Positions 1-64,000 of a stretch of 64,000 nucleotides of DNA are shown here, piece by piece; positions within the stretch are counted from its first letter, which is position 1, and each line of letters opens with the position of its first letter. A program made the position numbers and the translations under genes. The notes under the pieces are model-generated. The model saw only the letters and a list, made by a program, of their open reading frames with translations. It was not told where the DNA came from and did no database searches. Location: the sequence record NC_071039.1. The stretch is one strand, 5' to 3'.

Positions 1-3000
1 CATTGTTAATGCGTATTGTTTCAAAAATACGACTACCAGGAGAATCTAAATTCTGTGTTACAATATTTATTCCGTCATTTTCTATGCGTTCTATAAAAAT
101 AGTTGTCCCATCAACACTATTGTTACTATTATAATTATCAGAATATATTGCTTCTAATACTTTAGTCCTTAGTAATGATTTAAAAGATGATTCTGCTGCA
201 CTTGCAATTAAAACCAAGTCCCTTGCAACAACATCATTATAATTAAAATCTAAACTATTAGGATTCTGTTGGCGAAGATCTAGCCAAGATGCTTGCCATA
301 ATCTATTATATTCATACCCGTCGTAATCTGTAGTTTTTTCGTGAAAAACTAAATCAGTGGGTGAAACAAATTGTTCGAAAATAAAAGTATTATCTGGTAT
401 ACCGTCTCTATCTCTGTCTGCAGGAACTACTACTATTTTTCTGGGATCACTATATCCGTCAGATTCTATAAATGTTTGGAAAGAATTCCAGACAATAGAA
501 TTACCTAATTGGCCTTGATTAGAATAAAATATTCGTATAATATCGTTAACTTGTTGTCCTACGTATTCTGCATCTAAAACGCCAGCAGATGCAGCTCCAG
601 TTGGCAATGCACCCGGTAATAATATGCCGTTTTGCCAATACTGAATTTCTTTAGGTAAAGTATCTCTGTATTTTAAAATTATTTTGTTGTCGGGATAAGT
701 TAAACTAACTATACCATTAACCAAACGCCATTGACCGTTTCCGATAAACTGCCAATTTTCTACTATAGTAGGACCTGTGTTAATTCCTAGTATTTCTATT
801 TCATCTCTTTGTGCAGAACCAGTGTTTATATCAAATTCGGTTTCGTCTGTATCGTAATAAAACTCTACAGTACCGTTTGTTTCAAATATAAACTTTGTTC
901 CTCTCGATAAAAATGTGTAATTATCTGTTTCAGTAGAATATGTTAAAACAAGCATCCAGTCTTTTCTAACTGCAGGTTGAGATAAAGATAAATCGAATTC
1001 GAAATTATCTAAATTTGTAGTAGGTACGCCTAATACAATAAACCACGAACCTTCTGGATCTACATCTATATCGTACTTTAATCCAAATTCATTTCTTCTA
1101 AATAGTTGATTTGCTATATCTGTAGTTTCTTCTGTATCAAACGTTGTTTTATATCTAGGATATACACTATCTACATACCAATTTGCTGGAATTTCTATAT
1201 CAAATACAAATAAACTTGCGTTTAATCTAGTTGCAATAAACTCATTATCTGTAGTTGCATCCCCTTGTGACACCGGGTTAGTAATACTTTTAACGGTTAC
1301 TTCTTTATATTCTGTACCGTTTGTAAATTTAATTTTAGATCCGACAGAAAGGAATCTAAATTCCCCTTCTGGTCTATTATTATAATTCGTAGGATATATA
1401 TAGTTGGTAGATCCTTTAACTAAATATCCTGTATTAGTTGCGTCAGACGACGGATACGTTACCCACTTTGCTTGAGTAGAAGTGTATCTAAATATATTAG
1501 GAACTCCAGGACGAACAATAGAGGTATTTATGGGGTTAGGAGTTGGGTTTTGTCTATATCTTATATACTCACTTAGGTAATTATTCCAATAAAAGTTGAT
1601 TAAATCTTGATTTCTAATAAATGTCTGTAAATTATTTCTAACTACTATATTTTCGCTAACTAATTTATCACCCATTGCCACTGTAGTAGAAGGTACAGTA
1701 CTCTGATTGTATATAGAACCATCTTCGCCAAAAATATTTAAATTTTGATGAAATCCAGTAGGATCGTTAATATCTATATATCTAGAATGTCCAGAATGTG
1801 TTCTATTGATAGCATGAACTTTTGCAATAGAACTACCCTGCGTTAACGGGAAAACATTATAGTCCTCATTGTTTACCATTCTGTCTTGGGTATAATATAC
1901 TTGCGGTGCTCTGGTTTTTATCTCATCGTTTGTTTCTGTAGGTGAAGAATTAGATATAGTTTGTTCTAAACTAAAAATTAATCGAAGATCATATTGTTGA
2001 GAATCTGCACCTATATACGGTATTACTAATTCCATTCCGGATGCTTCTTCCGGACGTAAAGTAAAAGTAGTGTTAGATGAAACTCTATACCATACTCGGA
2101 ATGTACCTGTAGGAATAGTACCGAAATTTCCATCAGAGAATTTAACAGAAATTTGATCATTAACTCTAGAAACTACTTCAAATATATTTCTTATACCTAA
2201 GTTAATACTATTATAAATTATATTTGTTCCGCCAGAAACGTTAGGTACCTTAGTCCATTTTTCTTCAACAGTTCCAATCTCGTTAATCTCTTGGACCCAC
2301 ACATCAGTTTCGTTTATATTTCTATCATTTATATCTATAATTCTATTTTGAACAGGGAAATCGAATGCAAAATCTTTAAATGCAAGAGTACCTTGTTTAA
2401 ATTGCAAAAAGAAACCTGTGTTTGCAGAATCTAACCCCTGACCATCGTTCCTGTATATAACATGAAACGCATCGTCTGGATCGGGTTGTCTTTCCGTAAA
2501 TGTTTCGTCAAAATCTGAGTTAACTACTTCAAACGGTAGGGCGACATTATTGACAACTATCGGTATAGGAAATGCAACGTTTACCCTTTTTACGTTGTTT
2601 AATTGATATAAGCTAGTAGGTATATTACCTACTGTTCCACTTTTAAATGGTCTACCAAATGGATTAGTAGAAGCGAATGCCGCATTTAATATAGTTATAA
2701 ACTTGTCATAACTATCTATATCGTTAGGATCATTCCAAAATACAGTTCTATTATTTAAATTCCTTTCTTGAGAATCTGTAACTGGTTCCGACGTTTGCAC
2801 ACCTATTAATTTAAATAACCCTTTAGCAGGTATATTTCGTTTAGGTTGATAGTTTATCATTCTAGCTAAACGTATAATGCTATCCCTACGCTCAGCAGTA
2901 TCCATAAAGTTTTCTCTAGAATTTAAATCCATTCTGAATGCAAGACTAGTTCCTAGATATGCAAGCAATTCAATAATAGCAATAAATTCAGAGCTTTCTA

Positions 3001-3166
3001 TGTAATCATTAAAATCTTCAGGATAATGAATTTGAACATAATTAACTAACGCAGTCTTTAAGGAATCAAAATCATATGCTTTGAAATCGACGTCCTTGAA
3101 ACTTTTATATATTTTTCTATAATCTTCCGCTGCGAACAGATTAGATTGTCTTACGTCTTGTGACAT
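1..3166 (-). CDS. gp6: Baseplate wedge subunit, T4 gp6-like (>1055 aa, runs off window start; not in ORF track)
   Basis: Manual translation from ATG at 3166: MSQDVRQSNLFAAEDYRKIYKSFKDVDFKAYDFDSLKTALVNYVQIHYPEDFNDYIESSEFIAIIELLAYLGTSLAFRMDLNSRENFMDTAERRDSIIRLARMINYQPKR, the typical gp6 N-terminus; directly downstream of gp25. Confidence 0.9.
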   Translation of the reverse strand, partial: MSQDVRQSNLFAAEDYRKIYKSFKDVDFKAYDFDSLKTALVNYVQIHYPEDFNDYIESSEFIAIIELLAYLGTSLAFRMDLNSRENFMDTAERRDSIIRLARMINYQPKRNIPAKGLFKLIGVQTSEPVTDSQERNLNNRTVFWNDPNDIDSYDKFITILNAAFASTNPFGRPFKSGTVGNIPTSLYQLNNVKRVNVAFPIPIVVNNVALPFEVVNSDFDETFTERQPDPDDAFHVIYRNDGQGLDSANTGFFLQFKQGTLAFKDFAFDFPVQNRIIDINDRNINETDVWVQEINEIGTVEEKWTKVPNVSGGTNIIYNSINLGIRNIFEVVSRVNDQISVKFSDGNFGTIPTGTFRVWYRVSSNTTFTLRPEEASGMELVIPYIGADSQQYDLRLIFSLEQTISNSSPTETNDEIKTRAPQVYYTQDRMVNNEDYNVFPLTQGSSIAKVHAINRTHSGHSRYIDINDPTGFHQNLNIFGEDGSIYNQSTVPSTTVAMGDKLVSENIVVRNNLQTFIRNQDLINFYWNNYLSEYIRYRQNPTPNPINTSIVRPGVPNIFRYTSTQAKWVTYPSSDATNTGYLVKGSTNYIYPTNYNNRPEGEFRFLSVGSKIKFTNGTEYKEVTVKSITNPVSQGDATTDNEFIATRLNASLFVFDIEIPANWYVDSVYPRYKTTFDTEETTDIANQLFRRNEFGLKYDIDVDPEGSWFIVLGVPTTNLDNFEFDLSLSQPAVRKDWMLVLTYSTETDNYTFLSRGTKFIFETNGTVEFYYDTDETEFDINTGSAQRDEIEILGINTGPTIVENWQFIGNGQWRLVNGIVSLTYPDNKIILKYRDTLPKEIQYWQNGILLPGALPTGAASAGVLDAEYVGQQVNDIIRIFYSNQGQLGNSIVWNSFQTFIESDGYSDPRKIVVVPADRDRDGIPDNTFIFEQFVSPTDLVFHEKTTDYDGYEYNRLWQASWLDLRQQNPNSLDFNYNDVVARDLVLIASAAESSFKSLLRTKVLEAIYSDNYNSNNSVDGTTIFIERIENDGINIVTQNLDSPGSRIFETIRINN

Positions 3167-3180
3167 GAATTAATTCCTAC

Positions 3181-3573
3181 TTATAATCTATCTATGTTAG
3201 AACTATTTTCTTGAGTAAAAATAGCAATAAGCCTTTCTGGGGTTTGGTATGGCAAAAATGTAAGTAATACTTCTATTCTTATTCCGTTGTGAAGTTGTAT
3301 TACTTTTATATCGTCATCGCTATTTAATTGAACTCTCGGGTCAGAACCAATTACGTCCTTGACATCATCTACAACTATTCCTACTGTATATTCGTCTAGG
3401 GGATCCATTACATAGTCGTGTATGATACTTCCAAATTCGGGTAACATAACTCGTTCGCCCTTTCTTGTATAGAAATGATTCATTAAATCTACTTTAACTA
3501 AATCTATGTCATTTACTTGATACGGTGGCCTAACTTTACCTACCGTAGAAAATCCAATAAACACTTTTGCCAC
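3181..3573 (-). CDS. gp25: Baseplate wedge subunit gp25-like
   Basis: DLMNHFYTRKGERVMLPEFGSII...DPRV motif of the GPW/gp25 family; next to gp6. Confidence 0.9.
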   Translation of the reverse strand: MAKVFIGFSTVGKVRPPYQVNDIDLVKVDLMNHFYTRKGERVMLPEFGSIIHDYVMDPLDEYTVGIVVDDVKDVIGSDPRVQLNSDDDIKVIQLHNGIRIEVLLTFLPYQTPERLIAIFTQENSSNIDRL

Positions 3574-3596
3574 TTTATTATTCCTGTTTATTTCAA

Positions 3597-3604
3597 TATT
3601 TATC
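3597..3604 (-). promoter_or_regulatory. Late promoter motif GATAAATA for gp25-gp6
   Basis: TATTTATC on + strand 24 nt upstream of gp25 start; same motif recurs before other structural genes. Confidence 0.65.
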
Positions 3605-3628
3605 TGGATATTTTTCTACATACTTAAC

Positions 3629-3657
3629 TTGACGGATAACAGTAAAATTAGTATACT
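3629..3657 (+). promoter_or_regulatory. sigma70-type early promoter
   Basis: TTGACG-17 nt-TATACT upstream of ORF 3710. Confidence 0.75.
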
Positions 3658-3709
3658 GTGTACATGTTAAGTAATTCCGCTTAACAGTAACCAAGCTAAG
3701 AAAAAGAAA

Positions 3710-3952
3710 ATGGCAAAAGAAAAAGTAACTTTCCCTATCTATAAATTCAACCGCATTGCAGAAATGGCTGACAAATATAATTCTAAAACTAAGACACAAC
3801 GGTTTCAAGTTATGTCTAAGTTTAAAGGAACTCAGCTCATAGAAGTTGGACTGTACGATACTAAAGATAAGAAATATGTACTAGTAGATACACGCCATTA
3901 TACAATGGATGATTGTATAAAAGAAATGGAATCTATGATTTCAGGAAAGTAA
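3710..3952 (+). CDS. Hypothetical protein (80 aa)
   Basis: ORF with own promoter and downstream terminator. Confidence 0.7.
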   Translation: MAKEKVTFPIYKFNRIAEMADKYNSKTKTQRFQVMSKFKGTQLIEVGLYDTKDKKYVLVDTRHYTMDDCIKEMESMISGK

Positions 3953-3966
3953 CTTAAACAGAAGGG

Positions 3967-3996
3967 AGGGGGTTAAGTAACTAACCCCCTATTTTT
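3967..3996 (+). terminator. Intrinsic terminator
   Basis: AGGGGGTTA-loop-TAACCCCCT followed by ATTTTT. Confidence 0.7.
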
Positions 3997-4281
3997 ATGC
4001 CCGGAAAATTAAAGTATCATAATAGCTATGACTTTATATACGGCGTCTATGTTATCGCAAAAGATTCCCACAAAGGACAATATGTATGCATAGCTTTATC
4101 CGAAGACTTAGACGAAGAATATATATTTAATGAAATCAATTTTTATAGTGTACGCTATATAAAAGATAATTTCTACGATGTATATTGCAAATTCGATTTA
4201 TTTACTTTTGCTAGAATGTTGGCAACACATTTAGAATTATTGTACGACAGAAGATACAATTATTTTAATGACGATTTATAA
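3997..4281 (+). CDS. Hypothetical protein (94 aa)
   Basis: ORF filling the gap up to the bidirectional terminator at 4280. Confidence 0.55.
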   Translation: MPGKLKYHNSYDFIYGVYVIAKDSHKGQYVCIALSEDLDEEYIFNEINFYSVRYIKDNFYDVYCKFDLFTFARMLATHLELLYDRRYNYFNDDL

Positions 4282-4300
4282 AGGAGCATTATGCTCCTTT
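4280..4300. terminator. Bidirectional terminator
   Basis: AAAGGAGCA-TTA-TGCTCCTTT between convergent genes; gp5 stop codon forms the loop. Confidence 0.7.
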
Positions 4301-5722
4301 ATTTTTGTGCTCAGGGCACGGTTCGAATGTATTAAATCTAGATACTATAGTAGTTACTCCTGGCTGAGACATTCTATTATATCTATTTGCATCACTAAAC
4401 TCAGGCAATATATTAGTTTTGCCATTAGTAGTAGGTGTACTTGCTTCAGTAGGAGAATCGGGTGCAGGCGGCTGCGGACCGTTCATATGTATATTAGCAC
4501 CTAACTCGATAATATCCCCGCCTGCACTTAACCCATATGTTCCGTTAGTAGCAGTTGCTATCTGTCCTGCAGCTTGTAAATTATAATTAGAACCTGCTTT
4601 TAAAGATATATCAACTCCGGCAGTGTTATGCAAACTGCCTCCTAATTGATTTAGTAATGTATCTTTTTGTGATTGAATATTTAAATTATTATTAGCTTGT
4701 ATAAATATATCTCCGCCTTGACCTGTTAGTTCCGGTGCTATGCCTCCGGTAGAAACAGTAGTATAGTCTTTAGATGCTTTAATGTTTATATTTCTTCCTG
4801 CCTCTATATTAATATCTCTATCTGCTCGTATATTAAAATCTTCCATAAAACGTAAAGATCCGGATTTTGCACCAAATACATCTACGTTGCCCGAGTTATC
4901 TAATTCTATCCAAGCAGTGCCCAATTTATTAATTATATAAATTATTCCATTAGTTTCATCTAATCTTATTTGAGCACCAGATCTAGTTCTTAATGTGATA
5001 TGTTCGGATGTGGGTGCATCATCCATAACGAACTGATGACCGCCATGCCTTCTTGCATTTGCACCGTCTATTACTGGACCTGGGGTAAGAATACCGAATA
5101 CCTGACTAGGTGCTTCCCTGCGTGCAGATGATGAAGATACACCCCGTATATTATCGTTAATAAGCCCTTGCGTTTTTAATCCTTGGGCAAGACTAGCAAC
5201 AGGTTTATTAATAGTTTGTGCATTTACTTTTTCTAGTGTGTTTTTATTATATTCGCCTACAGGTAGAGATTTGCCTGCTGTCTCATAATTATTAACACTG
5301 CCAGCAACTGCAGGAATCATATGATTCATCTGTTGTTGCCATATGCATCCAAACCAAAATCCCTTTGCAGGGTCGCCGTTAGCAAACATTACAGCTACCT
5401 GATTTTCAAGATCTGGCGGAACTGCCCACATACCGTAAGATGTTTGTGTTTCGTGGAATGCAGATACATCTTGTGAGCCGCCGATTGTCATAGGATTAGT
5501 TGCGCCAGCAAATGGCGAACAGTATCCAACTAACAACCAACCAGATTCATCGCTCGGATCAGTACCAAATTCCGGTACCCAAACCCTAAGTCTTCCCATT
5601 CTGTTGCTATCGACATTATCTTTGACAAACCCAATATACATTCCGTAATATTTTTGTGCTCTGCCTGTCGGTGTTTTGCTAGCAGACGGATTTACACCTA
5701 CTGTTCTAGAATATGTACTCAT
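4289..5722 (-). CDS. gp5: Baseplate central spike, gp5/VgrG-like (OB-fold plus beta-helix, no lysozyme domain)
   Basis: YIGFVKDNVDSNRMGRLRVWVPEF and PPDLENQVAVMFANGD OB-fold motifs; GHQFVMDD..HITLRTRSGAQIRLDE; repetitive beta-strand C-terminus. Confidence 0.85.
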   Translation of the reverse strand: MSTYSRTVGVNPSASKTPTGRAQKYYGMYIGFVKDNVDSNRMGRLRVWVPEFGTDPSDESGWLLVGYCSPFAGATNPMTIGGSQDVSAFHETQTSYGMWAVPPDLENQVAVMFANGDPAKGFWFGCIWQQQMNHMIPAVAGSVNNYETAGKSLPVGEYNKNTLEKVNAQTINKPVASLAQGLKTQGLINDNIRGVSSSSARREAPSQVFGILTPGPVIDGANARRHGGHQFVMDDAPTSEHITLRTRSGAQIRLDETNGIIYIINKLGTAWIELDNSGNVDVFGAKSGSLRFMEDFNIRADRDINIEAGRNINIKASKDYTTVSTGGIAPELTGQGGDIFIQANNNLNIQSQKDTLLNQLGGSLHNTAGVDISLKAGSNYNLQAAGQIATATNGTYGLSAGGDIIELGANIHMNGPQPPAPDSPTEASTPTTNGKTNILPEFSDANRYNRMSQPGVTTIVSRFNTFEPCPEHKNKGA

Positions 5723-7746
5723 TATTGATTAAACCTTTGGATGTCTATGTCTGTTATATCAGTTAATTTATCTCTTACTGCTTGCAATTCTTGGCGGAAT
5801 ATGCCTTTGGAAAAAACATGCTTCACTACTATAACTTGATATATGCCATTTATAATAGTATTTTGTTTCATGGAAGATGTTACTGTTCCTTCTATATAAT
5901 TTAAATTAGGAGTCTGACTAGTAAACAAAAAGAATACCTGAGACGAAGTAGGATTAACATAAGATGTATTTGTACTGTTTATCCTATCCTCTACTGTACT
6001 TATTTTATTAGTTGTGGGCGGACCTAGCCAATAAGGATCTCCTTTTATAGATAAATCTATTTTAAGCAATTCGGCATTATCATCATACATTATTTGAGAA
6101 AATAATGAAGATAAAAAAGATTTACCTGCATGATAGTTGTCTTCTACACCTATATCATCATTTGAAGTATCTGGGGTTTCTATAGTTGTAATAGGAAGTT
6201 TACTTAATGAATCTGCAGTAGCATCTTCTATAAATTGTATGGCATTTTGCCTTACTTCAGTTTCTTGATCTGTGTCGGGATCTGCATTTGTATTTTCTCT
6301 AATCCTTGCTTGCCTTCCTTTTGACACTAGAGACGATTGTTCTGTATTTGTATCTACAGTAGATACATTTCTAGGATCCTGGCGATCTGTACCAGGAGTA
6401 ACTGTTGAATTAAATTTGCTTTTCACAGATGCACTTGTTGACATCTTCTGTTTTAATAATAACTGATCAGGAGACATTCTTCTACCTGGATCAACAGATG
6501 TATACGTATCTACTGTTCCTGTTTGTCTAGGTAGCGTAGCATACCACATGAAATTAAATTTCAAATTAAAATCTAATATTTGATCATTTAATCCAGTAAA
6601 TAGATAATTATAATGCTTTCTTAGAACACTTCTACCTAAATATTCATTAAATCTGTTTTCTGAAGACTCGGGTGTAACTCTAGATTCATCCTTCGATGCA
6701 ACTATTGTCATTGTATCGTACGGTACGATAACATACCTAAAATTCCTAGCATAATCCCCTCTTCCTGGGTCATATTCTAGCGTGTCTACTTGAGACAAAA
6801 CCCTATATAATTTTTTAACCATAGACCTATTCGGATCTGGATTAAATTGGGGGTGAGCCGGGACATCTGAACCCGCAATTTCCTTTTCAATAACTTCTGT
6901 AGAATTTATTATAGTTTCAATTATATACTGAATACTAGTATTATCATAAAATTGAACAGTAGTTACTGAGTTATCATCCACTACATAGTCAGATAGTCTG
7001 TCAATTGTTTGGTCGGAATTAGATATTTTTAACGGAGCATTTATTAATCTCTCATCCGAAATTATTATTTCGTACTTATCTGGCTTCAATTGTTTATTAG
7101 ATGCTCGCTGTGGCTGTCTATCATTGAGTGATTGTTTTAATTTTTCTAACATTTCGCCTACAGTTTTGCCAGAAAGAGATATACCTTGTTGCATATCGCC
7201 GTATTGGTTTGTATATCCTAGTTCACTGTATACTGCTCCTACAAAATCATAAGTTGTACCCGATCCTGTAACAACCATATCCATTTTAGTTATAGTAATA
7301 GGAAATACCCATTTTGCCTTCATAACAGACGGCAACGAAGAAGTTGTTGTTCTACCTTTAAAAGTCAATTCCATAAAATATGGTGCTTTTAAGTAATTAT
7401 CTATACCTAAACTAACAGCAGATGCATATAACTGATCTAACATACTACTGCCATGGGGTTCTTGAATTTTAAAAGATAATGTTGTAGACTCACCCGTGCC
7501 AGTTTCTACTGTCATTCCGGGAACAGTTGTTAATATGAAGTCATCTATACCTAATCCAGTAACACCCGATTCTGCAATTGTTATTTGCCTGGACCTGTCT
7601 AATACATTATTGTTTACTATATCTTCTATAGAGCACATATATAGTCGCAAATGATAAGTAGTGCTAGTTATAGAATCTAATGGATTAGGTAAAAACGGAT
7701 ACATATTTGTATCCGTATTAGTAGGAGTAGGTTTGTTTAATGACAT
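5722..7746 (-). CDS. Putative baseplate hub protein (gp27-like position)
   Basis: 674 aa, coupled to gp5; C-terminal IKGDPYWL and GIYQVIVVKHVFSKGIFRQELQAVR motifs typical of hub proteins. Confidence 0.6.
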   Translation of the reverse strand: MSLNKPTPTNTDTNMYPFLPNPLDSITSTTYHLRLYMCSIEDIVNNNVLDRSRQITIAESGVTGLGIDDFILTTVPGMTVETGTGESTTLSFKIQEPHGSSMLDQLYASAVSLGIDNYLKAPYFMELTFKGRTTTSSLPSVMKAKWVFPITITKMDMVVTGSGTTYDFVGAVYSELGYTNQYGDMQQGISLSGKTVGEMLEKLKQSLNDRQPQRASNKQLKPDKYEIIISDERLINAPLKISNSDQTIDRLSDYVVDDNSVTTVQFYDNTSIQYIIETIINSTEVIEKEIAGSDVPAHPQFNPDPNRSMVKKLYRVLSQVDTLEYDPGRGDYARNFRYVIVPYDTMTIVASKDESRVTPESSENRFNEYLGRSVLRKHYNYLFTGLNDQILDFNLKFNFMWYATLPRQTGTVDTYTSVDPGRRMSPDQLLLKQKMSTSASVKSKFNSTVTPGTDRQDPRNVSTVDTNTEQSSLVSKGRQARIRENTNADPDTDQETEVRQNAIQFIEDATADSLSKLPITTIETPDTSNDDIGVEDNYHAGKSFLSSLFSQIMYDDNAELLKIDLSIKGDPYWLGPPTTNKISTVEDRINSTNTSYVNPTSSQVFFLFTSQTPNLNYIEGTVTSSMKQNTIINGIYQVIVVKHVFSKGIFRQELQAVRDKLTDITDIDIQRFNQ

Positions 7747-8045
7747 TAAATTATACCTTCTAACGATTCTATGGTAGGTGCATATATAGATTTTCCTGCA
7801 GTAAAATCGTATATAGGATCGATTAATTCATCCATATTTCTTACCGCAAATACCCACCAAAGTTCTTCTGTTCCGTATAAATCATACGAAAGCAAATCGG
7901 GTCTTTGATCATATTTAGGTGCAATAACAATTAATTCATCAGTTATATTAGGTAATATTTTCCTAGGAACCCATAAATCTAAATAAAAATCTTTTATAGG
8001 TGTATCATAATATCGACTTTTCGTAGAAGAAATGTTATTTGCCAT
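7746..8045 (-). CDS. Baseplate wedge gp53-like / LysM-fold protein
   Basis: YDQRPDLLSYDLYGTEELWWVFAVRN motif. Confidence 0.75.
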   Translation of the reverse strand: MANNISSTKSRYYDTPIKDFYLDLWVPRKILPNITDELIVIAPKYDQRPDLLSYDLYGTEELWWVFAVRNMDELIDPIYDFTAGKSIYAPTIESLEGII

Positions 8046-8680
8046 TATATAAATCCTTTATTATTCTTCAGTAACTCACCTGTCCTAAATTTACTTAGAT
8101 CAAATGTCTGCCTAACCTCTTGTGGATTATATTGAGGTTCTAACGTTATCGTCATAGTTAATTGAGTAGGAACATCTGTATTTTCACTTATGTTGTTAAA
8201 TCTTACAGGGACATAATCTACTTTGTTGTCTAAAATAATACTGAAATTTTTAACAACCACTGGTACATTTTTGAACATGTATGTTCCTAAGTAATTAAAT
8301 GATAAAATAGGCGGCGGCGTACCTGCTCTTACTAAATCTGTTTGTCCGAAGTAATTTTTTGTTACTGTTCGCATAAAATGCATTGCTGCTAATGTATATC
8401 TTGCCTCTACATCTGTTTGTGATGTAAATATTGCTTCTACTGATATAGGCTGAGGTGCAGATTTAACATATGCAAGGTATTTGTAGTTAGTATGAGTAAA
8501 ATGAAAGGATTCATCGTATTCTGCATCTGCTGCTAATGTAACTATCGGTCTGAACGGAAATATCAAACCGCCTGTCTTTTTTAGAGGTGCAAGAATGTTA
8601 ACAAGCTGGTCGTTACTTTCTCCAAATAAATCATTTGCAGCTAACGCATTCTTTGGTTTTAAAATTGCTCTACTATCCAC
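8045..8680 (-). CDS. Putative tail tube initiator / baseplate-tube junction protein
   Basis: HFMRTVTKNYFG...GTPPPILSFNYLGTYMFKNVPVVVKNF motif; first gene of baseplate operon. Confidence 0.6.
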   Translation of the reverse strand: MDSRAILKPKNALAANDLFGESNDQLVNILAPLKKTGGLIFPFRPIVTLAADAEYDESFHFTHTNYKYLAYVKSAPQPISVEAIFTSQTDVEARYTLAAMHFMRTVTKNYFGQTDLVRAGTPPPILSFNYLGTYMFKNVPVVVKNFSIILDNKVDYVPVRFNNISENTDVPTQLTMTITLEPQYNPQEVRQTFDLSKFRTGELLKNNKGFI

Positions 8681-8700
8681 GATATATAATCTCTTTTATA

Positions 8701-8708
8701 TATTTATC
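8701..8708 (-). promoter_or_regulatory. Late promoter motif GATAAATA for baseplate operon
   Basis: TATTTATC 21 nt upstream of start at 8680. Confidence 0.65.
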
Positions 8709-8729
8709 AGTAGGTTTATATGCTAATAT

Positions 8730-8758
8730 TTGACTTTGAAAATATTTTGTTGTAAAAT
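8730..8758 (+). promoter_or_regulatory. sigma70-type promoter for gp55-gp47-gp46
   Basis: TTGACT-17 nt-TAAAAT. Confidence 0.75.
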
Positions 8759-8782
8759 AATAATAAAAAGCATGGATGCACA

Positions 8783-9625
8783 ATGAATACAAAAATTGTA
8801 GTTAATTATATTAATAATAAAGAAATGTTAAAGGAAATACATCGTAGTAAAAATTCATTCTGCGAATATATTTCCCCAGAGTATAAAGATTACGATATTA
8901 TCTTTACTTCAAAAGAAGACTGTCTGAAACAAGAAAATATAAACGCAGCAATACTTAAACGAGCAGAGCGTTTAACTCAAGTACAGATAGATGAATATGC
9001 ATTAAGAACAAATACTAGTTCTAAAAAAGCAAAAGCATCTATAACCCAAGTAGATCCTGCAACAATAAATAAACATGATGTTGTTTTTCGTGTTATCACA
9101 TACGAACATATTCCAGAAGATCATGATAGGAAAAAGACAAAAAAATCAATTAAAGACTATCATGTTAAGTTAAATTTTACTCCTTTTAAGCATTTTATTA
9201 TAGACGAAAATAATAACTTAGTAGAAGTAGGCAGAAGCCACAGCAAAAAAGGAGAGTTTTGCTTAACTGGAGGATCTATATCAGATAGATTAGCAAAAAT
9301 GTTTATGTTGTTAATTGACAAATTCGGTCAAAAAAGCAACTGGCGTGGATATTCATATCTAGATGAAATGAAGGGACAAGCTTTACTTCAGTTAGCGTCT
9401 ATGGGGTTGCAATTCGACGAACATTTAAGTGATAATCCCTTTGCATATTACACTTCGTCTATAAACAATTCTTTTACTAGGGTATTCAACATAGAAAAAC
9501 GTAATCAAATAATCAGGGATGATTTATTACAAAATATGGGACAAAATCCTAGCCTTACTAGACAATTAGAACACGATGAGCAAATTCGGTTGCTCAGAGA
9601 ATTAAATGATTCTAAAGATGATTAA
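8783..9625 (+). CDS. gp55: Late-transcription sigma factor, T4 gp55-like
   Basis: N-terminal YINNKEML; SNWRGYSYLDEM...FDEHLSDNPFAYYTSSINNSF matches gp55 pattern; adjacent to gp47/gp46 as in T4-like phages. Confidence 0.8.
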   Translation: MNTKIVVNYINNKEMLKEIHRSKNSFCEYISPEYKDYDIIFTSKEDCLKQENINAAILKRAERLTQVQIDEYALRTNTSSKKAKASITQVDPATINKHDVVFRVITYEHIPEDHDRKKTKKSIKDYHVKLNFTPFKHFIIDENNNLVEVGRSHSKKGEFCLTGGSISDRLAKMFMLLIDKFGQKSNWRGYSYLDEMKGQALLQLASMGLQFDEHLSDNPFAYYTSSINNSFTRVFNIEKRNQIIRDDLLQNMGQNPSLTRQLEHDEQIRLLRELNDSKDD

Positions 9626-9636
9626 AAGGATTTAAA

Positions 9637-10650
9637 GTGGGTAATTTATTTAAGAAAGTTGCATGTTTTAGTGATATTCACTTCGGATTGCATCATAACT
9701 CTAAAATTCACAATCAAGACTGTGAAGATTTCATTAAGTGGTTTTGTAAAACTGCTAAAGAAAAAAATGCAGAAACATGTATATTTTTAGGCGATTGGCA
9801 TCATACAAGAAACACCATTAATGTATCTACACTAAACTACACCATGTCTAGTTTAGAACTACTAAACGATACGTTCGAAAAAGTATATTTTATCACTGGC
9901 AATCATGACCTTATGTATAGAGAAAAAAGAGAAGTACATTCTATTCCGATGGGTCACAAATATCCTAATATAGTTATGATAGAAGATCCGTTCGAACAAG
10001 GAGATGTATCTATTCTACCGTGGTTAGTAGGAGATGAATGGAAAGACGTTCCTAAAATAAAAGCAAAATATTTGTTTGGGCATTTAGAAATTCCAGGATT
10101 TAAACTAAATGCAATGGTAGAAATGCCCGATGTAGGAGAAATAAAATCCGAACATTTTGTTAATCAAACATATGTATTTTCTGGACATTTTCATAAGAGA
10201 CAAGTAAATGGAAAAATTAATTATATCGGCAATCCATTTGGTCACAACTATTCTGATGTATGGGATTTTGATAGGGGTGCAATGTTTTTAGAATGGGGAG
10301 GGGAGCCTGAATATGTTAATTACGAAGACGGACCTAGATTCATATCCACTACATTGAAACAAATACTAGAAAATCCAGATTATTATCTTAAGCCAAAAAC
10401 TCACGTAAAAGCAACTATAGATGTAGATATAACATACGAAGAAGCCAATTTCTTACGTGAAACATTCTTGTCTTCATATAAAGTTAGAGAATTTAAATTA
10501 TTACAGTCTAAATACAGCGAACACGAAATAGAAAGTGATACTGAAACTGAATTCGAAACTGTAGATGAAATTGTTATTTCCGAACTAACTAATATTCAAA
10601 GTGATAACTTTGATAAAAACATACTTATAAGCATTTACACAAACCTATAA
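9637..10650 (+). CDS. gp47: Recombination endonuclease subunit (Mre11/SbcD-like)
   Basis: Metallophosphoesterase motifs SDIHFG, GDWHH, GNHD, GHL, SGHFH. Confidence 0.93.
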   Translation: MGNLFKKVACFSDIHFGLHHNSKIHNQDCEDFIKWFCKTAKEKNAETCIFLGDWHHTRNTINVSTLNYTMSSLELLNDTFEKVYFITGNHDLMYREKREVHSIPMGHKYPNIVMIEDPFEQGDVSILPWLVGDEWKDVPKIKAKYLFGHLEIPGFKLNAMVEMPDVGEIKSEHFVNQTYVFSGHFHKRQVNGKINYIGNPFGHNYSDVWDFDRGAMFLEWGGEPEYVNYEDGPRFISTTLKQILENPDYYLKPKTHVKATIDVDITYEEANFLRETFLSSYKVREFKLLQSKYSEHEIESDTETEFETVDEIVISELTNIQSDNFDKNILISIYTNL

Positions 10651-12404
10651 TGTTAAAATTTAAATCTATATCAATGCGAAATTTTATGTCTGTCGGTAAT
10701 AATACACAGACTATATTGCTAGACGAAAACGATCTAACATTAGTTTTGGGAGAAAATTTAGATCTCGGTGGCAATGACAGTAAAAACGGAACCGGTAAGA
10801 CTGCAAAATTAAATGCACTTTCATACGCACTCTTTGGTACAGCATTAACTAATATAAGAAAAGAAAATCTAATTAATAAAACAAATGAAAAAAATATGTA
10901 TGTTAAATTAGAATTTTCGTTGAATAATAAAGAGTACAAAATAGAAAGGGGAAGAAAACCCAATATATTTAAAGTTATAATCAACAACAAAGAATTAGAA
11001 ACAGACGAAACTGACGAAGCGCAAGGCGACAGCAGACAAACACAACTTGCATTAGAAAAGGAATTAGGTTTTAGTCATAATATGTTTAAAAACATAATTG
11101 CACTAAACACTTATTCCACTCCTTTTCTCTCTATGAAAACTACCGAACAAAGAGAATTAATAGAACAACTGCTAGGCATAACTAAACTAAGTGAAAAAGC
11201 AGATATTCTAAAAAATTTAGTTAAAGATACTAAAGATAGAATTAAAGAAGAAGAATTTAGAATTAAAGCAATCCAAGAAGCAAATAAAAGCATAGAACAA
11301 AACATTGCTTCTATGGAACTTAGAAGCAAAGCCTGGGATAAAAGACATTTAGATACTTTACAAGAATACAGAGAATCGCTAGAGCATCTAAATAAAATAG
11401 ATATAGATACTGAAATAGAAATGCATAAAGTTTTAAAAGAGATTTCTATTAAAGAAAGAGAAAAAAATGATATTTTAAAAGAATATAATATTGTAGAACG
11501 AGAAATACAGTCATTATCTACAACAGTATCTCACCTTTCGTCACAATTACTAAAAACTACAGAACACAACGAATGTCCTACGTGCGGACAAGAATTAAAT
11601 GATAGTCATACTTCATTAACTGAATCTTTAAAATTAAAGTTAGAATCTGCAACTAATTCACTTAAAGAAAAAGAAAATGAAAAAGAATTAATTTTAAATA
11701 CATTAAATTCTATTTTTATACCGGAAAAACCATCTACGTTTTATTCGTCTTTAGATGACGTTTATAATCATAAAACTATGATCAATACACTAGAGCATTC
11801 TATAGAAAAAGAAGAAATGCTAACTAACCCTCACGTAGAAAATGTTTCTATTTTACGGGATAGTATAAAACAAGTGGATTTTGAAACTATTAATACGTTA
11901 GTTTCGCTGCGAGATCATCAAGAATTTTTATTAAAACTGCTAACCTCAAAAGATAGTTTTATAAGAAAAAAGATTATAGATCAAAATTTATCTTATCTAA
12001 ATACAAGACTTGCACACTACTTAATAAAAATAGGATTGCCACACGAAGTAAAATTTATGTCTGACCTAGAAGTTCAGATTACAGAACACGGCAGAGAATT
12101 AGATTTTGATAATTTAAGTAGAGGTGAACGCACCCGTTTAATTCTTTCACTAAGTTGGGCATTCAGGGATGTATTTGAAAGTCTTAACTATAAAATAAAT
12201 CTGCTGTATATAGACGAATTAATAGACAATGGATTAGATACCAGAGGTGTAGAATCTGCTCTAAGCATTCTAAAACAAATGTCAAGGGATTCTAGCAGAA
12301 AAGTATTTTTAGTGTCACACAGAGAAGAATTAATTGGACGAGTTGATGTTCAACTAAAAGCAGTAAAAGAAGGTGGATTTACTTCTTATACAATCGAAGG
12401 ATAA
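10650..12404 (+). CDS. gp46: Recombination ATPase subunit (Rad50/SbcC-like)
   Basis: Walker A NGTGKT, coiled coil with CPTCGQ zinc hook, signature LSRGE, Walker B LYIDE. Confidence 0.93.
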   Translation: MLKFKSISMRNFMSVGNNTQTILLDENDLTLVLGENLDLGGNDSKNGTGKTAKLNALSYALFGTALTNIRKENLINKTNEKNMYVKLEFSLNNKEYKIERGRKPNIFKVIINNKELETDETDEAQGDSRQTQLALEKELGFSHNMFKNIIALNTYSTPFLSMKTTEQRELIEQLLGITKLSEKADILKNLVKDTKDRIKEEEFRIKAIQEANKSIEQNIASMELRSKAWDKRHLDTLQEYRESLEHLNKIDIDTEIEMHKVLKEISIKEREKNDILKEYNIVEREIQSLSTTVSHLSSQLLKTTEHNECPTCGQELNDSHTSLTESLKLKLESATNSLKEKENEKELILNTLNSIFIPEKPSTFYSSLDDVYNHKTMINTLEHSIEKEEMLTNPHVENVSILRDSIKQVDFETINTLVSLRDHQEFLLKLLTSKDSFIRKKIIDQNLSYLNTRLAHYLIKIGLPHEVKFMSDLEVQITEHGRELDFDNLSRGERTRLILSLSWAFRDVFESLNYKINLLYIDELIDNGLDTRGVESALSILKQMSRDSSRKVFLVSHREELIGRVDVQLKAVKEGGFTSYTIEG

Positions 12405-12405
12405 T

Positions 12406-12431
12406 AAAAAAGAGGCTTAAGCCTCTTTTTT
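12406..12431. terminator. Bidirectional terminator
   Basis: AAAAAAGAGGC-TTAA-GCCTCTTTTTT between convergent genes. Confidence 0.8.
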
Positions 12432-13166
12432 ATTAGTTTCTATTTTTGCTTTATCTAGTTGCTGTTTACTAATATATTTCACATTAATTGTTACATTTTT
12501 GTTATCTTTTGCTTTGGCTAACCTATGAGCACCGTCTATTACATATATTTTACCGTTGTCTTTATACACTATTATAGGGATGCTCACGTCGGCAGCTTTT
12601 ATTCTCGACGACGCTAATTTGTTATATCGTAATATCCATGTTAAGTCTTTTATTTTAACACTTTCTACAGGAGTATGCTCTGTACTTCTAAAAATATCAT
12701 CTAATCTATATTCATTACCATTATGCGTTACTGTACTATGTTTACCTTCTGAATAAGATTCAGAAATAGTATTAATGTTGTTGCCTATGTTAGATATTCT
12801 TGTTAAACTAGATTCAGTATTAGAAGCTATTATGTCTCTACTATCTCCTGATCCTTTAAAATCGTAAACAATTATTCTTACTACATTAGGGAATATAGAA
12901 GATTTATTTACTTTAAGTCTTTTTATACGGTTACCCTGGTTGTCGTATAATGTTTCGTCAATTATATTAATATTAAAAGATTTTGCTAAATCTTTTGCAG
13001 TAATACCTACTTCTGTGGGCGATTCTTTAGAATATCTAGCCCTATTATCTATTACTAACTCGGTATTGTTAAAAAATGGATATTTATTCAATACATTGTT
13101 TAATATTTTTTTAAATTTTGTATCTATAGGCTTAAACGGTAAAATCTCGCCTTCTATAAATCTCAT
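12417..13166 (-). CDS. Hypothetical protein with C-terminal ParB/Srx-like domain
   Basis: PIIVYKDNGKIYVIDGAHRLAKA motif. Confidence 0.65.
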   Translation of the reverse strand: MRFIEGEILPFKPIDTKFKKILNNVLNKYPFFNNTELVIDNRARYSKESPTEVGITAKDLAKSFNINIIDETLYDNQGNRIKRLKVNKSSIFPNVVRIIVYDFKGSGDSRDIIASNTESSLTRISNIGNNINTISESYSEGKHSTVTHNGNEYRLDDIFRSTEHTPVESVKIKDLTWILRYNKLASSRIKAADVSIPIIVYKDNGKIYVIDGAHRLAKAKDNKNVTINVKYISKQQLDKAKIETNKKEA

Positions 13167-13168
13167 TA

Positions 13169-13666
13169 TTATTTACTCAGCTGTTTTACTTTCTCTTTAT
13201 TCTCTTCTGTCCAGAAATTATTCCAGCTACAGAATACCCAACCCTTGTAATCTATACTATTATTTACTTTAATCCCGGTTTTTTCTTCAAATACTACCCA
13301 TTTGCCTTGCCGAGTTATTTTTATAAAAATAATATTAAAATCACCTTCGCTAGCAGTATCACGTACCTGTGATATCCATGTATCTAATTGTTTGCACTCT
13401 CCCTCGAACAACGAAGTAAATGAAAATTTTGCATACGATTTACATTCAGAATTAAAATGTTCCCATGTATCTGGAGGGAAAATATCACCTTTATAGGATT
13501 TGATTTGATTATTGCCTAGTGATGTTTTTCTGACAGAATTTTGTCCTCCTATAAAGGCACCTGAATGTGCTGTTCTAGTAAAGGGTTCGTTGTAAAATGA
13601 GGTAAGATCTTTTGCTACATCTCGTTCCCAGCTACTACCTTTAATTTTACTTTTCGATCCAGACAT
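13169..13666 (-). CDS. Holliday junction resolvase-like PD-(D/E)XK nuclease
   Basis: SKIKGSSWERDVAKDL...GAFIGG...GDI...NSECKSY pattern of phage Hjc-like resolvases. Confidence 0.75.
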   Translation of the reverse strand: MSGSKSKIKGSSWERDVAKDLTSFYNEPFTRTAHSGAFIGGQNSVRKTSLGNNQIKSYKGDIFPPDTWEHFNSECKSYAKFSFTSLFEGECKQLDTWISQVRDTASEGDFNIIFIKITRQGKWVVFEEKTGIKVNNSIDYKGWVFCSWNNFWTEENKEKVKQLSK

Positions 13667-13740
13667 GTTTTGTTAACCTTTTATATACCTGTTAAATTTT
13701 ACATTATTTAGTTAATTTTATACCCATATAATACTGCTGA

Positions 13741-13748
13741 GATAAATA
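13741..13748 (+). promoter_or_regulatory. Late promoter motif GATAAATA upstream of the large ncRNA candidate
   Basis: Exact motif, with no + strand ORF downstream until 15180. Confidence 0.45.
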
Positions 13749-13797
13749 TGTGTGTAGATAACTTATAGCATTATTTTTAACGATTTTAGTACAATGG

Positions 13798-13826
13798 TTG
13801 ACAGTATTAATATCGTATGCTATAAT
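13798..13826 (+). promoter_or_regulatory. Perfect-consensus sigma70 promoter
   Basis: TTGACA-17 nt-TATAAT. Confidence 0.85.
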
Positions 13827-13831
13827 CCGCA

Positions 13832-14737
13832 ACATAATAAAACTAAAGAACGTATGTAACAAAACAGACGTTCTCCTAAGTGTTTTAAAGTTTTTGCTTA
13901 GGAAGACCCAGTTGTATGTTTAAAGGGTGAACGGTAACGGGCATTCTTGTTTAAGACTAGTTCTTATGAAGACATTGGCAACTAACATAGCAGCTTTGTT
14001 CCATAACTGGATATTGGTAGTAGAAACTATCCCCATCGTGCCTTTACTGTAGTACCGTTAGAGACGGAGATAACGCAGGAAAAAAGGTTATTTAAATTAT
14101 GATTTTGGGTGCTGCAGAACACTTTCGTAAACAAAAGGAATATAGTTTACGTATACACAACGGGAACGGGAAAAAGCTTTTTAAGCAAAAACGAGTCCCT
14201 GGTAATTGGTGTTTAACGGGAGTGACGTCCCAAATGTTATTCATCGATTAACACTGTAAGAAGGTTGTAAGGGTTATTGTGTTCGAAGTGGTTTACACAA
14301 CTGTTCTTCCTACATTTATGTACAGAAGTGTAAACGAAAGGATGTTGCTCTGGTAGAAAAAGATCAACGTACTTTATGACACTATCCTTGTGACATATGT
14401 ACTTGTACCAACAACAGCCGCAGGTTACGGATATGGTATTACAAACTGTACTGCGGTTCCGGGAGTTGAAAGTGGATGTTAGCTTAGGTGGCTGTTTGCT
14501 TAATTATAATGTTTAATTTAGGCAATATAAGCGTCGGGTGAGGCTTTCGTAGGTTGCGTGTTTATGCTACGGTGTAAATGGGCTAGACTACTGGCGCATA
14601 CATGAGTATTGTAGGATTGGCGCTTTAATAAAGAAATTTGTTAAAGTTTGAGTTTAGCTCCCCGCTCATTAGCAATAAACGTTGCTAGTCGATAGTATAC
14701 CCACGCCTAAATAATGCCGTCATTGTTTAGTTTTTTT
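13832..14737 (+). ncRNA. Candidate large structured noncoding RNA (~900 nt), family not recognised
   Basis: No ORF >=60 aa in six frames; bounded by consensus promoter and terminator; hand-counted lines 35-50% GC versus ~20% in the flank; many nested stems with G-U pairs on + strand. Confidence 0.65.
14707..14737 (+). terminator. Intrinsic terminator closing the ncRNA candidate
   Basis: CTAAATAATG-CCGT-CATTGTTTAG (10 bp, one G-U) followed by T7. Confidence 0.65.
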
Positions 14738-14742
14738 AAAAA

Positions 14743-15027
14743 ATATAATTGTCAATTATATGTCGTACGCATCTACCCCGAAAAGGGGTAGATGTTTATG
14801 ACTTTCGTTTACACTCATGTCATAATCAGTACACGCCATTTTAGGCCATTCTACATCAATACACTGCTTCTAGCAGTGTATTGGACATACAAAATAATCT
14901 TAAATTATATCAAATTTGTTTAATTACTTTAATTTTGTTACTTTAGTAACTTGTATTTTGTTTATATGAGTTGTAGTTTACGAAAACGAATATAAACAAA
15001 ATACATATGTGAACTGTAGTTCACATA
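14743..15027. repeat. Cluster of six inverted repeats in AT-rich DNA
   Basis: 14743-14761, 14770-14794, 14857-14883, 14937-14950, 14952-15005 (16-bp arms), 15006-15027. Confidence 0.8.
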
Positions 15028-15139
15028 CTTACTAACGTTGTATATTACGGTAATTCTATAAAATATCTCTATATAATTATAAACGTTTTATGGCATACTA
15101 CGACTGAACGAAATTGAAAATTAACTAGAGATTTAATTA

Positions 15140-15147
15140 GATAAATA
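15140..15147 (+). promoter_or_regulatory. Late promoter motif GATAAATA
   Basis: 33 nt upstream of ORF 15180. Confidence 0.55.
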
Positions 15148-15179
15148 ATATTGTAAAAATTGTATAGAGGTATACATCA

Positions 15180-15632
15180 ATGAACGATTACACACATTAC
15201 ACAGAGGAAGATTTCATATTTTTAGCATATGATTTAAATACTCAGCTTATAAATGATGGATATCCTGACGCTGCTGTAAAATTTATTACTAATCAGTTTA
15301 TTTTAGAGCATAGACATCCTGACGAAATAAAACGTTGTATAGGATGTAATTCTAAAATGTACGAAGATGTTATTGCTACTAAGAGAAATTTATCTGGTAA
15401 ATCGCATTGCAGACATTGCGAATCGAAACTTAGTATGTATAAGGAAGTTGTTAAGGAAGTAGCAAATACAACACAAATACTTCGCATACCAGAAAAACAT
15501 TTAAATTCAGTTAAACGATTAATTAGAATATATAATGAGCAAAACAAAACTAGTGCATATCAGAGTATAATAGTTAAAACAAAGAAACTTAACACAGGAG
15601 TTTCTAAAAAGTCAAAAAGAAAGGGACGTTAA
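15180..15632 (+). CDS. Hypothetical protein with CxxC...CxxC zinc ribbon and basic tail
   Basis: CIGC...CRHC; RBS GAGG; ends in bidirectional terminator. Confidence 0.7.
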   Translation: MNDYTHYTEEDFIFLAYDLNTQLINDGYPDAAVKFITNQFILEHRHPDEIKRCIGCNSKMYEDVIATKRNLSGKSHCRHCESKLSMYKEVVKEVANTTQILRIPEKHLNSVKRLIRIYNEQNKTSAYQSIIVKTKKLNTGVSKKSKRKGR

Positions 15633-15648
15633 TTGTCCCTTTCTTTTT
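15614..15648. terminator. Bidirectional terminator
   Basis: AAAAAGAAAGGGAC-GTTAATT-GTCCCTTTCTTTTT. Confidence 0.8.
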
Positions 15649-15874
15649 ATAGGAAGCTTCTACCTGTTTCTGCTTCAATTTTTTGTTTAATAAATTCTCC
15701 TAAACGTACCCGCTCTTGGTATGATAAAGACCAAGCAGTGTGCCAGTCAAATCCATTAATTTTATCACATATTTGGACTATTTCGCCTTCTAATCCCAGT
15801 GATTCTTGTTCATATTCTTGTATAACGTTCCTAATATCATCTGGGGTTCCCGATACTAGGATTCTCTGAAAAAA
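15647..15874 (-). CDS. gp51-like baseplate hub assembly chaperone domain without its own start codon (probable -1 frameshift extension of 15856..16710)
   Basis: Manual translation QRILVSGTPDDIRNVIQEYEQESLGLEGEIVQICDKINGFDWHTAWSLSYQERVRLGEFIKQKIEAETGRSFL*; no ATG/GTG/TTG after upstream in-frame TAA; stop abuts terminator. Confidence 0.7.
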   Translation of the reverse strand, partial: FFQRILVSGTPDDIRNVIQEYEQESLGLEGEIVQICDKINGFDWHTAWSLSYQERVRLGEFIKQKIEAETGRSFL

Positions 15875-16710
15875 CTTACTGGATTAAAATCTACAGGTAC
15901 TACAAAACTTTTATTACAGTTGTCACATACTGCATCAAAGTCGCCATTAACTCCTACTTGATTTATTTCTTTTAAAAGACTATCTATTTTATTAACATCT
16001 GCTCTATCTATATTTGCTATAAATTCTTTTATATCAGCTAGTGTCTGAGCAGTATTGTTAACTATATCTATACCGTTAGTTTCATCTACAATACGAACTA
16101 TTGTTTTTGCAATTAATTCGAAATTTAATGATGACAGTTCATTTATTGTATTAGAAAATGCAGAAAGTTTTTCTTCATCCGAATACATATCGCTTTGCAT
16201 TATTCTAATAAATTTTGCTTGTTCTAATGCAGTTTTTGCAACTGTCATATTATCTGAAAAATCATATGGTCTAATAAATATAGATAGACCGTTATCAAGA
16301 TTCACGACGTATTGATCTTCTAAATAAGTGGACGTATTAATAACATTTAATAAGTCTATTCCATATAAATTTTTATGATTACAATGCGGGCACGTAGAAG
16401 AAATATCTATTGTGTTACCGTACGATGCTGCTTTTATAGCAACACATATCATATGAATGTCATTAATCAAGAGTTTATTTACATCTTTAATTCCTGGTAC
16501 ACAACTCTTAATTACTTCTTTTAAGCCTTCGCCGTTCACTAATGCATCAGGATTTTTTATTAATACTTCATCTTTTCCTGTCATAGCATATACCCCTAGT
16601 TCTCCGGAATCGGTGTATTCTACAACATTTGATGGATAAAATGAATTTCCGCTGGGCAAACGAATATAAGATTTGAATGTTCTGTAATATTGATGTAATT
16701 TGTTGCTCAT
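15856..16710 (-). CDS. gp26: Baseplate hub assembly chaperone, T4 gp26-like
   Basis: YIRLPSG...VYAMTGKDE..IKNPDALVNGE...CPHC...C-terminal CDNC zinc knuckles. Confidence 0.8.
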   Translation of the reverse strand: MSNKLHQYYRTFKSYIRLPSGNSFYPSNVVEYTDSGELGVYAMTGKDEVLIKNPDALVNGEGLKEVIKSCVPGIKDVNKLLINDIHMICVAIKAASYGNTIDISSTCPHCNHKNLYGIDLLNVINTSTYLEDQYVVNLDNGLSIFIRPYDFSDNMTVAKTALEQAKFIRIMQSDMYSDEEKLSAFSNTINELSSLNFELIAKTIVRIVDETNGIDIVNNTAQTLADIKEFIANIDRADVNKIDSLLKEINQVGVNGDFDAVCDNCNKSFVVPVDFNPVSFFRES

Positions 16711-16729
16711 AGTGTGTATATGCTCTTTT

Positions 16730-16757
16730 GATAAATATGCTATATACCGTATTTATC
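16730..16757. promoter_or_regulatory. Two oppositely oriented late promoter motifs (GATAAATA + at 16730-16737; - at 16750-16757)
   Basis: In the 70-bp gap between divergent gp26-like and tape measure genes. Confidence 0.65.
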
Positions 16758-16779
16758 ATAGCATTTTATAGAGGTTCTT

Positions 16780-19176
16780 GTGGCAGAAGATATTAGAATT
16801 GTTGGCGTTGATCCTAGTGTCCCAGGCTGGGCTAGAGAAGAAACTCTTAATAAAATAGTATCTGAGTTAAAAAAACTCAATGGATCTAATACAAGAGAAA
16901 ACGACGAACTAAAAGATGCAGTAGATGAACTAGTTAGGGTAACCCGTAGATCTAACGAAGATACATCTAGAACAGATAATAACACTGAAATAAAAGAAGC
17001 ATTAAATAGATTATCTTCTTCGTTAAAACAACAGAAAAAATCTGATAATTCTTTATCTGCAAAGCAAGGTGGAAACAAACCTCCCGTATTGCCGCCTGAC
17101 AATAAGAAATCTAAATTAGATACAGATACTATAGGCGCATTTATTACTGCCGTCGGTACTGCTTCAAAGGCAGTAGCAAAATTTACTTTAAGTATGGCAT
17201 CTTTTGCAGTTGGCGGAAGTATATATGCTGCATTAAAGCAAGCTGCATCGTCGCAACTTACTTTATCTAGAGATTTATATAAATCAGGTTGGAACTTCGG
17301 AACGGTATTAGACGATGCATCTGGTATTATTAAATCTACCAACTTAGACGGTATTTCGTATGCCATAAAAGGTTTAGGTATAAATTCATCTGCATTATCT
17401 GAAGTATTAAAAGGCAATGAATTAGCAATACAAAAATACGGAATAAAATCGTTTGTAGATTTGTCTTCTAGCTTAAAAAGACAAGGCAATAGCTTAGGTA
17501 TGTCTTTAAAAGAAACAGCAGATTATGTAGGAGAATATTTAGAATCTCAACGTTTAATGGGTACATTTGATAAAATGCGCCAAGTAAACATGACTGCCCT
17601 TGCATCTAAAGCACTTAAAGATACCCAAGCATTTGCTACTGCATTAAGAATGTCTACAGAAGACCTTCAGGCAAAAATGAATGAAAGTTTAAAAGATGTA
17701 GACTTTCGTGTAGCAATAGAATCAGTTAACGCAAATTCTAAAGAAGCAGCCGCCCAAATTTATGCCGCTTTGCCGGAACAATTGCAAACTATGTTTAAGG
17801 TAGCTCTTAAAGATACTCCGTCTTTTATGGCATCTAAAGAATACGCCGATTTGATAAAATCCGGGCAAGGAGAATTAGCTAGACAAATAATTGCAGTATC
17901 ATCTGGACTGAAATCTGGTAATATAACTAACGGTCAGGCAGATGATGCAATGAAACGACTTATAAAATCTACTAGTTTTGCAGAAAGTACAATGCGTAGA
18001 CTTGCTATGCTAGATGCTCGTGGACTAATAGATAGTAATGTTGCTGCTGCTGCGTATGGATTAAAAGACCTTAGAGATAAAATGGATGGTCATTATGAAG
18101 GAATCCAAAATACAGAAGCTACAAATTTAGCAAAAGTCGAAGATGTAAGAAATAGAGCATTAGCTGTATTAGATACGTTTGTATCATCTATAATGAGAGC
18201 AGGATTCGAATCTGATGAATTTGCTAAATTATTAGATAATGCAAATGAAATGTTAAAAACAATTCATAATACAGCAGAAGACTTAGGTAAACAACTAGGT
18301 CCGGAATTATTTAAATTTGTTAACAATGCTATGGAATATCTAAATGGTTTATTTAGTAAAGATGTAGCAGGAAATATAAATGTAAATTATTCTAAAATAA
18401 TAGGAGATATTTTAACAAGTTCCGGTGCTGCTATAGTAGTTGGCGTTCTTGCTATTATGACTACATTTAAAGGTGTTGTTATTTCTTCGTTATCGTCGTG
18501 GCTTAAAGGTGCATCAGGACCTATGTCATCATTGGGCGGCACAGTAAAAACTATAGCAGGAAGATTAGGGGCATTTGCAGCACTAGCAGTATCGTTTACG
18601 AATGGAATAGGTAGATTAAGTCAATCAATTTCGGAAGGCGGCGATGCAATAGAATCTGCATTGAATTTTTTATCGGGCGCAGGCGAAGGTATAATAGATC
18701 CTGTGTTTAAATCCCTTACATGGGCAGCTAACAAATTAGGTATAGTATCTGATGAAGCAGCAGATGGATTTAGCAAATACATCAGTGATACTAATTTGCA
18801 ACAGTTCTTGGGTCTACAAGATATACCTATAAAAGTAGAAACTACTAATAAACCTGCATATACACCGCCTGGACCTACTGCTACTAAAACATCTGCATAC
18901 GGTAAAATAGAAACTCCGAAAGCTCCTGCTATAATTCCTACAGCTCAGCCAGATGTAGCAGACGCAGCAAAACAAAGTCCTACTCCTGTAGATCCTACTA
19001 GCAATATAAAGCCTATAGAAAATACAGGAATGAGTTCTCAAGACATGCTAAATAGAAGTACAGATAAACTTATACGTTTACAAGAAGAACAAATACGACA
19101 GTTACAAGAGCTTGTAGATATTCAGCGCAGAGCATTAGCTGCTACTAGAGAAACTGGATTTACAAGAACTAGGTAA
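16780..19176 (+). CDS. Probable tail tape measure protein
   Basis: 798 aa, Ala/Ser/Gly-rich helical, hydrophobic segments, next to gp26-like chaperone and portal. Confidence 0.65.
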   Translation: MAEDIRIVGVDPSVPGWAREETLNKIVSELKKLNGSNTRENDELKDAVDELVRVTRRSNEDTSRTDNNTEIKEALNRLSSSLKQQKKSDNSLSAKQGGNKPPVLPPDNKKSKLDTDTIGAFITAVGTASKAVAKFTLSMASFAVGGSIYAALKQAASSQLTLSRDLYKSGWNFGTVLDDASGIIKSTNLDGISYAIKGLGINSSALSEVLKGNELAIQKYGIKSFVDLSSSLKRQGNSLGMSLKETADYVGEYLESQRLMGTFDKMRQVNMTALASKALKDTQAFATALRMSTEDLQAKMNESLKDVDFRVAIESVNANSKEAAAQIYAALPEQLQTMFKVALKDTPSFMASKEYADLIKSGQGELARQIIAVSSGLKSGNITNGQADDAMKRLIKSTSFAESTMRRLAMLDARGLIDSNVAAAAYGLKDLRDKMDGHYEGIQNTEATNLAKVEDVRNRALAVLDTFVSSIMRAGFESDEFAKLLDNANEMLKTIHNTAEDLGKQLGPELFKFVNNAMEYLNGLFSKDVAGNINVNYSKIIGDILTSSGAAIVVGVLAIMTTFKGVVISSLSSWLKGASGPMSSLGGTVKTIAGRLGAFAALAVSFTNGIGRLSQSISEGGDAIESALNFLSGAGEGIIDPVFKSLTWAANKLGIVSDEAADGFSKYISDTNLQQFLGLQDIPIKVETTNKPAYTPPGPTATKTSAYGKIETPKAPAIIPTAQPDVADAAKQSPTPVDPTSNIKPIENTGMSSQDMLNRSTDKLIRLQEEQIRQLQELVDIQRRALAATRETGFTRTR

Positions 19177-19205
19177 TAAACACAATATATATTGAGATAG
19201 AGTAC

Positions 19206-20921
19206 ATGTCTAGTTGGAAAAAACATTTTAAGCCTGCATCAAATTCAGCGCTGCCTATACAAACTAAAAATACATCTGGTTATGCTTCTGCTGTTTCAAA
19301 ATATAACACATGGCTTCCTGAAGTTTATATGGGTCCGCCTAACAGATTAGAGCGGTACATTCAATATGAACAAATGGATCTTGATCACGAAGTAAACACT
19401 GCATTAGATACTATAGCAGAGTTTTCCACACAACCGGACGGTGTAACCGGGTTGCCATTAAATATAAAATTTACAGAAGAACCTACTGAAACAGAATTAA
19501 AAATTTTAACAAAAAGCTTAAAAAGATGGATACATCTTAATAAGTTTGAAGATAGGCTTTTCGGTATTTTTAGATCTACAATAATGTATGGAGATCAATT
19601 CTTTATAAGAGATCCGGAAACTTACGAATTATATTGGGTAGATCCGCACAAAGTAGAAAAAATAATTGTTAACGAAAGTAAAGGAAAAGAAATAGAGACC
19701 TATTTCATTAAAGATGTTGATTTAAATACTGCAGAGTTAGTAGGATCTAATGTAACTAATAAAATACAAATAGGATACGGAAACACAGCATCTGCTTTCC
19801 CCCAAGCAACTATGGGAATAAATCCTGCAGGACCATACGCATCTGCAAATAATCCTAGTCAGAATGGCTCGTTAGCTAACAGCGAAGCTATGCCGATAAA
19901 TGCAAAGCATATAGTTCATTTTTCTATGACAGAAGGTATGAATTCTGCGTGGCCATTTGGTACTAGTGAATTAGAGACTATATTTAAAGTATATAAGCAA
20001 AAAGAAATGCTTGAAGATGCAATGCTTATATATAGAATTCATCGCGCACCAGAAAGACGTGTGTTTATTATTGACACAGGTAACTTACCTCCTAACAAAG
20101 CTCAGCAAGTGTTAGAGCGCGTTAAATATGAAGTACAACAAAAAAGGATTCCTAATAAAACTGGCGGCGGAAGTAATATTCTAGACTCGTCATATAACCC
20201 TCTTTCTACTCTTGAAGATTATTATTTTGCTCAGTCAGCAGACGGCAGAGGATCGAAAGTAGATGTTTTACCGGGAGGTTCTAATCTAGGCGAAATAGAT
20301 GATATGCGTTATTTTAATAATAAAATGATGCGTGCGTTAGGAGTTCCTAGTTCGTATCTGCCTACAGGACCCGATGATGGTACAGCAGGGTATAATGACG
20401 GAAGAGTAGGAACTGCATATATACAAGAATTTAGATTTAGTGAAAGATGCAAAAGACATCAACGTCAAATAGTAAAAACATTAGATAAAGAATTTAAACT
20501 ATATCTTAAGTTTAGTGGTATTACTATAGACAATAGTATATTTAATATAACATTTGTAGAGCCACAAAATTTTGCTAAATATCGACAAATAGATATGGAT
20601 TCTGCTCAAGTTGCAGTTTTCAATGGAATTGCTGATGTCCCCTACATAAGTAAGCGGTTTGCATTAAAACGTTATTTAGGTTGGGGAGAAGCTGAAATTC
20701 TAGAAAACGAAAAGATGTATGCAGAAGAACAGAGTCTTAAAAACAAACGTGGTAAAAAAGCTGATGCTGGTATGAGACAAGTGGGTATTTCGCCAGCTGC
20801 GCTAGCTGGTGTTGGGGAGTTTGATACCAGTGCAGTTAGTGATAGTTCTGACTTCGGTGATGACGATATAGTTGATGATATCGATTTAGATCAAACAGTA
20901 GAAGACTTTGGGAAAGAATAA
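19206..20921 (+). CDS. gp20: Portal vertex protein
   Basis: MLEDAMLIYRIHRAPERRVFIIDTGNLPPNKAQQ, LEDYYFAQ..DGRGSKVDVLPGGSNLGEIDD, ALGVPSS motifs of the T4 gp20 family. Confidence 0.97.
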   Translation: MSSWKKHFKPASNSALPIQTKNTSGYASAVSKYNTWLPEVYMGPPNRLERYIQYEQMDLDHEVNTALDTIAEFSTQPDGVTGLPLNIKFTEEPTETELKILTKSLKRWIHLNKFEDRLFGIFRSTIMYGDQFFIRDPETYELYWVDPHKVEKIIVNESKGKEIETYFIKDVDLNTAELVGSNVTNKIQIGYGNTASAFPQATMGINPAGPYASANNPSQNGSLANSEAMPINAKHIVHFSMTEGMNSAWPFGTSELETIFKVYKQKEMLEDAMLIYRIHRAPERRVFIIDTGNLPPNKAQQVLERVKYEVQQKRIPNKTGGGSNILDSSYNPLSTLEDYYFAQSADGRGSKVDVLPGGSNLGEIDDMRYFNNKMMRALGVPSSYLPTGPDDGTAGYNDGRVGTAYIQEFRFSERCKRHQRQIVKTLDKEFKLYLKFSGITIDNSIFNITFVEPQNFAKYRQIDMDSAQVAVFNGIADVPYISKRFALKRYLGWGEAEILENEKMYAEEQSLKNKRGKKADAGMRQVGISPAALAGVGEFDTSAVSDSSDFGDDDIVDDIDLDQTVEDFGKE

Positions 20922-21142
20922 TGAAAATAAACGATATTATAACAGAAGGTTATTATAATCCTGCAGACGATTCTAGTGCAATTGCACATAAGTCAGACAC
21001 ACGTAGACCTAGACTAACATTTTCTCATTTAAATAAGCTTAGAAAAATGAGAGAATTGCGTAAAGTAGAAACAGAAGAACATTTAGTGTTAGTTAGACAA
21101 ATGTATAGCCAACCGATACAATCGGACGATGCATTTGGATAA
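20921..21142 (+). CDS. Small head-associated protein
   Basis: Coupled to portal; DTRRPRLTFSHLNKLRKMR. Confidence 0.7.
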   Translation: MKINDIITEGYYNPADDSSAIAHKSDTRRPRLTFSHLNKLRKMRELRKVETEEHLVLVRQMYSQPIQSDDAFG

Positions 21143-21165
21143 AATTTCTAAAAATGTTAGTTTTT

Positions 21166-21187
21166 GGGGCATAAATGCCCCTTTTTT
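21166..21187 (+). terminator. Intrinsic terminator
   Basis: GGGGCAT-AA-ATGCCCC-TTTTTT. Confidence 0.7.
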
Positions 21188-21208
21188 AATATTAAGTGTA
21201 AATACCGA

Positions 21209-21216
21209 TATAAATA
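21209..21216 (+). promoter_or_regulatory. T4-consensus late promoter TATAAATA
   Basis: Upstream of prohead core-protease-scaffold-capsid operon. Confidence 0.65.
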
Positions 21217-21247
21217 ATATACAACGTTTTCCTAAAGGAGTAAAAAC

Positions 21248-22060
21248 ATGTCTCATCGTAAGGAACTAGAAAAAGTTCTAGATCTTCTACTAAATGAAAA
21301 TGCAGAACAAGCTTCGGCTTTATTACATCAAATTGTTGTAGCTAAAGCTCGTGATATTTACGAACAAGAATCTGCAGATTTTGAAGAAGATTTTGTAAAT
21401 GAAGAAGTAGGTGGCGACAGCCGCGAATCGTTTATTGACGACATTAAATCTGACGAAGAAGAAATTGATGCAGATGAAATGTTTGATGATCAGTCTAGCG
21501 AATTAAATTCTGAAGATGAAGAAGAAGCTGATGCTGATCAAGATATAGAAGATAAAGTAGAAGATCTAGAAGCTCAATTAGCTGCATTAAAAGCAGAATT
21601 TGAAACTCTAGTAAGTCAAGAGGAAGATGAACCGTATCATCCTAATTTAGAACAAGATTTAAATGATGCTGCTGCTGATGCCTTAGAAAAATTTGAAAGT
21701 TTAGAAGAAGCAACTAAGTTTAGTGATTCTGTAAACGTAGATATGAAACAAGAAGGTAAATTAGCAGGAACAGGTAATAAAAGTAAAACTGGTTCTGTAG
21801 ATAAAGAATCGCCTTTTAGTAAACCTACTCAAAAGAAAAATTACGGAGTAGATCCTGTCAAATTTGCTAAATCTACTAATCAAGGCGCTGAAGCTTCAAA
21901 AAAAGCAGACGAATCGTGTGATTTGAATACAGAAGCTACTCCTGAAAAAGTTAGCGATCCTGCAATGAAACAAGAAGGTAAATTAGCAGGAACAGGTAAT
22001 AAAAGTAAAACTGGTTCTGTAGATAAAGAATCACCCCTATCTAAAGCACCTAAGAAGTAA
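21248..22060 (+). CDS. Acidic prohead core protein
   Basis: Very D/E-rich; between portal and protease; RBS AAGGAG. Confidence 0.7.
   Translation: MSHRKELEKVLDLLLNENAEQASALLHQIVVAKARDIYEQESADFEEDFVNEEVGGDSRESFIDDIKSDEEEIDADEMFDDQSSELNSEDEEEADADQDIEDKVEDLEAQLAALKAEFETLVSQEEDEPYHPNLEQDLNDAAADALEKFESLEEATKFSDSVNVDMKQEGKLAGTGNKSKTGSVDKESPFSKPTQKKNYGVDPVKFAKSTNQGAEASKKADESCDLNTEATPEKVSDPAMKQEGKLAGTGNKSKTGSVDKESPLSKAPKK
21743..22032 (+). repeat. Perfect 68-bp direct repeat (21743-21810 and 21965-22032)
   Basis: Both copies encode MKQEGKLAGTGNKSKTGSVDKES. Confidence 0.95.
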
Positions 22061-22078
22061 TTTAGGATAAGTATAAGT

Positions 22079-22711
22079 ATGGCTAGACAGCTTTACGAAT
22101 ATATGTCCCAATCTAAGGGATCGATAATAATAGAACACGGCACCGGACCTGACGGTGCCCGTGATCTATTTATGCGCGGAATATTTATTCAAGGTGATGT
22201 AAAAAATCATAATCAGCGCATCTATCCCCTACATGAAATATCTCATGCAGTTGAATCAGTAAAAGCAAAAATACAGGAAGGGTTTTCTGTTTTAGGAGAA
22301 CTCGATCATCCAGAAGAATTAACTATTAATTTAGACAGAGTGTCTCATATAATCACAGAAATGTGGATGGAAGGCAACTGCGGCTACGGCAAATTAAAAT
22401 TATTAGATACTCCTACTGGAATTATTGCTAAAAGCTTATTAACTGCCGGAGCCAAATTGGGCGTAAGTTCTCGCGGCTCAGGTAATGTAGGTTATGACGG
22501 TGTAGTGAGCGACTTTGATATTGTAACAGTCGACATTGTTGCACAACCGAGCGCTCCTAATGCATATCCTAAACCTATATATGAAAGTTTATACAACATG
22601 AAAGGCGGCGAAATCATTATGGATTTAGCCCGTAACACACCACAGGATCCTAGTGCAGATAAATATCTCAGTAGGGAAATAATAAAACTTATATCCGAAT
22701 TGAAAAAATAG
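22079..22711 (+). CDS. gp21: Prohead core protease
   Basis: GIFIQGDVKNHNQRIYP, LGELDHP, LGVSSRGSG, DIVAQPSAPNAY. Confidence 0.95.
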   Translation: MARQLYEYMSQSKGSIIIEHGTGPDGARDLFMRGIFIQGDVKNHNQRIYPLHEISHAVESVKAKIQEGFSVLGELDHPEELTINLDRVSHIITEMWMEGNCGYGKLKLLDTPTGIIAKSLLTAGAKLGVSSRGSGNVGYDGVVSDFDIVTVDIVAQPSAPNAYPKPIYESLYNMKGGEIIMDLARNTPQDPSADKYLSREIIKLISELKK

Positions 22712-22723
22712 TAGGAGATTTAA

Positions 22724-23830
22724 ATGACAGTGAAGTTCGAACATATCCTAAACGAACAAACTTCTTTAAGTGCAGAAGTAAAATCTGCTATTACAGAAGC
22801 ATGGGAAGCTCGTATAGGACAAGTAAAAGAAGAACTCACTGCTGAGCTTCGTGAAGAATTTGCTCGTAAGTTTGCACACGACAAAGAACAACTTGTCGAA
22901 GCAATGGACAAATTCTTAGAAGAAAAAATCCGCAGTGAAATCGAAGAATTTGCTCAAGACAAACGAGAACTAGCTGCCGAACGAGTTCAAGCTAAAATGC
23001 AAGTAAAAGAACATATCGAAATGCTCGATAAGTTCTTAATAGATGCAGTTTCTAAAGAAGTCAAAGAACTTCGTGAAGATCGCCGTGCAATTAAAGGCAA
23101 TCTAGAGAAATTAGAAGAGTTTGCACTCACTAATCTTGCAACTGAAGTCAAAGAGCTTCGGGAAGAAAAGCAAGCATTAGTTCGTCAGAAAGTTAAATTA
23201 ATAAGTGAAGCAAAAAAACAATTAGCAGAAACTAAAAAGCAGTTCATAAAGAAAGCGTCGCAAATAGTAGACACAAACATTAATAGCGTATTGCAAGAAG
23301 AAATAAAGCAATATAAAGAAGATATTGATGCTGCTCGTCGAAATGACTTTGGACGTCGTTTATTTGAAGCTTTTGCTGCAGAGTACATGACTTCGCATCT
23401 AAACGAAGGTAGTGAACTTAAGAAACTCAAAAATATTCTTATACAAAAAGAAGAAGCCCTTAATGAAGCTTTATCTCATGTAGAAGAACGTGAAGCACTT
23501 GCAGAAAATCTACGCACTCGCATTTCTGTATTAGAAGAGCGTGTTAAACGTAGCTCTGTAATGTCTGAATTGTTAGCTCCGCTAAATAAAGAAAAGCGTA
23601 GCGTAATGCAAGATCTTTTAGAGTCTGTAAAAACAGAACATTTAAAAGTTGCATATAACAAATATTTGCCAGCAGTGCTAGATTGTAGTGCAGCACCGGC
23701 AAGTAAAAAAGAAGCTCTAACTGAGTCAGCAAGAGCTGTAAAAACTGGTAACAGGGCGTCTAGCGTTGCCCAGCAAGATGACTCATCTGTAGGCGTTGAA
23801 GAATTAAGACGCCTAGCAGGCATTAAGTAA
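22724..23830 (+). CDS. gp22: Prohead scaffolding protein
   Basis: Coiled-coil, acidic; between protease and major capsid protein. Confidence 0.85.
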   Translation: MTVKFEHILNEQTSLSAEVKSAITEAWEARIGQVKEELTAELREEFARKFAHDKEQLVEAMDKFLEEKIRSEIEEFAQDKRELAAERVQAKMQVKEHIEMLDKFLIDAVSKEVKELREDRRAIKGNLEKLEEFALTNLATEVKELREEKQALVRQKVKLISEAKKQLAETKKQFIKKASQIVDTNINSVLQEEIKQYKEDIDAARRNDFGRRLFEAFAAEYMTSHLNEGSELKKLKNILIQKEEALNEALSHVEEREALAENLRTRISVLEERVKRSSVMSELLAPLNKEKRSVMQDLLESVKTEHLKVAYNKYLPAVLDCSAAPASKKEALTESARAVKTGNRASSVAQQDDSSVGVEELRRLAGIK

Positions 23831-23849
23831 TTAGGAGAATAACTTAAAA

Positions 23850-25037
23850 ATGTCTAATCGTCTATTTGAAAGCAACTGGGCTGCTACTAAAAGCGCCCTC
23901 ACTGAAGGTCTAAAAGGTCAACGTAAGTCGACCATGGACGCAGTAATGGAAAACACTAAGCGTTTCTTAGTTGAAAATGCTTCCGCCGGTGCTACCCAAG
24001 CCGGTAACATAGCTACTATCAACAAAGTGATGCTACCCCTAATCCGTCGTGTTATGCCTTCCGTTATTGCTAACGAAATTATGGGTGTACAGCCTATGAC
24101 TGGTCCCGTAGGTCAGATACATACCCTACGTGTTCGTTATGCTGATACTGCATCTGGTGTTCAAGCTGGTACTGAAGCACTAAGCCCGTTCGATATTGCA
24201 AAAGCATATTCCGGTAACGAAGCTTTAAACAACAGCACTAACCCAGTTCCAGGCGCTGCCAACACTTCTCGGATGGAAGGTTTTGCTGGTAATCGCATGA
24301 ACATTCAAATTCTAAAAGAAACCGTAGAAGCACGTACTCGTCGTCTAAGCGCTCGCTGGACCTTCGAATCTGCACAGGATGCTAACGCTCTTCACGGTAT
24401 AGATATAGAAGCTGAAATCATGCAAGCTTTAGCTCAAGAAATTACCGTCGAAATCGACCAAGAAATGCTAAATCGTCTACGTATTTTAGCTGGTCCGGCT
24501 CCTGTGACTTATAACCAAGCTGCGGTATCTGGTACTGCTACTTATGTCGGTGATGAACATGCTGCATTAGCTGTAATGATCAACCAACAGGCTAACTTAG
24601 TTGCTGCTCGTACTCGTCGCGGCGCTGCTAACTGGGCTGTTATTTCGCCTAACGCACTAACTGTTCTACAGTCTGCAACTACTTCGACTTTTGCTCGTAC
24701 TACTGAAGGTGTGTTTGAAGCACCTACTAACGTTAAATTTGCAGGTACCTTAAACGGAACTATGCGCATTTATGTAGATACTTATGCTGCTGAAGATGAA
24801 AAAGTTTTAATCGGTTATAAAGGTTCAACTGAAACTGATGCTGCTGCATTCTTCTGCCCGTATATTCCGTTAATGAGCACTGGTCCGGTAATTGATCCTA
24901 CTACTTTCGAGCCTGTAGTATCATTTATGTCCAGATACGGTTACTTAGAACTCACCAATACTGCTAACTCGCTGGGTAACGGTGCTGACTATCTAAGTTC
25001 GATTGCTATAGATGCATCCACTCTTAAATTCTTCTAA
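23850..25037 (+). CDS. gp23: Major capsid protein
   Basis: PLIRRVMPSVIANEIMGVQPMTGPVGQI, RRLSARWTFESAQD, AFFCPYIPL, FMSRYG. Confidence 0.97.
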   Translation: MSNRLFESNWAATKSALTEGLKGQRKSTMDAVMENTKRFLVENASAGATQAGNIATINKVMLPLIRRVMPSVIANEIMGVQPMTGPVGQIHTLRVRYADTASGVQAGTEALSPFDIAKAYSGNEALNNSTNPVPGAANTSRMEGFAGNRMNIQILKETVEARTRRLSARWTFESAQDANALHGIDIEAEIMQALAQEITVEIDQEMLNRLRILAGPAPVTYNQAAVSGTATYVGDEHAALAVMINQQANLVAARTRRGAANWAVISPNALTVLQSATTSTFARTTEGVFEAPTNVKFAGTLNGTMRIYVDTYAAEDEKVLIGYKGSTETDAAAFFCPYIPLMSTGPVIDPTTFEPVVSFMSRYGYLELTNTANSLGNGADYLSSIAIDASTLKFF

Positions 25038-25073
25038 TAATAACAACTTATACTTGTTATTCGAAGAATACCA

Positions 25074-25105
25074 AAAAAAGTGTAGTAGAAATACTACACT
25101 TTTTT
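25074..25105 (+). terminator. Terminator after major capsid gene
   Basis: AAAAAAGTGTAGTA-GAAA-TACTACACTTTTTT. Confidence 0.85.
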
Positions 25106-25106
25106 A

Positions 25107-25135
25107 TTGACTAGAAAAAAATAATTTGTTAGTAT
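25107..25135 (+). promoter_or_regulatory. sigma70-type promoter for nuclease-like gene
   Basis: TTGACT-17 nt-TAGTAT with TGn extension, directly after terminator. Confidence 0.6.
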
Positions 25136-25155
25136 TATAAAAAACTATTTTATAT

Positions 25156-26733
25156 ATGTCAGACTTAATAATACAAATAAAAGAATTGATAAAAAGTAAA
25201 CCAAAGCATTTCAGTGTTTTGATTAAAAAAGATTTAAAATTAGCAGAATTTGTAGAACAACACTGCACTAATCCCTCTAATACTGTGTATGCTGCTAAAG
25301 TATATACTGCTATAACTGGCGAAAAAGAAGAATGCAAATACGGAAACACAAAAAAATTTAATTCAATAAATGATGGGTTTAGATTTTGTGGTACTGCATC
25401 CTCGTGCAAGTGTTGTAAAGAAAGTGTATCTAATAACTTAGTGCAATCAAAAAAGATAGAAAATAAAGAAATATCAAAGAAAAAGCGTGAGAAAACTAAT
25501 CTAAAAAAATACGGAGTATCAAATACTGGGCAATCTGCTATTGCTCTACAAAATCATGCAAAATTTTACGAAAATAAACAAAATGTAGACAAAGTAACGT
25601 CTAAGATAAAGCACACTAAGTCAGTAAAATACGGTAACAAAAATTTTAATGGTAATAAATGGTATTCTAAAATATCGGAAAAACTAAAAGAAAATAATTT
25701 ATCTTTTACTATACAAGAACATGAATATAAAGGTATGGCAGAAACGTATTGCATAAGATGTGGAACCTGTAATACCACTTTTATGTCTAAGGTTAGATAT
25801 AGTAGTATACCGACTTGTGCAATATGTATGCCGGAATTGACAGTATGTAATTCGACACAAGAACAAGAATTATTTAATTTTATAAGACAGCATTATTCTG
25901 GAGAAATAATAACTGGATCTAGAAAAATATTAGATTCTGGAAAAAGTTTAGATATATACCTTCCTGAAAAAAATCTTGCAATAGAATATAATGGGCTTTA
26001 TTGGCATGTAATAGATAACGATCGTTTACCGCACATAACCAAAACATATCATTATGACAAATATATAGGTTGTAAAGAAAAGGGAATATCGTTAATTACT
26101 ATATATGGACATTTGTATAACTCTAAAAAAACTATAGTAGAAAACAGATTACTTCATAAATTAGGCTATACACAAGAAACAGTATATGCTAGAAAATGTA
26201 TTATTAAAGATGTGCCTTCTGCAGAAGAAAAAGAATTTTTGAATAAAACGCATATACAAGGTTATGTTCCGTCATCTATAAAATACGGATTGTATTTTAA
26301 TAATGTATTAGTTGCATTAATGAGTTTTATAAAATCATCTAACAGAAACATTTCGGGAAATAACAGATACGACTACGAATTGCTTAGATATGCAACATCT
26401 TGTTCGGTACTAGGCGGAGCATCTAAATTGTTTTCTCATTTTGTAAAGAATAATATTCCTAATTCTATAGTTTCATATTCACAAAATGAATGGAATACAG
26501 GCAATGTTTACCGTATATTAGGGTTCAAACAAGAACCTAAAATAAACATAGGATATTGGTATGTAAGTCCGGATTTTTGTAAAGTATATCATAGGACTAA
26601 TTATACTAAAAAGAAATTAATAGAACATGGTTTTAATTCAAATAAATCAGAACACCAGATAATGGAAGAGTGTGGATTCAGACGACTATATGACTGTGGT
26701 AATACCAAATGGGTGTGGGAAAACAAAATATAA
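25156..26733 (+). CDS. Free-standing homing-endonuclease-like protein (Vsr/DUF559-type nuclease plus GNAT-like C-terminal domain)
   Basis: QEQELFNFI...LDIYLPEKNLAIEYNGLYWH nuclease motif; YARKC..F...HIQGY...GLY...LVALMSF...ELLRYA..GGASKL; N-terminal CxxC and TNLKKYGV motifs. Confidence 0.7.
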   Translation: MSDLIIQIKELIKSKPKHFSVLIKKDLKLAEFVEQHCTNPSNTVYAAKVYTAITGEKEECKYGNTKKFNSINDGFRFCGTASSCKCCKESVSNNLVQSKKIENKEISKKKREKTNLKKYGVSNTGQSAIALQNHAKFYENKQNVDKVTSKIKHTKSVKYGNKNFNGNKWYSKISEKLKENNLSFTIQEHEYKGMAETYCIRCGTCNTTFMSKVRYSSIPTCAICMPELTVCNSTQEQELFNFIRQHYSGEIITGSRKILDSGKSLDIYLPEKNLAIEYNGLYWHVIDNDRLPHITKTYHYDKYIGCKEKGISLITIYGHLYNSKKTIVENRLLHKLGYTQETVYARKCIIKDVPSAEEKEFLNKTHIQGYVPSSIKYGLYFNNVLVALMSFIKSSNRNISGNNRYDYELLRYATSCSVLGGASKLFSHFVKNNIPNSIVSYSQNEWNTGNVYRILGFKQEPKINIGYWYVSPDFCKVYHRTNYTKKKLIEHGFNSNKSEHQIMEECGFRRLYDCGNTKWVWENKI

Positions 26734-26784
26734 GTTTTTAAAATACAGAGTTGTGTTATACTTTAAAAATAAAAGGGGTTTTTA

Positions 26785-27249
26785 GTGTCAGACATAGTTG
26801 ATATACGTTTTGAGTTTGTAGGATACGATTCAGACATAAAATACATAAATAATTGCGAAAATAGTGGATGTTATGATGAAGGTATATGTCGTTGTGGACA
26901 TTTTGAAGATACAGATATAAATGGTATACCAGATGATCCCGAATATATTTTTCCAACTAAAATGTCTGTATGGAGACGAGTAGGATATAATGGAAAATAT
27001 GATGATTACAAACATAGTTACTATGAAATCACTGAATCCGATAGAAAGTATTTTGCAAAAATAATGCATTTTATCGGTTATACACTAGATTCTTTTTATT
27101 TTGATATCGAATCGGGGTACTATGGCGAAGAAGGCGGAGATCTAGTACACGATAAACAGGGCTTGTTAAAATCTGCCATGATTGACATTTTAAACAGACC
27201 CGACGAAGAAGACAGATTGGTGTATTTATTATCTAAAACTTGGGAATAA
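26785..27249 (+). CDS. Hypothetical protein with Cys cluster (paralog of 27251)
   Basis: NNCENSGCYDEGICRC and ESGYYGEEGGD motifs. Confidence 0.7.
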   Translation: MSDIVDIRFEFVGYDSDIKYINNCENSGCYDEGICRCGHFEDTDINGIPDDPEYIFPTKMSVWRRVGYNGKYDDYKHSYYEITESDRKYFAKIMHFIGYTLDSFYFDIESGYYGEEGGDLVHDKQGLLKSAMIDILNRPDEEDRLVYLLSKTWE

Positions 27250-27250
27250 T

Positions 27251-27949
27251 ATGGATACATTCATTACATTTTATGGCAGATACTATACAACTTTAGATTA
27301 CGAACTGCAACACAATTGTAATAACGATTGTATAGAAAGCGGCATATGCAGATGTTCTGTAATAACATCCCCTGTAGTGGTATCTATCAATAACTATAAA
27401 GTGTATGATATGGTTGAGGTGTTAGTAAATAAACCCGATTTAAACGGAACACCTAGATGTGTTAGATATATGTATAGTCAAATAGAGCAATATTGTGTAG
27501 AAAGAATCATAACAAAACATAAAATTTTAGACGGTTCACTGTATTATGTAACTGTAGAACGTGGTTATTACGGTGATGAAATAGGTGACATAATCCATGA
27601 AAATGAACAAAATGCAATGGATGATATATTAACGATGATTTCATTAAAAACCGATATAGAAAAACTACATTATGTTTTAATGTTAGAATACGGGTATATT
27701 GCTCCTATAATTTCTGAGTGTAAAAACTTGGCTATTAAAAAAGTATGTATAACTGATATAGTTCCTACTATTGCATATAAAAGTATGGAACCTCAGCATA
27801 CCTATCATTTAGATGTATATGATGATATGATAATGGGTGTGCTAAAGGGAAATAAATTGATAGATGGTAATCATAGATATTCATTTTATATGAATAAAAT
27901 GAAAGATAAAAACAAAGATAACTTTGTATATTATATAGAATTATCTTAA
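27251..27949 (+). CDS. Hypothetical protein with Cys cluster and C-terminal ParB-like motif
   Basis: NCNNDCIESGICRC, ERGYYGDEIGD, LIDGNHR. Confidence 0.7.
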   Translation: MDTFITFYGRYYTTLDYELQHNCNNDCIESGICRCSVITSPVVVSINNYKVYDMVEVLVNKPDLNGTPRCVRYMYSQIEQYCVERIITKHKILDGSLYYVTVERGYYGDEIGDIIHENEQNAMDDILTMISLKTDIEKLHYVLMLEYGYIAPIISECKNLAIKKVCITDIVPTIAYKSMEPQHTYHLDVYDDMIMGVLKGNKLIDGNHRYSFYMNKMKDKNKDNFVYYIELS

Positions 27950-27957
27950 AGGTATAT

Positions 27958-28263
27958 ATGAAAACAATAGGCGTTGATTATGATGACACTATATCACAAG
28001 ATGATAACGGATGGTTATCTGTATTACTTGCACTTGAGCATATTGGATACAGGGTTGTTATTGTTACTTACCGTAATCCTACCTGCTATCCAGAAGATCT
28101 TCAATTTTTAATAGATAAAGGATATAAGGTATACTTTACAAGTCAACATGCTAAAAGAACGTATATGGAAAATCTTGGCATAGATATAGATATTTGGATA
28201 GACGATAGTCCCGAATCTATATTATATAATTATGATTCATATTTAGGTAAGTATATAAAATAA
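27958..28263 (+). CDS. Small HAD-superfamily phosphatase-like protein
   Basis: GVDYDDT (DxD), VTYR, WIDDSP. Confidence 0.75.
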   Translation: MKTIGVDYDDTISQDDNGWLSVLLALEHIGYRVVIVTYRNPTCYPEDLQFLIDKGYKVYFTSQHAKRTYMENLGIDIDIWIDDSPESILYNYDSYLGKYIK

Positions 28264-28289
28264 AAAAGGAGCATAATGCTCCTTTTTTA
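28263..28289 (+). terminator. Intrinsic terminator
   Basis: AAAAAAGGAGCA-TAA-TGCTCCTTTTTT. Confidence 0.8.
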
Positions 28290-28291
28290 TT

Positions 28292-28299
28292 GATAAATA
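28292..28299 (+). promoter_or_regulatory. Late promoter motif GATAAATA
   Basis: Immediately after terminator, upstream of fibre gene. Confidence 0.65.
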
Positions 28300-28323
28300 T
28301 ATGCATCTTAAGGAATAAGGTGT

Positions 28324-31300
28324 ATGTCGAGTAAAATTAAATTCACGGATCAATATATCCTATCTAGTGTTGGGCAAACTTCTAATAATATAGTATATTT
28401 GCAAGTAAATGATGATCAGCAATTAGTTGTTACTCATCCTATGTATGCAACTGAATGGTCTACATTAGGTGGGCTTAGAGTAACAGGTGATCAGTCTAAA
28501 TTTGATGGATCATTAGAAGTTGGTTATGAATTGCTAGTAGGACAAACATCTACCTTTAACAACGACATGGTAGTAAACGGTTTAGTTACAGTAAACAGAG
28601 ATTCTCTAGATGCAATGCTCATTCATGGGAATGTTACATTACATGGCAACTTAACTGTAGTAGGTAGCAGCTCAGGGACTACACCCGGGCAAGTAACTAT
28701 TTCCGACAACATTATGGTTGTGAATACAGATGACGTAGGTCCGGGCGTCACTGCAACATATTCTGGCTTTGAAGTCCAGCGTGGAATTCCCGTAGGCGAA
28801 ACTAATAGTCACGGTGAACCCGGCCAAGGTAAATTGCCTTCTGCTGGATTAGTTTGGAATGAAGTGCAAAAATCCTGGGATCTTAATTATAACCCTATTC
28901 TTTCTGAAAAATTACCACAAAATCCTAGAATAATTAACTTAGGGCAGCCAGTTGCTGACAACGATGCTTCTACAAAAAAATATGTTAATGATAGCATAAC
29001 TGCTGCACTCGATGATGATATTTATTTAGATAGACTTACTGATGTAACAATTTCTTCTCCGGCTAATAAAAATATACTACAGTACGATTCTTCTACATCG
29101 CAATGGAGAAATTTACCATATTCGTTTATACGATTAACGGATGTAACTGGTGTATCTGTCCCGAGAGGATATGTGAGATGGAATGCAGCAGGAACACAGT
29201 TAGTATATGAAACCACTATAGATTATGCACAATTAACTGGATTGTCTGATGTAGCTAAAGCAGGACAAGGGGCTCTAAGTTTTCTTAGTGATGTAACATT
29301 ATCATCGTTGTCTAATACACAGGCATTATTTTATAATGGAACCTCTTGGGTTAACAGACTAATTAATTACTCTGACATTCAAAATACTCCTACTAACAAT
29401 TCGTATAGTTTTATTGGATTAAATGATACTAATGATACAGTTGTTAATAACGGATATGTGAGATGGAATGCAGCAGGAACACAGTTAGTATATGAAACCA
29501 CTATAGATTATGCACAATTAACTGGATTGTCTGATGTAGCTAAAGCAGGTCAAGGATCGTTAGATTATTTAACAGATGTTAGTATAGGAACTGCTAGCTC
29601 CGGTAATGTACTAAGATATAACGGAACTGATTGGGTAAACCAAGTATTATCATATACTGATCTTTCTAATACCCCTACTAACAATTCGTATAGTTTTATT
29701 GGGTTAAATGATACTAATGATACTGCACTTTCGGGTGGTTATTTACGATGGAATCCCACCGGAACACAGATAGTATATCAATCCACTATAGATTATGCAC
29801 AGTTAACTGGGTTATCTTCTGTTGCTAAAGCAGGTCAAGGGGCTCTAAGTTTTCTTAGTGATGTAACTATATCGTCACCTGGCGCTAGTAATACATTGCG
29901 ATACGATACTACTTCATCTAAATGGGTAAACACTAGACTTGCTTATTCCGATTTAACAGGTCAACCAACCTCTGCTAATTATCAACTAGTTGGGTTAAGT
30001 GATACTGCAAGCACATCTGTACCATTGGGATATCTTAGATGGAACGCCGCTGGAACTCAAGTAACATATGCTACTACGATAGATATATCAGTTATATCTG
30101 GTAAATCTACTGTAGCTTCTGCTGGTTCAGCAACACTATCTAATCTAGAAGATGCTGCTGTTACAACGCCTGCTGCTGGGAATACTTTAATATGGAATGC
30201 GTCTACAAATAAATGGACAAACGGAATATTAGATGTATCTAATATTACTAATGCTGTACCTGTTAGTAGAACAGTATCTGCAGGAACTGGATTATCTGGC
30301 GGAGGAAATTTATCTAGTAATATTACGTTGTCGGTTAATAGAACATTAACCGATACATGGTATGCTGCTGCATCACATACTCATGATGCATCTAATATTA
30401 CGTCTGGTGTTATTGCGAATGCTAGACTGCCAGTTGGAAGCACAACAGCACAAGGTATTTTACAGTTAACAGATGGTGTTGCTAGCACATCTACAACTAC
30501 TGCCGCTACACCCAATTCGGTGAAAACTGCATATGACTTAGCAACGACAAAAGCTAATATATCACATACTCATGATGCATCTAATATTACTACTGGTACT
30601 ATTGCTGTAGCCAGACTTCCGGTTTCGTCTACTACTGCACAAGGTATAGTTCAGCTTACTGACGGTGTTGCCAGCACATCTACAACTACTGCTGCTACGC
30701 CTAATTCAGTAAAAACTGCATATGATTTGGCAACGACAAAAGCTAATGCTTCTCACACCCATGATGCATCTAATATTACGTCTGGTGTTATTGCGAATGC
30801 TAGATTACCGTTTGCCTCAACTACTGTATATGGTATAGTAACTCTGTTAGATTCAGTTGCCAGTACATCTATATCTACTGCTGCTACACCTAATTCAGTA
30901 AAAACTGCATATGATTTAGCAACGACAAAAGCTAATATATCACATACACATACTCCTGCTCAAGTAGGTTTATCGAATATTTCTAATAACGGAAATACTA
31001 TAACGGGAAATACAACTATATCTGGTGCATTGTCGGTAACAGGAAATGCTGTTTTTAATACATCTGATATAAAATTAAAAGATAATATACAGCCTATTAA
31101 AAATCCAGTAGAACTTCTTAGCAAAATTTCAGGATATACTTATACTAGAAATGATTGTAATAACGAAAAACAAACCGGTATTATTGCGCAGGAAGTTGAA
31201 ACGATACAACCTGAAAGTGTAAGAGAGATAGACGGTATAAAAACTGTAAACCATAATGGAATAATTGCACTGTTAGTTAGTGCAGTTAATGAACTTTCTA

Positions 31301-31350
31301 AAGAAATAGAAGAATTAAAACAACAACTTTCTTACAAAAAAAGGGACTAA
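28324..31350 (+). CDS. Tail fibre / spike protein with internal repeats and C-terminal S74-type intramolecular chaperone
   Basis: STTAQGIVQLTD..STSTTTAATPNSVKTAYDLA fibre repeats; SDIKLKDNIQPI...GYTY...GIIAQEVE...AVNELS chaperone motif. Confidence 0.85.
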   Translation: MSSKIKFTDQYILSSVGQTSNNIVYLQVNDDQQLVVTHPMYATEWSTLGGLRVTGDQSKFDGSLEVGYELLVGQTSTFNNDMVVNGLVTVNRDSLDAMLIHGNVTLHGNLTVVGSSSGTTPGQVTISDNIMVVNTDDVGPGVTATYSGFEVQRGIPVGETNSHGEPGQGKLPSAGLVWNEVQKSWDLNYNPILSEKLPQNPRIINLGQPVADNDASTKKYVNDSITAALDDDIYLDRLTDVTISSPANKNILQYDSSTSQWRNLPYSFIRLTDVTGVSVPRGYVRWNAAGTQLVYETTIDYAQLTGLSDVAKAGQGALSFLSDVTLSSLSNTQALFYNGTSWVNRLINYSDIQNTPTNNSYSFIGLNDTNDTVVNNGYVRWNAAGTQLVYETTIDYAQLTGLSDVAKAGQGSLDYLTDVSIGTASSGNVLRYNGTDWVNQVLSYTDLSNTPTNNSYSFIGLNDTNDTALSGGYLRWNPTGTQIVYQSTIDYAQLTGLSSVAKAGQGALSFLSDVTISSPGASNTLRYDTTSSKWVNTRLAYSDLTGQPTSANYQLVGLSDTASTSVPLGYLRWNAAGTQVTYATTIDISVISGKSTVASAGSATLSNLEDAAVTTPAAGNTLIWNASTNKWTNGILDVSNITNAVPVSRTVSAGTGLSGGGNLSSNITLSVNRTLTDTWYAAASHTHDASNITSGVIANARLPVGSTTAQGILQLTDGVASTSTTTAATPNSVKTAYDLATTKANISHTHDASNITTGTIAVARLPVSSTTAQGIVQLTDGVASTSTTTAATPNSVKTAYDLATTKANASHTHDASNITSGVIANARLPFASTTVYGIVTLLDSVASTSISTAATPNSVKTAYDLATTKANISHTHTPAQVGLSNISNNGNTITGNTTISGALSVTGNAVFNTSDIKLKDNIQPIKNPVELLSKISGYTYTRNDCNNEKQTGIIAQEVETIQPESVREIDGIKTVNHNGIIALLVSAVNELSKEIEELKQQLSYKKRD
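29167..30100 (+). repeat. ~285-bp (95-aa) tandem unit, about 4 copies
   Basis: 98 bp identical at 29167-29264 and 29452-29549; degenerate copies at 29737 and ~30028. Confidence 0.9.
30373..30950 (+). repeat. 189-bp (63-aa) tandem unit, 3 copies plus partial
   Basis: SHTHDASNIT unit starts at 30373, 30562 and 30751; partial SHTH at 30940. Confidence 0.9.
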
Positions 31351-31366
31351 CCTAAGTCCCTTTTTT
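31336..31366. terminator. Bidirectional terminator
   Basis: A7-GGGACT-AACCTA-AGTCCC-T6 containing both convergent stop codons. Confidence 0.8.
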
Positions 31367-31955
31367 CTGAAATTCCTAATAGCATTAAGCTAAAATCATT
31401 TAAGCAGTATTCTAGTTTATCTCTTATTTTATTTAATTCTTTTATATTTTTATTAAAATATTTGTAATCTTTATTATATTTTGATTTAAAAACACATATT
31501 TTGTTTAAATCGCAGTTTATATCTGAAATTACAGATAATAAAAAATATTCTGTATAGAATGTAGATATAATCCATGATGTTTTTAGAGTAACTAAATCAG
31601 ATAACAATGCTGCCTGTAACTCTTGATGTATACTATAAACGGGATTTATATTCTTTTTATAATTAGCAAGTATGGCAGGGTATTTATATTTAGATGTTTC
31701 TGTTTCTAACGTGTTGTATAATGTACATAATTCTGAATCGAATTTTATGGTTTCGTTATAATAATTTAACGCAATTTTAGTTGCTATATCTAATTCTAAT
31801 TTTTTATATAATTCTTTTGTGCAAAGATTTTTTATATTAGAATTAATACCTTTATTATTATATAATTCTTTGTTTATTATACCGGTTTTATTATATATGT
31901 TTAAATATTTTTTATATTTAAATTCAATTAAATTAGTTACTTCATTGTGTACCAT
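31347..31955 (-). CDS. Hypothetical protein (202 aa)
   Basis: Long ORF in operon downstream of NUDIX. Confidence 0.65.
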   Translation of the reverse strand: MVHNEVTNLIEFKYKKYLNIYNKTGIINKELYNNKGINSNIKNLCTKELYKKLELDIATKIALNYYNETIKFDSELCTLYNTLETETSKYKYPAILANYKKNINPVYSIHQELQAALLSDLVTLKTSWIISTFYTEYFLLSVISDINCDLNKICVFKSKYNKDYKYFNKNIKELNKIRDKLEYCLNDFSLMLLGISEKRDLG

Positions 31956-31957
31956 TT

Positions 31958-32449
31958 TTATACTTCTTTATGGTTTGACAATATTAATTTAAGTTTATCG
32001 ATACTTTTAGCAGATTTAAAACTTTGCTTTGCACCATAGTGCATAGGATTCGGCCAAGTACCTAATGAAACCCAAGCATATCCTGACGATTCCGAATTAA
32101 GTATAGGAATGAATTCGTCTTCTACAACACAAACAAAACTGTAATATCTAAAATTTTTATCTTTACTTTCGTAAATATCAAACGGATAAATTTTATCTAT
32201 ATTGGGTACAAAACCCATTTCTTCTTGAAGTTCTCTTAGAAGTCCATCCTTCGGTAATTCGTTATTTTCTAACATACCTCCCCATAAACTCCATGTAAGA
32301 CTGTATGTCTTGTGTTCTGCACGCAAATTATATAGAATTCTATTAGTTTTGCATGAAATAAAAAGAGTCCCTACAGCTATCTTTTTAGCTAATTGAGCAG
32401 ATGTTATCGACGCGCCAATATCCTGCTTTATAATCCCCTGCGTATCCAT
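31958..32449 (-). CDS. NUDIX hydrolase (start probably ATG 32449 rather than 32506)
   Basis: Nudix box GGMLENNELPKDGLLRELQEEMG; LNSESSGYAW. Confidence 0.85.
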   Translation of the reverse strand: MDTQGIIKQDIGASITSAQLAKKIAVGTLFISCKTNRILYNLRAEHKTYSLTWSLWGGMLENNELPKDGLLRELQEEMGFVPNIDKIYPFDIYESKDKNFRYYSFVCVVEDEFIPILNSESSGYAWVSLGTWPNPMHYGAKQSFKSAKSIDKLKLILSNHKEV

Positions 32450-33755
32450 ATTGCCATTCTCTATCTTTAAATTTGTATAATTCTTTATCGTATAAATTTC
32501 TAACATACACAGGATTATTATTTGTTACTCTTGCATTAAATGTAACTACCCATTGTGTTCCTGTATATTCTATTATATCAGAATCGTATGCAACAAAACT
32601 ATTACCCCATGGGTATGAATTTTTTATTGCAGGTTCTTCTCCTTTAGTTAACGAATTTAGTACCATATATCTTTGGCCTATTTGTGCTTCCGGTAATTTA
32701 TTTCCAGGAAACATTTTAGATGGATCTATAATTCTATTTATAGGCGGAATAGTAGCAGAAGGCAAAGTTTCGTCTATTGGGGTAAATGTAGTTGTATTTG
32801 TAGACGAAGGTTCTATATATCCTATTATTTCTATATCGGGATTATCTATATTTCCTTGAATGAGTTTAACTGTAGTAACATTTTGTTCAACTGAACCGTA
32901 TATATTAAGTAATTTGTCCCATGAATCTGATGATACATCTCCGTATGTATTAAGTAATGTTAGTTTGTTATCAATTACTCTTAGACCATAGTTTCCGGGT
33001 GTTACACATAACTGTTCTTTAACTGTACCGGGAGTTACATTAAAGAAATCGGTCGTACTTTTTATATCAGAAAAACTATCTGTATAAATGTTACTTATGA
33101 TTGTATTGATTATCTTTTGTTTTTTAACTTTAGCCGGCGGATTTATATATACAATCATTTGAAATATAAGAGACGATATATCGTAGTCAGTAGATGTTCC
33201 TACAGGTATAGTCCTGTTAGACCATTGTGTTTCTTTTAATTCTAATTCAAATATTCTAGACCAATCTAAGGGGTTTTGATTTTGTTCTAGCTGTATACTA
33301 GGGTTAAATAATACTAATATTTGTTCTAAAATTTGTAATTTATTATCTGTATTAGAAGTCAATATATCTAATCGTGTTGTTAGTTTATAAGGCACAGGCA
33401 TATATGCTTCAACTGTGTATCTATTTCCGGGTTTGTTAATATAACTACCATTTGCATCTGTAGCTAATTCCGTAACATTAGATACTTTTACCCCTTGTGT
33501 ATCAACCCGATAATCTGGTGCTAAATCTAAACCAGTGATATAACCTGCCATAATAGGCACAGGTATTACTGTATTTTGATTATTTCCGTTAATAATAGAT
33601 GCAACTTGTCTAGACATATCTCCGTATATAACTGGGACTCTTTTTTGAATAGATACGCCGTTATCGTCGGGTGCAGTTCTTATGTTTATATCTGAAAAAA
33701 CTCGTAGAAACTGTAAAAGATATCGTCTTAACTGCTCGTCGTAAAAATAGTTCAT
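32385..33755 (-). CDS. gp15: Tail sheath stabiliser / terminator gp15-like with C-terminal extension
   Basis: YFYDEQLRRYLLQF...RVPVIYGD...MPVPYKL...KLQILEQILVLFNPS; downstream of gp14. Confidence 0.8.
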   Translation of the reverse strand: MNYFYDEQLRRYLLQFLRVFSDINIRTAPDDNGVSIQKRVPVIYGDMSRQVASIINGNNQNTVIPVPIMAGYITGLDLAPDYRVDTQGVKVSNVTELATDANGSYINKPGNRYTVEAYMPVPYKLTTRLDILTSNTDNKLQILEQILVLFNPSIQLEQNQNPLDWSRIFELELKETQWSNRTIPVGTSTDYDISSLIFQMIVYINPPAKVKKQKIINTIISNIYTDSFSDIKSTTDFFNVTPGTVKEQLCVTPGNYGLRVIDNKLTLLNTYGDVSSDSWDKLLNIYGSVEQNVTTVKLIQGNIDNPDIEIIGYIEPSSTNTTTFTPIDETLPSATIPPINRIIDPSKMFPGNKLPEAQIGQRYMVLNSLTKGEEPAIKNSYPWGNSFVAYDSDIIEYTGTQWVVTFNARVTNNNPVYVRNLYDKELYKFKDREWQYGYAGDYKAGYWRVDNICSIS

Positions 33756-34846
33756 TATTTTTTACCGTATATTTCGTTGAGTTTATCTTCGTTTAGATTT
33801 ACTCTGGCTTTTACCGCTTTAGATAATGCTTGTTTTTCTGGTGCTGTAGTACAATCATTATTTGTAACAATGTTTGTGTTATCAATGAATGTATCTAATA
33901 GCATATTTACAGGAGTCCATTTTCTCCTAGCATCATCTTCTATTTTTATATAGCGATTTCCTACTTTTCTAAATAATCTGTCTGGCTTGAAGTCTGTTCT
34001 TAAAAAGAATTCTCCCTCTTGCATATCATCTGGAAATTCTGTACCAGACCCTTTTAGTTTGTATGCATTTGGCGGCACACCAGTTCCAGTCCATAATAAT
34101 AATTCGAACGAACCGTCTTCTTTTTCTGCCATCCAGAGATGTGCAGCATCCGCCCACGTGGGATCGAACATAACATTTTTTCTTGCTTCTTCTATTATAC
34201 CATCTGTTATGTCCTGATATTTGTCGTCGTTTGTTATAGGGCATTTATTATCATCATAACATCCGGCAGGACCTATTTCTTCTCCGTCGGGACCTATTGC
34301 TGTTCCGTCTGTTCCTATAATATCTTCGTATTCTTGACCGCCTTTTAGTTGTTGAGCTTTTACTCTCCATAAATGAGACCACCAGCCTGGACCATATCCT
34401 TCTGCAGAATGAGTAGCATCTTGAATTACATAATATCTATTTAATATAGGATCGTTGATATCTAATGTATCGGGATCTCTTAAATGCGGTAATTCCAATA
34501 CATCACCGGACATTAATTTTCTACCTATTTGATTTAGCATAGAATTATAATGAAATGTTATGAAAATGGTATCGTTTGTTAAAAATATACCGAACTGTGA
34601 TAAATCGAATTCAGAATTTTGCGGCTGATAACACCCCCTTAAGTCAAACAAACTACTATCATATTTTCTATTTCTATTTTCTAAAAATAAAATATCTTCT
34701 ATTGTAGTTTCGTCGCCTTTACCTGTCCCTACATATTTGTGAACTATAATTCCAGTACCGCCCATTTCGACAAAATCTTTTACAGTTCTGTCTACGAAAC
34801 TATAGTCTTTTCCTTTGTTAGGATTCCAAAGTGATAACCGTGCCAT
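33755..34846 (-). CDS. gp14: Neck / head-closure protein gp14-like
   Basis: LFLENRNRKYD...EFDLSQFGIFL..DTIFITFHY...GRKLMSGDVLELPHL. Confidence 0.75.
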   Translation of the reverse strand: MARLSLWNPNKGKDYSFVDRTVKDFVEMGGTGIIVHKYVGTGKGDETTIEDILFLENRNRKYDSSLFDLRGCYQPQNSEFDLSQFGIFLTNDTIFITFHYNSMLNQIGRKLMSGDVLELPHLRDPDTLDINDPILNRYYVIQDATHSAEGYGPGWWSHLWRVKAQQLKGGQEYEDIIGTDGTAIGPDGEEIGPAGCYDDNKCPITNDDKYQDITDGIIEEARKNVMFDPTWADAAHLWMAEKEDGSFELLLWTGTGVPPNAYKLKGSGTEFPDDMQEGEFFLRTDFKPDRLFRKVGNRYIKIEDDARRKWTPVNMLLDTFIDNTNIVTNNDCTTAPEKQALSKAVKARVNLNEDKLNEIYGKK

Positions 34847-34865
34847 ATAAACTCCTAGTTATAGG

Positions 34866-34873
34866 TATTTATC
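34866..34873 (-). promoter_or_regulatory. Late promoter motif GATAAATA for gp14-gp15
   Basis: 20 nt upstream of start at 34846. Confidence 0.65.
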
Positions 34874-34900
34874 TGATAAAATAAACAAAAATATCTCAAT

Positions 34901-34928
34901 AAAAAAGCAACCTTAGGTTGCTTTTTTT
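34901..34928 (-). terminator. Terminator of fibre operon
   Basis: AAAAAAGCAACC-TTA-GGTTGCTTTTTT; stop codon forms the loop. Confidence 0.75.
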
Positions 34929-35410
34929 TCTCTTTGCTTTTTTCTTAAATCGTTGTATTTTTTTTCATAATTAACCGATAGTTCGGGGAATTCTATTTTT
35001 AATAAATCTTGTGCTTTTTTTATTTTAGAAAAATCTATTTTTTCTGGTAAGTCTCGTAAAATATCTTTATCTTTTTCTATAATAGATAATATATCGGGGT
35101 TAGTTATATACTTAACTGCTTCTCTGTCGAGGGAAGCTAAAACCATATTTCTTTCAGTTCTTATATTTTTTAATGTTTTATTTGCAGCAGAATCTAAATC
35201 TATCACTACTTTAGTTGGGTTTTGTATTTTATCAAATTTTAATGAATCGAAAAATTGCTGTTCTAATGTGTCGGGAAGTTTATCGTATATAACATATTGG
35301 GTATTTTCGTTAAATATACCTAGCGTATATAATTCTTCTGTAGATTTGTCTGTTATTAATTTAGCAACCCTTGTTTCGTCGATAGGGTTTGTATAAAAGA
35401 TGGTTTTCAT
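34913..35410 (-). CDS. Putative tail fibre assembly chaperone
   Basis: IRTERNMVLASLD...KDILRDLPE pattern; directly after three fibre genes. Confidence 0.55.
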   Translation of the reverse strand: MKTIFYTNPIDETRVAKLITDKSTEELYTLGIFNENTQYVIYDKLPDTLEQQFFDSLKFDKIQNPTKVVIDLDSAANKTLKNIRTERNMVLASLDREAVKYITNPDILSIIEKDKDILRDLPEKIDFSKIKKAQDLLKIEFPELSVNYEKKYNDLRKKQREKKAT

Positions 35411-35423
35411 GTGTATCTATCCT

Positions 35424-36959
35424 TTAGTAGTATATTACAAGTGAGAAGAACGGTGCATCGAAATAATCTTCGCCGAATCTGTTAGTCCAACCCGATGGAT
35501 TGTAATTTATTATGTGATCTGCTTTTGTTATTTTACAGTTAACATCAAAATATGTGGTAGTTTTTGTTGTTACCCATTGTTCAGTTATATTTAGTTGATT
35601 ATTCCATACCATTGCATCGGCGTTTCCTAATACAACTACATAATTTGTATCTGGCGCAGGCACAGATAGATATACTCTATATCGACCCGATGCTAATTTA
35701 CTAACTGTTAAATTCCAGGAATCTAGTCTACTGCCAGTAGGACCGGACCAAGATATCCATCCTTTTGATTTTTTTATTAAAGTGTTATATCCGGCCCATT
35801 CATTTAATGCTTGCGCCGGAGTAAATCTCATAGTATTGTTTGAATTACTTCTTACAAAACCTATTTTGCTATTTCTAGTAAATTGATCACTAGTATTGTT
35901 GCCCGTAGATCTTAACAATCTACCAGTGATGGCACCTGAGGAATCTCGCTCTACTACAGTGCCCGGAGTAGCAAGTGTAGAGTTTATTCTACCGTCTAAT
36001 GCAGCAGAATCTGATGCTTTACCGTTAACAGGAAGAGCCCCTATTTGTGCAGGCGTCGGTCTATATCCCAAATGAAATACTTGATTATTGCCAATGTATA
36101 GTTGATTTGGAGATAATCTATATTGTAATGCCAGAACAGGAGCTGTATTAAGTGAGCCTCTATTATACAGTTTAATAAAAACAGATGATGTACTAAGAGT
36201 AGTATTATTTAATTCTAATATAGTAGCTGATGAATTGTTAGTAGCTATTGTATTATTAATAGATAGACCGTTAGAAATACCTCTAGATTCTAAGTATGAT
36301 TTTCCTGATCTAAACGACATTAATCCGTCAGATGGTGTTACATTAATGGCTGCATTTGCTACAGGAGCAGCAACCTTCATAAATTTTGCAGCAGGTATTC
36401 CGTTTAAATTATTCGAGTTTGCTGCTTTATCTGTTTTCTTTAGAAATAAAGCATCTGCTTCTGCTTTAGTGTAGGTAACATCCTTACCGAAAACACCTAA
36501 ATTTGTTCTAGCAGAACTTGCGTTCAGTACGTCTGCAAAATTTTTAGATATATCAAATATAGGGTAATTTTCTAATTTATCTAGTTTTACTGAATATTTG
36601 TCTACTAAGTGAGGGTTATTATAGTTAGTAATATGAGCCCATACTGCATCTTCTTCGAATTTAGTAATAGGAACCCAGTTATTTATATTTGTACTATCTA
36701 ATCCATTTGGTCCGGGGAATATGTACATTTGCCTTGTATTTTCTTTCCACCATAACTGCCCTGTTACGGCAGATACCGGTGGAAGATGATATGAGAAATT
36801 ATTTAATATATTAATTAAATTCTCACCAACATCTTGTACATATGATTTTACATAAGTTCCTGTAAATACTAATGAAGTTTCTGTATTTTTTTTTAAATCT
36901 CTGACTAAATAACCGCCGTCGATTAATCTATATCGATAATGTTTTACTCTGTAATTCAT
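35424..36959 (-). CDS. Tail fibre-like structural protein (paralog 3)
   Basis: NF....P.....GQLW N-terminus, HxxxxxNPH motif, GYRPTPAQIGAL, C-terminal KGWISWSG..KLASGRYR. Confidence 0.7.
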   Translation of the reverse strand: MNYRVKHYRYRLIDGGYLVRDLKKNTETSLVFTGTYVKSYVQDVGENLINILNNFSYHLPPVSAVTGQLWWKENTRQMYIFPGPNGLDSTNINNWVPITKFEEDAVWAHITNYNNPHLVDKYSVKLDKLENYPIFDISKNFADVLNASSARTNLGVFGKDVTYTKAEADALFLKKTDKAANSNNLNGIPAAKFMKVAAPVANAAINVTPSDGLMSFRSGKSYLESRGISNGLSINNTIATNNSSATILELNNTTLSTSSVFIKLYNRGSLNTAPVLALQYRLSPNQLYIGNNQVFHLGYRPTPAQIGALPVNGKASDSAALDGRINSTLATPGTVVERDSSGAITGRLLRSTGNNTSDQFTRNSKIGFVRSNSNNTMRFTPAQALNEWAGYNTLIKKSKGWISWSGPTGSRLDSWNLTVSKLASGRYRVYLSVPAPDTNYVVVLGNADAMVWNNQLNITEQWVTTKTTTYFDVNCKITKADHIINYNPSGWTNRFGEDYFDAPFFSLVIYY

Positions 36960-36960
36960 A

Positions 36961-38559
36961 TTAGAAGAACCATGTAAATGTTATGTTGTTAGCATCTGCG
37001 TATACATTAGTAAACGAATCTAAAGAATAGTTATTAAAATTAATATTGTATGTTCTGAAGAATTCTAAATCTGTATAAGTAGTGCTTCTTAAATATACCA
37101 ATGATGAATTGTAGCTAAGTCTCCCAGTGCCAGCAGCCATACCGGTAGATATTTGACCGTCACTAGTAACTCCTACAAACGGAACAACAGAACCCGCAGC
37201 AGGCGTAGAAAATGAATTGTAATATATTCTATATTTCCCTGTACCTAGTTTAGTTAGTGTACAGTTGTGTGACTTATAAGTAGAACCTGTTATTCCGTTA
37301 AATTGTATCCAAGCTTTAACTACACCTTTCGGTTCGTTAGCCCTAAACCATGACTGGAATGAAGAGACATTTGCTCGTCTAACATAGTTATCGCTTGTAT
37401 TTGAATTTCTAAATAGAATTAAATTTCCTGTTTCTATATTTTCGTCTGGATTAGAAACTTGAATGTGTCTAACATGTACATCTCCTGCACCATCTCTTAA
37501 TACAACTGCATTGTCATTTGGACTGCTAGATTGATACATGCCATTTAATAATAATGTATTGACAGCCTTTCCGTTTAGTGGAAGTGAACCGACAGCAGCG
37601 TTAGACGGTATTCTTCCTGTATGATACATTTCACTAGGATTAGTATCGTAGTCTATTATTAAATTAGTTTTTGTAAATCTATATGATCTTACTGGTTGTG
37701 CTGTTTGATTGTTTGCAGTAGCACGATTGAATACAACCATGGTAACCATAGGATCACTATTATCGTTAATAAACGATAACATAGCACCAGTATCGTTTGC
37801 AGCTGCAATTCTTCCGTCTGATCTTATTCCGGACAACAACTCTATATTTCCTGCACCTGTGTTAACTACTATAGAACCTTTAGAGTTATTATACGTTAAC
37901 GCAGTATTAGTGATTATACCGGTTGTATCAAATGTTCTATAAACAACAGGGTTGTCTACAAGGACAAAATCAGCACTAGTTAAGCCATCTAATCTGTCAG
38001 TATTATTTACTGTACCACCTTTTGTCATAAAAAGATTGTTTACAGTAGTTTTATTGTAAGTTTCTGAAGTCCCGTATACTTCTAAATTAGATCTGCATAT
38101 AGATGCATCTAATACATCTGCAAGATTTAATGTTTTATTGAATGTGTAAACATTAGGAACATTTCCCAATCCCACTTGTTCTTTTGTTGTCTCGTGGGGA
38201 TCGTTAATACCTGTCCTTGATTCGTGATCTGTTAGCCCATTTAAAATAGTAGATCCTAGATTTTTCCAATCGGAAGAAACAGACGTAGGCTTATCATTAC
38301 TTATGTAAACTTTAACACTTTTTTCATCTGGATTAAACCATAATTGACCTTCTATCGGATTTAACGGAGCAATAGTGTGACTAAAATTTTCCATCTTCCA
38401 TAGCATATTCTGGAAGAACTGACTTTTGTAAAATTCATTATACGATCCTATTAGTCCAATAGAAGAGTACGTATTGTCTATTTGTATATCGTTAACGGTT
38501 TTATTTGGTTTAGAAGAGCCGCCGTTGACAGATGAATAACGTTTAATAGTGTAAGGCAT
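36961..38559 (-). CDS. Tail fibre-like structural protein (paralog 2)
   Basis: MENFSHTIAPLNPIEGQLWF, NDPHETTKEQVGLGNV, VKAWIQFNG..KLGTGKYR. Confidence 0.7.
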   Translation of the reverse strand: MPYTIKRYSSVNGGSSKPNKTVNDIQIDNTYSSIGLIGSYNEFYKSQFFQNMLWKMENFSHTIAPLNPIEGQLWFNPDEKSVKVYISNDKPTSVSSDWKNLGSTILNGLTDHESRTGINDPHETTKEQVGLGNVPNVYTFNKTLNLADVLDASICRSNLEVYGTSETYNKTTVNNLFMTKGGTVNNTDRLDGLTSADFVLVDNPVVYRTFDTTGIITNTALTYNNSKGSIVVNTGAGNIELLSGIRSDGRIAAANDTGAMLSFINDNSDPMVTMVVFNRATANNQTAQPVRSYRFTKTNLIIDYDTNPSEMYHTGRIPSNAAVGSLPLNGKAVNTLLLNGMYQSSSPNDNAVVLRDGAGDVHVRHIQVSNPDENIETGNLILFRNSNTSDNYVRRANVSSFQSWFRANEPKGVVKAWIQFNGITGSTYKSHNCTLTKLGTGKYRIYYNSFSTPAAGSVVPFVGVTSDGQISTGMAAGTGRLSYNSSLVYLRSTTYTDLEFFRTYNINFNNYSLDSFTNVYADANNITFTWFF

Positions 38560-40934
38560 TATAGATTTACCCAGGATGAAAAATATACTTGTAATGATGC
38601 TAATCCCGGATCGTCATATTCCCTCGAATAATCTTGATAACCGGTTCCGTCGTTGTTATTAAAGTTACTGTTTAATGTACTAGCAACGTCAAAGTATGAT
38701 AATGTTTTGTTATAGCAATATATAGACACTGCTCTAAATGCTTTAGAATAGTTAACAACATCTCCCTCTATGGCACCTACATGCCCCTCTGACATACATT
38801 GTGTCATAACAGCATAATTTGTATTTGTTGGACGCAAAGTAGTAAAATAGAATCTATATAATCCTGTTCCTAATTTTGTTATAGATAAGTTTAAAGTGTT
38901 TATTACAAAGAAGGAGCCGCCCGTAAGATTTGTGTCTGAGAATGATGCTAGACCTTTTGGCATATCTATTTCTACTTTCCAGTCATATCCTAAATAAGTT
39001 ACTAATTGGTCCCTGCTAGCAAAACGAACATAATTGTCATTAGTATTATTGTTTCTAAATGTTACTTGGGCATTTACTGACATAGGGTCTGCATTAGTGT
39101 ATGTCATACTAAATGAAGATGCAGATAGATACCCGCCGTTTGCATCAGGAAGATTAGAAGGCGTATATCTTACTGCTATTGTGTTGGCACCCGGACTAGT
39201 TGAATTTATTTTACCGTTAAGTAAATATGAATCTACGGCAGTACCGTTCCACGCCAACGCTCCTACTTCGGCAGCAGTCGGCGGCCGTCTGTCGTGGAAT
39301 GCTAAATTACCAGAACCTATATATAGATTGTCTGCTTTAAATGATATGATACTATTTGCTACTAATGGGGTATTTATTGCACCAGCATCATAGAAGACAA
39401 ACTGTATTCCGTTATCTAATGTATTGTTAGTAACCATATTCATACTAACAGCAGTAGTATTATTTTGAGAATGAATATCTGTAACAGTACCGCCTAGTAT
39501 TAGACTAGTTCCATAATTAGGTTTATATGCTAATCTGAAACTATTATCATTCATTACTATTACATCTCCTGATGTAACAGATGAAGTTATAGACGAAGTA
39601 ACAAACGGTGTTTGTTTTTTAACGTAAGCTGTGCTATCTAACCCGCCTAGTAATTCTGAATCTGGAGAAGAACTATTTGATTTATCTACGAATAGATTAT
39701 TATATTCTTGGGAATTGTATGTTTCGTTTTTACCATATATAGATAAATTATTTCTAGCGGCTGCCTTATTTAAAACATCTGCTAGGTTCAGTGTTTTATC
39801 GAATGTATTTACGTTATCTACTAACCCTAGCCCTATCTGTTCTTTTGTAACTTGATGAGGGTCGTTTTTATCATTAATGTGAGCACTAAGTAAATCTAAT
39901 GTGCCCTGAGTTAATGGATGCCATTTTGCTAGATTTGTAAATTCGCCAGGTTCTCCTACATATACATAAAATGATCCTTGTGTACCGGGTCCTTCTGTTT
40001 TATACCATAGTTGTCCTTTTATAGCATTTTGGGGAGGAGAAGAACTAGCAAAGTTTTCTACCATCCATATCATGGATTCACTAAATGCTTTTTCGTAACC
40101 TGCCGAATTATATCCTGGCATAGATATAGAAAGTAAGTTAGAAGAAATATAGTTATCGGGTACATTTAATCCTGGAATCTTGTTATAGCACTTTGCAGAA
40201 AAAGATAATACTTCGAAAGTACATAAATCCTGATTACCTGATACAAATCCAAATAATGCAGATGTTTTAAAATCAGTTAGTGTATCATCGTTTAGATCTA
40301 TAGTAAACACTGAGTTATCTAATATTACGTTAGAATTCCAGTCGGAACACTTAGCTGTTATTTTATTATTTTCTCTAATTACATTAATAATTGTATATCT
40401 ATTTGACCAACCGAGATATCCTGTAGATGATGTAGAAGTAGCCCCAGCAGGACTATTAATTCCTATTGTTTTACTAGAAAGAATCGTTCTGGTTTTATTG
40501 TTATCTAAAATTAGTTCCCAATTCCTTCCAGATCCACTGCTGGATGTATTACCTAATGACCGGACAGCAGATATATATTTTCCTTTTTGTCCAGCAACAC
40601 ACAAACCTAACCTGTTATTTCTTATAGAACTGCTAGATATTTTTATTGTAATATTAAAATCACTAACTTGATCCATGTATAACGCATAGCTATATAACGA
40701 TGCTGCATTAGTTGATATAGGATCAGGAGTTCTTGTGTAAGAAAGAATAGAAGTAGCTGACCATCCTGCAGTGACGCCGCCTATTGCTTTTCCTTCCCAT
40801 GCATCATACAAGTTAACTGATGTAGCTTTTGACCAATCGGAAACAACTTCTTGGTAACTAGGAAAAGAAGTTAGTTCTCTATTTTGGTAATAATTATTTG
40901 ATAAACGTAATTCGTAACCCATGACAATGCTCAA
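38559..40934 (-). CDS. Tail fibre-like structural protein with extra N-terminal domain (paralog 1)
   Basis: MVENFASSSPPQNAIKGQLWY, NDPHQVTKEQIGLG, RPPTAAEVGAL, KLGTGLYR. Confidence 0.7.
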   Translation of the reverse strand: MSIVMGYELRLSNNYYQNRELTSFPSYQEVVSDWSKATSVNLYDAWEGKAIGGVTAGWSATSILSYTRTPDPISTNAASLYSYALYMDQVSDFNITIKISSSSIRNNRLGLCVAGQKGKYISAVRSLGNTSSSGSGRNWELILDNNKTRTILSSKTIGINSPAGATSTSSTGYLGWSNRYTIINVIRENNKITAKCSDWNSNVILDNSVFTIDLNDDTLTDFKTSALFGFVSGNQDLCTFEVLSFSAKCYNKIPGLNVPDNYISSNLLSISMPGYNSAGYEKAFSESMIWMVENFASSSPPQNAIKGQLWYKTEGPGTQGSFYVYVGEPGEFTNLAKWHPLTQGTLDLLSAHINDKNDPHQVTKEQIGLGLVDNVNTFDKTLNLADVLNKAAARNNLSIYGKNETYNSQEYNNLFVDKSNSSSPDSELLGGLDSTAYVKKQTPFVTSSITSSVTSGDVIVMNDNSFRLAYKPNYGTSLILGGTVTDIHSQNNTTAVSMNMVTNNTLDNGIQFVFYDAGAINTPLVANSIISFKADNLYIGSGNLAFHDRRPPTAAEVGALAWNGTAVDSYLLNGKINSTSPGANTIAVRYTPSNLPDANGGYLSASSFSMTYTNADPMSVNAQVTFRNNNTNDNYVRFASRDQLVTYLGYDWKVEIDMPKGLASFSDTNLTGGSFFVINTLNLSITKLGTGLYRFYFTTLRPTNTNYAVMTQCMSEGHVGAIEGDVVNYSKAFRAVSIYCYNKTLSYFDVASTLNSNFNNNDGTGYQDYSREYDDPGLASLQVYFSSWVNL

Positions 40935-40946
40935 TATTCTTTATGA

Positions 40947-40954
40947 TATTTATC
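40947..40954 (-). promoter_or_regulatory. Late promoter motif GATAAATA for fibre operon
   Basis: TATTTATC upstream of 40934. Confidence 0.65.
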
Positions 40955-41017
40955 ATAGTAATTTTAGGTAAATTTATGAAATTATATTTATTTTCTTTTA
41001 TAAAACATAAAATATAG

Positions 41018-41046
41018 TTGTTTAATTTAGCTGGGTGTAATATAAT
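41018..41046 (+). promoter_or_regulatory. Possible sigma70 promoter
   Basis: TTGTTT-17 nt-TATAAT. Confidence 0.45.
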
Positions 41047-41052
41047 TTGTAG

Positions 41053-41321
41053 TGTATGCAATACATTTGCATATATACCAAGCACTGTATGGTGAGTTGC
41101 ATACAGCGATGGGCAATCGTAGTGCCGACATTGATCTAGTATGATCTGAAATAGGTCCCTTACGCCGAGGTAAGGCTATCTGGCACGGATAGTAGTGGAT
41201 GTGTATGTTCGAAATAACGATATCATATTTTAGACATACGCCGCCGTCAGCATTTTTAGTTTGCAACTGCTGATATCTTTAAGTTTTGTTGATGGCCGGG
41301 GGTGGTGCCCAGTGCATTTTT
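41053..41321 (+). ncRNA. Candidate structured ncRNA (~265 nt), family not recognised
   Basis: GC-enriched intergenic island with at least six stems, G-U pairs on + strand, possible pseudoknot, ends in T5. Confidence 0.55.
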
Positions 41322-41516
41322 ATTGTAGAGTTAATGTGTAAAAGAAATAAATGTGATTAAAGACGAGGTTCTTTTCTAAAACTGTTTCTAAAAATAATTG
41401 CGTTAAACCTTGGGTTTAATTAGTGTATTATATATGCTATATAATTAGCCCTACATAAACATGTATGTTTAACTTGTTTAGTTAACAATAAAATATGCAA
41501 ATTAAGGAATTAACTT

Positions 41517-41684
41517 ATGACTAAATTTAATAAAAAATCGTTAGATACGTATGAAGATAGAGAAGATTATAGAGATGAAGAAACCGGTGACAGGTTAAAT
41601 AATAAGAAATCTGAACCTAAAAAAAATAATACTGATTATAAGCCGTTTGGTAAAATTACCAACCGCTATAATAATGATAATTAA
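41517..41684 (+). CDS. Small charged protein (55 aa; below ORF-track cutoff)
   Basis: AAGGA RBS; MTKFNKKSLDTYEDREDYRDEETGDRLNNKKSEPKKNNTDYKPFGKITNRYNNDN. Confidence 0.55.
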   Translation: MTKFNKKSLDTYEDREDYRDEETGDRLNNKKSEPKKNNTDYKPFGKITNRYNNDN

Positions 41685-41712
41685 ATAGTAAATATTATTA
41701 TCATTTACTACG

Positions 41713-42132
41713 GTGATAATAATGATAGAAACTATTTTAACTTCGAGAGTATTTGCTTATGTAGTTTGCATAGGTATAATATCGTTAGCAATAACGCTCT
41801 CATATCAAAAATATCAAAAGCTTATTAGTGTAAATAAATCTCTTGAACAATCTATAGAAACGTTAACTAATGATAATAATTCATTGCAGTTAACTATTTC
41901 TGAACAAAATAAAAAGATTGAAACATATATTCAACTTAGATTATATGAAGAATCTATAGCCAAACAAAAAGCAGAATCACATGCTGCTTTAGAAAAACAA
42001 TTACAAGATACTAAATCTCAGTTAAATGAATTAATAGAACGTAGAAAGAATGAGGCACCAAATGATCAAAGTGTGTTATGCTCTACTGTCAGGATTGATC
42101 CTGCTTTACGCAACTGGATGCTCGCAAACTAA
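41713..42132 (+). CDS. i-spanin (Rz-like)
   Basis: N-terminal TM helix, coiled coil, C-terminal Cys; overlaps lipoprotein gene. Confidence 0.75.
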   Translation: MIIMIETILTSRVFAYVVCIGIISLAITLSYQKYQKLISVNKSLEQSIETLTNDNNSLQLTISEQNKKIETYIQLRLYEESIAKQKAESHAALEKQLQDTKSQLNELIERRKNEAPNDQSVLCSTVRIDPALRNWMLAN

Positions 42133-42379
42133 ACCAGTTAAATCTGTAGTGATAGAAAAGGAAATAGTTCCTGTTCTTCCGCCAGATTCTCTTATAGTAT
42201 ATTGTTACGAAAATGAAAAACCCGACACGTATGGTGAAACGGTAGGTTCGGTTAAAAAACTAAAATCTATAATTAAAAATTCTTGTAATAAAAATATGAA
42301 AGATATAGAACTTTGGAAATCTGAAGTTAAAAAACTATATCCTACTGCGAATGACTTAGAAATAAAAAAGCAGCCTTAA
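42050..42379 (+). CDS. o-spanin lipoprotein (Rz1-like)
   Basis: Signal peptide with lipobox LYATG-C; PVLPPDSLIVYC; overlaps i-spanin 3' end. Confidence 0.75.
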   Translation: MRHQMIKVCYALLSGLILLYATGCSQTKPVKSVVIEKEIVPVLPPDSLIVYCYENEKPDTYGETVGSVKKLKSIIKNSCNKNMKDIELWKSEVKKLYPTANDLEIKKQP

Positions 42380-42390
42380 GCTGCTTTTTT
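42364..42390. terminator. Bidirectional terminator between spanin and holin
   Basis: AAAAAAGCAGC-CTTAA-GCTGCTTTTTT with both stop codons in the loop. Confidence 0.8.
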
Positions 42391-42639
42391 ATTGTCCGAG
42401 TCGCATGGGTTTATTTTATCTTTTATATTCTGTTTTATATAACTTCCTGCAATACCTAGTATACTAAACAAACATACTAATCCTATAAATACGTGAGTTT
42501 CTATCAAAGAACTAAATCCAATAATTGCCGGAACACCGTATTGTGCAATAGCCATTAATAAATTCACTACATGGAAAATATAAGAATATCTTTTATATAT
42601 TTTAGTCCAATTATCTGTTAATTTAAGTTTCCTAAACAT
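42376..42639 (-). CDS. Holin-like membrane protein
   Basis: 87 aa, two hydrophobic segments, basic termini, overlaps endolysin end. Confidence 0.65.
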   Translation of the reverse strand: MFRKLKLTDNWTKIYKRYSYIFHVVNLLMAIAQYGVPAIIGFSSLIETHVFIGLVCLFSILGIAGSYIKQNIKDKINPCDSDNKKAA

Positions 42640-43133
42640 ACATTCCTCTCTTCAGTTCTTCGTTTTACTAATCCTTTTAAAACAACTCCTCCTGCTTTAG
42701 TCCATTTTAGTAATTCGTTGCATGCTCCTACTTTATCGCCTGCATTTAATTTTCTAAGCATTGTGGATTGATTTCCATTTTTTAATGTGACAAATCCGTC
42801 TTTAACCCCTTTTTTCCCTGGTCCTACGTTATATAAGAACGAAAGAAACGCAGCATGTTCGTATGGCGTTAATTCTACCTTTACTACATTTGTTAAGATT
42901 TTATTATGTTCTAAAAGATCTTTTGCTAATTGATCCAAACATTGGTTGTCTGTAAATTGTTGTCCTTTTTTTAGCTCAGGTCCGGTGTGACCGTAGCAAG
43001 ATGTTAAAATTCCTACTGGATCTACATATACCTCGTTTACTTTACCTTCAAACGGAGCCAATAATGCTCCTCCTAGTGCAATTGCACCGGATAATCCCAT
43101 TGCAATTAATTTTTTTCTAATATTATTATCCAT
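42618..43133 (-). CDS. SAR endolysin (GH24 lysozyme, phage 21 R-like)
   Basis: N-terminal Gly/Ala-rich SAR helix LIAMGLSGAIALGGALLA; triad E-x8-D-x5-T in FEGKVNEVYVDPVGILTSCYGHT; GLVKRRTEERNVC. Confidence 0.9.
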   Translation of the reverse strand: MDNNIRKKLIAMGLSGAIALGGALLAPFEGKVNEVYVDPVGILTSCYGHTGPELKKGQQFTDNQCLDQLAKDLLEHNKILTNVVKVELTPYEHAAFLSFLYNVGPGKKGVKDGFVTLKNGNQSTMLRKLNAGDKVGACNELLKWTKAGGVVLKGLVKRRTEERNVCLGNLN

Positions 43134-43254
43134 ACTAATCCTTTATAAAATAAAACATGTTAACATATATGTCAACTATATGTATAACGGCAGCTTTGCA
43201 ATAGTAGCATTATGCTATATACTGTTTTTTATAACATAAACCGTTGGAGTATAT

Positions 43255-43686
43255 ATGACACTTATTTCTCAAATAAAAGCAGATCAACTTTCTGCTCGTA
43301 AATGTAAAAATAAAATAGCTACATCTCTCCTTACTACACTACTTTCAGAAGCATCTCAACCCGGCATAAATGACGGAAAAAGAGAATCTACAGATAACGA
43401 AGTAATAAGTGTGATTAATTCGTTTATCAAGAATAACAAAATAGCACAAGAAAATGCTAGCAAAGATATTCTTTGCGTATTACAAGAAGAATTAGCTATC
43501 TTAGTTTCTTATCTACCCGAACAATATACAAAAGATAAATTAACTGAGATTATATCTAAATATATAAATAATAATCCTGATTTTACTATTTCGTCTGTTA
43601 TGCAGTATTTACGACAAAATCATTCAGGAAAATATGAAGGTAGAATGGCAAAAGAAATAATTGATACTTGTATGTACGGAGTTTAG
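43255..43686 (+). CDS. GatB/YqeY-like protein
   Basis: IKADQLSARK...LLTTLLSEA...DNEVISVI...ELAILVSYLPEQ...VMQYLR. Confidence 0.8.
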   Translation: MTLISQIKADQLSARKCKNKIATSLLTTLLSEASQPGINDGKRESTDNEVISVINSFIKNNKIAQENASKDILCVLQEELAILVSYLPEQYTKDKLTEIISKYINNNPDFTISSVMQYLRQNHSGKYEGRMAKEIIDTCMYGV

Positions 43687-43900
43687 TGTGAAAATTTTAG
43701 AAATGGCAGAATCTAGTTGGATAGAATTTGTAGAAAGAAAAGACAATGATGTTGTATTGCAGACAAAGTCTGGATATACATATCTTATAAAACGAGTTCC
43801 AGATGACGTATGGCTCGAATGGAATACAGCTCCTTCCGCAGGGGCGTATTTTGTTGCAAATATAAGAAACAAATATCAAATTAATAAAGTTGTAGGATAA
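43661..43900 (+). CDS. KTSC domain protein (true start probably GTG 43688 or ATG 43703)
   Basis: SSWIEFV...SGYTYLIKRVPDDVWLEWNTAPSAGAYFVANIRNKY. Confidence 0.75.
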   Translation: MILVCTEFSVKILEMAESSWIEFVERKDNDVVLQTKSGYTYLIKRVPDDVWLEWNTAPSAGAYFVANIRNKYQINKVVG

Positions 43901-44370
43901 TGATAGAAATAATAGCAGCAATTGGACCCAAATTAGAAATAGGACTCAATGGACGATTGCCATGGAATTACATATCAGAGGATATGGCTCATTTTAAAAA
44001 ACACACAATAGGGAAATGTGTTATAATGGGCAAGACGACGTTCGAGAGTTTAAATAAAATACCTCTGTCTGGTCGTACTAACATTGTGATGTCTACTAAT
44101 GAAATTTACACAGGCGTATGTAACGTAAGATCGGTCAAAGATGCGTTAGATACAGCAATGATAAAAGACAAAGGTATTGCAGTGATAGGCGGCGCCAGCG
44201 TTTATAAACAATTTGAAGGTATAGCAACTAAACTTGTAATAACACATATACCGGATAAGTATATATTGTCTGCAGATACTTATTTTCCAATAGATCTAAA
44301 TAACTGGAATGTTTTTAACGAATATAATATAACATCTGATATAATTGTTAAGGAATATGTTAAAAAATGA
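43900..44370 (+). CDS. frd: Dihydrofolate reductase
   Basis: IGLNGRLPW..DMAHFK..T...VIMGKTTFESL..PLSGRTNIV...VIGGASVY. Confidence 0.95.
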   Translation: MIEIIAAIGPKLEIGLNGRLPWNYISEDMAHFKKHTIGKCVIMGKTTFESLNKIPLSGRTNIVMSTNEIYTGVCNVRSVKDALDTAMIKDKGIAVIGGASVYKQFEGIATKLVITHIPDKYILSADTYFPIDLNNWNVFNEYNITSDIIVKEYVKK

Positions 44371-44612
44371 TATTTTTTCATATTTTAGGGGTTGTAGGTA
44401 CAGTATGTGTATTATTCTGTTATTGGATGATAGCAGAAGGTAAATGGACAAATAAAACTAAAAAATATTATTTAATTAATGGAATCGGCGCGTTATTTTT
44501 GTTAGCTAGTTTAGTTGTTAATTTTAATTTAGGATCTGTAATTCTAGAGATATTCTTTTTGATTATTACTGTTCGTGGATATTTAAAGGCAATAAAAGAA
44601 AACGATGTATAA
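44367..44612 (+). CDS. Small three-TM membrane protein
   Basis: Hydrophobic; YYLINGIGALFL...NFNLGSVILEIFF. Confidence 0.75.
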   Translation: MIFFHILGVVGTVCVLFCYWMIAEGKWTNKTKKYYLINGIGALFLLASLVVNFNLGSVILEIFFLIITVRGYLKAIKENDV

Positions 44613-44874
44613 CGAAATAATAAACCGTATAAATTCTGAACAAGAATTTAAGAGATTATTAAAGGCGTCTGATACTAATTTTCCTGTAAAAATATCTAAA
44701 CATTTTATATTTGATAAATCTTCTAATGTTTCTCTAAATATGAAAGATATAATTTATCCTGTTGCATGTATAACTGTGTTTTCATTTGTACAAAATACAG
44801 ATATAGGTGTATGCAATCACCATGTATATCCATTAGAGTGCATTAAAGCCAAATTGTTTACTGAGGAAAATTAA
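44605..44874 (+). CDS. Hypothetical protein
   Basis: Coupled ORF in early operon. Confidence 0.6.
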   Translation: MYNEIINRINSEQEFKRLLKASDTNFPVKISKHFIFDKSSNVSLNMKDIIYPVACITVFSFVQNTDIGVCNHHVYPLECIKAKLFTEEN

Positions 44875-45429
44875 ATGGGATCTCATTTAATAAAAACTGG
44901 TGTAAAAAATATAAAAAATAATTCTCAACAGATAGAATTTGACGATATAGTTAAGTTAGTATCTGATTCGTATAACAGATGTGTAAATGAAATAAACAAA
45001 TCAAAAATAGAATCCGATCTGTTATTAGAAACAACGTACTCTGAAGAAATAGAATACGTCGAACGGATAATTAATTTTTATAGGAAAAAAAATACAAAAT
45101 TATTGTTAAATGCAATGAAAATTACTAAAACAAAACATTTACTTTTTTCTATTAAGTCTACAACCGCTTGCCCTGCTCACGGCGAAGTGCTATGTATTGG
45201 TAGATATAAAGGTTGGCCATCTGCTTGGACTATACTTGAAAATTTAATAGGTGTACAAACACGTTGTGGTAATTCTAATCAACAACAATTTCAACTATTA
45301 AATATAAACTTAATAGACAAAAAATTTATTAATAACGTAGTGGATGAAAATGGAAATATAATTATTGATTCTAAAATTCGTAAGGAATTAGAAAAATACG
45401 CTGTAGTAACTAGGAAAAGTTGGTATTAA
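44875..45429 (+). CDS. Hypothetical protein
   Basis: 184-aa ORF in operon. Confidence 0.65.
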   Translation: MGSHLIKTGVKNIKNNSQQIEFDDIVKLVSDSYNRCVNEINKSKIESDLLLETTYSEEIEYVERIINFYRKKNTKLLLNAMKITKTKHLLFSIKSTTACPAHGEVLCIGRYKGWPSAWTILENLIGVQTRCGNSNQQQFQLLNINLIDKKFINNVVDENGNIIIDSKIRKELEKYAVVTRKSWY

Positions 45430-45444
45430 TAATAGGGGTAAAAC

Positions 45445-46008
45445 ATGAATATTTCCTTGCGCCGCGCCAGAAAATTAGAAATTAAATTAAAGAATTTTTT
45501 AAATGAATCTGCAAATTATAAAGCACAGATTAGGGTAAATTCTAATAGTGAACAGATCATAGAAACACTACATGTATCTAGGGTAAAATTTGAAACTGAT
45601 TTAGAAAATAAAAGAAAACTAATATCTGCTAGATTTAAAATAAGAGAACTAATTGGTAAGAATAATCACAACGTAGGAATCGACAATCTTATTACCCAGA
45701 GAGAGCACATAAAAGAACAAATAGTTCTTCTGCAAACTATGTTACTTAATGATACTGTAGAAGATTGTATTGCATGTGATATAATAGAAGCAGAACGAAA
45801 ACTAAATGAATCTATGGGTAAGAAAACTACTGTAGTTCCCGTTTCTATTATAAATTCTAATTTAAAATCAAAATACTTATTAGAAAAAAATTCATTAAAA
45901 GCACGTTTAGACGAAATTGATGAAAAGATTTTATCGTTAAACAATTCTACTACTATAACAATTGATGACGATATAAAAGAATTATTGCTAGATAATAGAC
46001 TTATTTAA
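45445..46008 (+). CDS. Hypothetical coiled-coil protein
   Basis: RBS AGGGG; 187-aa helical ORF. Confidence 0.7.
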   Translation: MNISLRRARKLEIKLKNFLNESANYKAQIRVNSNSEQIIETLHVSRVKFETDLENKRKLISARFKIRELIGKNNHNVGIDNLITQREHIKEQIVLLQTMLLNDTVEDCIACDIIEAERKLNESMGKKTTVVPVSIINSNLKSKYLLEKNSLKARLDEIDEKILSLNNSTTITIDDDIKELLLDNRLI

Positions 46009-46079
46009 TAATCATATATAACTATTGACGTTATATTTTAATTGTGTTTTACTATGTAAAAATTTTAAGGAATAAAAAT

Positions 46080-46331
46080 ATGAAAGTAGAAATTTACGGT
46101 AAAGAAAATTGTCCGCATTGTAAAAATGCAGTTCAGTTATGTGAAATGAGGGGATTAGAATACTATTATTACGATGTTAGTGATCAAGAAACCGGCATGG
46201 AATTAATAACAGAATTAACTAATCGTATAGGAACTAGGCCGAAATCTGTTCCTCAAATTTTTATCGATAATCAACATGTGGGGGGATATACTCAGTTTCA
46301 TTGTGCATTAGATGCAGCAAGGAATATGTAA
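46080..46331 (+). CDS. nrdC: Glutaredoxin (start at ATG 46080, RBS AAGGA)
   Basis: MKVEIYGKENCPHC...SVPQIFIDNQHVGGY. Confidence 0.92.
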   Translation: MKVEIYGKENCPHCKNAVQLCEMRGLEYYYYDVSDQETGMELITELTNRIGTRPKSVPQIFIDNQHVGGYTQFHCALDAARNM

Positions 46332-46481
46332 ATAAAACTATTGTATGTTTTTGTGTAAAGATGTAATACTTCGTTTTATCGGTTAAATTTTAAAAATTTT
46401 CTAATTCAGTAAACAAAAAGGTCGTGTTAGAAACATTTTGTAAAAATTTCTTTAAAACTTATATAGATATTTGGTTATTAC

Positions 46482-47012
46482 ATGTCTAGCATATATAGTA
46501 AGTTAAAAGATATAATAATTATCGATGTGGAAGCTAGTGGATCGTATCCTATAGAGATTGGATTTATAACTAGTTCGGGCAAAATAGAATCTAATTTAAT
46601 AAGAAGACACCATTCTTGGTTATCTTGGGACTATAGAGCAGAAAGAAAAGTCCATAAAATTTCTAAGAATATGCTTAGCTCGCACGGAATAAGTGTCAGG
46701 AATGCTTGCACATGGTTAAATGAGTCGTTATGCGGAAAGACTGTATATTCTGATTGCGCACAAAATGATAATAAGTGGTTGCGTGCATTATTTTCTGCAG
46801 GAAACTGCGGGCAGAATTTTAGAGTATTAGATACTAACAATCTAATGCCGCAGTATCCGAAACGGTTTTATAATGAAAAATTTTTAGAATTTAAGAGAAA
46901 GAATTATAAATTAACTCAACAACACAGAGTAGATTCAGATGTTTTAGTAATTAAAGATTCTTTATTGGAACTAGCAGAATTGGAAGAGTTTATTAATGAG
47001 CAGTTTAACTGA
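46482..47012 (+). CDS. DEDD-family 3'-5' exonuclease-like protein
   Basis: IIDVEASG...PIEIG...HKIS...SD...D..W...HRVDSD. Confidence 0.7.
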   Translation: MSSIYSKLKDIIIIDVEASGSYPIEIGFITSSGKIESNLIRRHHSWLSWDYRAERKVHKISKNMLSSHGISVRNACTWLNESLCGKTVYSDCAQNDNKWLRALFSAGNCGQNFRVLDTNNLMPQYPKRFYNEKFLEFKRKNYKLTQQHRVDSDVLVIKDSLLELAELEEFINEQFN

Positions 47013-47175
47013 TATAAAAGAATTGATAGAAAAGAAGAGCATTAATATAACCATACTAGAATTTTCTGGCTGGTACTTAAAGACTAATATTGGTATTTTT
47101 ACATTAATAGGAGACCAGTATTATAAAGATGGAACACCTATTTCTAAAAAAGAAATTGAGGAACTTCTAAAATGA
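46996..47175 (+). CDS. Small hypothetical protein (59 aa; below cutoff)
   Basis: MSSLTDIKELIEKKSINITILEFSGWYLKTNIGIFTLIGDQYYKDGTPISKKEIEELLK; fills gap, ATGA-coupled to next gene. Confidence 0.6.
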   Translation: MSSLTDIKELIEKKSINITILEFSGWYLKTNIGIFTLIGDQYYKDGTPISKKEIEELLK

Positions 47176-47459
47176 AACGAGTTGCATTATTGATACCATT
47201 GTGTGTTTTATATGGTTGCAGTTCTAATCCATACGAAAACAATATAGTCAATAATGCAACTCGTTATGTAACAGTAGAAACACCAGAAACAATAAGCAGA
47301 AACATTGCAAACCGATATGTATTAAATACCGATGAATTTCCTGCAAAACCCCACGACACATATAAAATGTATGGCGAACAAATTAAATCTACCTTTAGGG
47401 GAAATGCAAGAAGATTAATAGAATCTACTATTATTTCTATATTTAGAAATAATAGATAA
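47172..47459 (+). CDS. Putative lipoprotein
   Basis: MKRVALLIPLCVLYG-C lipobox. Confidence 0.7.
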   Translation: MKRVALLIPLCVLYGCSSNPYENNIVNNATRYVTVETPETISRNIANRYVLNTDEFPAKPHDTYKMYGEQIKSTFRGNARRLIESTIISIFRNNR

Positions 47460-47461
47460 TA

Positions 47462-47893
47462 TTATTTCTTTCTTTTCTTAGATGCTACAGGTTTTATTTC
47501 GTCTGCTGCATGTTCTGTTTTAGATTCGTTATTAATAACTGTAGTTTCATTAGAAACAATTGCTTTATTTGTCGGTTTCTCTTCTATTTTAGAAAAATCT
47601 TTACATGCATCCCATTCGAACTCTTTAAAATGTGCAGGACCATCGTATACAACTACTCTTACTTCTTCGATTTTTAAAGTAGGATATATTACACCATCTA
47701 TTTCTACTAAGCCGCAAATTTCAAACTCCTTTAAGAGCGAAGGATCGGTTTGATTAGTTAACACACATCTTCCGGTGCATTTACCTACCTCTACATTAAA
47801 TTTTCTATTGCTTATTTGGGATAATATTGTTGCTTTTCCTGCGGGTTCATAAGGAACTTTGGCAAAAAATTTTACTTTATTAAGAAATATCAT
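47462..47893 (-). CDS. Hypothetical protein
   Basis: RBS AGGAG; 143 aa with basic tail. Confidence 0.65.
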   Translation of the reverse strand: MIFLNKVKFFAKVPYEPAGKATILSQISNRKFNVEVGKCTGRCVLTNQTDPSLLKEFEICGLVEIDGVIYPTLKIEEVRVVVYDGPAHFKEFEWDACKDFSKIEEKPTNKAIVSNETTVINNESKTEHAADEIKPVASKKRKK

Positions 47894-47935
47894 AATCTTC
47901 TCCTAAGTTTATTTAATATTTATCTGCCAATACAT

Positions 47936-47964
47936 TTGACGAAACACATTGAATATTTTAAAAT
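47936..47964 (+). promoter_or_regulatory. sigma70-type promoter for rIIA-rIIB
   Basis: TTGACG-17 nt-TAAAAT. Confidence 0.65.
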
Positions 47965-48004
47965 ATTGCAAATAAACACGTATAATTCAGTTTAGGAGTG
48001 TAGC

Positions 48005-50188
48005 GTGAAATTAGAATCGGATAATTCTGTAACAATAGAATCTACAAATATGGTAGGTGGAAAATCTTTCACTATTAAAAATAGTCCGAAAGCCTTTTCT
48101 ATTCTATCTAACGGATTATATAAAGATAAAATTCGTGCAATTGTAAGAGAAATTGGGTGTAATGCACGAGATAGTCATGTTGCAGCAAATAAATGTGATG
48201 TTCCTTTTGAATATCATGTTCCTACTGATTTAGAGCCGTTTTTTAGCATAAAAGACTTCGGTGTAGGTTTAGATTACAACGAAGTAATGAATATTTATAC
48301 TACTTATTTTGATTCTACAAAAACCCAATCAAATGATTTTATTGGTGCTTTTGGGCTCGGATCAAAGTCACCGTTTTCCTATGTAGATAATTTTTCTATA
48401 ATTTCTACAAAAGATGGAATAACAAGAACTTTCGCTGCATTTATAAGTGAATCTGGTGTTCCGGATATGCTTATGCTAAGCGAAATAAAAACAAATGAGC
48501 CTAACGGAGTCGAAGTAAAGATTCCTGTGTCAAATCGGGCTGATTACAAAATTTTTGATAAAAACTGTGTAGATGTATATTCGTGGATGAATGTGTTGCC
48601 AGTAGAAGTAAATGGCCACCATGTATTAAAAACCCCAGAAGTTTTTCTATCTGTGACAAACAGAGCTACAATATATAAAGGCACTAATGAATCACATAAA
48701 CTATACGCAAGACAGGGCGGAGTATTATATCCAATTGATATAGAATCTATATCCGAAGAATATCTTGATGATAGCTATGTCCGTAAATTAGATAATAGAA
48801 ACTTTTATTCATATTTTGTTGTAATAGATTTTAGTATAGGAGAATTAGATGTATCTGCATCTAGAGAAGAATTATCTTATATTCCGTTAACTCAGAAAAA
48901 TTTATCTACTGCATTAATTGATTTCGTATGTTCCTTTACTAAAGCTATCACAGATGATATAAATTCTAATATAGACGCAGTAACGAAAACAAAAGTGTTA
49001 TATGAATATAAACAGAAATCATTTAATATATTTGTTCCTGATATAAAAACATTAACCAATATCATATATGCCAATATTTCGGATTCTGTAGAGATAGGTC
49101 AAGTATATATACCGATATCTGAAGTAAAAGCATTGTTTACCAATGTTAACTATTATACACTGGATTATGGTATTTTTAGGAAGGCAAGATTTTTAGTTAC
49201 ATACTATAAACATCTAAGTACAGGTGAAATAAAAAGATATAGAAATTATACTTCCAGTGCCTCATACGAAGATATAACATATATTTCTGATAATATAGCA
49301 ATTGACGATAGTAATACTGTAAAATATTTTATAATAGATGATAATACATCGACAAGAGCAATAAGAGACTATATATCGAATATTTACAGAGCACGGTGTA
49401 AAGTTATAATTTGTAAAAATAAAAATGGAAAAATAAAAAGAAACGATATATATAATTTCGCAAGAAAATATTATATTTCTAAATCGCAAATTATATTTTC
49501 GTCTGATCTAAATATTCCTGTTATTCCTAAGCAAAATAACAGAATCAAAAAAGAAGATGAAGAATGTATTTTGTTATGCAGAAGTTTTAATATATGGAAA
49601 GAATCGATAGTAAAACTGTCTGATATAAAGGATGATTGCTATTATGTAGAATTTTCTGGATGGAATATGACTACTGATTTGTCTGATTCGGATATTACTG
49701 CACTTACATTATATCATTCTAAACCGATATACGGGGTAAGAAAGATAACCTTAGAACAAGTCAAGAAAAATAAACATTTTATTCCTATTACTGATCATGT
49801 AATAGATGAAATGTATAATAATGTTAAGGATGTTATAAAACAGTGTAGACCAGATTCTACTTATTCTGATGTAGACAAATTGCTTTATTATATAAATTCT
49901 GCAAACTTAAAGGACTCATTAACAAATACTGAAATAAAAGAATATGAAAAATACAAAAATACTTATAAACCGATTAGTGAGTCGTCGATTAAAAATATCA
50001 TACGACATTTAGATACAGAAAAACTAGATAATCAATTAAAAATAATACATAAACGCGCCAGCCGGTACGAAAATATTCTATCTAAGTATCCGCTTATTGA
50101 ACACGTCAATTTAAGTAAAGTAGGTATAATACACGTAGTGAATTATATGAATATGATAGATAACAACGGAGAATCTAAAAATGACTAA
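48005..50188 (+). CDS. rIIA: rIIA-like protein
   Basis: N-terminal GHKL ATPase: AIVREIGCNARDSH, IKDFGVGL, STKTQSNDFIGAFGLGSKSPFSY; followed by rIIB. Confidence 0.88.
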   Translation: MKLESDNSVTIESTNMVGGKSFTIKNSPKAFSILSNGLYKDKIRAIVREIGCNARDSHVAANKCDVPFEYHVPTDLEPFFSIKDFGVGLDYNEVMNIYTTYFDSTKTQSNDFIGAFGLGSKSPFSYVDNFSIISTKDGITRTFAAFISESGVPDMLMLSEIKTNEPNGVEVKIPVSNRADYKIFDKNCVDVYSWMNVLPVEVNGHHVLKTPEVFLSVTNRATIYKGTNESHKLYARQGGVLYPIDIESISEEYLDDSYVRKLDNRNFYSYFVVIDFSIGELDVSASREELSYIPLTQKNLSTALIDFVCSFTKAITDDINSNIDAVTKTKVLYEYKQKSFNIFVPDIKTLTNIIYANISDSVEIGQVYIPISEVKALFTNVNYYTLDYGIFRKARFLVTYYKHLSTGEIKRYRNYTSSASYEDITYISDNIAIDDSNTVKYFIIDDNTSTRAIRDYISNIYRARCKVIICKNKNGKIKRNDIYNFARKYYISKSQIIFSSDLNIPVIPKQNNRIKKEDEECILLCRSFNIWKESIVKLSDIKDDCYYVEFSGWNMTTDLSDSDITALTLYHSKPIYGVRKITLEQVKKNKHFIPITDHVIDEMYNNVKDVIKQCRPDSTYSDVDKLLYYINSANLKDSLTNTEIKEYEKYKNTYKPISESSIKNIIRHLDTEKLDNQLKIIHKRASRYENILSKYPLIEHVNLSKVGIIHVVNYMNMIDNNGESKND

Positions 50189-50924
50189 TGCAATTCCATA
50201 TATTATTAGAAAAGATAGTGTAACGGTGGTATTAACTGATACTCCGTATATCATAAGGGAATCTGATAAAAAATATAAAAAAGCAATTAAATATATAAAA
50301 GCCGAACAGTGGGATGAATTAAAGAAGTTAATTGATGTTAAAAATCATATTTCTGAATTCCTGAATGGTAAAATTAAAGTAGTCCGGGGTCGGTTTGAGT
50401 ATAATGGTCAGGTAATTCATAATTCCTTAACTAAACGGATTATGCAAATGCATTCTGACGGTTTTCCAGTAGACCCGATGATTAATTTCCTTGTAAATTT
50501 AATGGAAAATCCTAGTTTTACTGCGGTTAATGGTTTGTATGATTTCTTAGAAACAAATAATCTTCCTATTACTACTGACGGATTCTTTTTAGCATACAAA
50601 CGAATTCGTGAAGATTATACTGATGTAAGAACTGGCACAATAGATAACAGCGTAGGTAAAGTTGTTTCTATGCCAAGAAATGAAGTACAAGATAACAGCA
50701 ATATTACTTGCGCTCCTGGATTGCATGTATGTTCGCGCGAATATCTACAACATTTTAGTGGTGAAAAGGTAATATTAGTAAAAGTAAATCCTAAAGATGT
50801 GGTGTCTGTTCCTAAGGATTATAATTTTTCTAAAATGCGTACTTGTAAATACGAAGTAATATCCGAGCTGTCGTTAGAAGATGCGTTTGAAGATATTGCA
50901 TCTAACAAGCCAGTTCACAGTTAA
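50181..50924 (+). CDS. rIIB: rIIB-like protein
   Basis: LYDFLETNNLPITTDGFFLAYKRI, MPRNEVQDNSNITCAPGLHVCSREYL. Confidence 0.9.
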   Translation: MTNAIPYIIRKDSVTVVLTDTPYIIRESDKKYKKAIKYIKAEQWDELKKLIDVKNHISEFLNGKIKVVRGRFEYNGQVIHNSLTKRIMQMHSDGFPVDPMINFLVNLMENPSFTAVNGLYDFLETNNLPITTDGFFLAYKRIREDYTDVRTGTIDNSVGKVVSMPRNEVQDNSNITCAPGLHVCSREYLQHFSGEKVILVKVNPKDVVSVPKDYNFSKMRTCKYEVISELSLEDAFEDIASNKPVHS

Positions 50925-50937
50925 TAAAACTGTACAT

Positions 50938-50969
50938 AAAAAGGGATGCATTGCATCCCTTTTTATTTT
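50938..50969 (+). terminator. Intrinsic terminator
   Basis: AAAAGGGATGCA-T-TGCATCCCTTTT. Confidence 0.7.
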
Positions 50970-51007
50970 ATTATAAAATATGTTACTATCCTTTAATGGT
51001 ATAAAAT

Positions 51008-53029
51008 ATGAAAAATTATTTGTTAACTGTACCTGTCAATTCTAATGTAGATTATACTAAACTAGATATACACGATTTTGTTCCTGCAATAAAAGAATTA
51101 ACAACTAGATTATTTTATAACACAGGTGTAACACTTCAAAAAGAAACTATTTTGTTTAATGATTTGGTAGTATCCGAAGATGCTAGTCGATTAGCATTTA
51201 TTAATAGCATTTTGCATAATCTATTGAATACTTGCTCTACTACTGAGTTAGAAAATATTGCAGATGAGTGTGATACTATTTGCACAGAATACTATAATAA
51301 TTCTAGAATCGCATATTCTGAAAGAGAATACAATGCATATAAAAATATAAAAAATAATGAATCGTATTTTTCAAGTCTAAAATATTATGAACAAAAATAT
51401 GTAATTGATGCTATAGAATATTACGAAGAAGAATCTGATATTAATTTCTCGCATGATACAAAAATATACCTATCATCTTTATATTCGAAACTTAATAAAG
51501 CACAGCAGAATTTTTCTAATAATATAATAAAACATACTGCAAAAAACAGGTATTATTTTGAACACGATTTCCAAGTTGAAGGTATACCAGATAACATAAA
51601 AGATATAATGCGGGAGAATGCAAGGGCAGACGGTCATGAATCCGGATATGTAGCTACAACTGAACACTACATCTACACAGCTATAATGCAATATTGTTCG
51701 TACGAGTATACTAGAAAAACAATGTTAGAAGCTTTTTATGTAGCTAGTAACGGCGAATATAGCAATACAACTAATATAACAGATATTGTATCTATTAAAT
51801 CTGAAATAGCAAAATTGTTTGGGTTTAGTACGTTTGCAGAAAAATCATTAAAGCATAAAATGGCAAAAACACCCGATAATGTATTTTCTGTATTAAATAA
51901 ATTGAAAGACTTAGTAGTAGATAAAGCATTAGAAGAAGAAAAAGAACTTTTAACTTTCGCTAAATCTAAAGGATACCAACGACCTTCTGTCCGCGCCGCT
52001 GACAGAAATTATTATTCTACTATGAGATTAAAAGAAGAATATAATTTAGACAAAAAGGTTATAGAAGAGTATTATACATATGCCGGTGTTCTTCCTTGTA
52101 TATATGGTGTTATAAAAAAACTTTTTGATGTTACATTTGTAGAAGACCCCGATGCATCTGTGTGGCATGAAGATGTTAAATGCTATAAGGTATTCGAAGA
52201 TAGCAAGCATATTGCATATATTTTTATAGATCCGTTTTCTAGGAACGGAAAACAATCCGGGGCATGGATGAATGGTATTATTAAAAGGGATTTTGCTTAT
52301 AATACCACTCTACCGGTTGCAGTAATAGTGACTAATCTGTCAAAAACATCTATTACGTTAGATGATGTACGTACACTCTTGCATGAATTTGGTCATGCAT
52401 TACACCATGTACTTACTAAAGTAGAATTTCCTAATTATAATGGAATTTCTGTAGAATGGGATGCAGTAGAATTGCCGAGCCAATTATTGGAAAATTGGAT
52501 TAATGATAAAGAGCTTTTAATTGAAATGTCGTCTCATTATTCTACAAAAGAAAAAATTCCAGAATATATAATTGATAACTGGTTGGCTATAGATAATTAT
52601 ATGGCTGCGTCTTCGTTAAGAACACAGTTATTATATTCATTAGTAGATATGAAAATTTTTAATAGCAATGCAAAGACAGATAAAGATTGTATAGAAATTT
52701 TTAATGAAGTAGCAAAAGATTTAAAATTAAACACAGAAGATAATCCGTTTATGCATTTGTTTTTATATTCGTTTTCTCATATATTTTCCGGAGGATATAC
52801 AGCAGGTTATTATAGCTATTTGTGGGCAGAAATTATGTCAAGTGATGTTTATTTAGAATTTAAAAATAAAGGAATGTATAATATAGAATTTGCTAATAAA
52901 ATTAAAAAAGATATTCTATATGCAGGTTCTATTAATGACTTTGATGTAATGTATAGAACATTAATGGGTAGAGATCCTGACCCAGAATCTCTGCTAATAG
53001 TTAGGGGATTGCAGAATAGCAAAAAATAA
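51008..53029 (+). CDS. prlC: M3-family zinc oligopeptidase (oligopeptidase A-like)
   Basis: KQSGAWM, TLLHEFGHALHH (HEXXH), WDAVELPSQLLENW, HIFSGGYTAGYYSYLWAE. Confidence 0.92.
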   Translation: MKNYLLTVPVNSNVDYTKLDIHDFVPAIKELTTRLFYNTGVTLQKETILFNDLVVSEDASRLAFINSILHNLLNTCSTTELENIADECDTICTEYYNNSRIAYSEREYNAYKNIKNNESYFSSLKYYEQKYVIDAIEYYEEESDINFSHDTKIYLSSLYSKLNKAQQNFSNNIIKHTAKNRYYFEHDFQVEGIPDNIKDIMRENARADGHESGYVATTEHYIYTAIMQYCSYEYTRKTMLEAFYVASNGEYSNTTNITDIVSIKSEIAKLFGFSTFAEKSLKHKMAKTPDNVFSVLNKLKDLVVDKALEEEKELLTFAKSKGYQRPSVRAADRNYYSTMRLKEEYNLDKKVIEEYYTYAGVLPCIYGVIKKLFDVTFVEDPDASVWHEDVKCYKVFEDSKHIAYIFIDPFSRNGKQSGAWMNGIIKRDFAYNTTLPVAVIVTNLSKTSITLDDVRTLLHEFGHALHHVLTKVEFPNYNGISVEWDAVELPSQLLENWINDKELLIEMSSHYSTKEKIPEYIIDNWLAIDNYMAASSLRTQLLYSLVDMKIFNSNAKTDKDCIEIFNEVAKDLKLNTEDNPFMHLFLYSFSHIFSGGYTAGYYSYLWAEIMSSDVYLEFKNKGMYNIEFANKIKKDILYAGSINDFDVMYRTLMGRDPDPESLLIVRGLQNSKK

Positions 53030-53120
53030 TAAATTTTGCTGCATATATAAAAAGCTATGTAACGCTGTGCTATTTGGCTTTTGTTGCATTTTATAGCACA
53101 AAAACCCCATAAAAATAGCC

Positions 53121-53149
53121 TAGACAAGCAACTGTAAACACTGTATAAT
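53121..53149 (+). promoter_or_regulatory. sigma70-type promoter
   Basis: TAGACA-17 nt-TATAAT with TG extension. Confidence 0.7.
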
Positions 53150-53176
53150 TGCTTTATTATAGTAAGGGATAAAATA

Positions 53177-53473
53177 ATGAACATTCATTTATCTTTTAAG
53201 GAACAACTTTCTAAGCTAATTGATGAAAACATAAATAAATACCCCGATGCTATAGATTGGATAGTATCTCAAATGGCTTTAATAGATATTGAATCTAAAA
53301 AGACAAAAGCAGAATCTATTATGGAAGCTCTTATAGGTGATACTGAATTTTTTAATAACCCTATAGAACAGGGTGGAAGTAATAAAGATTTTATAGTGTG
53401 GTATGTAACTAAATATAATTGTACTACTAAATACGCTATAGAACGGTTACTTCATTATTGTAAACAGAATTAG
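53177..53473 (+). CDS. Hypothetical protein
   Basis: RBS AAGGGA; own promoter. Confidence 0.65.
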   Translation: MNIHLSFKEQLSKLIDENINKYPDAIDWIVSQMALIDIESKKTKAESIMEALIGDTEFFNNPIEQGGSNKDFIVWYVTKYNCTTKYAIERLLHYCKQN

Positions 53474-53560
53474 CCCTTAGGACCGCCAAATGTTTTGGCT
53501 TAAGGCGCACCGGTGCTGTATCGGAGCTTAGTGATTCGCTACCACAAAAGCATAAGCAGC

Positions 53561-53588
53561 TAGGAGACTTAAAACGTCTCCTATTTTT
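53561..53588 (+). terminator. Intrinsic terminator
   Basis: TAGGAGAC-TTAAAAC-GTCTCCTA-TTTTT. Confidence 0.8.
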
Positions 53589-53600
53589 ATATATACAGGA

Positions 53601-53801
53601 GTGAAGTATATGAATAGCGATTATGCCTCTATGTTTATAGTAATATTTGCTATATTGGTTGTGTTTATTTGTAAACCGACAACATTTAATGAGCCTAAAA
53701 ACACTATCGATACAAACAAAAGCAATGTAGCGAACGACAGTATTCCACTTACAGGAAACATTTCTAGAACACCGGGTATAGGTACAGGTATAGGATTATG
53801 A
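53601..53801 (+). CDS. Small membrane-anchored protein
   Basis: RBS AGGAG, N-terminal TM helix. Confidence 0.6.
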   Translation: MKYMNSDYASMFIVIFAILVVFICKPTTFNEPKNTIDTNKSNVANDSIPLTGNISRTPGIGTGIGL

Positions 53802-53950
53802 AAAAGAAAAACCCAATCGAGCGCAATCCAGTTGCACATCATGTAAACACATTTAACAAACCTAAAGTAGAAAAAGACAAGACAAAATACTCTAGGAAAC
53901 AAAAACACAGGACTAGGAATAGTCCTGATTTTTTATGTATAATATATTGA
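53798..53950 (+). CDS. Small basic ArfA-like protein (50 aa; below cutoff)
   Basis: MKKKNPIERNPVAHHVNTFNKPKVEKDKTKYSRKQKHRTRNSPDFLCIIY; AGGA RBS; ATGA overlap with upstream gene. Confidence 0.65.
   Translation: MKKKNPIERNPVAHHVNTFNKPKVEKDKTKYSRKQKHRTRNSPDFLCIIY
53908..53934 (+). terminator. Intrinsic terminator inside the ArfA-like ORF
   Basis: CAGGACTA-GGAA-TAGTCCTG-A-TTTTTT, upstream of in-frame TGA at 53948. Confidence 0.8.
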
Positions 53951-53956
53951 CAGATA

Positions 53957-55117
53957 TTGTATTTGGAATATACAATATGCATAACAAGGAGTGTTATTGT
54001 GGCAAAAACGAAACATATTTTTAAAGTTCCAGATTATTCTCTTTTAAAATTAGATTCTAAGACATATACTAAGGATTATAGGAATGCAATTTGGTATTTG
54101 CATTATGAAGCATCTGCTGCTACTCTTAAATCTGCAACACTAAAATGGATTAAAAATAATACATCTTATGATGTAAAAGATTTATCTTCGTTGAGTGATT
54201 CTGATTTTTCTATTATCGGAAAATATTGTACTATACTAAATGCCGGCGGACAACTTCCTAGTCATGCTAATTTCGTCGAATCACACATAGACAAGATATT
54301 TCAATCTATCAAAAAAGAAGAAATTACAGAAATTGTCGAAGAACCAGAACCTAAAATAGAGCATGATAGTTGCAAAGTTAAAAAAATAAGTATACAGGAT
54401 AGAATTAAGAGCCAGGCATATAAAGCTTGCGGAGAAATTGAAGGATTAATAGATCAATTTTATAGTAATCCTAGTGAGTTTGTAGTATCCCAGCAAGAAA
54501 TAGAATCCTTATTTAAAAAATCAGAAATAAAATCCCATCATGTAAAATATATTACCGAAATATATAGCACTAATAAAAAAGAATTAGAGGAGCTTTCGGC
54601 AGGAAAATCCGAACAGTTAAACGAAGGTTATAATTTTTTAACTAAACGGGATATAAACAAAGCCATAAAGCTATTTAATTTAATTATAGAAACTGCGTCT
54701 AGTAGTAAAATAGTTACTGTTAAGAAACGAGCTAAAAAACAAAAGCCATTGGATATTTCTAAATTAGTTAAATCATTTAAATATTTAGAAAAAAGCACAG
54801 ATCTTAACTTAGAAAGTATTAATCCTGTCCATATTGTTGGTGCAAAAGAAGTATGGGTGTTTAATACAAAAAGTAGAAAGTTAGGAAAATATATTGCTTT
54901 AGACACTACAGGTCTATCAATAAAAGGAACTACTATAACTAATTTTTCAGAAAAAAGCATAGAAAAAACTATTCGTAAACCGGAAGAATATTTTAAAAAT
55001 ATTAAGAAAATTTCTAAAAAGGCAAAAGAAAAATTATTTGTAGATACTAAATCTGTCGAAACTAAACTAAAAGGAAGAACAAACGAGCATTGTATCATTC
55101 TTGAGGTTATAAAATAA
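53957..55117 (+). CDS. Hypothetical protein (true start probably GTG ~53999 after AAGGAG)
   Basis: 386-aa ORF; TTGACA-18-TACAAT promoter at 53947-53976. Confidence 0.75.
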   Translation: MYLEYTICITRSVIVAKTKHIFKVPDYSLLKLDSKTYTKDYRNAIWYLHYEASAATLKSATLKWIKNNTSYDVKDLSSLSDSDFSIIGKYCTILNAGGQLPSHANFVESHIDKIFQSIKKEEITEIVEEPEPKIEHDSCKVKKISIQDRIKSQAYKACGEIEGLIDQFYSNPSEFVVSQQEIESLFKKSEIKSHHVKYITEIYSTNKKELEELSAGKSEQLNEGYNFLTKRDINKAIKLFNLIIETASSSKIVTVKKRAKKQKPLDISKLVKSFKYLEKSTDLNLESINPVHIVGAKEVWVFNTKSRKLGKYIALDTTGLSIKGTTITNFSEKSIEKTIRKPEEYFKNIKKISKKAKEKLFVDTKSVETKLKGRTNEHCIILEVIK

Positions 55118-55152
55118 ATAGTGTTATCTATATACAGAGGCACTTTATAAAA

Positions 55153-55905
55153 ATGGCTACAAGTACAGCAAGAACAGAAATAAAGAAACAAATAATGCGA
55201 AGACTGGGAAATAGTATGACTGATGTAGAACTAGACCCAGAAGATTTAGATTTAGCAATAGATTTTGCAATAGATAGATACCGCCAGCGCGCCGAAAATG
55301 CTTGCATGGAAAGTATGCTGTTTATAACTCTGCAAAGAGATGAAACTGAATACACTCTACCTACTGAAGTTCAAGAAGTAAGACGACTATATCGTAGATC
55401 TGTTGGATCAGGAACATCTGGCGGTACTAACTTTGATCCGTTTGAATCTGCATTTTCGAATATATTCTTTTTACAAGCAGGGCGAACCGGCGGTCTAGCA
55501 ACATGGCATCTATTTTCCGAATACCAAGAAACTTTAGGAAGAATATTTGGATCTGAAATAAACTTTACATGGAACTATGCAGATAGAAAACTCACTATCA
55601 TGCGAAAATTCCAAGGTGCCGAAACAGTATTAGTAGTTGTGTGGGTAGCAAAATCTGAAGATGTGCTTTTGACTGATGTATATAGTAGACCGTGGTTAAG
55701 AGATTATGCTATTGCCCAGTCTAAATATATGTTGGGTGAAGCACGTAGTAAATTTACTAATGGCTTACCAGGACCGAACGGTAGTGTTACTTTAAACGGC
55801 GATCAGTTAAAACAAGAAGCATTTGCTGAAATGGAACGTTTAGAAAACGAAATTATAAATTATACAACCGGAACATCGTTTGGTATGCCATTCATTATTG
55901 GATAA
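55153..55905 (+). CDS. gp13: Neck protein gp13-like
   Basis: IMRRLG....VELDPEDL...WLRDYAIAQSKYMLGEARSKF..LPGPNGSVTLNG; AATAAATA late motif at 55113. Confidence 0.85.
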   Translation: MATSTARTEIKKQIMRRLGNSMTDVELDPEDLDLAIDFAIDRYRQRAENACMESMLFITLQRDETEYTLPTEVQEVRRLYRRSVGSGTSGGTNFDPFESAFSNIFFLQAGRTGGLATWHLFSEYQETLGRIFGSEINFTWNYADRKLTIMRKFQGAETVLVVVWVAKSEDVLLTDVYSRPWLRDYAIAQSKYMLGEARSKFTNGLPGPNGSVTLNGDQLKQEAFAEMERLENEIINYTTGTSFGMPFIIG

Positions 55906-55909
55906 ATGG

Positions 55910-56551
55910 ATGATTATAGGGACGTTAGGATTTATTGGGTCAGGAAAAAATACTGTAGCAAAATATTTAGTTGAAAATCATAATTTTATACAGGATAGTT
56001 TTGCGGCAGCGTTAAAGGATTTACTGTCATCTACTTTTAGTTGGGATAGAACGTTATTAGAAGGTACTACACCGGAATCTAGGCGTTGGAGAGAAACTAC
56101 AGACACATGGTGGGCGACAAAGTTAGGTATACCTAATTTTACTCCTAGGTATGCAATGCAATATATAGGAACTGATGTATTACGGATGCATTTTAATGAT
56201 AATTTATGGATATTAACATTAGAAAAGCGATTAGAATCATTTATACAAAATAATAAGAATGTAGTAGTATCAGATGTAAGATTTAAAAATGAATATAATA
56301 TGCTAAAGCAATATGGTACAAAGTTCATATATGTAGAAAACGTTATCCCAGAATGGTATAATATTGCATTAGACTTAAATACATCAGACTATACTGATAA
56401 AGAAAAACAAAATATTATCGAGAATTCGTCATTAAACGGTGTCCATATATCTGAATGGGATTGGGTAGGATTAGGTTACGATGAGAAAATTATTAATAAT
56501 AGTACACTGGAAGAACTGTTTCTAACTGTAGATAGTATTATTAATAAATAA
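55910..56551 (+). CDS. Deoxynucleoside monophosphate kinase (T4 gp1-like)
   Basis: MIIGTLGFIGSGKNT P-loop; SFAAALKD; TPRYAMQYIGTD; VVSDVRFKNE. Confidence 0.9.
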   Translation: MIIGTLGFIGSGKNTVAKYLVENHNFIQDSFAAALKDLLSSTFSWDRTLLEGTTPESRRWRETTDTWWATKLGIPNFTPRYAMQYIGTDVLRMHFNDNLWILTLEKRLESFIQNNKNVVVSDVRFKNEYNMLKQYGTKFIYVENVIPEWYNIALDLNTSDYTDKEKQNIIENSSLNGVHISEWDWVGLGYDEKIINNSTLEELFLTVDSIINK

Positions 56552-56555
56552 TATA

Positions 56556-56578
56556 AATAGGGGCAATGCCCCTATTTT
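56556..56578 (+). terminator. Intrinsic terminator
   Basis: AATAGGGGCA-A-TGCCCCTATT. Confidence 0.65.
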
Positions 56579-56614
56579 ATTGAGTGTTATATCTGCAATG
56601 ATTATTAAGTATGC

Positions 56615-56622
56615 GATAAATA
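56615..56622 (+). promoter_or_regulatory. Late promoter motif GATAAATA for tail sheath
   Basis: Upstream of gp18 start at 56669. Confidence 0.65.
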
Positions 56623-56668
56623 CTGATATCGTAATACTGTATAATTCATAAAGGGAGATTATAACACA

Positions 56669-59308
56669 ATGGCAACTCTCATTTCTCCGGGTGTAAGTGT
56701 AACTATAACAGACGAATCTTTTTATGCATCGTCTGGTCCGGGAACTGTACCGCTTATAATCATAGCAACTGCTCAAGATAAAACTGATAGTGCCGGTACT
56801 GGAATTGCACCGGGAACCACTAGACAAAATGCAGGTAGACTATGGCTAATTAGTTCTCAAAGAGAACTACTACAAACGTTTGGTGTTCCGACTTTTAAAA
56901 CAGTTGGCGGAACTGCATTGCACGGATATGAACTAAATGAATATGGATTGTTAGCAGCACATTCGTATTTAGGAATATCTAATAGAGCCTATGTTGTGCG
57001 GGCAGACGTAGATACATCTCAGTTAGAACCTTCTGATACTGAGCCCACTGCTAATCCTGCAGACAACACCTATTGGTTAAACCCTACAAAAGTTGTGTCG
57101 GGATTATATGAGTCTAACGGCACTGACTGGGTAAAAGCAAATGTATTTTATGCAACTGAATTTGACGCAGCTGGTCGCCCAGCAAATGTTCCGTCTAGTT
57201 ACAAATATGCAATGTCAGTAGGACAAGCTGCTCCTAACGTAGAAAATGCAATATATAGACGCAACATATCCGGCGCATGGGTTTTAATTACTGCCAACGA
57301 TAATACAGTTGTATATAATAAGGTATATCCTGTAGTAGGTGCTGTAGGGAATCTATGGGTAAACCTAAGGGAAACTTCATATGCATTGTCTAGATTCGAT
57401 GCAAATGTAGGAAGTTTTGTATCCGTATCTACTCCTTTGTACAAAACGAGCGATGATGCTACCGACGGTTTCGGAACTACACTACGCCAGGGCTCGGTGT
57501 TTGTGCAATATAATGCAAAAGGAACATTATCTAGTGCAGTTAATCCTGCAGTAACCGAACTACAACATAAGGTAAAAATACACAACGGTAACACTTTCAC
57601 TGCTGTTTCTGTAACCTTAGCAGCAACTGGTCCTTATAGCGATACATTAGTATTAGGACGCTATAACGGAACATCAGTGACAGTTAACGCATCTGGTTCT
57701 AGCGTAGAGGCATTTGCTCAATCGTTAGGACAAGCTTTAGTTTCTAACGGTGTTACTGATATTTCAGTTAATTACAATACTGCCTCTAGAATGGTAGCGT
57801 TAGTTAACGATAGTGGAAAAGATATAATAGTTACATCATCTACTATGTTTAGTGCCGGCATATATTCTAATTGGGTTCCACTAGAATATAGTTCTGCTGT
57901 AAAACAACCATCCGGTCAATTAGATAACGGTACATTGTGGTACAGCACAGATTATAAAGTTGACATTCTAGTTAACGATGGCGTAGGAGCATGGACTGAT
58001 TTAGCTGGCAATTTATTTGTACAAAGTGCTGAACCTACTACTAACGTAGCTGACGGCGATGTATGGGTAAGCACTTCGTCTGCAGGCAATTATCCGGTTA
58101 TATATCGTAGGGTAAATAACCAGTGGAGATTAGTAGATAATACTGATCAAACAACACCTAACGGTGTAATATTTGCTGATGCAAGACCTGTAAATTCCGG
58201 AGCATTAGATGCAGACGCACCGGACGCACTTGCATATCCGCAGGGAATCTTGCTATTTAATACTCGCTATTCCACACGTAACGTTAAACAATGGCAAAAT
58301 AATTATACCTTTGAAGGTAACGTTATAGGAGATAGATGGGTATCTGTTAGTGGTTTAAGATCGGACGGCTCTTTATACACCGGCGGCGAAGCAGTTAAAC
58401 AAGTAGTCGTTCGTTCTATTGCTAGCACAATACAGGCTAATGAAGATATTCGTTCTGAAAACGTGTTTTATAACCTAATTGCTGCGCCTGGTTATCCTGA
58501 ACTAATAGACGAGTTAGTAGCATTAAACGTTGATAGAAAACAAACTGCATTTGTTATAGGCGATTCGCCATTTACTTTGAGTGCAACTGGTACTAATTTA
58601 CAAGAATGGTCTTCTAATTCTAAATTAGCAACAGAAAACGGTTCAGATGGATTAGTTACTGCTGATCCGTATTTAGGTGTATATTATCCGTCCGGTCTAA
58701 GTACAGATCTAAATGGTAACAATGTAGTTGTTCCTCCTAGCCATATGTTACTTCGTACTATTGCGTATAATGACCAGGTTGCATATCCGTGGTTCGCTCC
58801 GGCAGGATATCAACGTGGTATAGTGTCTAACGCAACTTCGGTAGGTTATATAAACAGCGAAGGTGAATTCGTTGCAGTTTCGTTAAATGAAGGGCAGCGG
58901 GATACTCTGTATACTAATAATGTTAACCCGATATCGCAAGTGCCTAATAGAGGTATAGTAGTATGGGGTCAAAAATCTAGAAATCCAGTTACTTCGTCAT
59001 TGGATAGAGTTAACGTAGCAAGATTGGTAAACTATGTTAGATATCAATTAGATTTGTTGCTAAAACCGTTTGTATTCGAGCCAAACGATTCACGTACTCG
59101 TCAAGCAGTGCAGGTAGCAGTAGAGGCTTTCTTAAGCGAAATAGTAACATTACGCGGTATCACTGATTTCGTTGTAGACTGTTCTGATTCTAATAATACT
59201 CCGGATCGTATAGATAGAAACGAATTGTGGGTTGACGTTGCAATAGTGCCCACCCGTGCAGTTGAATTTATTTATGTTCCGATTCGTTTGCAAAATACCG
59301 GATCTTAA
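56669..59308 (+). CDS. gp18: Tail sheath protein
   Basis: LISPGVSVTITDESFY; PWFAPAGYQRG; RDTLYTNNVNPI; WGQK; LDRVNVARL; FVFEPND; NNTPDRIDRNELWVD. Confidence 0.95.
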   Translation: MATLISPGVSVTITDESFYASSGPGTVPLIIIATAQDKTDSAGTGIAPGTTRQNAGRLWLISSQRELLQTFGVPTFKTVGGTALHGYELNEYGLLAAHSYLGISNRAYVVRADVDTSQLEPSDTEPTANPADNTYWLNPTKVVSGLYESNGTDWVKANVFYATEFDAAGRPANVPSSYKYAMSVGQAAPNVENAIYRRNISGAWVLITANDNTVVYNKVYPVVGAVGNLWVNLRETSYALSRFDANVGSFVSVSTPLYKTSDDATDGFGTTLRQGSVFVQYNAKGTLSSAVNPAVTELQHKVKIHNGNTFTAVSVTLAATGPYSDTLVLGRYNGTSVTVNASGSSVEAFAQSLGQALVSNGVTDISVNYNTASRMVALVNDSGKDIIVTSSTMFSAGIYSNWVPLEYSSAVKQPSGQLDNGTLWYSTDYKVDILVNDGVGAWTDLAGNLFVQSAEPTTNVADGDVWVSTSSAGNYPVIYRRVNNQWRLVDNTDQTTPNGVIFADARPVNSGALDADAPDALAYPQGILLFNTRYSTRNVKQWQNNYTFEGNVIGDRWVSVSGLRSDGSLYTGGEAVKQVVVRSIASTIQANEDIRSENVFYNLIAAPGYPELIDELVALNVDRKQTAFVIGDSPFTLSATGTNLQEWSSNSKLATENGSDGLVTADPYLGVYYPSGLSTDLNGNNVVVPPSHMLLRTIAYNDQVAYPWFAPAGYQRGIVSNATSVGYINSEGEFVAVSLNEGQRDTLYTNNVNPISQVPNRGIVVWGQKSRNPVTSSLDRVNVARLVNYVRYQLDLLLKPFVFEPNDSRTRQAVQVAVEAFLSEIVTLRGITDFVVDCSDSNNTPDRIDRNELWVDVAIVPTRAVEFIYVPIRLQNTGS

Positions 59309-59329
59309 CATAAATTAGTAATGCAAAAT

Positions 59330-59352
59330 AAAAAGGCACTTAGTGCCTTTTT
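59330..59352 (+). terminator. Terminator after sheath gene
   Basis: AAAAAGGCACT-T-AGTGCCTTTTT. Confidence 0.75.
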
Positions 59353-59354
59353 AT

Positions 59355-59383
59355 TTGACTATAAATTATATCTATAGTATACT
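59355..59383 (+). promoter_or_regulatory. sigma70-type promoter for second nuclease-like gene
   Basis: TTGACT-17 nt-TATACT directly after terminator. Confidence 0.75.
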
Positions 59384-59409
59384 ATTGTTTAAAACTAAGG
59401 ATTGCTTTT

Positions 59410-61026
59410 ATGTCTATTGTATGTAAAATTTGTAATAAATCATTTCCTAGTATGATTACAAGCACACATCTAAAAACACATAACATCACTACTGCAGAAT
59501 ACAAAGATCTTTATGGAAAATATTCTCTTGTATCAGATGAATATAGATCAAAGCGGTCAGAACAGTCATCTGGCATTAATAATCCTAATTATGGAAATAA
59601 ATGGTCAGACAGCATGAAAGAATCTATGTCTAATAAAAAATCCGGAACTATTCCGTGGAATAAAGGCATAGAGTTACACGATACTACTATGTATGTGAAA
59701 TCTGCAGAACAGAGAGAACTAAAGTACAAAGAAGGGATACTAACTAGGAAATCATATGTCAGAACTGTAGAAATAAATAAAAAAATTTCTGATAGTGTGA
59801 AGAAGTATGCTGCAGAAAATAAAGAAGAAGTAAAACAGAGAAGTGCTAAAGCAAAAGATACATATAGTACAAAGAAAACATTAGGGTTAGTGCAAATACG
59901 AAAAGGATATAAGTTAACAAAATCACATAAAGAAATAGCTATACAAACATTAAACAATTATAGGGCTTCTAAAATAGCTGAATCTAATAAACAAATAGAA
60001 AGTAATATATCTCTTGCAAATCTAACATTATTAAATGACATAAATGAAAACAGCTTAGTGTTAAGGTGTAATATATGTAATAATGAATGTTCTTTTACAA
60101 AACAATATTTTAGAGCTAGTAAATTTAAAATAGAATTATGTCCTGTATGTTATCCTAGAAATAGTAACAGATCTGAAAAAGAAAAAGAATTAGAATATTT
60201 TATAACAAGTTTAGGTATTTCATGTATAAATTCTGCACGTATAAACAATAAAGAAATAGATATATTTTGTAAAGAATTAAATATTGGATTTGAATTTAAC
60301 GGATTATACTGGCATAGTGAGGATGTTTTAGAGTATTCTGGGTACAGTAAAACAAAAGATTACGAAAAGAAAATATTTTTTAGAGATAAAGGAATTAGAT
60401 TAATTCAAATATTTGAAGATGAGTGGGACTTAAAGCAAGATATAGTAAAGAGTAGAATAAGAGCTATATTAGGAAAAACAGAACACAAAATATATGCAAG
60501 GAAATGTACTGTTAAAGAAATAAATTCTAAAGTTGCAAATGATTTTGTAGAAAAAACACATTTACAAGGTAAAGGTAGAGCAAATGTAAGATTAGGGTTG
60601 TATTATAACAATGAACTAGTTTCTGTAATGACATTTTTAAATAAAGATATTACTAATAAAACATCGAGCTGTCAGATAAATCGTTTTAGTGTAAAACATA
60701 ATACATCTATCCCCGGCGCCGCTGGAAAATTATTTGCTTACTATATAAACAATTATAATCCGTCTAGTGTTATTTCGTATGCAGATTCTCGCTGGTCTGA
60801 TGGTAATTTGTATGAACAACTAGGATTTAAATTAGATAAACAGACACTCCCTAATTACTGGTATATAAAAGATAATGATCTTAAAAGATATCATAGATAC
60901 AATTTTAGAAAAGATAAGTTGCCCGAAACTTTACTAACAGAAAAAGAATATATGGATAGTTTAGGATGGAATAGAATATGGGATTCGGGATCTACTAAAT
61001 GGGTTTGGACAAATAAAGGGGCATAA
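59410..61026 (+). CDS. Second free-standing homing-endonuclease-like protein (C2H2 finger, NUMOD-like motifs, Vsr/DUF559-type nuclease, GNAT-like domain)
   Basis: CKIC..THLKTH; PNYGNKWS and PWNKG; SEKEKELEYFI..EIDIF..IGFEFNGLYWHS; YARKC..HLQG..LGLYY..ELVSVMTF; paralog of 25156. Confidence 0.7.
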   Translation: MSIVCKICNKSFPSMITSTHLKTHNITTAEYKDLYGKYSLVSDEYRSKRSEQSSGINNPNYGNKWSDSMKESMSNKKSGTIPWNKGIELHDTTMYVKSAEQRELKYKEGILTRKSYVRTVEINKKISDSVKKYAAENKEEVKQRSAKAKDTYSTKKTLGLVQIRKGYKLTKSHKEIAIQTLNNYRASKIAESNKQIESNISLANLTLLNDINENSLVLRCNICNNECSFTKQYFRASKFKIELCPVCYPRNSNRSEKEKELEYFITSLGISCINSARINNKEIDIFCKELNIGFEFNGLYWHSEDVLEYSGYSKTKDYEKKIFFRDKGIRLIQIFEDEWDLKQDIVKSRIRAILGKTEHKIYARKCTVKEINSKVANDFVEKTHLQGKGRANVRLGLYYNNELVSVMTFLNKDITNKTSSCQINRFSVKHNTSIPGAAGKLFAYYINNYNPSSVISYADSRWSDGNLYEQLGFKLDKQTLPNYWYIKDNDLKRYHRYNFRKDKLPETLLTEKEYMDSLGWNRIWDSGSTKWVWTNKGA

Positions 61027-61035
61027 TGCCCCTTT
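61015..61035 (+). terminator. Intrinsic terminator
   Basis: AAAGGGGCA-TAA-TGCCCCTTT; stop codon forms the loop. Confidence 0.7.
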
Positions 61036-61069
61036 ATTTGTATCCTATAATGAAAAATTGTTAGTTACT

Positions 61070-61077
61070 GATAAATA
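61070..61077 (+). promoter_or_regulatory. Late promoter motif GATAAATA re-initiating tail tube gene
   Basis: Between terminator and gp19 RBS AGGAGA. Confidence 0.65.
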
Positions 61078-61114
61078 TGTTTATCGTAATAACGAGACAT
61101 TAATAGGAGAATGT

Positions 61115-61735
61115 ATGGCAACATTAGACAAATTTGGGGTACCAAGTTCGGCAGGTTCAGAACGCGGTATTTTGCAACCCAAGCTCCAGTACAAGTTTCG
61201 CGTGAGTTTTGATGGTTTTGGCGATGGATCTAATTCTCGCCAGTTAACCCAGAGCGTAGTTTCTGTCGAAAGACCGAAAATAAACCATGCGTCGACTGCT
61301 GTTCATTCGTATAACTCTGTAGCATATGCTATGGGGAAACACGAATGGCAAACTATCGAAATTGTATTGCGTGACGATATTCAAAACTCAGTTGTTAATG
61401 TAGTTGGTAAACAATTGCAGAAACAAATGAACCATTTTGAACAATCTAGCCCAGTAGCTGGTAGAAACTATAAATTTACTATGAGAATAGAATCTCTAGA
61501 CGGAAACAACAATACTGCACCATTAGAATACTGGGATGCAGAAGGTTGTTTTTTACTTGATGTAAACTATGGTTCTCGTGCATATGATAGCTCTGAACTT
61601 ACCTTAATAACCCTTACTGTTCGTGCAGATAACTATACTCATCATGCAGGCGGCAACGAAGTTGCACTCGGCGGCGATCCGTTTATTGACGACGATGCCG
61701 GATTACGCGGTGCACCTGGTGCTCGTGTAAACTAA
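61115..61735 (+). CDS. gp19: Tail tube protein (start ATG 61115)
   Basis: LQPKLQYKFRVSF, SVERPKI, MGKHEWQTIEIVLRDD, LEYWDAEGCF; follows sheath. Confidence 0.85.
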   Translation: MATLDKFGVPSSAGSERGILQPKLQYKFRVSFDGFGDGSNSRQLTQSVVSVERPKINHASTAVHSYNSVAYAMGKHEWQTIEIVLRDDIQNSVVNVVGKQLQKQMNHFEQSSPVAGRNYKFTMRIESLDGNNNTAPLEYWDAEGCFLLDVNYGSRAYDSSELTLITLTVRADNYTHHAGGNEVALGGDPFIDDDAGLRGAPGARVN

Positions 61736-61743
61736 TAAGAAAT

Positions 61744-61780
61744 CTGCAAGCTATTTTACTTAGCTTGCAGTTATTCTTTT
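61744..61780 (+). terminator. Probable terminator after tube gene
   Basis: CTGCAAGCTA-loop-TAGCTTGCAG followed by TTATTCTTTT. Confidence 0.6.
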
Positions 61781-61794
61781 TATTGGATTTATAT

Positions 61795-63273
61795 ATGGCA
61801 TTTGATGATATATTCGGTACAATAGCCGGCGCTGCTGGCGATATATTTGGGGCAACAGTGGGAGAAGCAGGAAATATTTTGTCTTCTGTTGCTACCCGGT
61901 CTGCTAAGAAATTTTTAGGCGGTTTAATTGGCGATGGGCATGGCGCATATCTAAGAGATAGTAGACATGCAACATATAATTTTGGTCTTAGGGGTTCGTA
62001 TATACAACAGAACTATCCTAGGTCTAAGTTTCAATATCTTGTAAAAATAAACTATAATACTATAGATCCGGTAAAATCGTTTGTTGATACTTATTTAAAT
62101 AGAGATGAACAAGATATGATAGTTCCTCTAATAAAACGTATCGATATGCCATCTATGCAAATAGATACAGAAAAATTAAATCAATATAATAAATGGCGTA
62201 TTTCTCAAACAAAGATAAAATTCCAGCCTATTACAATGGTGTTACACGATGTAGTAGATGGAAAAACATTACGTTTTTGGGAAATGTATTATGAATATTA
62301 TTTTAATGATGGTGTTTACGCCAAGAAAACATCAGATTCTATAAGTAATTTTGATCCCATTAGAAATACATTAAGAAGGGGCGAGTTAAACGTATCTGAG
62401 TTTTATAATGATATTATCTCTAAAGAAGGTGTTTTTAAACGAGATTTTGGATTTAGGTTAGATACTCAAGTGTTTAATACAACTTCGTTTATAGGAAAAT
62501 ATAGTAGATATTTGTTTGACTCGATTGATATATATCAGGTTCACGGACAATCATATTCTAGAGCAAGATTAGTAAATCCCAGAATAACAGATTTTAGACA
62601 CGATGCATTAGCATATGACAATTCTAGTGATTTAATGGAATTAACATTTACATTTGAATACGAAGATGTAGTGTATGATAACTTTGTTAGGCCATTGGCT
62701 GAAACTGAACTTGAATTTTATGATAATGCTAATAATTTAGAATTAGATTATCAACCTGCCCGTCCGCCAGTTAGTGTTAGGGTAAGAAACGACAGTACTG
62801 AGGGTGGTTTCGGCAGATCTTCGTCTGGATTAGGTAATGTATTGGGTGATATTACGGGGGATATATTCGGCGGAATTCGGTCTGGTGTATCTACAGTTTT
62901 AGATGCAACTGGTGTAAATGGTGTGTTAGATAATATAGGAGTAGGCGCAGTATTAGGAAGCGCTGCTAATAGCGTATTAGGAAATATTGAGCGAAATGTA
63001 ACAGACTATGTTACTACTTTTCCTGAAAATGCAGCCAGGGCAGTAGGTGAAAGTATATTTACAGGAGAAGTAGAATTCCCGGTAGATCCGAAAGGTTCTA
63101 TGAGAAAAATATTAGATCAAGCAAAATCAGAAACTACTGGAACTATACGAAGAACATTTGAAACTGGTGTAAATACTGCTATAACTGGTGTTTTAAATGG
63201 CGCAGGAAAAATTATAGATAATCCTAGGGGATCTAGAAATACAAACGTATCTAACAGGAGTGTTGGATTATAA
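61795..63273 (+). CDS. Tube-like baseplate / tail structural protein (start probably ATG 61795)
   Basis: YPRSKFQY..IKRIDMPSMQIDTEKLNQYNKWR..KIKFQPITMVLHD..NPRITDFRHD gp19-like fold; Gly-rich flanks. Confidence 0.65.
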   Translation: MAFDDIFGTIAGAAGDIFGATVGEAGNILSSVATRSAKKFLGGLIGDGHGAYLRDSRHATYNFGLRGSYIQQNYPRSKFQYLVKINYNTIDPVKSFVDTYLNRDEQDMIVPLIKRIDMPSMQIDTEKLNQYNKWRISQTKIKFQPITMVLHDVVDGKTLRFWEMYYEYYFNDGVYAKKTSDSISNFDPIRNTLRRGELNVSEFYNDIISKEGVFKRDFGFRLDTQVFNTTSFIGKYSRYLFDSIDIYQVHGQSYSRARLVNPRITDFRHDALAYDNSSDLMELTFTFEYEDVVYDNFVRPLAETELEFYDNANNLELDYQPARPPVSVRVRNDSTEGGFGRSSSGLGNVLGDITGDIFGGIRSGVSTVLDATGVNGVLDNIGVGAVLGSAANSVLGNIERNVTDYVTTFPENAARAVGESIFTGEVEFPVDPKGSMRKILDQAKSETTGTIRRTFETGVNTAITGVLNGAGKIIDNPRGSRNTNVSNRSVGL

Positions 63274-63728
63274 TGGCACTTGATAGATTTAGTATAGACA
63301 TGTTGAAGCGTAGAGGAGCTTCTAAGAAAGTAATACAAACGGGTTCGTCTTTAGTTAACACATTTGAAAATGGATCTGGTTTTGATAATGCTTTGGATGC
63401 TACTAGTCTTATTCTAGACAATTACGGAAATTCTTCAGTCGGCGCCGTTAATTCGAATATGTTTTTTGCTCTACGATCATTCTTTGTAAGTAAACATACT
63501 TCTTTACCTAACGCAGAAACCCTAGCATTGATGATGTTAGATGCAGCCAAGTTACTAAATAAACCACCGATGACATTAGCAGAAGAAGTGGCAAGTACGG
63601 GACAATTAATGTTAGGAAATGACACATATACTGTATTAAATTTTTTAAGACCTGCCGGCGAAAAGCAAAATCTATTAATAATAAACGATAATTCTGGGAA
63701 ATTCAGAGGAAGGAACGTCAAATTATAA
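63273..63728 (+). CDS. Hypothetical structural-region protein
   Basis: Coupled between tube-like gene and gp4. Confidence 0.7.
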   Translation: MALDRFSIDMLKRRGASKKVIQTGSSLVNTFENGSGFDNALDATSLILDNYGNSSVGAVNSNMFFALRSFFVSKHTSLPNAETLALMMLDAAKLLNKPPMTLAEEVASTGQLMLGNDTYTVLNFLRPAGEKQNLLIINDNSGKFRGRNVKL

Positions 63729-64000
63729 TGGGTAGTTACAAGCAAGGAACGTATATTCCGAAGAATCCTGGAAAATATATAGGAAAAAAATTACCATACT
63801 ATAGATCTGCATGGGAATATAAATTTATGCAGACAGTTGACGAAAATATGGCTGTAATTGAATGGGCCAGCGAACCCATTTCTATTCCTTATTTTAATCC
63901 AGTTACAAACAAACAATCGTTATATGTGCCAGATTTTTTAATGGTATACGTTGATAGTAAGGGCAACAAACACACCGAAATAGTCGAAATAAAACCGAGA
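63728..64000 (+). CDS. gp4: Head completion nuclease gp4-like (truncated at window end; not in ORF track)
   Basis: MGSYKQGTYIPKNPGKYIG..YRSAWEYKFM..EWASEPISIPY..YVPDF..VEIKP. Confidence 0.9.
   Translation, partial: MGSYKQGTYIPKNPGKYIGKKLPYYRSAWEYKFMQTVDENMAVIEWASEPISIPYFNPVTNKQSLYVPDFLMVYVDSKGNKHTEIVEIKPR

Follow-up and report, generated by a model that had tools for sequence, protein, structure and literature searches.

The question raised by this locus is what is encoded in the largest ORF-free gap of the window, by which is meant the whole 64,000-nt stretch analysed, record 62001-126000 of Pseudomonas phage PA5oct (NC_071039.1), a jumbo phage of the genus Wroclawvirus. When ORFs of at least 60 aa are counted, this gap spans 13667-15179 (1513 nt; window positions are used unless the record is named). 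An earlier note on this DNA had singled it out as the sole large gap, and it is indeed the largest of the window, the sole other gap of at least 400 nt being 41267-41712, which overlaps the published ncRNA003. The perfect promoter described in that note, TTGACA-17-TATAAT at 13798-13826, was confirmed with 12 of 12 matches, plus a TG before the -10 element, and it is the only 12/12 site in 13000-15800. The GC contrast also holds, having 35-44% over 13800-14700 versus 21.5-27.5% at 13600-13900 and 14800-15200. The late motif at 13741 is GATAAATA, merely a 7/8 match.

Here it is proposed, with a probability of roughly 0.85, that this locus (copy A, from 13798 to approximately 14737/14800) is a gene for a structured noncoding RNA (ncRNA) of about 0.9 kb, with a predicted transcription start near 13833. 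Two more genomic copies, B and C, were found by blastn (E = 2e-33 and 1e-29), all three on the same strand.

Organization of copy A

The features of copy A, preceded by the positions of its two paralogues, are as follows.

Copy B: record 12.8-13.6 kb, same strand, inside the terminal repeat, unannotated
Copy C: record 246.1-246.7 kb, same strand, equal to the published RNA-seq feature ncRNA004
13798-13826, + strand: sigma-70 promoter with extended -10 (TTGACA 13798-13803, 17-nt spacer, TGcTATAAT 13818-13826)
13833-13989, + strand: 5' domain specific to copy A, 157 nt long (B, 34 nt; C, 48 nt)
13990-14115, + strand: core, a four-way junction of about 126 nt common to A, B and C
13990-94 with 14111-15, + strand: core P1, the closing helix
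14000-11, + strand: core P2
14016-31, + strand: core P3
14032-40 with 14098-14109, + strand: core P4, enclosing P5 and P6
14054-68, + strand: core P5
14071-74 with 14087-90, + strand: core P6
14126-14151, + strand: P7 hairpin, exactly 10 nt past P1' in all three paralogues
14152-14336, + strand: variable hairpin-rich domain, including the GTTTACAC/GTGTAAAC stem (14291-14335)
14337-14416, + strand: domain 2, a three-way junction starting with the conserved AAAGGAUG
14343-47 with 14412-16, + strand: Ha of domain 2
14348-64, + strand: Hb of domain 2, a hairpin with loop GUAGAAA
14365-72 with 14399-14405, + strand: Hc of domain 2
14417-14706, + strand: 3' domain, with scant sequence similarity to B or C
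14531-39 (GCGUCGGGU) with 14699-14706 (ACCCACGC), + strand: closing helix of the 3' domain
14707-14737, + strand: probable intrinsic terminator 1 (AT-rich stem of 10 bp, loop CCGU, then U7)
14770-14806, + strand: probable terminator 2, CAUCUACCCC-GAAAA-GGGGUAGAUG with a U-rich tail
14857-15028, + strand: conserved AT-rich downstream module with three hairpin elements

Most stems read earlier by eye are present exactly as described, including TCCTAAG/CTTAGGA (13874-13903), CGTAAAC/GTTTACG (14126-14151), GTTTACAC/GTGTAAAC (14291-14335), AGCCGCAG/CTGCGGTT, GCGTCGGGT/ACCCACGC (14531/14699) and TAGCAA/TTGCTA. The pair suggested at 13908/14002 did not hold up: it is imperfect and competes with the hairpin UCCA-UAAC-UGGA (14000-14011), which is kept in all paralogues, and it is therefore probably not native. 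The 5' domain forms hairpins at 13848-13873 and 13874-13903, and the strain variants at 13849 and 13850, both changing A-U to G.U, retain the 5' hairpin. In the core, the internal-loop palindrome AUUUAAAU (14090-97) is invariant. The P7 stems are unrelated in sequence among the paralogues and their loops contain AAGGA, read as AAAAGGAAUAUA in A, AGGAUA in B and AAGGAC in C. The interval from P1' to block 2 is expanded to approximately 220 nt in A versus 89 nt in B and 109 nt in C, and the junction of domain 2 carries the sequence ACCAA within 14406-11.

The terminator previously proposed at 14707-14737 is plausible as a 10-bp stem (one G.U) followed by T7; it was left uncalled by the scanner because its stem has fewer than three GC pairs, and the length of its T-run differs among strains. 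The GC-rich hairpin at 14770-14796 is stronger than this stem. Further downstream, the module consists of three hairpin elements: one of 12 bp (14857-83), one formed by an inverted repeat (14952-15005) and a last one at 15005-28. The arms of the repeat are 26 nt long, and its apical 32 nt (14963-94) recur unchanged in copy C. The inverted repeat was found in both A and C, and its outer arms covary. In copy A the module may serve to process or stabilise the 3' end of the RNA, or else act as a site in the DNA. The conservation of such AT-rich stretches and their long inverted repeats counts against the RNA reading insofar as they could function at the level of DNA instead.

Paralogues, strain conservation and the fold

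The three copies share a consensus-like promoter, the four-way-junction core, the position-fixed AAGGA-loop hairpin and the AAAGGAUG-led three-way junction. At the position equivalent to that of A, copy B has TTGACA-17-TATAAT and copy C TTGACA-17-TAAACT. The core of A is 83-84% identical to those of B (L002 12901-13027) and C (L005 20152-20273), with 83% identity over 126 nt to the core of ncRNA004 (E = 1e-29). Block 2 is 89% identical between paralogues, and the domains past domain 2 diverge. The covariance model gives 164-171 bits for all three copies and at most 19 bits for anything else, and genome-wide it finds exactly three copies (record 50001-62000 being covered by motif scan only).

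Copy C corresponds to ncRNA004 (EST35_0353, record 246116-246734), an RNA-seq-defined "putative lncRNA" listed in Table 1 of Lood et al. 2020, annotated as a discrete RNA of 619 nt and accounting for 0.02-0.08% of phage reads, a minor transcript (PMC7318152). The predicted start of copy C lies approximately 12 nt from its annotated 5' end. Copy A resembles ncRNA004 in strand, promoter type, block 2, P7 position and the downstream 32-nt block; however, it exceeds ncRNA004 in length by approximately 250 nt and has an additional 5' domain and an enlarged middle domain, its -10 element is a perfect consensus rather than TAAACT, its 3' domain is not alignable with that of ncRNA004, and GenBank presents it as four small CDS instead of an RNA. 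The published ncRNA001-003 bear no relation to the A/B/C family.

The reading of the locus as a structured ncRNA transcribed from a consensus promoter is thus supported by two paralogues with the same layout, one of them defined by RNA-seq, and by compensatory changes in the helices. Very probably, copy A adds a new member to an uncharacterised RNA family confined to this genus, in which it is the largest of the three copies. The description "possibly new large phage RNA" needs qualifying, since a member of this family, ncRNA004, was already annotated as a putative lncRNA. High abundance, which had also been suggested, is unsupported because ncRNA004, the only paralogue measured, makes up so small a share of phage reads.

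All three copies are present in 11 of 11 Wroclawvirus genomes. In comparisons of five genomes per copy, the RNAs are approximately 1.5-4 times less variable than the flanking genes, having 7.7, 20 and 21 variants per kb as against approximately 21-67 per kb. Copies B and C are also 5-7 times less variable than adjacent non-coding DNA, and the neighbouring non-coding stretch L005 21095-21790 has 100-150 variants per kb. In the copy A region, no strain variants were found between 14246 and 14729, and only two in 14741-15179.

The earlier note had proposed covariation as a check, and compensatory helix changes were found between paralogues, in a comparison confined to three paralogues plus near-identical strains. 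RNAalifold on the core gives 34 pairs, four of them compensatory, and compensatory changes were seen in P1, P5, P7, Ha and Hc. These include GCAGC/GCUGC and GUGGC/GCCAC in P1; CCGU/ACGG, CUGU/ACAG and CCGA/UCGG in P5; and, in Ha, UGUUG/CAACA in A, UGAAG/CUUCA in B and UGAUG/CAUCA in C. The Hc stem sequences all differ among the paralogues, yet all are paired, and the standard pairs of P7 number 7/7 in A, 7/7 in B and 8/8 in C. Across 15 core sequences, 96.5% of the cells are paired versus 31-52% in slid-partner controls. Every strain variant in the core stems changes A-U to G.U, and the fold contains four invariant G.U pairs, which make it specific to the + strand. The helices P2, P3 and P4 never vary and are therefore uninformative on covariation either way.

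Folding energy, proposed as a further check against shuffled controls, is lower than in the controls for the + strand of copy A, albeit modestly (z = -2.5 with 20 shuffles and -2.2 with 60), and z is -1.3 to -1.6 for its - strand. The minimum free energy (MFE) z-scores are -2.2, -3.9 and -6.7 for A, B and C, respectively. Against the full-length MFE structure, eight strain variants break pairs where 9.4 are expected (P = 0.32, permutation test); the strain polymorphisms are compatible with the fold, with no significant departure from random placement.

Searches for known families and relatives

The earlier note had found no match by motif to GOLLD, ROOL, tmRNA or RNase P, and the Rfam 15 models and ARAGORN bear this out, for introns as well. 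GOLLD (RF01998) and ROOL (RF03087) were matched neither at the gathering threshold over the whole window nor at E <= 10 over 13600-15200. For RNase P, group I/II introns, self-cleaving ribozymes and riboswitches only chance-level Rfam matches were obtained (best E = 0.023). ARAGORN gave no tmRNA or tRNA genes in the window, and Rfam likewise none. Gathering-threshold and E-value Rfam searches of copies A, B and C and of the related contig L007 returned nothing.

A sensitive blastn search with the core in 50,697 phage records recovered the 11 Wroclawviruses and nothing else. Exact-pattern scans of viral, metagenome and genome collections gave either no matches or matches at chance level, and the covariance model confirmed none of them. 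In IMG/VR, 43 loci surrounding homologues of the PDDEXK nuclease gp141 lack the core; in the closest of these, contig L007, the gene order differs, and its apparent ORF-free stretch is actually a long ORF running off the locus. No relatives of gp359 were found. A primase pseudogene was rejected, as tblastn gave no match and the supposed DNA primase match really lies in L005, inside ncRNA004. As for possible targets and partners, complementarity to phage sequences within the window does not exceed chance, and a protein partner encoded next door was discarded, the flanking proteins of the three loci not being paralogous.

Proposed function and competing readings

The best explanation overall, held at somewhat less than even odds, is that the locus is a structured ncRNA gene whose product acts in trans as a protein-binding scaffold or decoy; the mechanism taken separately is a tentative best guess. 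We infer transcription of copy A, action in trans and a protein partner. Host sigma-70 RNA polymerase would transcribe copy A early in infection, and the invariant core together with the GGA-bearing elements would provide a docking platform for a host or phage protein. As ribonucleoprotein components of early infection, the RNAs would be scaffolds or decoys working in trans. Adjustment of stability or specificity would fall to the variable 5' and 3' domains, and definition or protection of the 3' end to the long conserved hairpins downstream.

A role as a protein sponge, like RsmY, RsmZ and CrcZ of Pseudomonas, was considered through the GGA motifs. RsmA/CsrA proteins bind A(N)GGA sites, which the conserved AAAGGAUG and the AAGGA hairpin loops resemble. 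However, true sponges have 4-22 sites in 110-370 nt, whereas here each RNA of 640-900 nt has only 2-5 GGA motifs that both form part of an A(N)GGA sequence and are predicted to lie unpaired. Each RNA has 10-13 GGA motifs in all, an enrichment of only 1.3-1.6-fold that gives no clear sponge signature and is too weak for an RsmA-type sponge to be claimed.

It is possible, but rather unlikely, that the family represents a new class of large ornate phage RNAs, with the junction as a catalytic, ligand-binding or RNP core and AUUUAAAU perhaps pairing the paralogues, or else the first RNA II-like pre-primers of a jumbo phage. The RNAs resemble GOLLD and ROOL, large ornate RNAs that phages often encode, in their size class (0.6-0.9 kb), phage-borne location and many helices; however, they are not adjacent to tRNAs and are known from one phage genus only, and for the latter reason their covariation support is far thinner. 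The self-complementary invariant loop could in principle allow RNA-RNA pairing, which is speculation.

An unlikely reading, akin to the R-loop primer raised in the earlier note, is that each unit is a transcription-primed origin like ColE1 RNA II or T4 oriF/oriG. The folded transcript would remain hybridised to the AT-rich region downstream and prime the leading strand from its 3' end, and the long hairpins would be loading signals for helicase or primase. The units share with those systems a strong host-type promoter, a folded transcript of several hundred nt and an AT-rich hairpin region after it. Downstream of each RNA, which has approximately 38% GC, come 215-440 nt of 20-27% GC. They contain a long inverted repeat, with arms of 26 nt in A and C and as a perfect repeat of 17 bp in B. 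In A and C this AT-rich stretch is conserved among strains (4.6 and 27 variants per kb, respectively). The distance from promoter to AT-rich region, 640-900 nt, resembles that of ColE1, which is roughly 550 nt. In addition, A and C are located where gene orientation switches from - to +, and several origins would suit a 287-kb T4-related genome with gp46/47-like genes. However, no iteron array or DnaA-box cluster was found at these loci, and they show no RNA I-like antisense partner, origin landmarks or homology to the known systems. A G-rich non-template strand occurs in copy A alone (GC skew +0.18, versus +0.05 in B and +0.07 in C), and cumulative GC skew tracks gene strand without singling out the three loci. 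In A, the RNA is separated from the AT-rich module by apparent terminators, and a conserved folded RNA is not known to be required at T4-type origins. Moreover, ncRNA004 was seen by RNA-seq as a free transcript (PMC7318152).

Slightly less probable again is that the core is a co-transcriptional cis element. It would work either as a processive antiterminator of the put type or as an aptamer resembling a riboswitch, and would govern read-through, in A into gp146 and in B and C into the + strand genes that follow. PA5oct depends on host RNA polymerase all through infection (PMC7318152), and in all three units the core lies 34-157 nt past a sigma-70 promoter, with hairpins or terminators between the RNA and the next + strand gene. 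As with putL/putR of HK022, these are paralogous folded RNA elements soon after early host-type promoters in a phage using host RNA polymerase. The invariant junction nucleotides around P1 resemble aptamer architecture, and gp146 has low strain diversity, as does the copy A unit. However, the put RNAs are two-stem elements of approximately 70 nt in operon leaders, whereas here a 126-nt four-way junction is joined to more than 500 nt of structured RNA, and the 500-800 nt of conserved structured ncRNA past the core go far beyond the needs of a leader. The genes downstream of A, B and C are unrelated to each other, copy B is followed by a separate TTGACA promoter ahead of gp50, and no Rfam riboswitch or leader model matches. 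The annotation of ncRNA004 as a discrete RNA also speaks against a leader (PMC7318152).

It is very improbable that the region is a string of small protein genes, gp142-gp145 (39-50 aa), as deposited in GenBank. The annotations of PA5oct, PAC2 and Swiss (Deifobo) do place 4-6 "hypothetical protein" CDS in the copy A region; the 2020 annotation added small CDS wherever RNA-seq showed transcription (PMC7318152). Three independent annotations (MIJ3, 30-2 and Callisto) have no CDS there, and two of the four CDS of gp142-145 lie on the opposite strand. The longest ORF in the copy A region is 52 aa, none of ten ORFs of 30-52 aa matches Pfam or PHROGs, and direct reading of the sequences shows that small ORFs are not conserved between paralogues; the ORF from the conserved ATG at 14099 runs for 50 codons in A, but for 7 and 14 in B and C, respectively. 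In the best-conserved frame, a nonsynonymous change is compensated 120 nt downstream, past the stop codon of that frame, which fits an RNA helix and does not fit a protein. The four GenBank CDS of the copy A region are thus probably spurious.

The least credible reading is a remnant without function, be it a decayed gene, a defunct mobile element or repetitive junk with a chance promoter. The element is indeed confined to one genus without homologues elsewhere in the collections searched, and the copies diverge strongly outside short blocks. However, all three are kept in all 11 genomes, compensatory changes preserve the helices, variation among strains is lower in the RNAs than in the genes flanking them (and in B and C lower than in adjacent non-coding DNA), and no translated similarity to any protein family was found in Pfam or PHROGs.

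With the structured ncRNA gene as the preferred reading, the enigmatic "putative lncRNA" of PA5oct, a model jumbo phage and therapy candidate that runs its whole infection programme on host RNA polymerase, becomes one of a conserved three-gene family with a defined covarying core. An RNA-seq curiosity is thereby made tractable, with precise helices to mutate, three loci open to silencing or deletion and a covariance model for searching. The annotation is corrected at at least two loci, namely at the four probably spurious CDS and at the unannotated terminal-repeat gap. Should these RNAs prove to be origin primers or a new ribozyme or RNP core, they would be relevant to the start of replication or the takeover of the host in T4-related giant phages.

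Copy A and its two paralogues

The observation in the earlier note was confirmed, and its interpretation is supported in part, as a structured non-coding RNA, by three paralogues, a covarying fold, unlikely coding and low strain variation; copy A, the RNA unit beginning at the promoter 13798-13826 (+), is read as a structured ncRNA gene of the ncRNA004 family with a probability of about 0.85. The region is 100% identical to the record of Pseudomonas phage vB_PaeM_PA5oct (MK797984.1; window position = record position - 62,000), a Wroclawvirus jumbo phage (family Arenbergviridae) with a genome of 287 kb. In agreement with the same note, it lies in the largest ORF-free gap of the window (13667-15179, 1513 nt; ORFs of at least 60 aa), has a perfect promoter (13798-13826, 12/12 matches, with an extended -10) and is richer in GC (35-44%) than the sequence alongside (21-27%). 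One other gap of at least 400 nt is present in the window (40935-41712); it holds the published ncRNA003 (record 103065-103368, window 41065-41368), and its sequence is unrelated to the ncRNA004 family.

Two more copies of the core, B and C, were found by local blast against the rest of the genome, and blastn returned three places in each matching genome. Copy C falls in ncRNA004, which was annotated from RNA-seq (246116-246734, + strand) as one of four "putative lncRNAs" and has 0.08, 0.03 and 0.02% of phage reads in early, middle and late infection (Lood et al., PMC7318152, Table 1); ncRNA001-003 are unrelated to the three copies. All three are on the + strand, each preceded by a promoter of sigma-70 type with a 17-nt spacer between TTGACA and the -10, which is TATAAT in A and B and TAAACT in C. 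For ncRNA004, the annotated 5' end is ~12 nt from the start predicted by the copy C promoter, which by homology supports a copy A start near 13833. To the first terminator, copy A is the longest (~905 nt vs ~640-660 nt in B and C), its extra length being a 157-nt 5' domain and an expanded middle domain.

Copy B sits in an unannotated ~900-nt gap within the 39-kb terminal repeat, so it would occur twice per packaged genome. The whole unit (record 12.8-13.7 kb; 12810-13720 of stretch L002) is unannotated in PA5oct, and its leader carries a 17-nt duplicate of the core 5' side (12879-12895 vs 12900-12916). The terminal repeat also contains islands of high GC (record 8-10, 16-18, 28-30 and 36-38 kb; 44-56% vs 33% genome GC), which may have been acquired from the GC-rich host.

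A covariance model of the core recovered exactly A, B and C at 164-171 bits in the PA5oct stretches searched (next best 19 bits); record 50001-62000, covered by a motif scan instead, held no further copy.

The shared fold

Features of the three copies (window positions unless marked)
13990-14115, +: core of copy A, a four-way junction of helices P1, P2, P3 and P4, with P5 and P6 borne on P4
Record 12,900-13,029, +: core match of copy B (84% over 131 nt, E = 2e-33)
Record 246,155-246,276, +: core match of copy C (83% over 126 nt)
14126-14151, +: P7 hairpin, exactly 10 nt past the 3' strand of P1 (P1') in A, B and C
P1' to block 2, a conserved block in domain 2, +: variable hairpin-rich domain (~220 nt in A, 89 nt in B, 109 nt in C)
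14337-14416, +: domain 2, a three-way junction with conserved AAAGGAUG at its start
~300 nt, +: 3' domain, alignable between B and C, scarcely with A
14707-14737 and 14770-14796, +: 3' hairpins/terminators of copy A
AT-rich module (20-27% GC), including a long inverted repeat

Two core stretches, TGGATATTGGTAGTAGAAACTATCCCCATCGTGC (34 nt) and GTTATTTAAATTATGATTTTGGGTGC (26 nt), are the same in A, B and C. It is the positions that do vary which are informative, and there the helices change by matched substitutions: P1 is GCAGC/GCUGC in A vs GUGGC/GCCAC in C, and P5 is CCGU/ACGG, CUGU/ACAG and CCGA/UCGG in A, B and C. The P2 stem is fixed and its tetraloop free to vary (UAAC, UCAU, UUAC, UUAU). 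In the alignment of 15 core sequences (three loci in five genomes) 96.5% of core cells are paired, against 31-52% with the 3' partners slid. The fold contains four invariant G.U pairs, which tie it to the + strand. The P4 internal loop contains an invariant self-complementary octamer, AUUUAAAU (14090-14097; same site in B and C), which could in principle mediate RNA-RNA pairing between molecules.

The P7 stems are fully paired with sequences unrelated among copies, and every loop carries AAGGA. In domain 2, the closing helix Ha covaries (UGUUG/CAACA, UGAAG/CUUCA and UGAUG/CAUCA in A, B and C), the Hb hairpin closes on a GU(A/C/U)GAAA loop, Hc differs in sequence from copy to copy, and the junction sequence ACCAA is conserved. 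In the AT-rich module, the repeat arms of A and C are 26 nt long; their outer parts covary around an identical apical 32 nt (14963-14994 = 20786-20817 of L005, the stretch holding copy C). Copy B has a perfect 17-bp repeat.

Most of the stems listed in the earlier note are present; a conserved hairpin competes with its 13908/14002 pairing, which is probably incorrect. The AT-rich hairpin and T7 at 14707-14737 make a plausible terminator, on which the scanner made no call, and a GC-rich hairpin follows 3' at 14770-14796. Between these candidate terminators, a perfect 9+1+9 palindrome, ATATAATTG-T-CAATTATAT (14743-14761), may be an operator-like protein-binding site; a 32-nt stretch that spans the palindrome is matched at 84% by the opposite strand of L005 35203-35234 (record ~261.2 kb). 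Folding energy is below shuffled controls, only moderately so for copy A (+ strand, z = -2.5 and -2.2; - strand, -1.3 and -1.6), with z = -3.9 for copy B and -6.7 for copy C.

Candidate functions

The reading favoured, tentatively, is that the RNAs would act in trans as a ribonucleoprotein scaffold or decoy, because one paralogue was detected as a separate transcript, hairpins/terminators close the units, and the conserved parts are a compact junction and exposed GGA-type loops, a kind bound by proteins. The GGA and AAGGAUG elements of the family resemble RsmA/CsrA sites with weak enrichment, and this link may serve as a lead.

Of the two main rivals, a transcription-primed replication origin is considered rather unlikely; it is suggested by the layout of promoter, RNA, AT-rich region and hairpin, and by the location of A and C at strand switches, but no origin landmarks were found and GC skew was uninformative. 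A cis-acting leader or antiterminator agrees with the promoter-proximal core, but more than 500 nt of conserved RNA follow the core and the gene after copy B has a separate promoter, and this role is considered improbable. The gene after copy A, gp146 (15180-15632), encodes a 150-aa protein that has CxxC...CxxC motifs, a basic tail at the C terminus and no Pfam match. Like the RNA unit before it, gp146 has unusually low strain diversity (3 variant sites in 453 nt), which may point to co-transcription or a functional tie with that unit.

Coding potential, strain variation and distribution

GenBank hypothetical CDS in the region (117-153 nt, two per strand)
13704-13835, -: gp142
13920-14036, -: gp143
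14099-14251, +: gp144
14397-14516, +: gp145

These four are probably spurious, since they are unconserved in the paralogues, have no family matches and are absent from three independent sister-phage annotations (MIJ3, 30-2 and Callisto), which leave the interval from the PDDEXK/resolvase-like gene to the gp146 homologue without any CDS. Read from the invariant ATG at 14099, the ORF runs for 50 codons in copy A but for 7 in copy B and 14 in copy C; the short frame at AAAGGAUG spans four codons in A and B, and ten small ORFs in the region have no Pfam or PHROG match. In the best-conserved core frame, an amino-acid change is compensated by a base 120 nt off, past the frame's stop codon, the behaviour expected of an RNA helix. 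Coding is unlikely, and a set of small-protein genes very improbable.

Variant sites among five genomes per copy
Copy A RNA: 7 in 908 nt, 7.7 per kb; flanking genes, ~21-28 per kb
Copy C RNA: 14 in 659 nt, 21 per kb; flanking genes, 33 per kb
Copy B RNA: 13 in 639 nt, 20 per kb; flanking genes, 52-67 per kb

All three copies are present in 11/11 sequenced Wroclawviruses (identity 99.3-100% for A, 98.2-99.3% for C, 97.7-98.5% for B). At the conserved terminator hairpin of copy C (L005 21083-21110; stem fixed, loop varying) begins a hypervariable non-coding stretch (L005 21095-21790, record 247.1-247.8 kb) with ~100-150 variant sites per kb and indels among five strains. Variant density in the RNAs is below that of flanking genes and adjoining non-coding DNA, so the copies are not drifting spacers, and a non-functional remnant is the least credible reading of all. 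Variants in the RNAs are mostly at loop positions or A-U to G.U, all those in core stems being of the latter type, and in phage Deifobo a copy B hairpin has exchanged a whole C-G pair for A-U. Against full-length MFE structures a permutation test was not significant (P = 0.32), and the fit of the variants to the fold by this test is not counted as evidence.

Membership of a known RNA family, which the earlier note left to a search, found no backing: Rfam 15 gave nothing at gathering thresholds and chance-level matches alone at E <= 10, and ARAGORN detected no tRNA or tmRNA in the copy A region. No homologue beyond Wroclawvirus appeared in 50,697 phage records (sensitive blastn) and no core homologue in 43 IMG/VR loci around homologues of the neighbouring nuclease; scanning viral, metagenome and genome collections for patterns returned either nothing or matches at chance level, none upheld by the covariance model. 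The full-text literature searched contained no mention of the paralogy. Copy A, read as a structured RNA gene, is a new, unannotated member of a genus-restricted family, and the sources searched show no earlier recognition of the ncRNA004 family or of its fold.

Follow-up and report, generated by a model that had tools for sequence, protein, structure and literature searches.

A probable programmed -1 ribosomal frameshift at the end of the gp26-like baseplate hub gene of phage PA5oct and related jumbo phages

Lambda-like and P2/Mu-like phages are characterized by programmed frameshifting in their tail-assembly chaperone genes, and the E/E+E' pair of phage P2 represents a frameshift of the lambda G/GT type in myoviruses. 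The mechanism and the role of the G/GT pair in lambda have been reviewed (PMC5009743). In a review of the T4 tail, both gp26 and gp51 are given the role of 'hub assembly chaperone', and the data on the presence of T4 gp26 in the hub are described as conflicting (PMC3004832). Here, we analyze a gp26-like gene of a T4-related jumbo phage, near the 3' end of which a -1 frameshift had been proposed from the sequence of one genome (hereafter the initial annotation), and compare it with the corresponding loci of relatives. The window is the whole stretch of DNA that was analyzed, 64,000 nucleotides in length.

The locus resembles lambda gpG/gpGT in that a tail-assembly chaperone gene would be decoded with a -1 shift at an X XXY YYZ heptamer located a few codons ahead of its stop, in that a short and an extended product with a common N-terminal body would result, and in that the arrangement is conserved more than the sequence. 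It differs from lambda in several respects. The protein is of the PF12322 gp26 type and matches tail assembly chaperones significantly neither in fold nor in sequence (no tail assembly chaperone family in Pfam, PHROG or NCBIfam matched it), the gene is transcribed away from the putative tape measure gene instead of lying directly upstream of it in the same orientation, the extension comprises only about 75 aa, unlike in the lambda G/GT type, and the T4 homologue acts in hub assembly (PMC3004832). Neither the homology or fold nor the co-oriented position upstream of a tape measure gene, which define chaperones of the lambda G/GT type, was found. The initial annotation took the phage to use the logic of lambda G/GT; as an analogy this is reasonable, but the protein does not belong to that family and the gene arrangement differs.

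With T4 gp26, the protein shares the Pfam family, the fold class (as judged from viral predicted structures) and a position adjoining hub and tail genes. In contrast, gp26 of the T4-type phage SP18 has only 207 aa, contains no slippery heptamer and is followed by gene 25 after 15 nt, and therefore has no extension; consistently, a profile of the extension found no match in the 27 kb hub-gene cluster of SP18. The signal itself is similar to those of dnaX and the IS3-family transposases, which also combine a tandem-slippage heptamer with a downstream hairpin at a short spacer, but its heptamer is U-rich, unlike the bacterial A AAA AAG type. An upstream Shine-Dalgarno-like stimulator was not seen when the junction sequences were read by eye.

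The gp26-like gene and its neighbours

Region 15400-17000 of the window is 100% identical to Pseudomonas phage vB_PaeM_PA5oct (MK797984 / NC_071039, positions 77400-79000) and shares 98.6-99.1% identity with nine other jumbo-phage genomes of the genus Wroclawvirus (Arenbergviridae). The initial annotation had correctly recognized a T4-related jumbo phage and a gp26-like ORF of 284 aa on the minus strand, transcribed divergently from a large neighbour on the plus strand. This baseplate hub assembly gene (15856-16710, read from 16710 to a TAG ending at 15856) encodes a product that matched the Pfam family PF12322 'T4 bacteriophage base plate protein' (gp26; T4_baseplate) with E = 2.9e-25 and 89.7 bits at a cut-off of 24.5. 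The alignment covered positions 16-219 of the 219 positions of the profile and hence reached the profile end, a significant full-length match that places the protein in the T4 gp26 baseplate hub family. It also matched PHROG 150 'baseplate hub', and a Foldseek search of BFVD with its model retrieved 'Baseplate hub assembly protein, T4-like' (E = 2.8e-27), while a direct hhalign comparison with SP18 gp26 alone gave a weak match. Other T4-like groups matched by fold as well, among them cyanophages, KVP40-like phages and myoviruses of Campylobacter and Bacillus. The PA5oct RefSeq record carries the note 'ESI-MS/MS' on neighbouring genes and none on the hub gene. In the record of phage CBB the homologue of the hub gene is named a structural protein, and the excerpted part of the CBB proteomics table does not list it.

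The AlphaFold model of the 0-frame protein is of high confidence (pLDDT 91.3, pTM 0.87) except for the last ~10 residues, over which the confidence drops (mean pLDDT of the final block 64), and the slip site described below sits in this low-confidence C-terminal tail of an otherwise confident fold. Neither the 0-frame model nor that of the extension had a significant Foldseek match in the PDB. For the gp26 model (m73302b7905ef, window 15859-16710), the PDB match of highest probability among those listed was the HK97 tail assembly chaperone 2ob9, which with E = 2.2, a probability of 0.15 and a TM score of 0.39 is not significant and may at best serve as a lead for a domain-level comparison. A separate observation from the alignments of the gp26-like family concerns conserved Cys pairs, one of the CPxC type in the middle of the protein and a CxxC near the C-terminus, which in the window protein (15856-16710, minus strand) are located at residues about 107-110 and 263-266. 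One gp26-like homologue was named by its source after a zinc ribbon of the TFIIS/RpoM type, and the pattern of the Cys pairs suggests a split zinc-binding site directly upstream of the slip site.

The divergent neighbour (16780-19176, plus strand) is an ORF of 798 aa whose product is a virion protein in PA5oct, according to the RefSeq note 'ESI-MS/MS', as is its homologue in CBB. The initial annotation had called it the tape measure gene, but similarity to gp29 or any family was not detectable: comparisons with gp29 gave E = 1.3 in BLASTP and a probability of 0.8% in hhalign, Pfam, PHROG, NCBIfam and the PDB contained no match, and tblastn found matches only in Wroclawvirus. In relatives, the interval from the gp26-like to the portal gene is occupied by syntenic large ORFs of 720-891 aa or more, and in the RaK2 record an annotation note cites tape-measure similarity for the homologue. 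The neighbour is a candidate tape measure protein, and the evidence for this role consists of synteny, size, virion mass spectrometry and the RaK2 note. Peptidoglycan-hydrolase domains are present in some tape measure proteins, and one of four syntenic homologues of the neighbour (alignment A5) weakly matched a VanY D-Ala-D-Ala carboxypeptidase (E = 1.7e-4), which could be taken as a faint hint in the direction of the tape-measure assignment.

Farther from the hub gene, a segment of ~1.5 kb (window 13700-15180) is of low coding density; its ORFs are all tiny (40-52 codons, both strands) and are annotated inconsistently between Wroclawvirus records. Rfam and tRNA scans of this segment yielded no matches; ncRNAs have been reported from somewhere in the PA5oct genome in the PA5oct paper. 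Rfam searches of the frameshift site and of the whole window had no matches either, and a tRNA scan found none.

Frameshift signal and -1 frame in the window

Three codons before the 0-frame TAG (15858-15856), the hub ORF contains the sequence T TTT TTC (15874-15868, minus strand). In the mRNA this is the slippery heptamer U UUU UUC, which has the phase X XXY YYZ when read in the 0 frame. A hairpin (15829-15861, minus strand) follows 6 nt after the heptamer, and the 0-frame TAG falls within its 5' arm. In the minimum-free-energy fold, a 10-bp lower stem (15861-15852 paired with 15838-15829) carries a 3-bp GGG/CCC top. The hairpin has a folding energy of -13.8 kcal/mol and a z-score of -2.4, and only 1 of 200 shuffled sequences folded as well. 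The initial annotation had described a 9-bp stem after a spacer of 7 nt; this stem is real and is lengthened to 10 bp by the fold, with a spacer of 6 nt.

The -1 frame (15647-15868, minus strand) is open from 15868 to a TAA at 15649-15647, thus comprising 73 codons plus the stop. It is closed upstream by another TAA (15886-15884) and contains no ATG, GTG or TTG anywhere. Directly at the -1 stop begins a terminator-like hairpin (15649-15613) of 15 pairs followed by a T-run, which the -1 frame has in common with the convergent gene at 15180-15632 on the plus strand. This hairpin was the only one of its kind found by a terminator scan in the neighbourhood, it is placed behind the -1 stop rather than behind that of the 0 frame, and the sequence flanking it is kept in L005, the closest relative outside of Wroclawvirus. 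In these points the initial annotation proved accurate, as the in-frame heptamer, the open -1 frame of 73 codons bounded upstream by TAA and devoid of ATG, GTG and TTG, and its end at a bidirectional terminator were all present, and the product sizes of 284 aa and ~354 aa follow from the coordinates.

The protein sequence of the extension is 100% identical across 11 Wroclawvirus genomes, and the two substitutions found among four aligned Wroclawvirus sequences are both synonymous in the -1 frame. Structure prediction suggests that the extension forms a small three-helix unit (pLDDT 77). As a single sequence it had no match in Pfam, PHROG or NCBIfam, and a word-index protein search yielded no candidates. 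A profile built from 40 extensions retrieved only noise from the PDB and matched only PHROG 18291, a family of unknown function that holds such small ORFs. When 1.84 billion representatives were searched exhaustively by HMMER, the 73 aa extension recovered three relatives, all of them stand-alone ORFs of 69-74 aa, and the search revealed no in-frame fusion of hub gene and extension, which is expected if the ratio of two products matters. P0095 (361 aa) was considered as a natural fusion and rejected, because only its N-terminal half is common to the hub protein and it contains no extension.

According to the initial annotation the extension was gp51-like. This assignment had to be discarded, as BLASTP against gp51 of SP18 gave E = 0.97 and hhalign of the 40-sequence profile against the same protein a probability of 0.8%. 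The sole likeness is that gene 51 adjoins gene 26 in T4-type genomes; gp51 has 250 aa and is encoded by a separate, divergently transcribed gene, unlike the PA5oct extension.

In public records the region is treated in different ways. The PA5oct RefSeq, Paride, MIJ3 and RaK2 records leave ~220 nt or more unannotated 3' of the hub gene, the sole ORF called in the -1 frame region of PAC2 is on the opposite strand, and the records of 121Q, CBB, XacN1 and Atu_ph07 contain a separate small hypothetical protein 3' of the hub gene. None of the database records examined annotates a join of the 0 and -1 frames.

Conservation of the site across relatives

With the 0-frame product as query, a protein search yielded 96 homologues, most of which have 278-287 aa and end at the same point. 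In all searches, the 0-frame product and the extension served as separate queries. At the DNA level, we compared four of these homologues, 80 IMG/VR loci obtained by a family alignment search (the best 80 of at least 594) and five cultured jumbo phages (121Q, RaK2, Atu_ph07, CBB and XacN1). The resulting set of 81 distinct loci (five cultured phages and 76 metagenomic or viral-contig loci) forms 22 single-linkage lineages at 50% protein identity and 12 at 40%; pairwise identity has a median of 34%.

Close to the stop, 81/81 loci, and thus all 22 lineages defined at 50% identity, contained an in-phase slippery heptamer. TTTTTTC was the most frequent type (65 loci), followed by AAATTTT (12) and TTTTTTT (4), and the heptamer was located 1-6 codons before the 0-frame stop in 79 of the 81 loci. 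Elsewhere in these genes, in-phase X XXY YYZ motifs occur at 89 of 20,703 codon positions (0.43%), so the occurrence of the heptamer at the 3' end of every locus is far above chance. The conservation of UUUUUUC and of the frame relation in homologues, which the initial annotation had named as a check, is borne out by these counts, for UUUUUUC itself in 65 of the 81 loci, and by the homology of the -1 ORFs described below. In L065/L066 (about 2322-2534) and in L095 of XacN1 (2271-2513), a U UUU UUU heptamer precedes the 0-frame stop by 10-11 codons as compared to 1-6 elsewhere, resulting in a longer overlap of the two frames.

At the U-type sites, the codon preceding the slip codons has T as its third base in every case, whichever of N, S, D, T, H, A or R it encodes, whereas codons for these amino acids elsewhere in the genes are T-ending in only 21-67% of the cases. 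Likewise, the first Phe codon at the site is always TTT, while TTC makes up 30% of the Phe codons elsewhere. In the A AAU UUU subgroup, the Phe-Phe motif is lost and a slippery heptamer is kept, and the preceding codon, GTA or ACA, supplies the required A as its last base. Judged from this codon usage, the constraint at the heptamer is on nucleotides, not on amino acids.

Since the site is a homopolymer run, slippage could in principle also take place during transcription, as is the case in some bacterial and viral genes (PMC5009743); RNA polymerase would then generate a minority of mRNAs of altered run length, which would be read as the fusion. The run is short, however, with six T and only five in the A AAU UUU subgroup, and the phase of the heptamer relative to the 0 frame is invariant in 81/81 loci, which counts against polymerase slippage because this phase matters for tRNA re-pairing only. 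In addition, a hairpin is conserved at a spacing typical of ribosomal frameshift stimulators. We regard transcriptional slippage as very unlikely.

This hairpin was assessed by counting pairs within one subgroup and by per-locus z-scores with controls. The 70 nt after the heptamer had a mean z of -1.95, with 37 of 80 loci below -2, and the 50 nt after the heptamer (77 loci, matched controls) a mean z of -1.79 and a mean energy of -11.5 kcal/mol. In contrast, control windows located 300 or 150 nt upstream or 120 nt downstream had z-scores of about 0 and energies of -4.7 to -7.0 kcal/mol. Paired comparisons of site and control folding gave p-values of 1e-8 to 1e-11, which are inflated as the loci are related. 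These data show that the RNA structure is specific to the heptamer site. In L005, an equivalent hairpin exists with changed bases, including one compensatory pair. In the A AAU UUU subgroup, which aligns without gaps, pairing across a 9-bp helix amounts to 83%, four of its pairs have changed on both sides, and it scored better in the correct register than in all slid controls; the support from covariation is partial and limited to this one subgroup. RNAalifold, applied to a mixed set of 14 sequences, found no single consensus fold across subgroups, because the 3' arms are out of register between them.

Downstream of the heptamer, the -1 ORF extends over 69-91 codons in the 77 loci with a long enough contig (median 76 across all loci), whereas the median open length in the +1 frame is only 8 codons. 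The -1 encoded pieces are homologous; their alignment starts at the first residue following the site, is nearly free of gaps and shows an invariant or nearly invariant Arg and a W..AW.LS..ER-like block. Among 79 moderately diverged pairs, differences in the -1 frame were distributed as 1216/785/2594 over codon positions 1/2/3, a substitution pattern that is, on the evidence of these alignments, of the coding type. One locus, L057 (2361-2633), has a -1 ORF of 91 codons compared to 69-81 elsewhere, which may reflect a C-terminal addition to the extension.

An explanation that must be weighed against these data is that the 73-codon ORF is a separate small gene, expressed by coupled re-initiation or from a non-canonical start, and that the U-run only encodes a Phe-Phe motif. 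In T4, one product of gene 26 starts internally at an AUU, a protein of 58-73 aa is annotated at this position by gene callers and in several records, ORFs of this kind are collected in PHROG 18291, and an ATG is located at or beside the 0-frame stop in 121Q and L009. Yet, in 42 of the 77 -1 ORFs no canonical start (ATG, GTG or TTG) exists between the upstream stop and codon +12, a start preceded by a Shine-Dalgarno-like word was found in only 5, and the window has none. Moreover, the conservation of the -1 frame begins directly after the heptamer, within the overlap with the 0 frame, the synonymous positions of the heptamer are fixed in 22 lineages, one subgroup remains slippery without encoding Phe-Phe, and a Phe-Phe motif would leave the site-specific hairpin unexplained. 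A separate gene therefore seems improbable to us as the explanation for the family as a whole. In some lineages (L091 of 121Q, about 2208-2429, and L009, 3816-4052), the 0-frame stop is overlapped or directly adjoined by a -1 frame ATG in a TAATG-like arrangement, and there coupled re-initiation could produce a free small protein beside the frameshift product.

Homopolymer runs are error-prone in some sequencing chemistries, and the two frames might be thought to result from an assembly error in the run or from the recent breakage of a single gene. The same frame relation was found in 11 independently sequenced Wroclawvirus genomes and in the 81 loci, which originate from many projects. No relative has a single fused ORF, and the match of the 0-frame protein to the Pfam profile extends to the profile end. 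By the comparative sequence data this explanation, to which we assign next to no probability, is already refuted. The initial annotation had expected homologues to have neither a fused ORF nor a proper start codon; the former holds throughout, and the latter applies to the 42 of 77 -1 ORFs mentioned above, with 121Q and L009 having an ATG at or near the stop.

Proposed mechanism, distribution and significance

The features that characterize programmed -1 ribosomal frameshifting were found together at this locus, namely an in-phase X XXY YYZ heptamer, an RNA structure within ~5-9 nt downstream, and a -1 frame that is open from the site, coding and without a start of its own. We consider it highly probable (roughly 85%) that the gp26-like gene makes an extended product by programmed -1 ribosomal frameshifting, as the initial annotation had proposed, and this reading is backed by the conserved heptamer, the -1 ORF, the coding-type substitutions and the RNA structure.

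In the mechanism that we propose, most ribosomes would read the 0 frame to the TAG and produce the 284 aa protein. Some would pause on the hairpin 6 nt downstream with two Phe-tRNAs on UUU UUC, these tRNAs would slip back by one base on U UUU UUC, and the shifted ribosomes would continue for 73 codons in the -1 frame to the TAA at the terminator. The predicted product of ~354 aa would consist of the whole gp26 body, a flexible linker and a small helical C-terminal domain. The slip on the ribosome, its efficiency and its purpose are what we infer. By analogy with lambda gpG/gpGT (PMC5009743), the purpose would most likely be a fixed ratio between a hub or tail assembly chaperone and an extended form of it that brings in a second binding partner, which is the most economical model but has no backing from homology.

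The PA5oct omics paper does not mention a longer hub product, and a trans-frame protein is not reported in the published PA5oct, CBB and phAPEC6 papers. No frameshift in gp26 or a baseplate-hub gene is described in these three papers, a comprehensive recoding review or the PRFect paper. Searches of PubMed Central and bioRxiv, to which the literature survey was confined with subscription-only literature outside its range, retrieved no relevant description of a frameshift in gp26, in baseplate hub genes or in jumbo phages. A -1 frameshift in a tail-assembly gene is known as such, whereas its occurrence in the gp26 protein family and in this gene arrangement is new; the site is deeply conserved and unannotated.

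The long gp26 subfamily with this signal comprises about 94-97 cultured jumbo phages (Rak2-like and PA5oct-like phages, Atu_ph07, XacN1, SCTP-2 and others) and at least 594 IMG/VR loci, the best 80 of which were examined. A tblastn search with RaK2 gp26 reached no further groups, and a 50 kb stretch of cyanophage S-CAM22 contained no annotated hub gene.

It is conceivable, although on the whole we think it doubtful, that the short and extended gp26 forms are the counterpart of lambda G/GT in the T4 superfamily, a non-homologous chaperone of hub and tape-measure assembly in which the fixed ratio of two products evolved independently, and that classical T4-type phages lost the extension secondarily. 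If this were true, the frameshift principle would be general to long-tailed phages, the T4 lineage included.

With the reading of programmed -1 frameshifting, a known device now appears in a different family, the gp26 hub-assembly protein of T4-related jumbo phages. This clade is large and ecologically widespread, and it includes therapy candidates such as PA5oct and the RaK2/121Q group. In the records examined, the extension was either missed or called a hypothetical small protein, and recognizing it would correct the annotation in about a hundred genomes of cultured phages and in hundreds from metagenomes. The deeply conserved U UUU UUC / A AAU UUU heptamer with its hairpin would join the few sites in bacterial viruses that have comparative support, and it would make the role of gp26 in hub and tail-length assembly, which is poorly understood, accessible to tests.

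Follow-up and report, generated by a model that had tools for sequence, protein, structure and literature searches.

In Escherichia coli arfA, a stem-loop within the reading frame, past the Lys-His (KH) motif, leads to a non-stop mRNA, and the hydrophobic tail of the protein is made from the full-length mRNA only (PMC8012679). In Bacillus subtilis BrfA, which evolved independently of ArfA, a rho-independent terminator lies before the stop codon, trans-translation gates expression, and the channel-binding tail carries a KH motif (PMC8012679). The KH motif of both proteins contacts the mRNA entry channel of the ribosome, and the segment of ArfA that recruits RF2 consists of a strand at residues 27-30 plus Phe-25, the Val-Glu-Lys being in the strand that is added to RF2 (PMC8012679). 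With about 40 aa, the basic, helix-forming ArfT of Francisella (KGG-repeat stress protein family) is another very small rescue factor (PMC6514570). A survey from 2024 that covered more than 15,000 genomes describes ArfA as the least conserved rescue factor, limited to Gammaproteobacteria, a few Bacillus, and some Betaproteobacteria (PMC11633108). In phages, g10 of Citromicrobium phage RXM has been discussed as an ArfA (PMC8953757).

The locus considered here occupies positions 53798-53950 (+ strand) of the window, that is, the whole analysed stretch of 64,000 nt, and corresponds to gp191 (EST35_0191), annotated as a hypothetical protein, of the Pseudomonas jumbo phage vB_PaeM_PA5oct (MK797984.1). 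Both the ORF list and the GenBank annotation give it 50 aa, an ATG start, and a TGA stop. Its product is a small, very basic DUF7230/ArfA-like protein, which matches Pfam DUF7230 (PF23876) with 59.7 bits (E = 3e-16), above the gathering cut-off of 27, and phrog_6310 with E = 7e-12. The Pfam match spans residues 8-41, or profile positions 3-36 of 42, and this conserved domain is delimited at 53819-53920 (+) by the Pfam match, the family alignment, and the hhalign columns. The domain contains, in order, an N-terminal Asn-Pro-Val-Ala, a Phe-Asn-Lys-Pro-x-Val-Glu-Lys segment, and a basic tail, Lys-Tyr-Ser-Arg-Lys-Gln-Lys-His, whose KH motif is read from the sequence as the codons of Lys-36 and His-37 at 53903-53908 (+). 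In a family alignment of 24 proteins, all of which match Pfam DUF7230, N10, V12, D27, K30, Y31, R33, and K36 are invariant or nearly so. On balance, judging from the sequence and from the systems described above, we lean toward the interpretation that gp191 is a phage-borne DUF7230 protein, that DUF7230 is a divergent branch of ArfA, and that the gene follows a non-stop design like that of arfA and brfA.

The preceding gene, gp190 (53610-53801, +, by annotation and sequence), encodes a small protein that is hydrophobic in a single segment at its N terminus. Because the gp190 stop and the gp191 start share bases (ATGA), the two genes are probably translationally coupled and form one transcription unit. 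They are bracketed by terminators at 53561 and 53908, of which the upstream one, 3' of gp189, was located at 53561-53583 (+) by the terminator scan (fold -11.5 kcal/mol, z = -4.1). Directly downstream, the promoter scan identified a sigma-70-type promoter-like site, TTGACA-18-TACAAT, ahead of gp192 (53947-53976, +; 11/12 matches), and the gp191 TGA falls within its -35 hexamer. PA5oct is transcribed by the host RNA polymerase from promoters of the TTGAC / TATAATA type, and its transcripts end at intrinsic terminators (PMC7318152). Neither a tmRNA nor a tRNA nor any known RNA family was found near gp191, and the G+C-richer spacer at 53474-53560 folds no better than its shuffles (z = -1.45). gp191 is absent among the virion proteins flagged in the PA5oct annotation.

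The terminator at 53908 lies inside the gp191 frame. The terminator scan and the folds place its hairpin at 53908-53927 (+), where CAGGACTA-GGAA-TAGTCCTG forms 8 pairs (4 G-C) capped by a GNRA loop and encodes residues 38-44. The hairpin is followed by an A and then by a T6 run at 53929-53934 (+), which was also located by scan and fold. The last base of the His-37 codon is also the first of the stem, and stem and T run together encode residues 38-46. The 37-nt fold has -13.1 kcal/mol (z = -5.7), a stability reached by 0/200 dinucleotide shuffles; gene-end terminators elsewhere in the window fold at -11.5 to -18.4 kcal/mol, which includes this value. The terminator also scores on the - strand, because the T6 can pair with A-rich sequence at 53901-53905. 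From the way intrinsic terminators work, the 3' end of the transcript is expected at about 53934, within codons 45-46. The TGA (53948-53950) is 14 nt past the last T and 21 nt past the stem, and the six post-hairpin codons (53930-53947, +) translate into Phe-Leu-Cys-Ile-Ile-Tyr, a hydrophobic tail of six residues only, which lies outside the Pfam DUF7230 match. The coordinates of hairpin, T6, and TGA thus bear out the sequence-only reading, which had described a GNRA-capped terminator in frame and a TGA about 14 nt beyond its U-tract.

The census of gene-end terminators covered the whole window. The other strong ones on the + strand, at 3967, 4278, 21166, 50936, 61016, and 61744, have the stop codon either 11-26 nt ahead of the hairpin or within it, and 53908 is the sole strong gene-end terminator with the stop shortly after the hairpin, so that its exceptional position in the window, which had also been claimed, is confirmed. 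The other ORFs crossing terminator-like sites either do so at weak 6-7 bp matches deep in long genes or are short and unannotated. A ribosome trailing the polymerase could mask the gp191 hairpin and suppress termination.

It had been cautioned that a point indel might have produced this layout. The identical 50-aa protein is present in 10 of the 11 records of the PA5oct genus (two of the ten being the same PA5oct genome), and a sequencing indel or assembly error is therefore ruled out as its cause; moreover, the gp191 DNA is identical in the independently sequenced phage MIJ3. In one related phage the post-hairpin tail is in another frame, with the DUF7230 domain unchanged.

Hairpins at the same position occur in other DUF7230 genes. 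Ten long-tailed genes, chosen by their tail, all have a stable hairpin that starts 0-7 nt past the KH codons. In a sample not selected by tail, comprising 69 metagenome loci, 16 of the 24 genes with tails of at least 12 aa carry a post-KH hairpin (z <= -4.9, 20-30 pairs), while the strongest fold among the 45 short-tailed genes has only z = -3.0. In hairpin-bearing cellular (Methylococcales) DUF7230 genes, where the hairpin likewise starts 0-7 nt past KH, the stop codon comes after it in 13 of 16. Across 11 genes of the Methylococcales type, compensatory changes are seen at 12 of the 22 pairs of the hairpin; paired cells make up 95.9%, none of 500 shuffles is equal to this, and slid controls reach at most 5. 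The non-stop layout thus recurs in independent DUF7230 lineages, with support from covariation. It is not universal, because most phage homologues have an ordinary stop 2-10 residues past KH and no hairpin. The order of stop and terminator among homologues, on which the first interpretation had been staked, therefore agrees with it in the cellular lineages, where the hairpin precedes the stop, and disagrees in most phage homologues, which stop normally after Lys-His-Lys. Vibrio T5-like relatives lack the KH motif and have acidic tails, and at three viral loci the DUF7230 domain is part of proteins of 331-454 aa.

These observations bear on the alternative that gp191 is ArfA-like while the order of its terminator and stop is incidental, an operon terminator and the next promoter having been packed against a tiny gene. 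Translation of the hairpin or leaky termination would then give enough complete mRNA, and the working product would be the full 50 aa, made without gating. We regard this as a real though lesser possibility. It accords with the expression of most phage homologues from ordinary, normally terminated ORFs, with a hairpin of only 8 bp, and with the tight packing suggested by the position of the gp191 stop within the -35 of the next promoter; judging from composition, 13 open codons past KH would not be rare by chance in such A+T-rich DNA. An incidental order would, however, have to account for its uniqueness among the strong gene-end terminators of the window, and for a hairpin that starts exactly at the KH codons, a position that it also has in arfA, in brfA (PMC8012679), and in independent DUF7230 genes from cells and phages. 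Moreover, the relative whose tail is in the other frame while its domain is intact shows that the tail is under no constraint.

The relation of DUF7230 to ArfA is seen at several levels of comparison. In BLASTP, gp191 and E. coli ArfA share 9/22 identities across the KH region (E = 0.002), with Lys-36/His-37 of gp191 aligned with Lys-44/His-45 of ArfA. The sole other Pfam hit of E. coli ArfA is DUF7230 (E = 0.11), and Pseudoalteromonas ArfA reaches E = 0.0098 on the DUF7230 model. A protein of Pseudoalteromonas phage J2-1 that is named 'alternative ribosome-rescue factor A' (ATN93434.1) scores above both curated cut-offs, with 41.3 bits for Pfam ArfA (cut-off 25.5) and 28.6 bits for DUF7230 (cut-off 27). 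The two matches cover overlapping residues, and both families are also precomputed for this protein. It matches gp191 with E = 3e-7 and the E. coli ArfA chains in the PDB (e.g. 5u4i_w and 5mdv_6) with E = 1e-5.

When 124 DUF7230 domains are compared by hhalign with 13 diverse ArfA proteins, the probability is 90.4% (E = 1.4e-6); without the J2-1 bridge it is 46.7% (E = 2e-4), and both alignments are collinear over 38 columns. Across the various ArfA and DUF7230 sets, the probability without the bridging protein is 22-47%, and with a narrow ArfA set it is 11.8%. The plasmid collection, with its chromids and misfiled chromosomes, was the source of the diverse ArfA set; a scan of genome contigs for ArfA gave Enterobacteriaceae only. 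In the hhalign alignment, Val-24, Glu-25, and Lys-26 of gp191 align with Val-29, Glu-30, and Lys-31 of ArfA, and Phe-19 is one column off Phe-25. Four KH-bearing ArfA proteins outscore 399-400 of 400 composition-matched shuffles on the DUF7230 HMM, and 22 of 5000 such shuffles reach the score of gp191 on an ArfA HMM. The similarity falls within a short, Lys-rich stretch. The exhaustive search also gave two long hits (P0013 and P0019), which are repetitive, eukaryote-like proteins and were discarded as chance matches.

Other searches were negative. Neither gp191 nor 23 other DUF7230 proteins hit Pfam ArfA (PF03889) at E <= 10, so that gp191 falls outside PF03889 as judged by the gathering cut-off, and 10 Methylococcales members of DUF7230 are also without a hit. 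No ArfA chain was returned from the PDB by phmmer with gp191 or by a 24-sequence DUF7230 profile, and an NCBIfam search with gp191 returned nothing. Word-indexed protein searches with gp191 and the J2-1 protein gave self-matches only. Against phages, tblastn of the J2-1 protein gave almost nothing, probably because of low-complexity masking, and tblastn of E. coli ArfA returned true phage ArfA genes and no DUF7230 gene. The AlphaFold model of gp191 has no globular fold (pTM 0.21), and Foldseek found no match in the PDB. These two outcomes, however, should not be taken as an indication either way, because the peptide would be ordered only on the ribosome.

In database labels, two DUF7230 proteins of Methylococcales (P0187 and P0188) are named 'stalled ribosome alternative rescue factor ArfA' by IMG, and the cellular homologues of Methylobacter and Methylococcaceae are named 'DUF7230 family protein' by NCBI. 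No paper mentioning DUF7230 and no functional data for any DUF7230 protein were found in the literature searched. Overall, the signal for remote homology between DUF7230 and the wider ArfA superfamily is moderate and leans on one bridging sequence. The ArfA-like character that had been proposed for the product is supported at this level by the J2-1 bridge, the reciprocal weak hits, the IMG names, and the profile comparison (90% with J2-1 and 47% without).

A likeness to ArfA might also serve another end, namely that gp191 acts as a decoy or blocker of the mRNA channel without rescue, competing with tmRNA-SmpB or with ArfA or ArfB of the host, either to shut off the host or to blunt a defence that acts through stalled ribosomes. 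The best-conserved resemblance to ArfA is indeed the channel-binding tail, while the N-terminal half (Asn-Pro-Val-Ala-Lys-His) is unlike that of ArfA and is only weakly aligned by hhalign; the variation or loss of the KH tail in phage relatives likewise suggests functions beyond classical rescue. We consider such a role unlikely, however, since gp191, like the family, conserves the Val-Glu-Lys that is in the RF2 strand of ArfA (PMC8012679), and since chromosomal, cellular DUF7230 genes with arfA-like hairpins fit housekeeping rescue factors rather than inhibitors. Least probable, in our estimate, is that DUF7230 is unrelated to ArfA, gp191 being a small, basic nucleic-acid-binding protein of another kind with convergent Lys/Arg-rich composition: short basic motifs do recur by chance, the direct match to Pfam or PDB ArfA is missing, and the narrow-set hhalign probability is low, but shuffles rarely match the scores (0-1/400 and 22/5000, as above), the J2-1 protein clears both cut-offs, the alignment stays collinear throughout the domain, and the same unusual gene architecture is present at the same codon.

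Under the preferred reading, of a divergent ArfA with a non-stop design, the following course of events may be proposed. Termination at the site, tagging by tmRNA, ribosome binding, and RF2 recruitment are all taken by analogy with ArfA. The host RNA polymerase would reach the intrinsic terminator, which begins where the His of KH is encoded, and, because it meets this terminator, most gp190-gp191 transcripts would end near 53934, 14 bases before the TGA. Ribosomes translating gp191 would then run off a non-stop mRNA. As long as trans-translation (tmRNA-SmpB) has capacity to spare, the product of about 45 residues would be tagged and degraded; when tmRNA is saturated, as is plausible late in infection while host mRNA is being destroyed, the untagged product would be released and would add rescue capacity. 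Because the terminator precedes the stop, as in arfA, gp191 is thus probably made only when the main rescue system of the cell is overloaded. The full 50-aa form with the hydrophobic tail would come from read-through transcripts only, and such read-through would cost the phage nothing, because a promoter follows directly. When a truncated mRNA leaves a ribosome stalled at its 3' end, Lys-Tyr-x-Arg-Lys-x-Lys-His, the basic segment at the C terminus, would probe the empty mRNA entry channel, and the middle segment (Phe ... Val-Glu-Lys) would recruit RF2, whereby the peptide is freed. As far as sequence evidence reaches, the original proposal of an ArfA-like rescue factor is upheld.

DUF7230 is present in at least 556 phage genome records, in addition to Methylococcales. 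A broader and more tentative proposal, which we think may well prove wrong, is that DUF7230 is a second, unrecognised ArfA-type lineage, which would be the ArfA of Methylococcales, would have spread through hundreds of phages, and would have kept its ancestral tmRNA-gated switch in PA5oct. If so, phages of Pseudomonas, Vibrio, Acinetobacter, and marine hosts would be among its carriers, and such phages would recycle ribosomes on mRNAs cleaved by their own host shut-off or by defences that cut RNA or cause non-stop translation. PA5oct, in particular, would sense the exhaustion of host trans-translation and top up rescue only then. The range of ArfA would widen beyond that of the 2024 survey (PMC11633108). 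An ArfA-like role would provide a Pfam 'domain of unknown function' with a function that can be tested, and it points to large lytic phages that manage ribosome rescue themselves. The PA5oct gene appears to be wired to the trans-translation capacity of the host through the terminator that precedes its stop. To our knowledge, such wiring has been described so far only for the cellular genes arfA and brfA.

Compared with known systems, gp191 shares with the phage-borne ArfA genes (those of J2-1, Citromicrobium phage RXM (g10), Salmonella phage Arash (gp99c), and Pseudomonas phage pf16) the setting of a small gene in a large lytic phage. The J2-1 protein also shares with DUF7230 the tail Val-Glu-Arg-Asp-Lys-Thr-Lys-Tyr-x-Arg-Lys-x-Lys-His, and RXM g10 has an 11-bp G+C-rich hairpin within the ORF ahead of its stop. 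In contrast to gp191, the phage ArfA proteins keep the classical N-terminal half of ArfA and reach PF03889, and the J2-1 gene has an ordinary stop a few residues past KH. The cellular DUF7230 proteins of Methylococcales (Methylobacter, Methyloprofundus, and Methylococcaceae; e.g. WP_333877047.1) score 63-70 bits on DUF7230 and have KH at the same position as gp191. Their genes, however, are chromosomal and stand-alone, covariation maintains their hairpins, which have 20-30 bp against the 8 bp of the gp191 terminator, and their read-through tails have 20-40 residues against 13 in gp191. ArfT, which works with both RF1 and RF2 and for which no terminator within the ORF is described, gave no sequence hit in any search.

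E. coli ArfA (PF03889; PDB 5u4i, 5mdv, 5h5u, and 5mgp) is, like gp191, a small basic protein, and the two have collinear motifs, Asn-x-hydrophobic-Ala ... Phe ... Val-Glu-Lys ... Tyr-x-Arg-Lys-x-Lys-His. gp191 differs in its phage-borne gene, in having 50 aa instead of 72, in lacking the Gly-Lys-Gly insert before the Tyr, and in its N-terminal motif. Moreover, in gp191 the hairpin belongs to a short intrinsic terminator that has a T run, whereas the stem-loop of arfA is described as a cause of premature termination or a target of RNase III. BrfA (PDB 6SZS) was not returned at E <= 10 by PDB searches with gp191 or the DUF7230 profile; at the level of DNA, however, the terminator before the stop and the KH tail of gp191 resemble the BrfA design.

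The ORF at 53798-53950 (+ strand, 50 residues), annotated in the record of Pseudomonas phage vB_PaeM_PA5oct, MK797984.1, as hypothetical protein gp191 (EST35_0191), contains a terminator within its own reading frame, ahead of the stop codon. The hairpin found by the terminator scan at 53908-53927 (+) has the stem CAGGACTA / TAGTCCTG and a GGAA loop, and is followed, after one A, by a T6 run (53929-53934, +). The 37-nt fold has a free energy of -13.1 kcal/mol (z = -5.7; 0 of 200 shuffles as stable), comparable to that of other gene-end terminators in the window. The 5' end of the stem is the last base of the codon for His-37, which with Lys-36 forms the Lys-His (KH) motif that in ArfA contacts the ribosomal mRNA entry channel. 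Residues 38-46 are encoded by the stem and the T run, and four more codons precede the TGA, which lies 14 nt 3' of the last T. The sequence-only reading had taken this order to be an exception in the window, and a census of terminator-like sites across all 64 kb upholds it: at the six other strong + strand gene-closing terminators the stop lies within the hairpin or 11-26 nt before it, and 53908 is the only strong + strand gene-end terminator with the stop shortly after the hairpin. The sites at 3967-3990, 53908-53927 and 61744-61770, whose stems are preceded by an A run and followed by a T run, score on both strands and look like bidirectional terminators.

PA5oct is sensitive to rifampicin and therefore depends on the host RNA polymerase; its promoters are of the form TTGAC / TATAATA, and 36 factor-independent terminators were found at its transcript ends (PMC7318152). 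Given the host polymerase and such transcript ends, a host-type intrinsic terminator at 53908 should be functional.

Window positions equal MK797984.1 positions minus 62000 (51000-57000 is 100% identical to PA5oct, a P. aeruginosa jumbo phage of 287 kb), and identity in this region is 98.7-99.5% for ten more records from the genus. The gene order is oligopeptidase A (gp188), two small hypothetical genes, gp191, gp192, and the neck and tail-sheath genes. The product of gp188 (51008-53029, +) is a full-length, prlC-like M3 oligopeptidase A (Pfam Peptidase_M3, E = 3e-105), a phage-borne gene standing upstream of the ArfA-like gp191. The small protein gp190 (53610-53801, +) has a single hydrophobic segment, at its N-terminal end. 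The TGA of its gene shares bases with the ATG of gp191 (ATGA), and the two genes look translationally coupled. They appear to share one short transcription unit between the terminators at 53561 and 53908, with no obvious promoter of their own. The G+C-richer DNA of about 90 nt at 53474-53560 (+), between gp189 and the terminator at 53561-53583, holds no ORF, has no Rfam match and folds no better than its shuffles (z = -1.45). The TGA of gp191 falls within the TTGACA (-35 hexamer) of a near-consensus promoter-like site before gp192 (53947-53976, +; 11 of 12 matches in the promoter scan); about 70 nt thus hold the terminator, the gp191 stop and this site together.

An assembly error as the source of the layout, which the sequence-only reading had feared in the form of a point indel, is ruled out by the identical 50-residue protein in 10 of the 11 genus records and by the identical DNA across the region in the independently sequenced MIJ3. 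The phi30-3 record differs in length by a single base at one place in the ORF, past the conserved domain, and because of this frameshift its tail is in a different frame and its annotated ORF has 75 codons. This may reflect true variation or an error in the sequencing of phi30-3; if taken as a variant, it would show that the reading frame of the tail is unconstrained.

Residues 8-41 of gp191 match Pfam DUF7230 (PF23876) with E = 3e-16 and 59.7 bits (cut-off 27), leaving the last nine residues outside; four PHROG families of unknown function also match. Of the 25 representatives from the exhaustive protein search, two were dismissed as spurious repeats. By tblastn, relatives are found in 556 phage records. 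Vibrio phages account for 388 of these and Pseudomonas phages for 140, the latter with the PAK_P1-like Pakpunavirus group among them; the rest come from Acinetobacter phages and others. In the family alignment the core starts with Asn-Pro-Val-Ala-Lys-His and continues Phe-Asn-Lys-Pro-x-Val-x-Arg/Lys-Asp-Lys-Thr-Lys-Tyr-x-Arg-Lys-x-Lys-His-Lys; the tails after it have very different lengths. Pfam DUF6291, to which gp191 and its relatives show recurrent weak matches (E between 0.0015 and 0.16, at ~34-71 of the 79 profile positions), may be another small related family.

The likeness to ArfA proposed from the sequence alone finds nothing in direct tests, but is supported by reverse, bridging and profile comparisons. 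Neither gp191 nor any of 23 relatives matches Pfam ArfA (PF03889) at E ≤ 10, NCBIfam gives nothing, and the PDB yields nothing by phmmer with gp191 or with a 24-sequence profile. The AlphaFold model of gp191, with a pTM of 0.21 and a single short helix (residues 11-19), is uninformative, and so is Foldseek, which returned no match for it. In a single BLASTP comparison with E. coli ArfA (from NC_000913.3), gp191 residues 23-44 align with ArfA 31-52 (9/22 identities, E = 0.002), exactly the stretch that ends in KH. In the reverse direction, the only Pfam match of E. coli ArfA besides ArfA itself is DUF7230 (E = 0.11), and one Pseudoalteromonas ArfA matches it at E = 0.0098.

A tblastn search of phages with ArfA finds true ArfA genes in Arash, pf16, J2-1, RXM, RsoM2USA and others; g10 of RXM has been treated as ArfA (PMC8953757). 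On Pfam ArfA the 51-residue protein of the Pseudoalteromonas phage J2-1 (ATN93434.1) reaches 41.3 bits over residues 7-46, and on DUF7230 it reaches 28.6 bits over residues 26-50. Each score clears its curated cut-off, and both families are also precomputed for this protein. It matches gp191 with 12/23 identities (E = 3e-7), and its match to the chains of E. coli ArfA in the ribosome structures 5u4i, 5mdv, 5h5u and 5mgp (E = 1e-5) spans its whole length. By its sequence, it is a bridge between DUF7230 and ArfA.

Profile comparison of 24 DUF7230 sequences with an enteric-only ArfA set gave a probability of 11.8% (E = 0.0025), just 24 columns around the KH tail being aligned. Against 13 diverse ArfA sequences, 73 DUF7230 sequences gave 68% (E = 4.7e-5) and 124 trimmed domains 90.4% (E = 1.4e-6); without J2-1 in the ArfA set the values were 21.6% (E = 1e-3) and 46.7% (E = 2e-4), respectively. 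The diverse-set alignments stay collinear all the way from the Asn motif near the N-terminus to KH, with one gap of one residue and one of three (the ArfA Gly-Lys-Gly). Composition alone does not explain the match: with a DUF7230 HMM, the ArfA proteins that bear KH, from E. coli, Proteus, Vibrio and Pseudoalteromonas, each beat 399-400 of 400 shuffles, and with an ArfA HMM gp191 outscores 4978 of 5000 of its own. The link leans on one bridging protein and a short Lys-rich stretch; on these similarities, gp191 probably belongs to an ArfA-related lineage.

Some further loci of these searches are noted here, with positions within each locus. Salmonella phage Arash gp99c (L148:317-541), annotated 'ribosomal protein L2', scores 67.8 bits on Pfam ArfA, and its name is likely wrong. 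Unannotated ArfA-like ORFs occur in Pseudomonas phage pf16 (L149:401-517; 71 bits) and Ralstonia phage RsoM2USA (L153:401-547; 22 bits), with an opposite-strand CDS annotated at both; in the RsoM2USA protein the start, Asn-Val-Val-Ala-Lys, resembles that of DUF7230, and the tail is of the ArfA type.

Comparing stop and terminator order in homologues, a check proposed by the sequence-only reading, gives a two-sided answer: the hairpin-before-stop order recurs in long-tailed and Methylococcales genes, but not in most phage homologues, which have an ordinary stop and no hairpin. In viral contigs (55 loci), most genes stop 2-10 residues past KH, their tails being acidic or polar and hairpins absent; one group has the stop inside the hairpin loop, and a jumbo-phage subgroup has a 10-bp hairpin from KH to the stop. 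Ten long-tailed representatives, picked for tails resembling translated non-coding DNA, all have a stable hairpin 0-7 nt past KH, nearly all with the stop 30-50 nt past it and several with T runs; four lie in ordinary bacterial chromosomal neighbourhoods. In a metagenome sample for which the tail was not a selection criterion (69 usable distinct loci), the 72 nt after KH fold with z of -3.0 to +1.6 in the 45 loci with tails of 10 residues or fewer; among the 24 with tails of 12 or more, 16 have z ≤ -4.9 and 20-30 pairs, the stop being past the hairpin in 13, in its 3' arm in two and at its end in one.

The hairpin carriers are Methylococcales (Methylobacter, Methyloprofundus, Methylococcaceae). 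Their DUF7230 scores are 63-70 bits, Pfam ArfA gives no match for them, and they are named 'DUF7230 family protein' by NCBI and, for two members, 'stalled ribosome alternative rescue factor ArfA' by IMG. In 11 of these genes the hairpin has 22 pairs, 12 with compensatory double changes (≤5 in slid controls), and pairing holds in 95.9% of cells; none of 500 shuffles equals the alignment on any of these measures. Therefore, the RNA structure itself is under selection.

Vibrio Demerecviridae (T5-like) relatives (L166, L167 and L168, at ~1501-1656) keep the N-terminal and middle motifs without Lys-His and have acidic tails; these ORFs adjoin RNase H and exonuclease genes, and in one record (70E35.6) the ORF is unannotated. 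In three IMG/VR contigs (L021, L050, L027), DUF7230 lies within, or N-terminal in, proteins of 331-454 residues, which are either true fusions or products of lost stops. Since the layout is missing in most phage homologues, and some are without KH or fused, phage members may do more than one thing.

If the 53908 terminator works, the gp191 message would end near 53934-53936, within codons 45-46, with no stop. The product would have about 45 residues, eight or nine of them past KH; active truncated ArfA is of similar length. As long as trans-translation copes, this product would receive the SsrA tag and be degraded; once trans-translation fails to cope, it would be released without the tag and would then use its KH tail and Val-Glu-Lys segment as ArfA does. 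Every step beyond the position of the terminator before the stop is what we infer. The PA5oct hairpin is short and could be masked by a ribosome following closely, and with a promoter next to it read-through does no harm. We incline slightly to the view that the terminator renders most gp191 mRNA non-stop, and give an even chance to ribosome rescue by gp191 together with RF2.

ArfA and its non-stop regulation are textbook matter, and phage ArfA genes are already known, having been annotated and mentioned in passing. A 2024 survey limits ArfA to Gammaproteobacteria, some Betaproteobacteria and a few Bacillus (PMC11633108). Pfam and NCBI class DUF7230 as unknown, a few members being named ArfA by IMG, and the literature search found no paper naming DUF7230 and none on a phage ArfA made from non-stop mRNA. 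A hairpin before the stop also occurs in classical ArfA genes, namely those of Pasteurella, Citromicrobium phage RXM and the 'phage Y3' record. The last (L152, 'UNVERIFIED: Pseudomonas phage Y3', 24 kb), which may be host DNA and not phage, has an ArfA-family ORF (41 bits, no KH motif) with an 11-bp G+C-rich in-ORF hairpin and the stop beyond. In arfA a stem-loop causes termination or RNase III cleavage, and in brfA a rho-independent terminator lies ahead of the stop (PMC8012679); the hairpin-before-stop arrangement of DUF7230 genes is the one described for these two genes.
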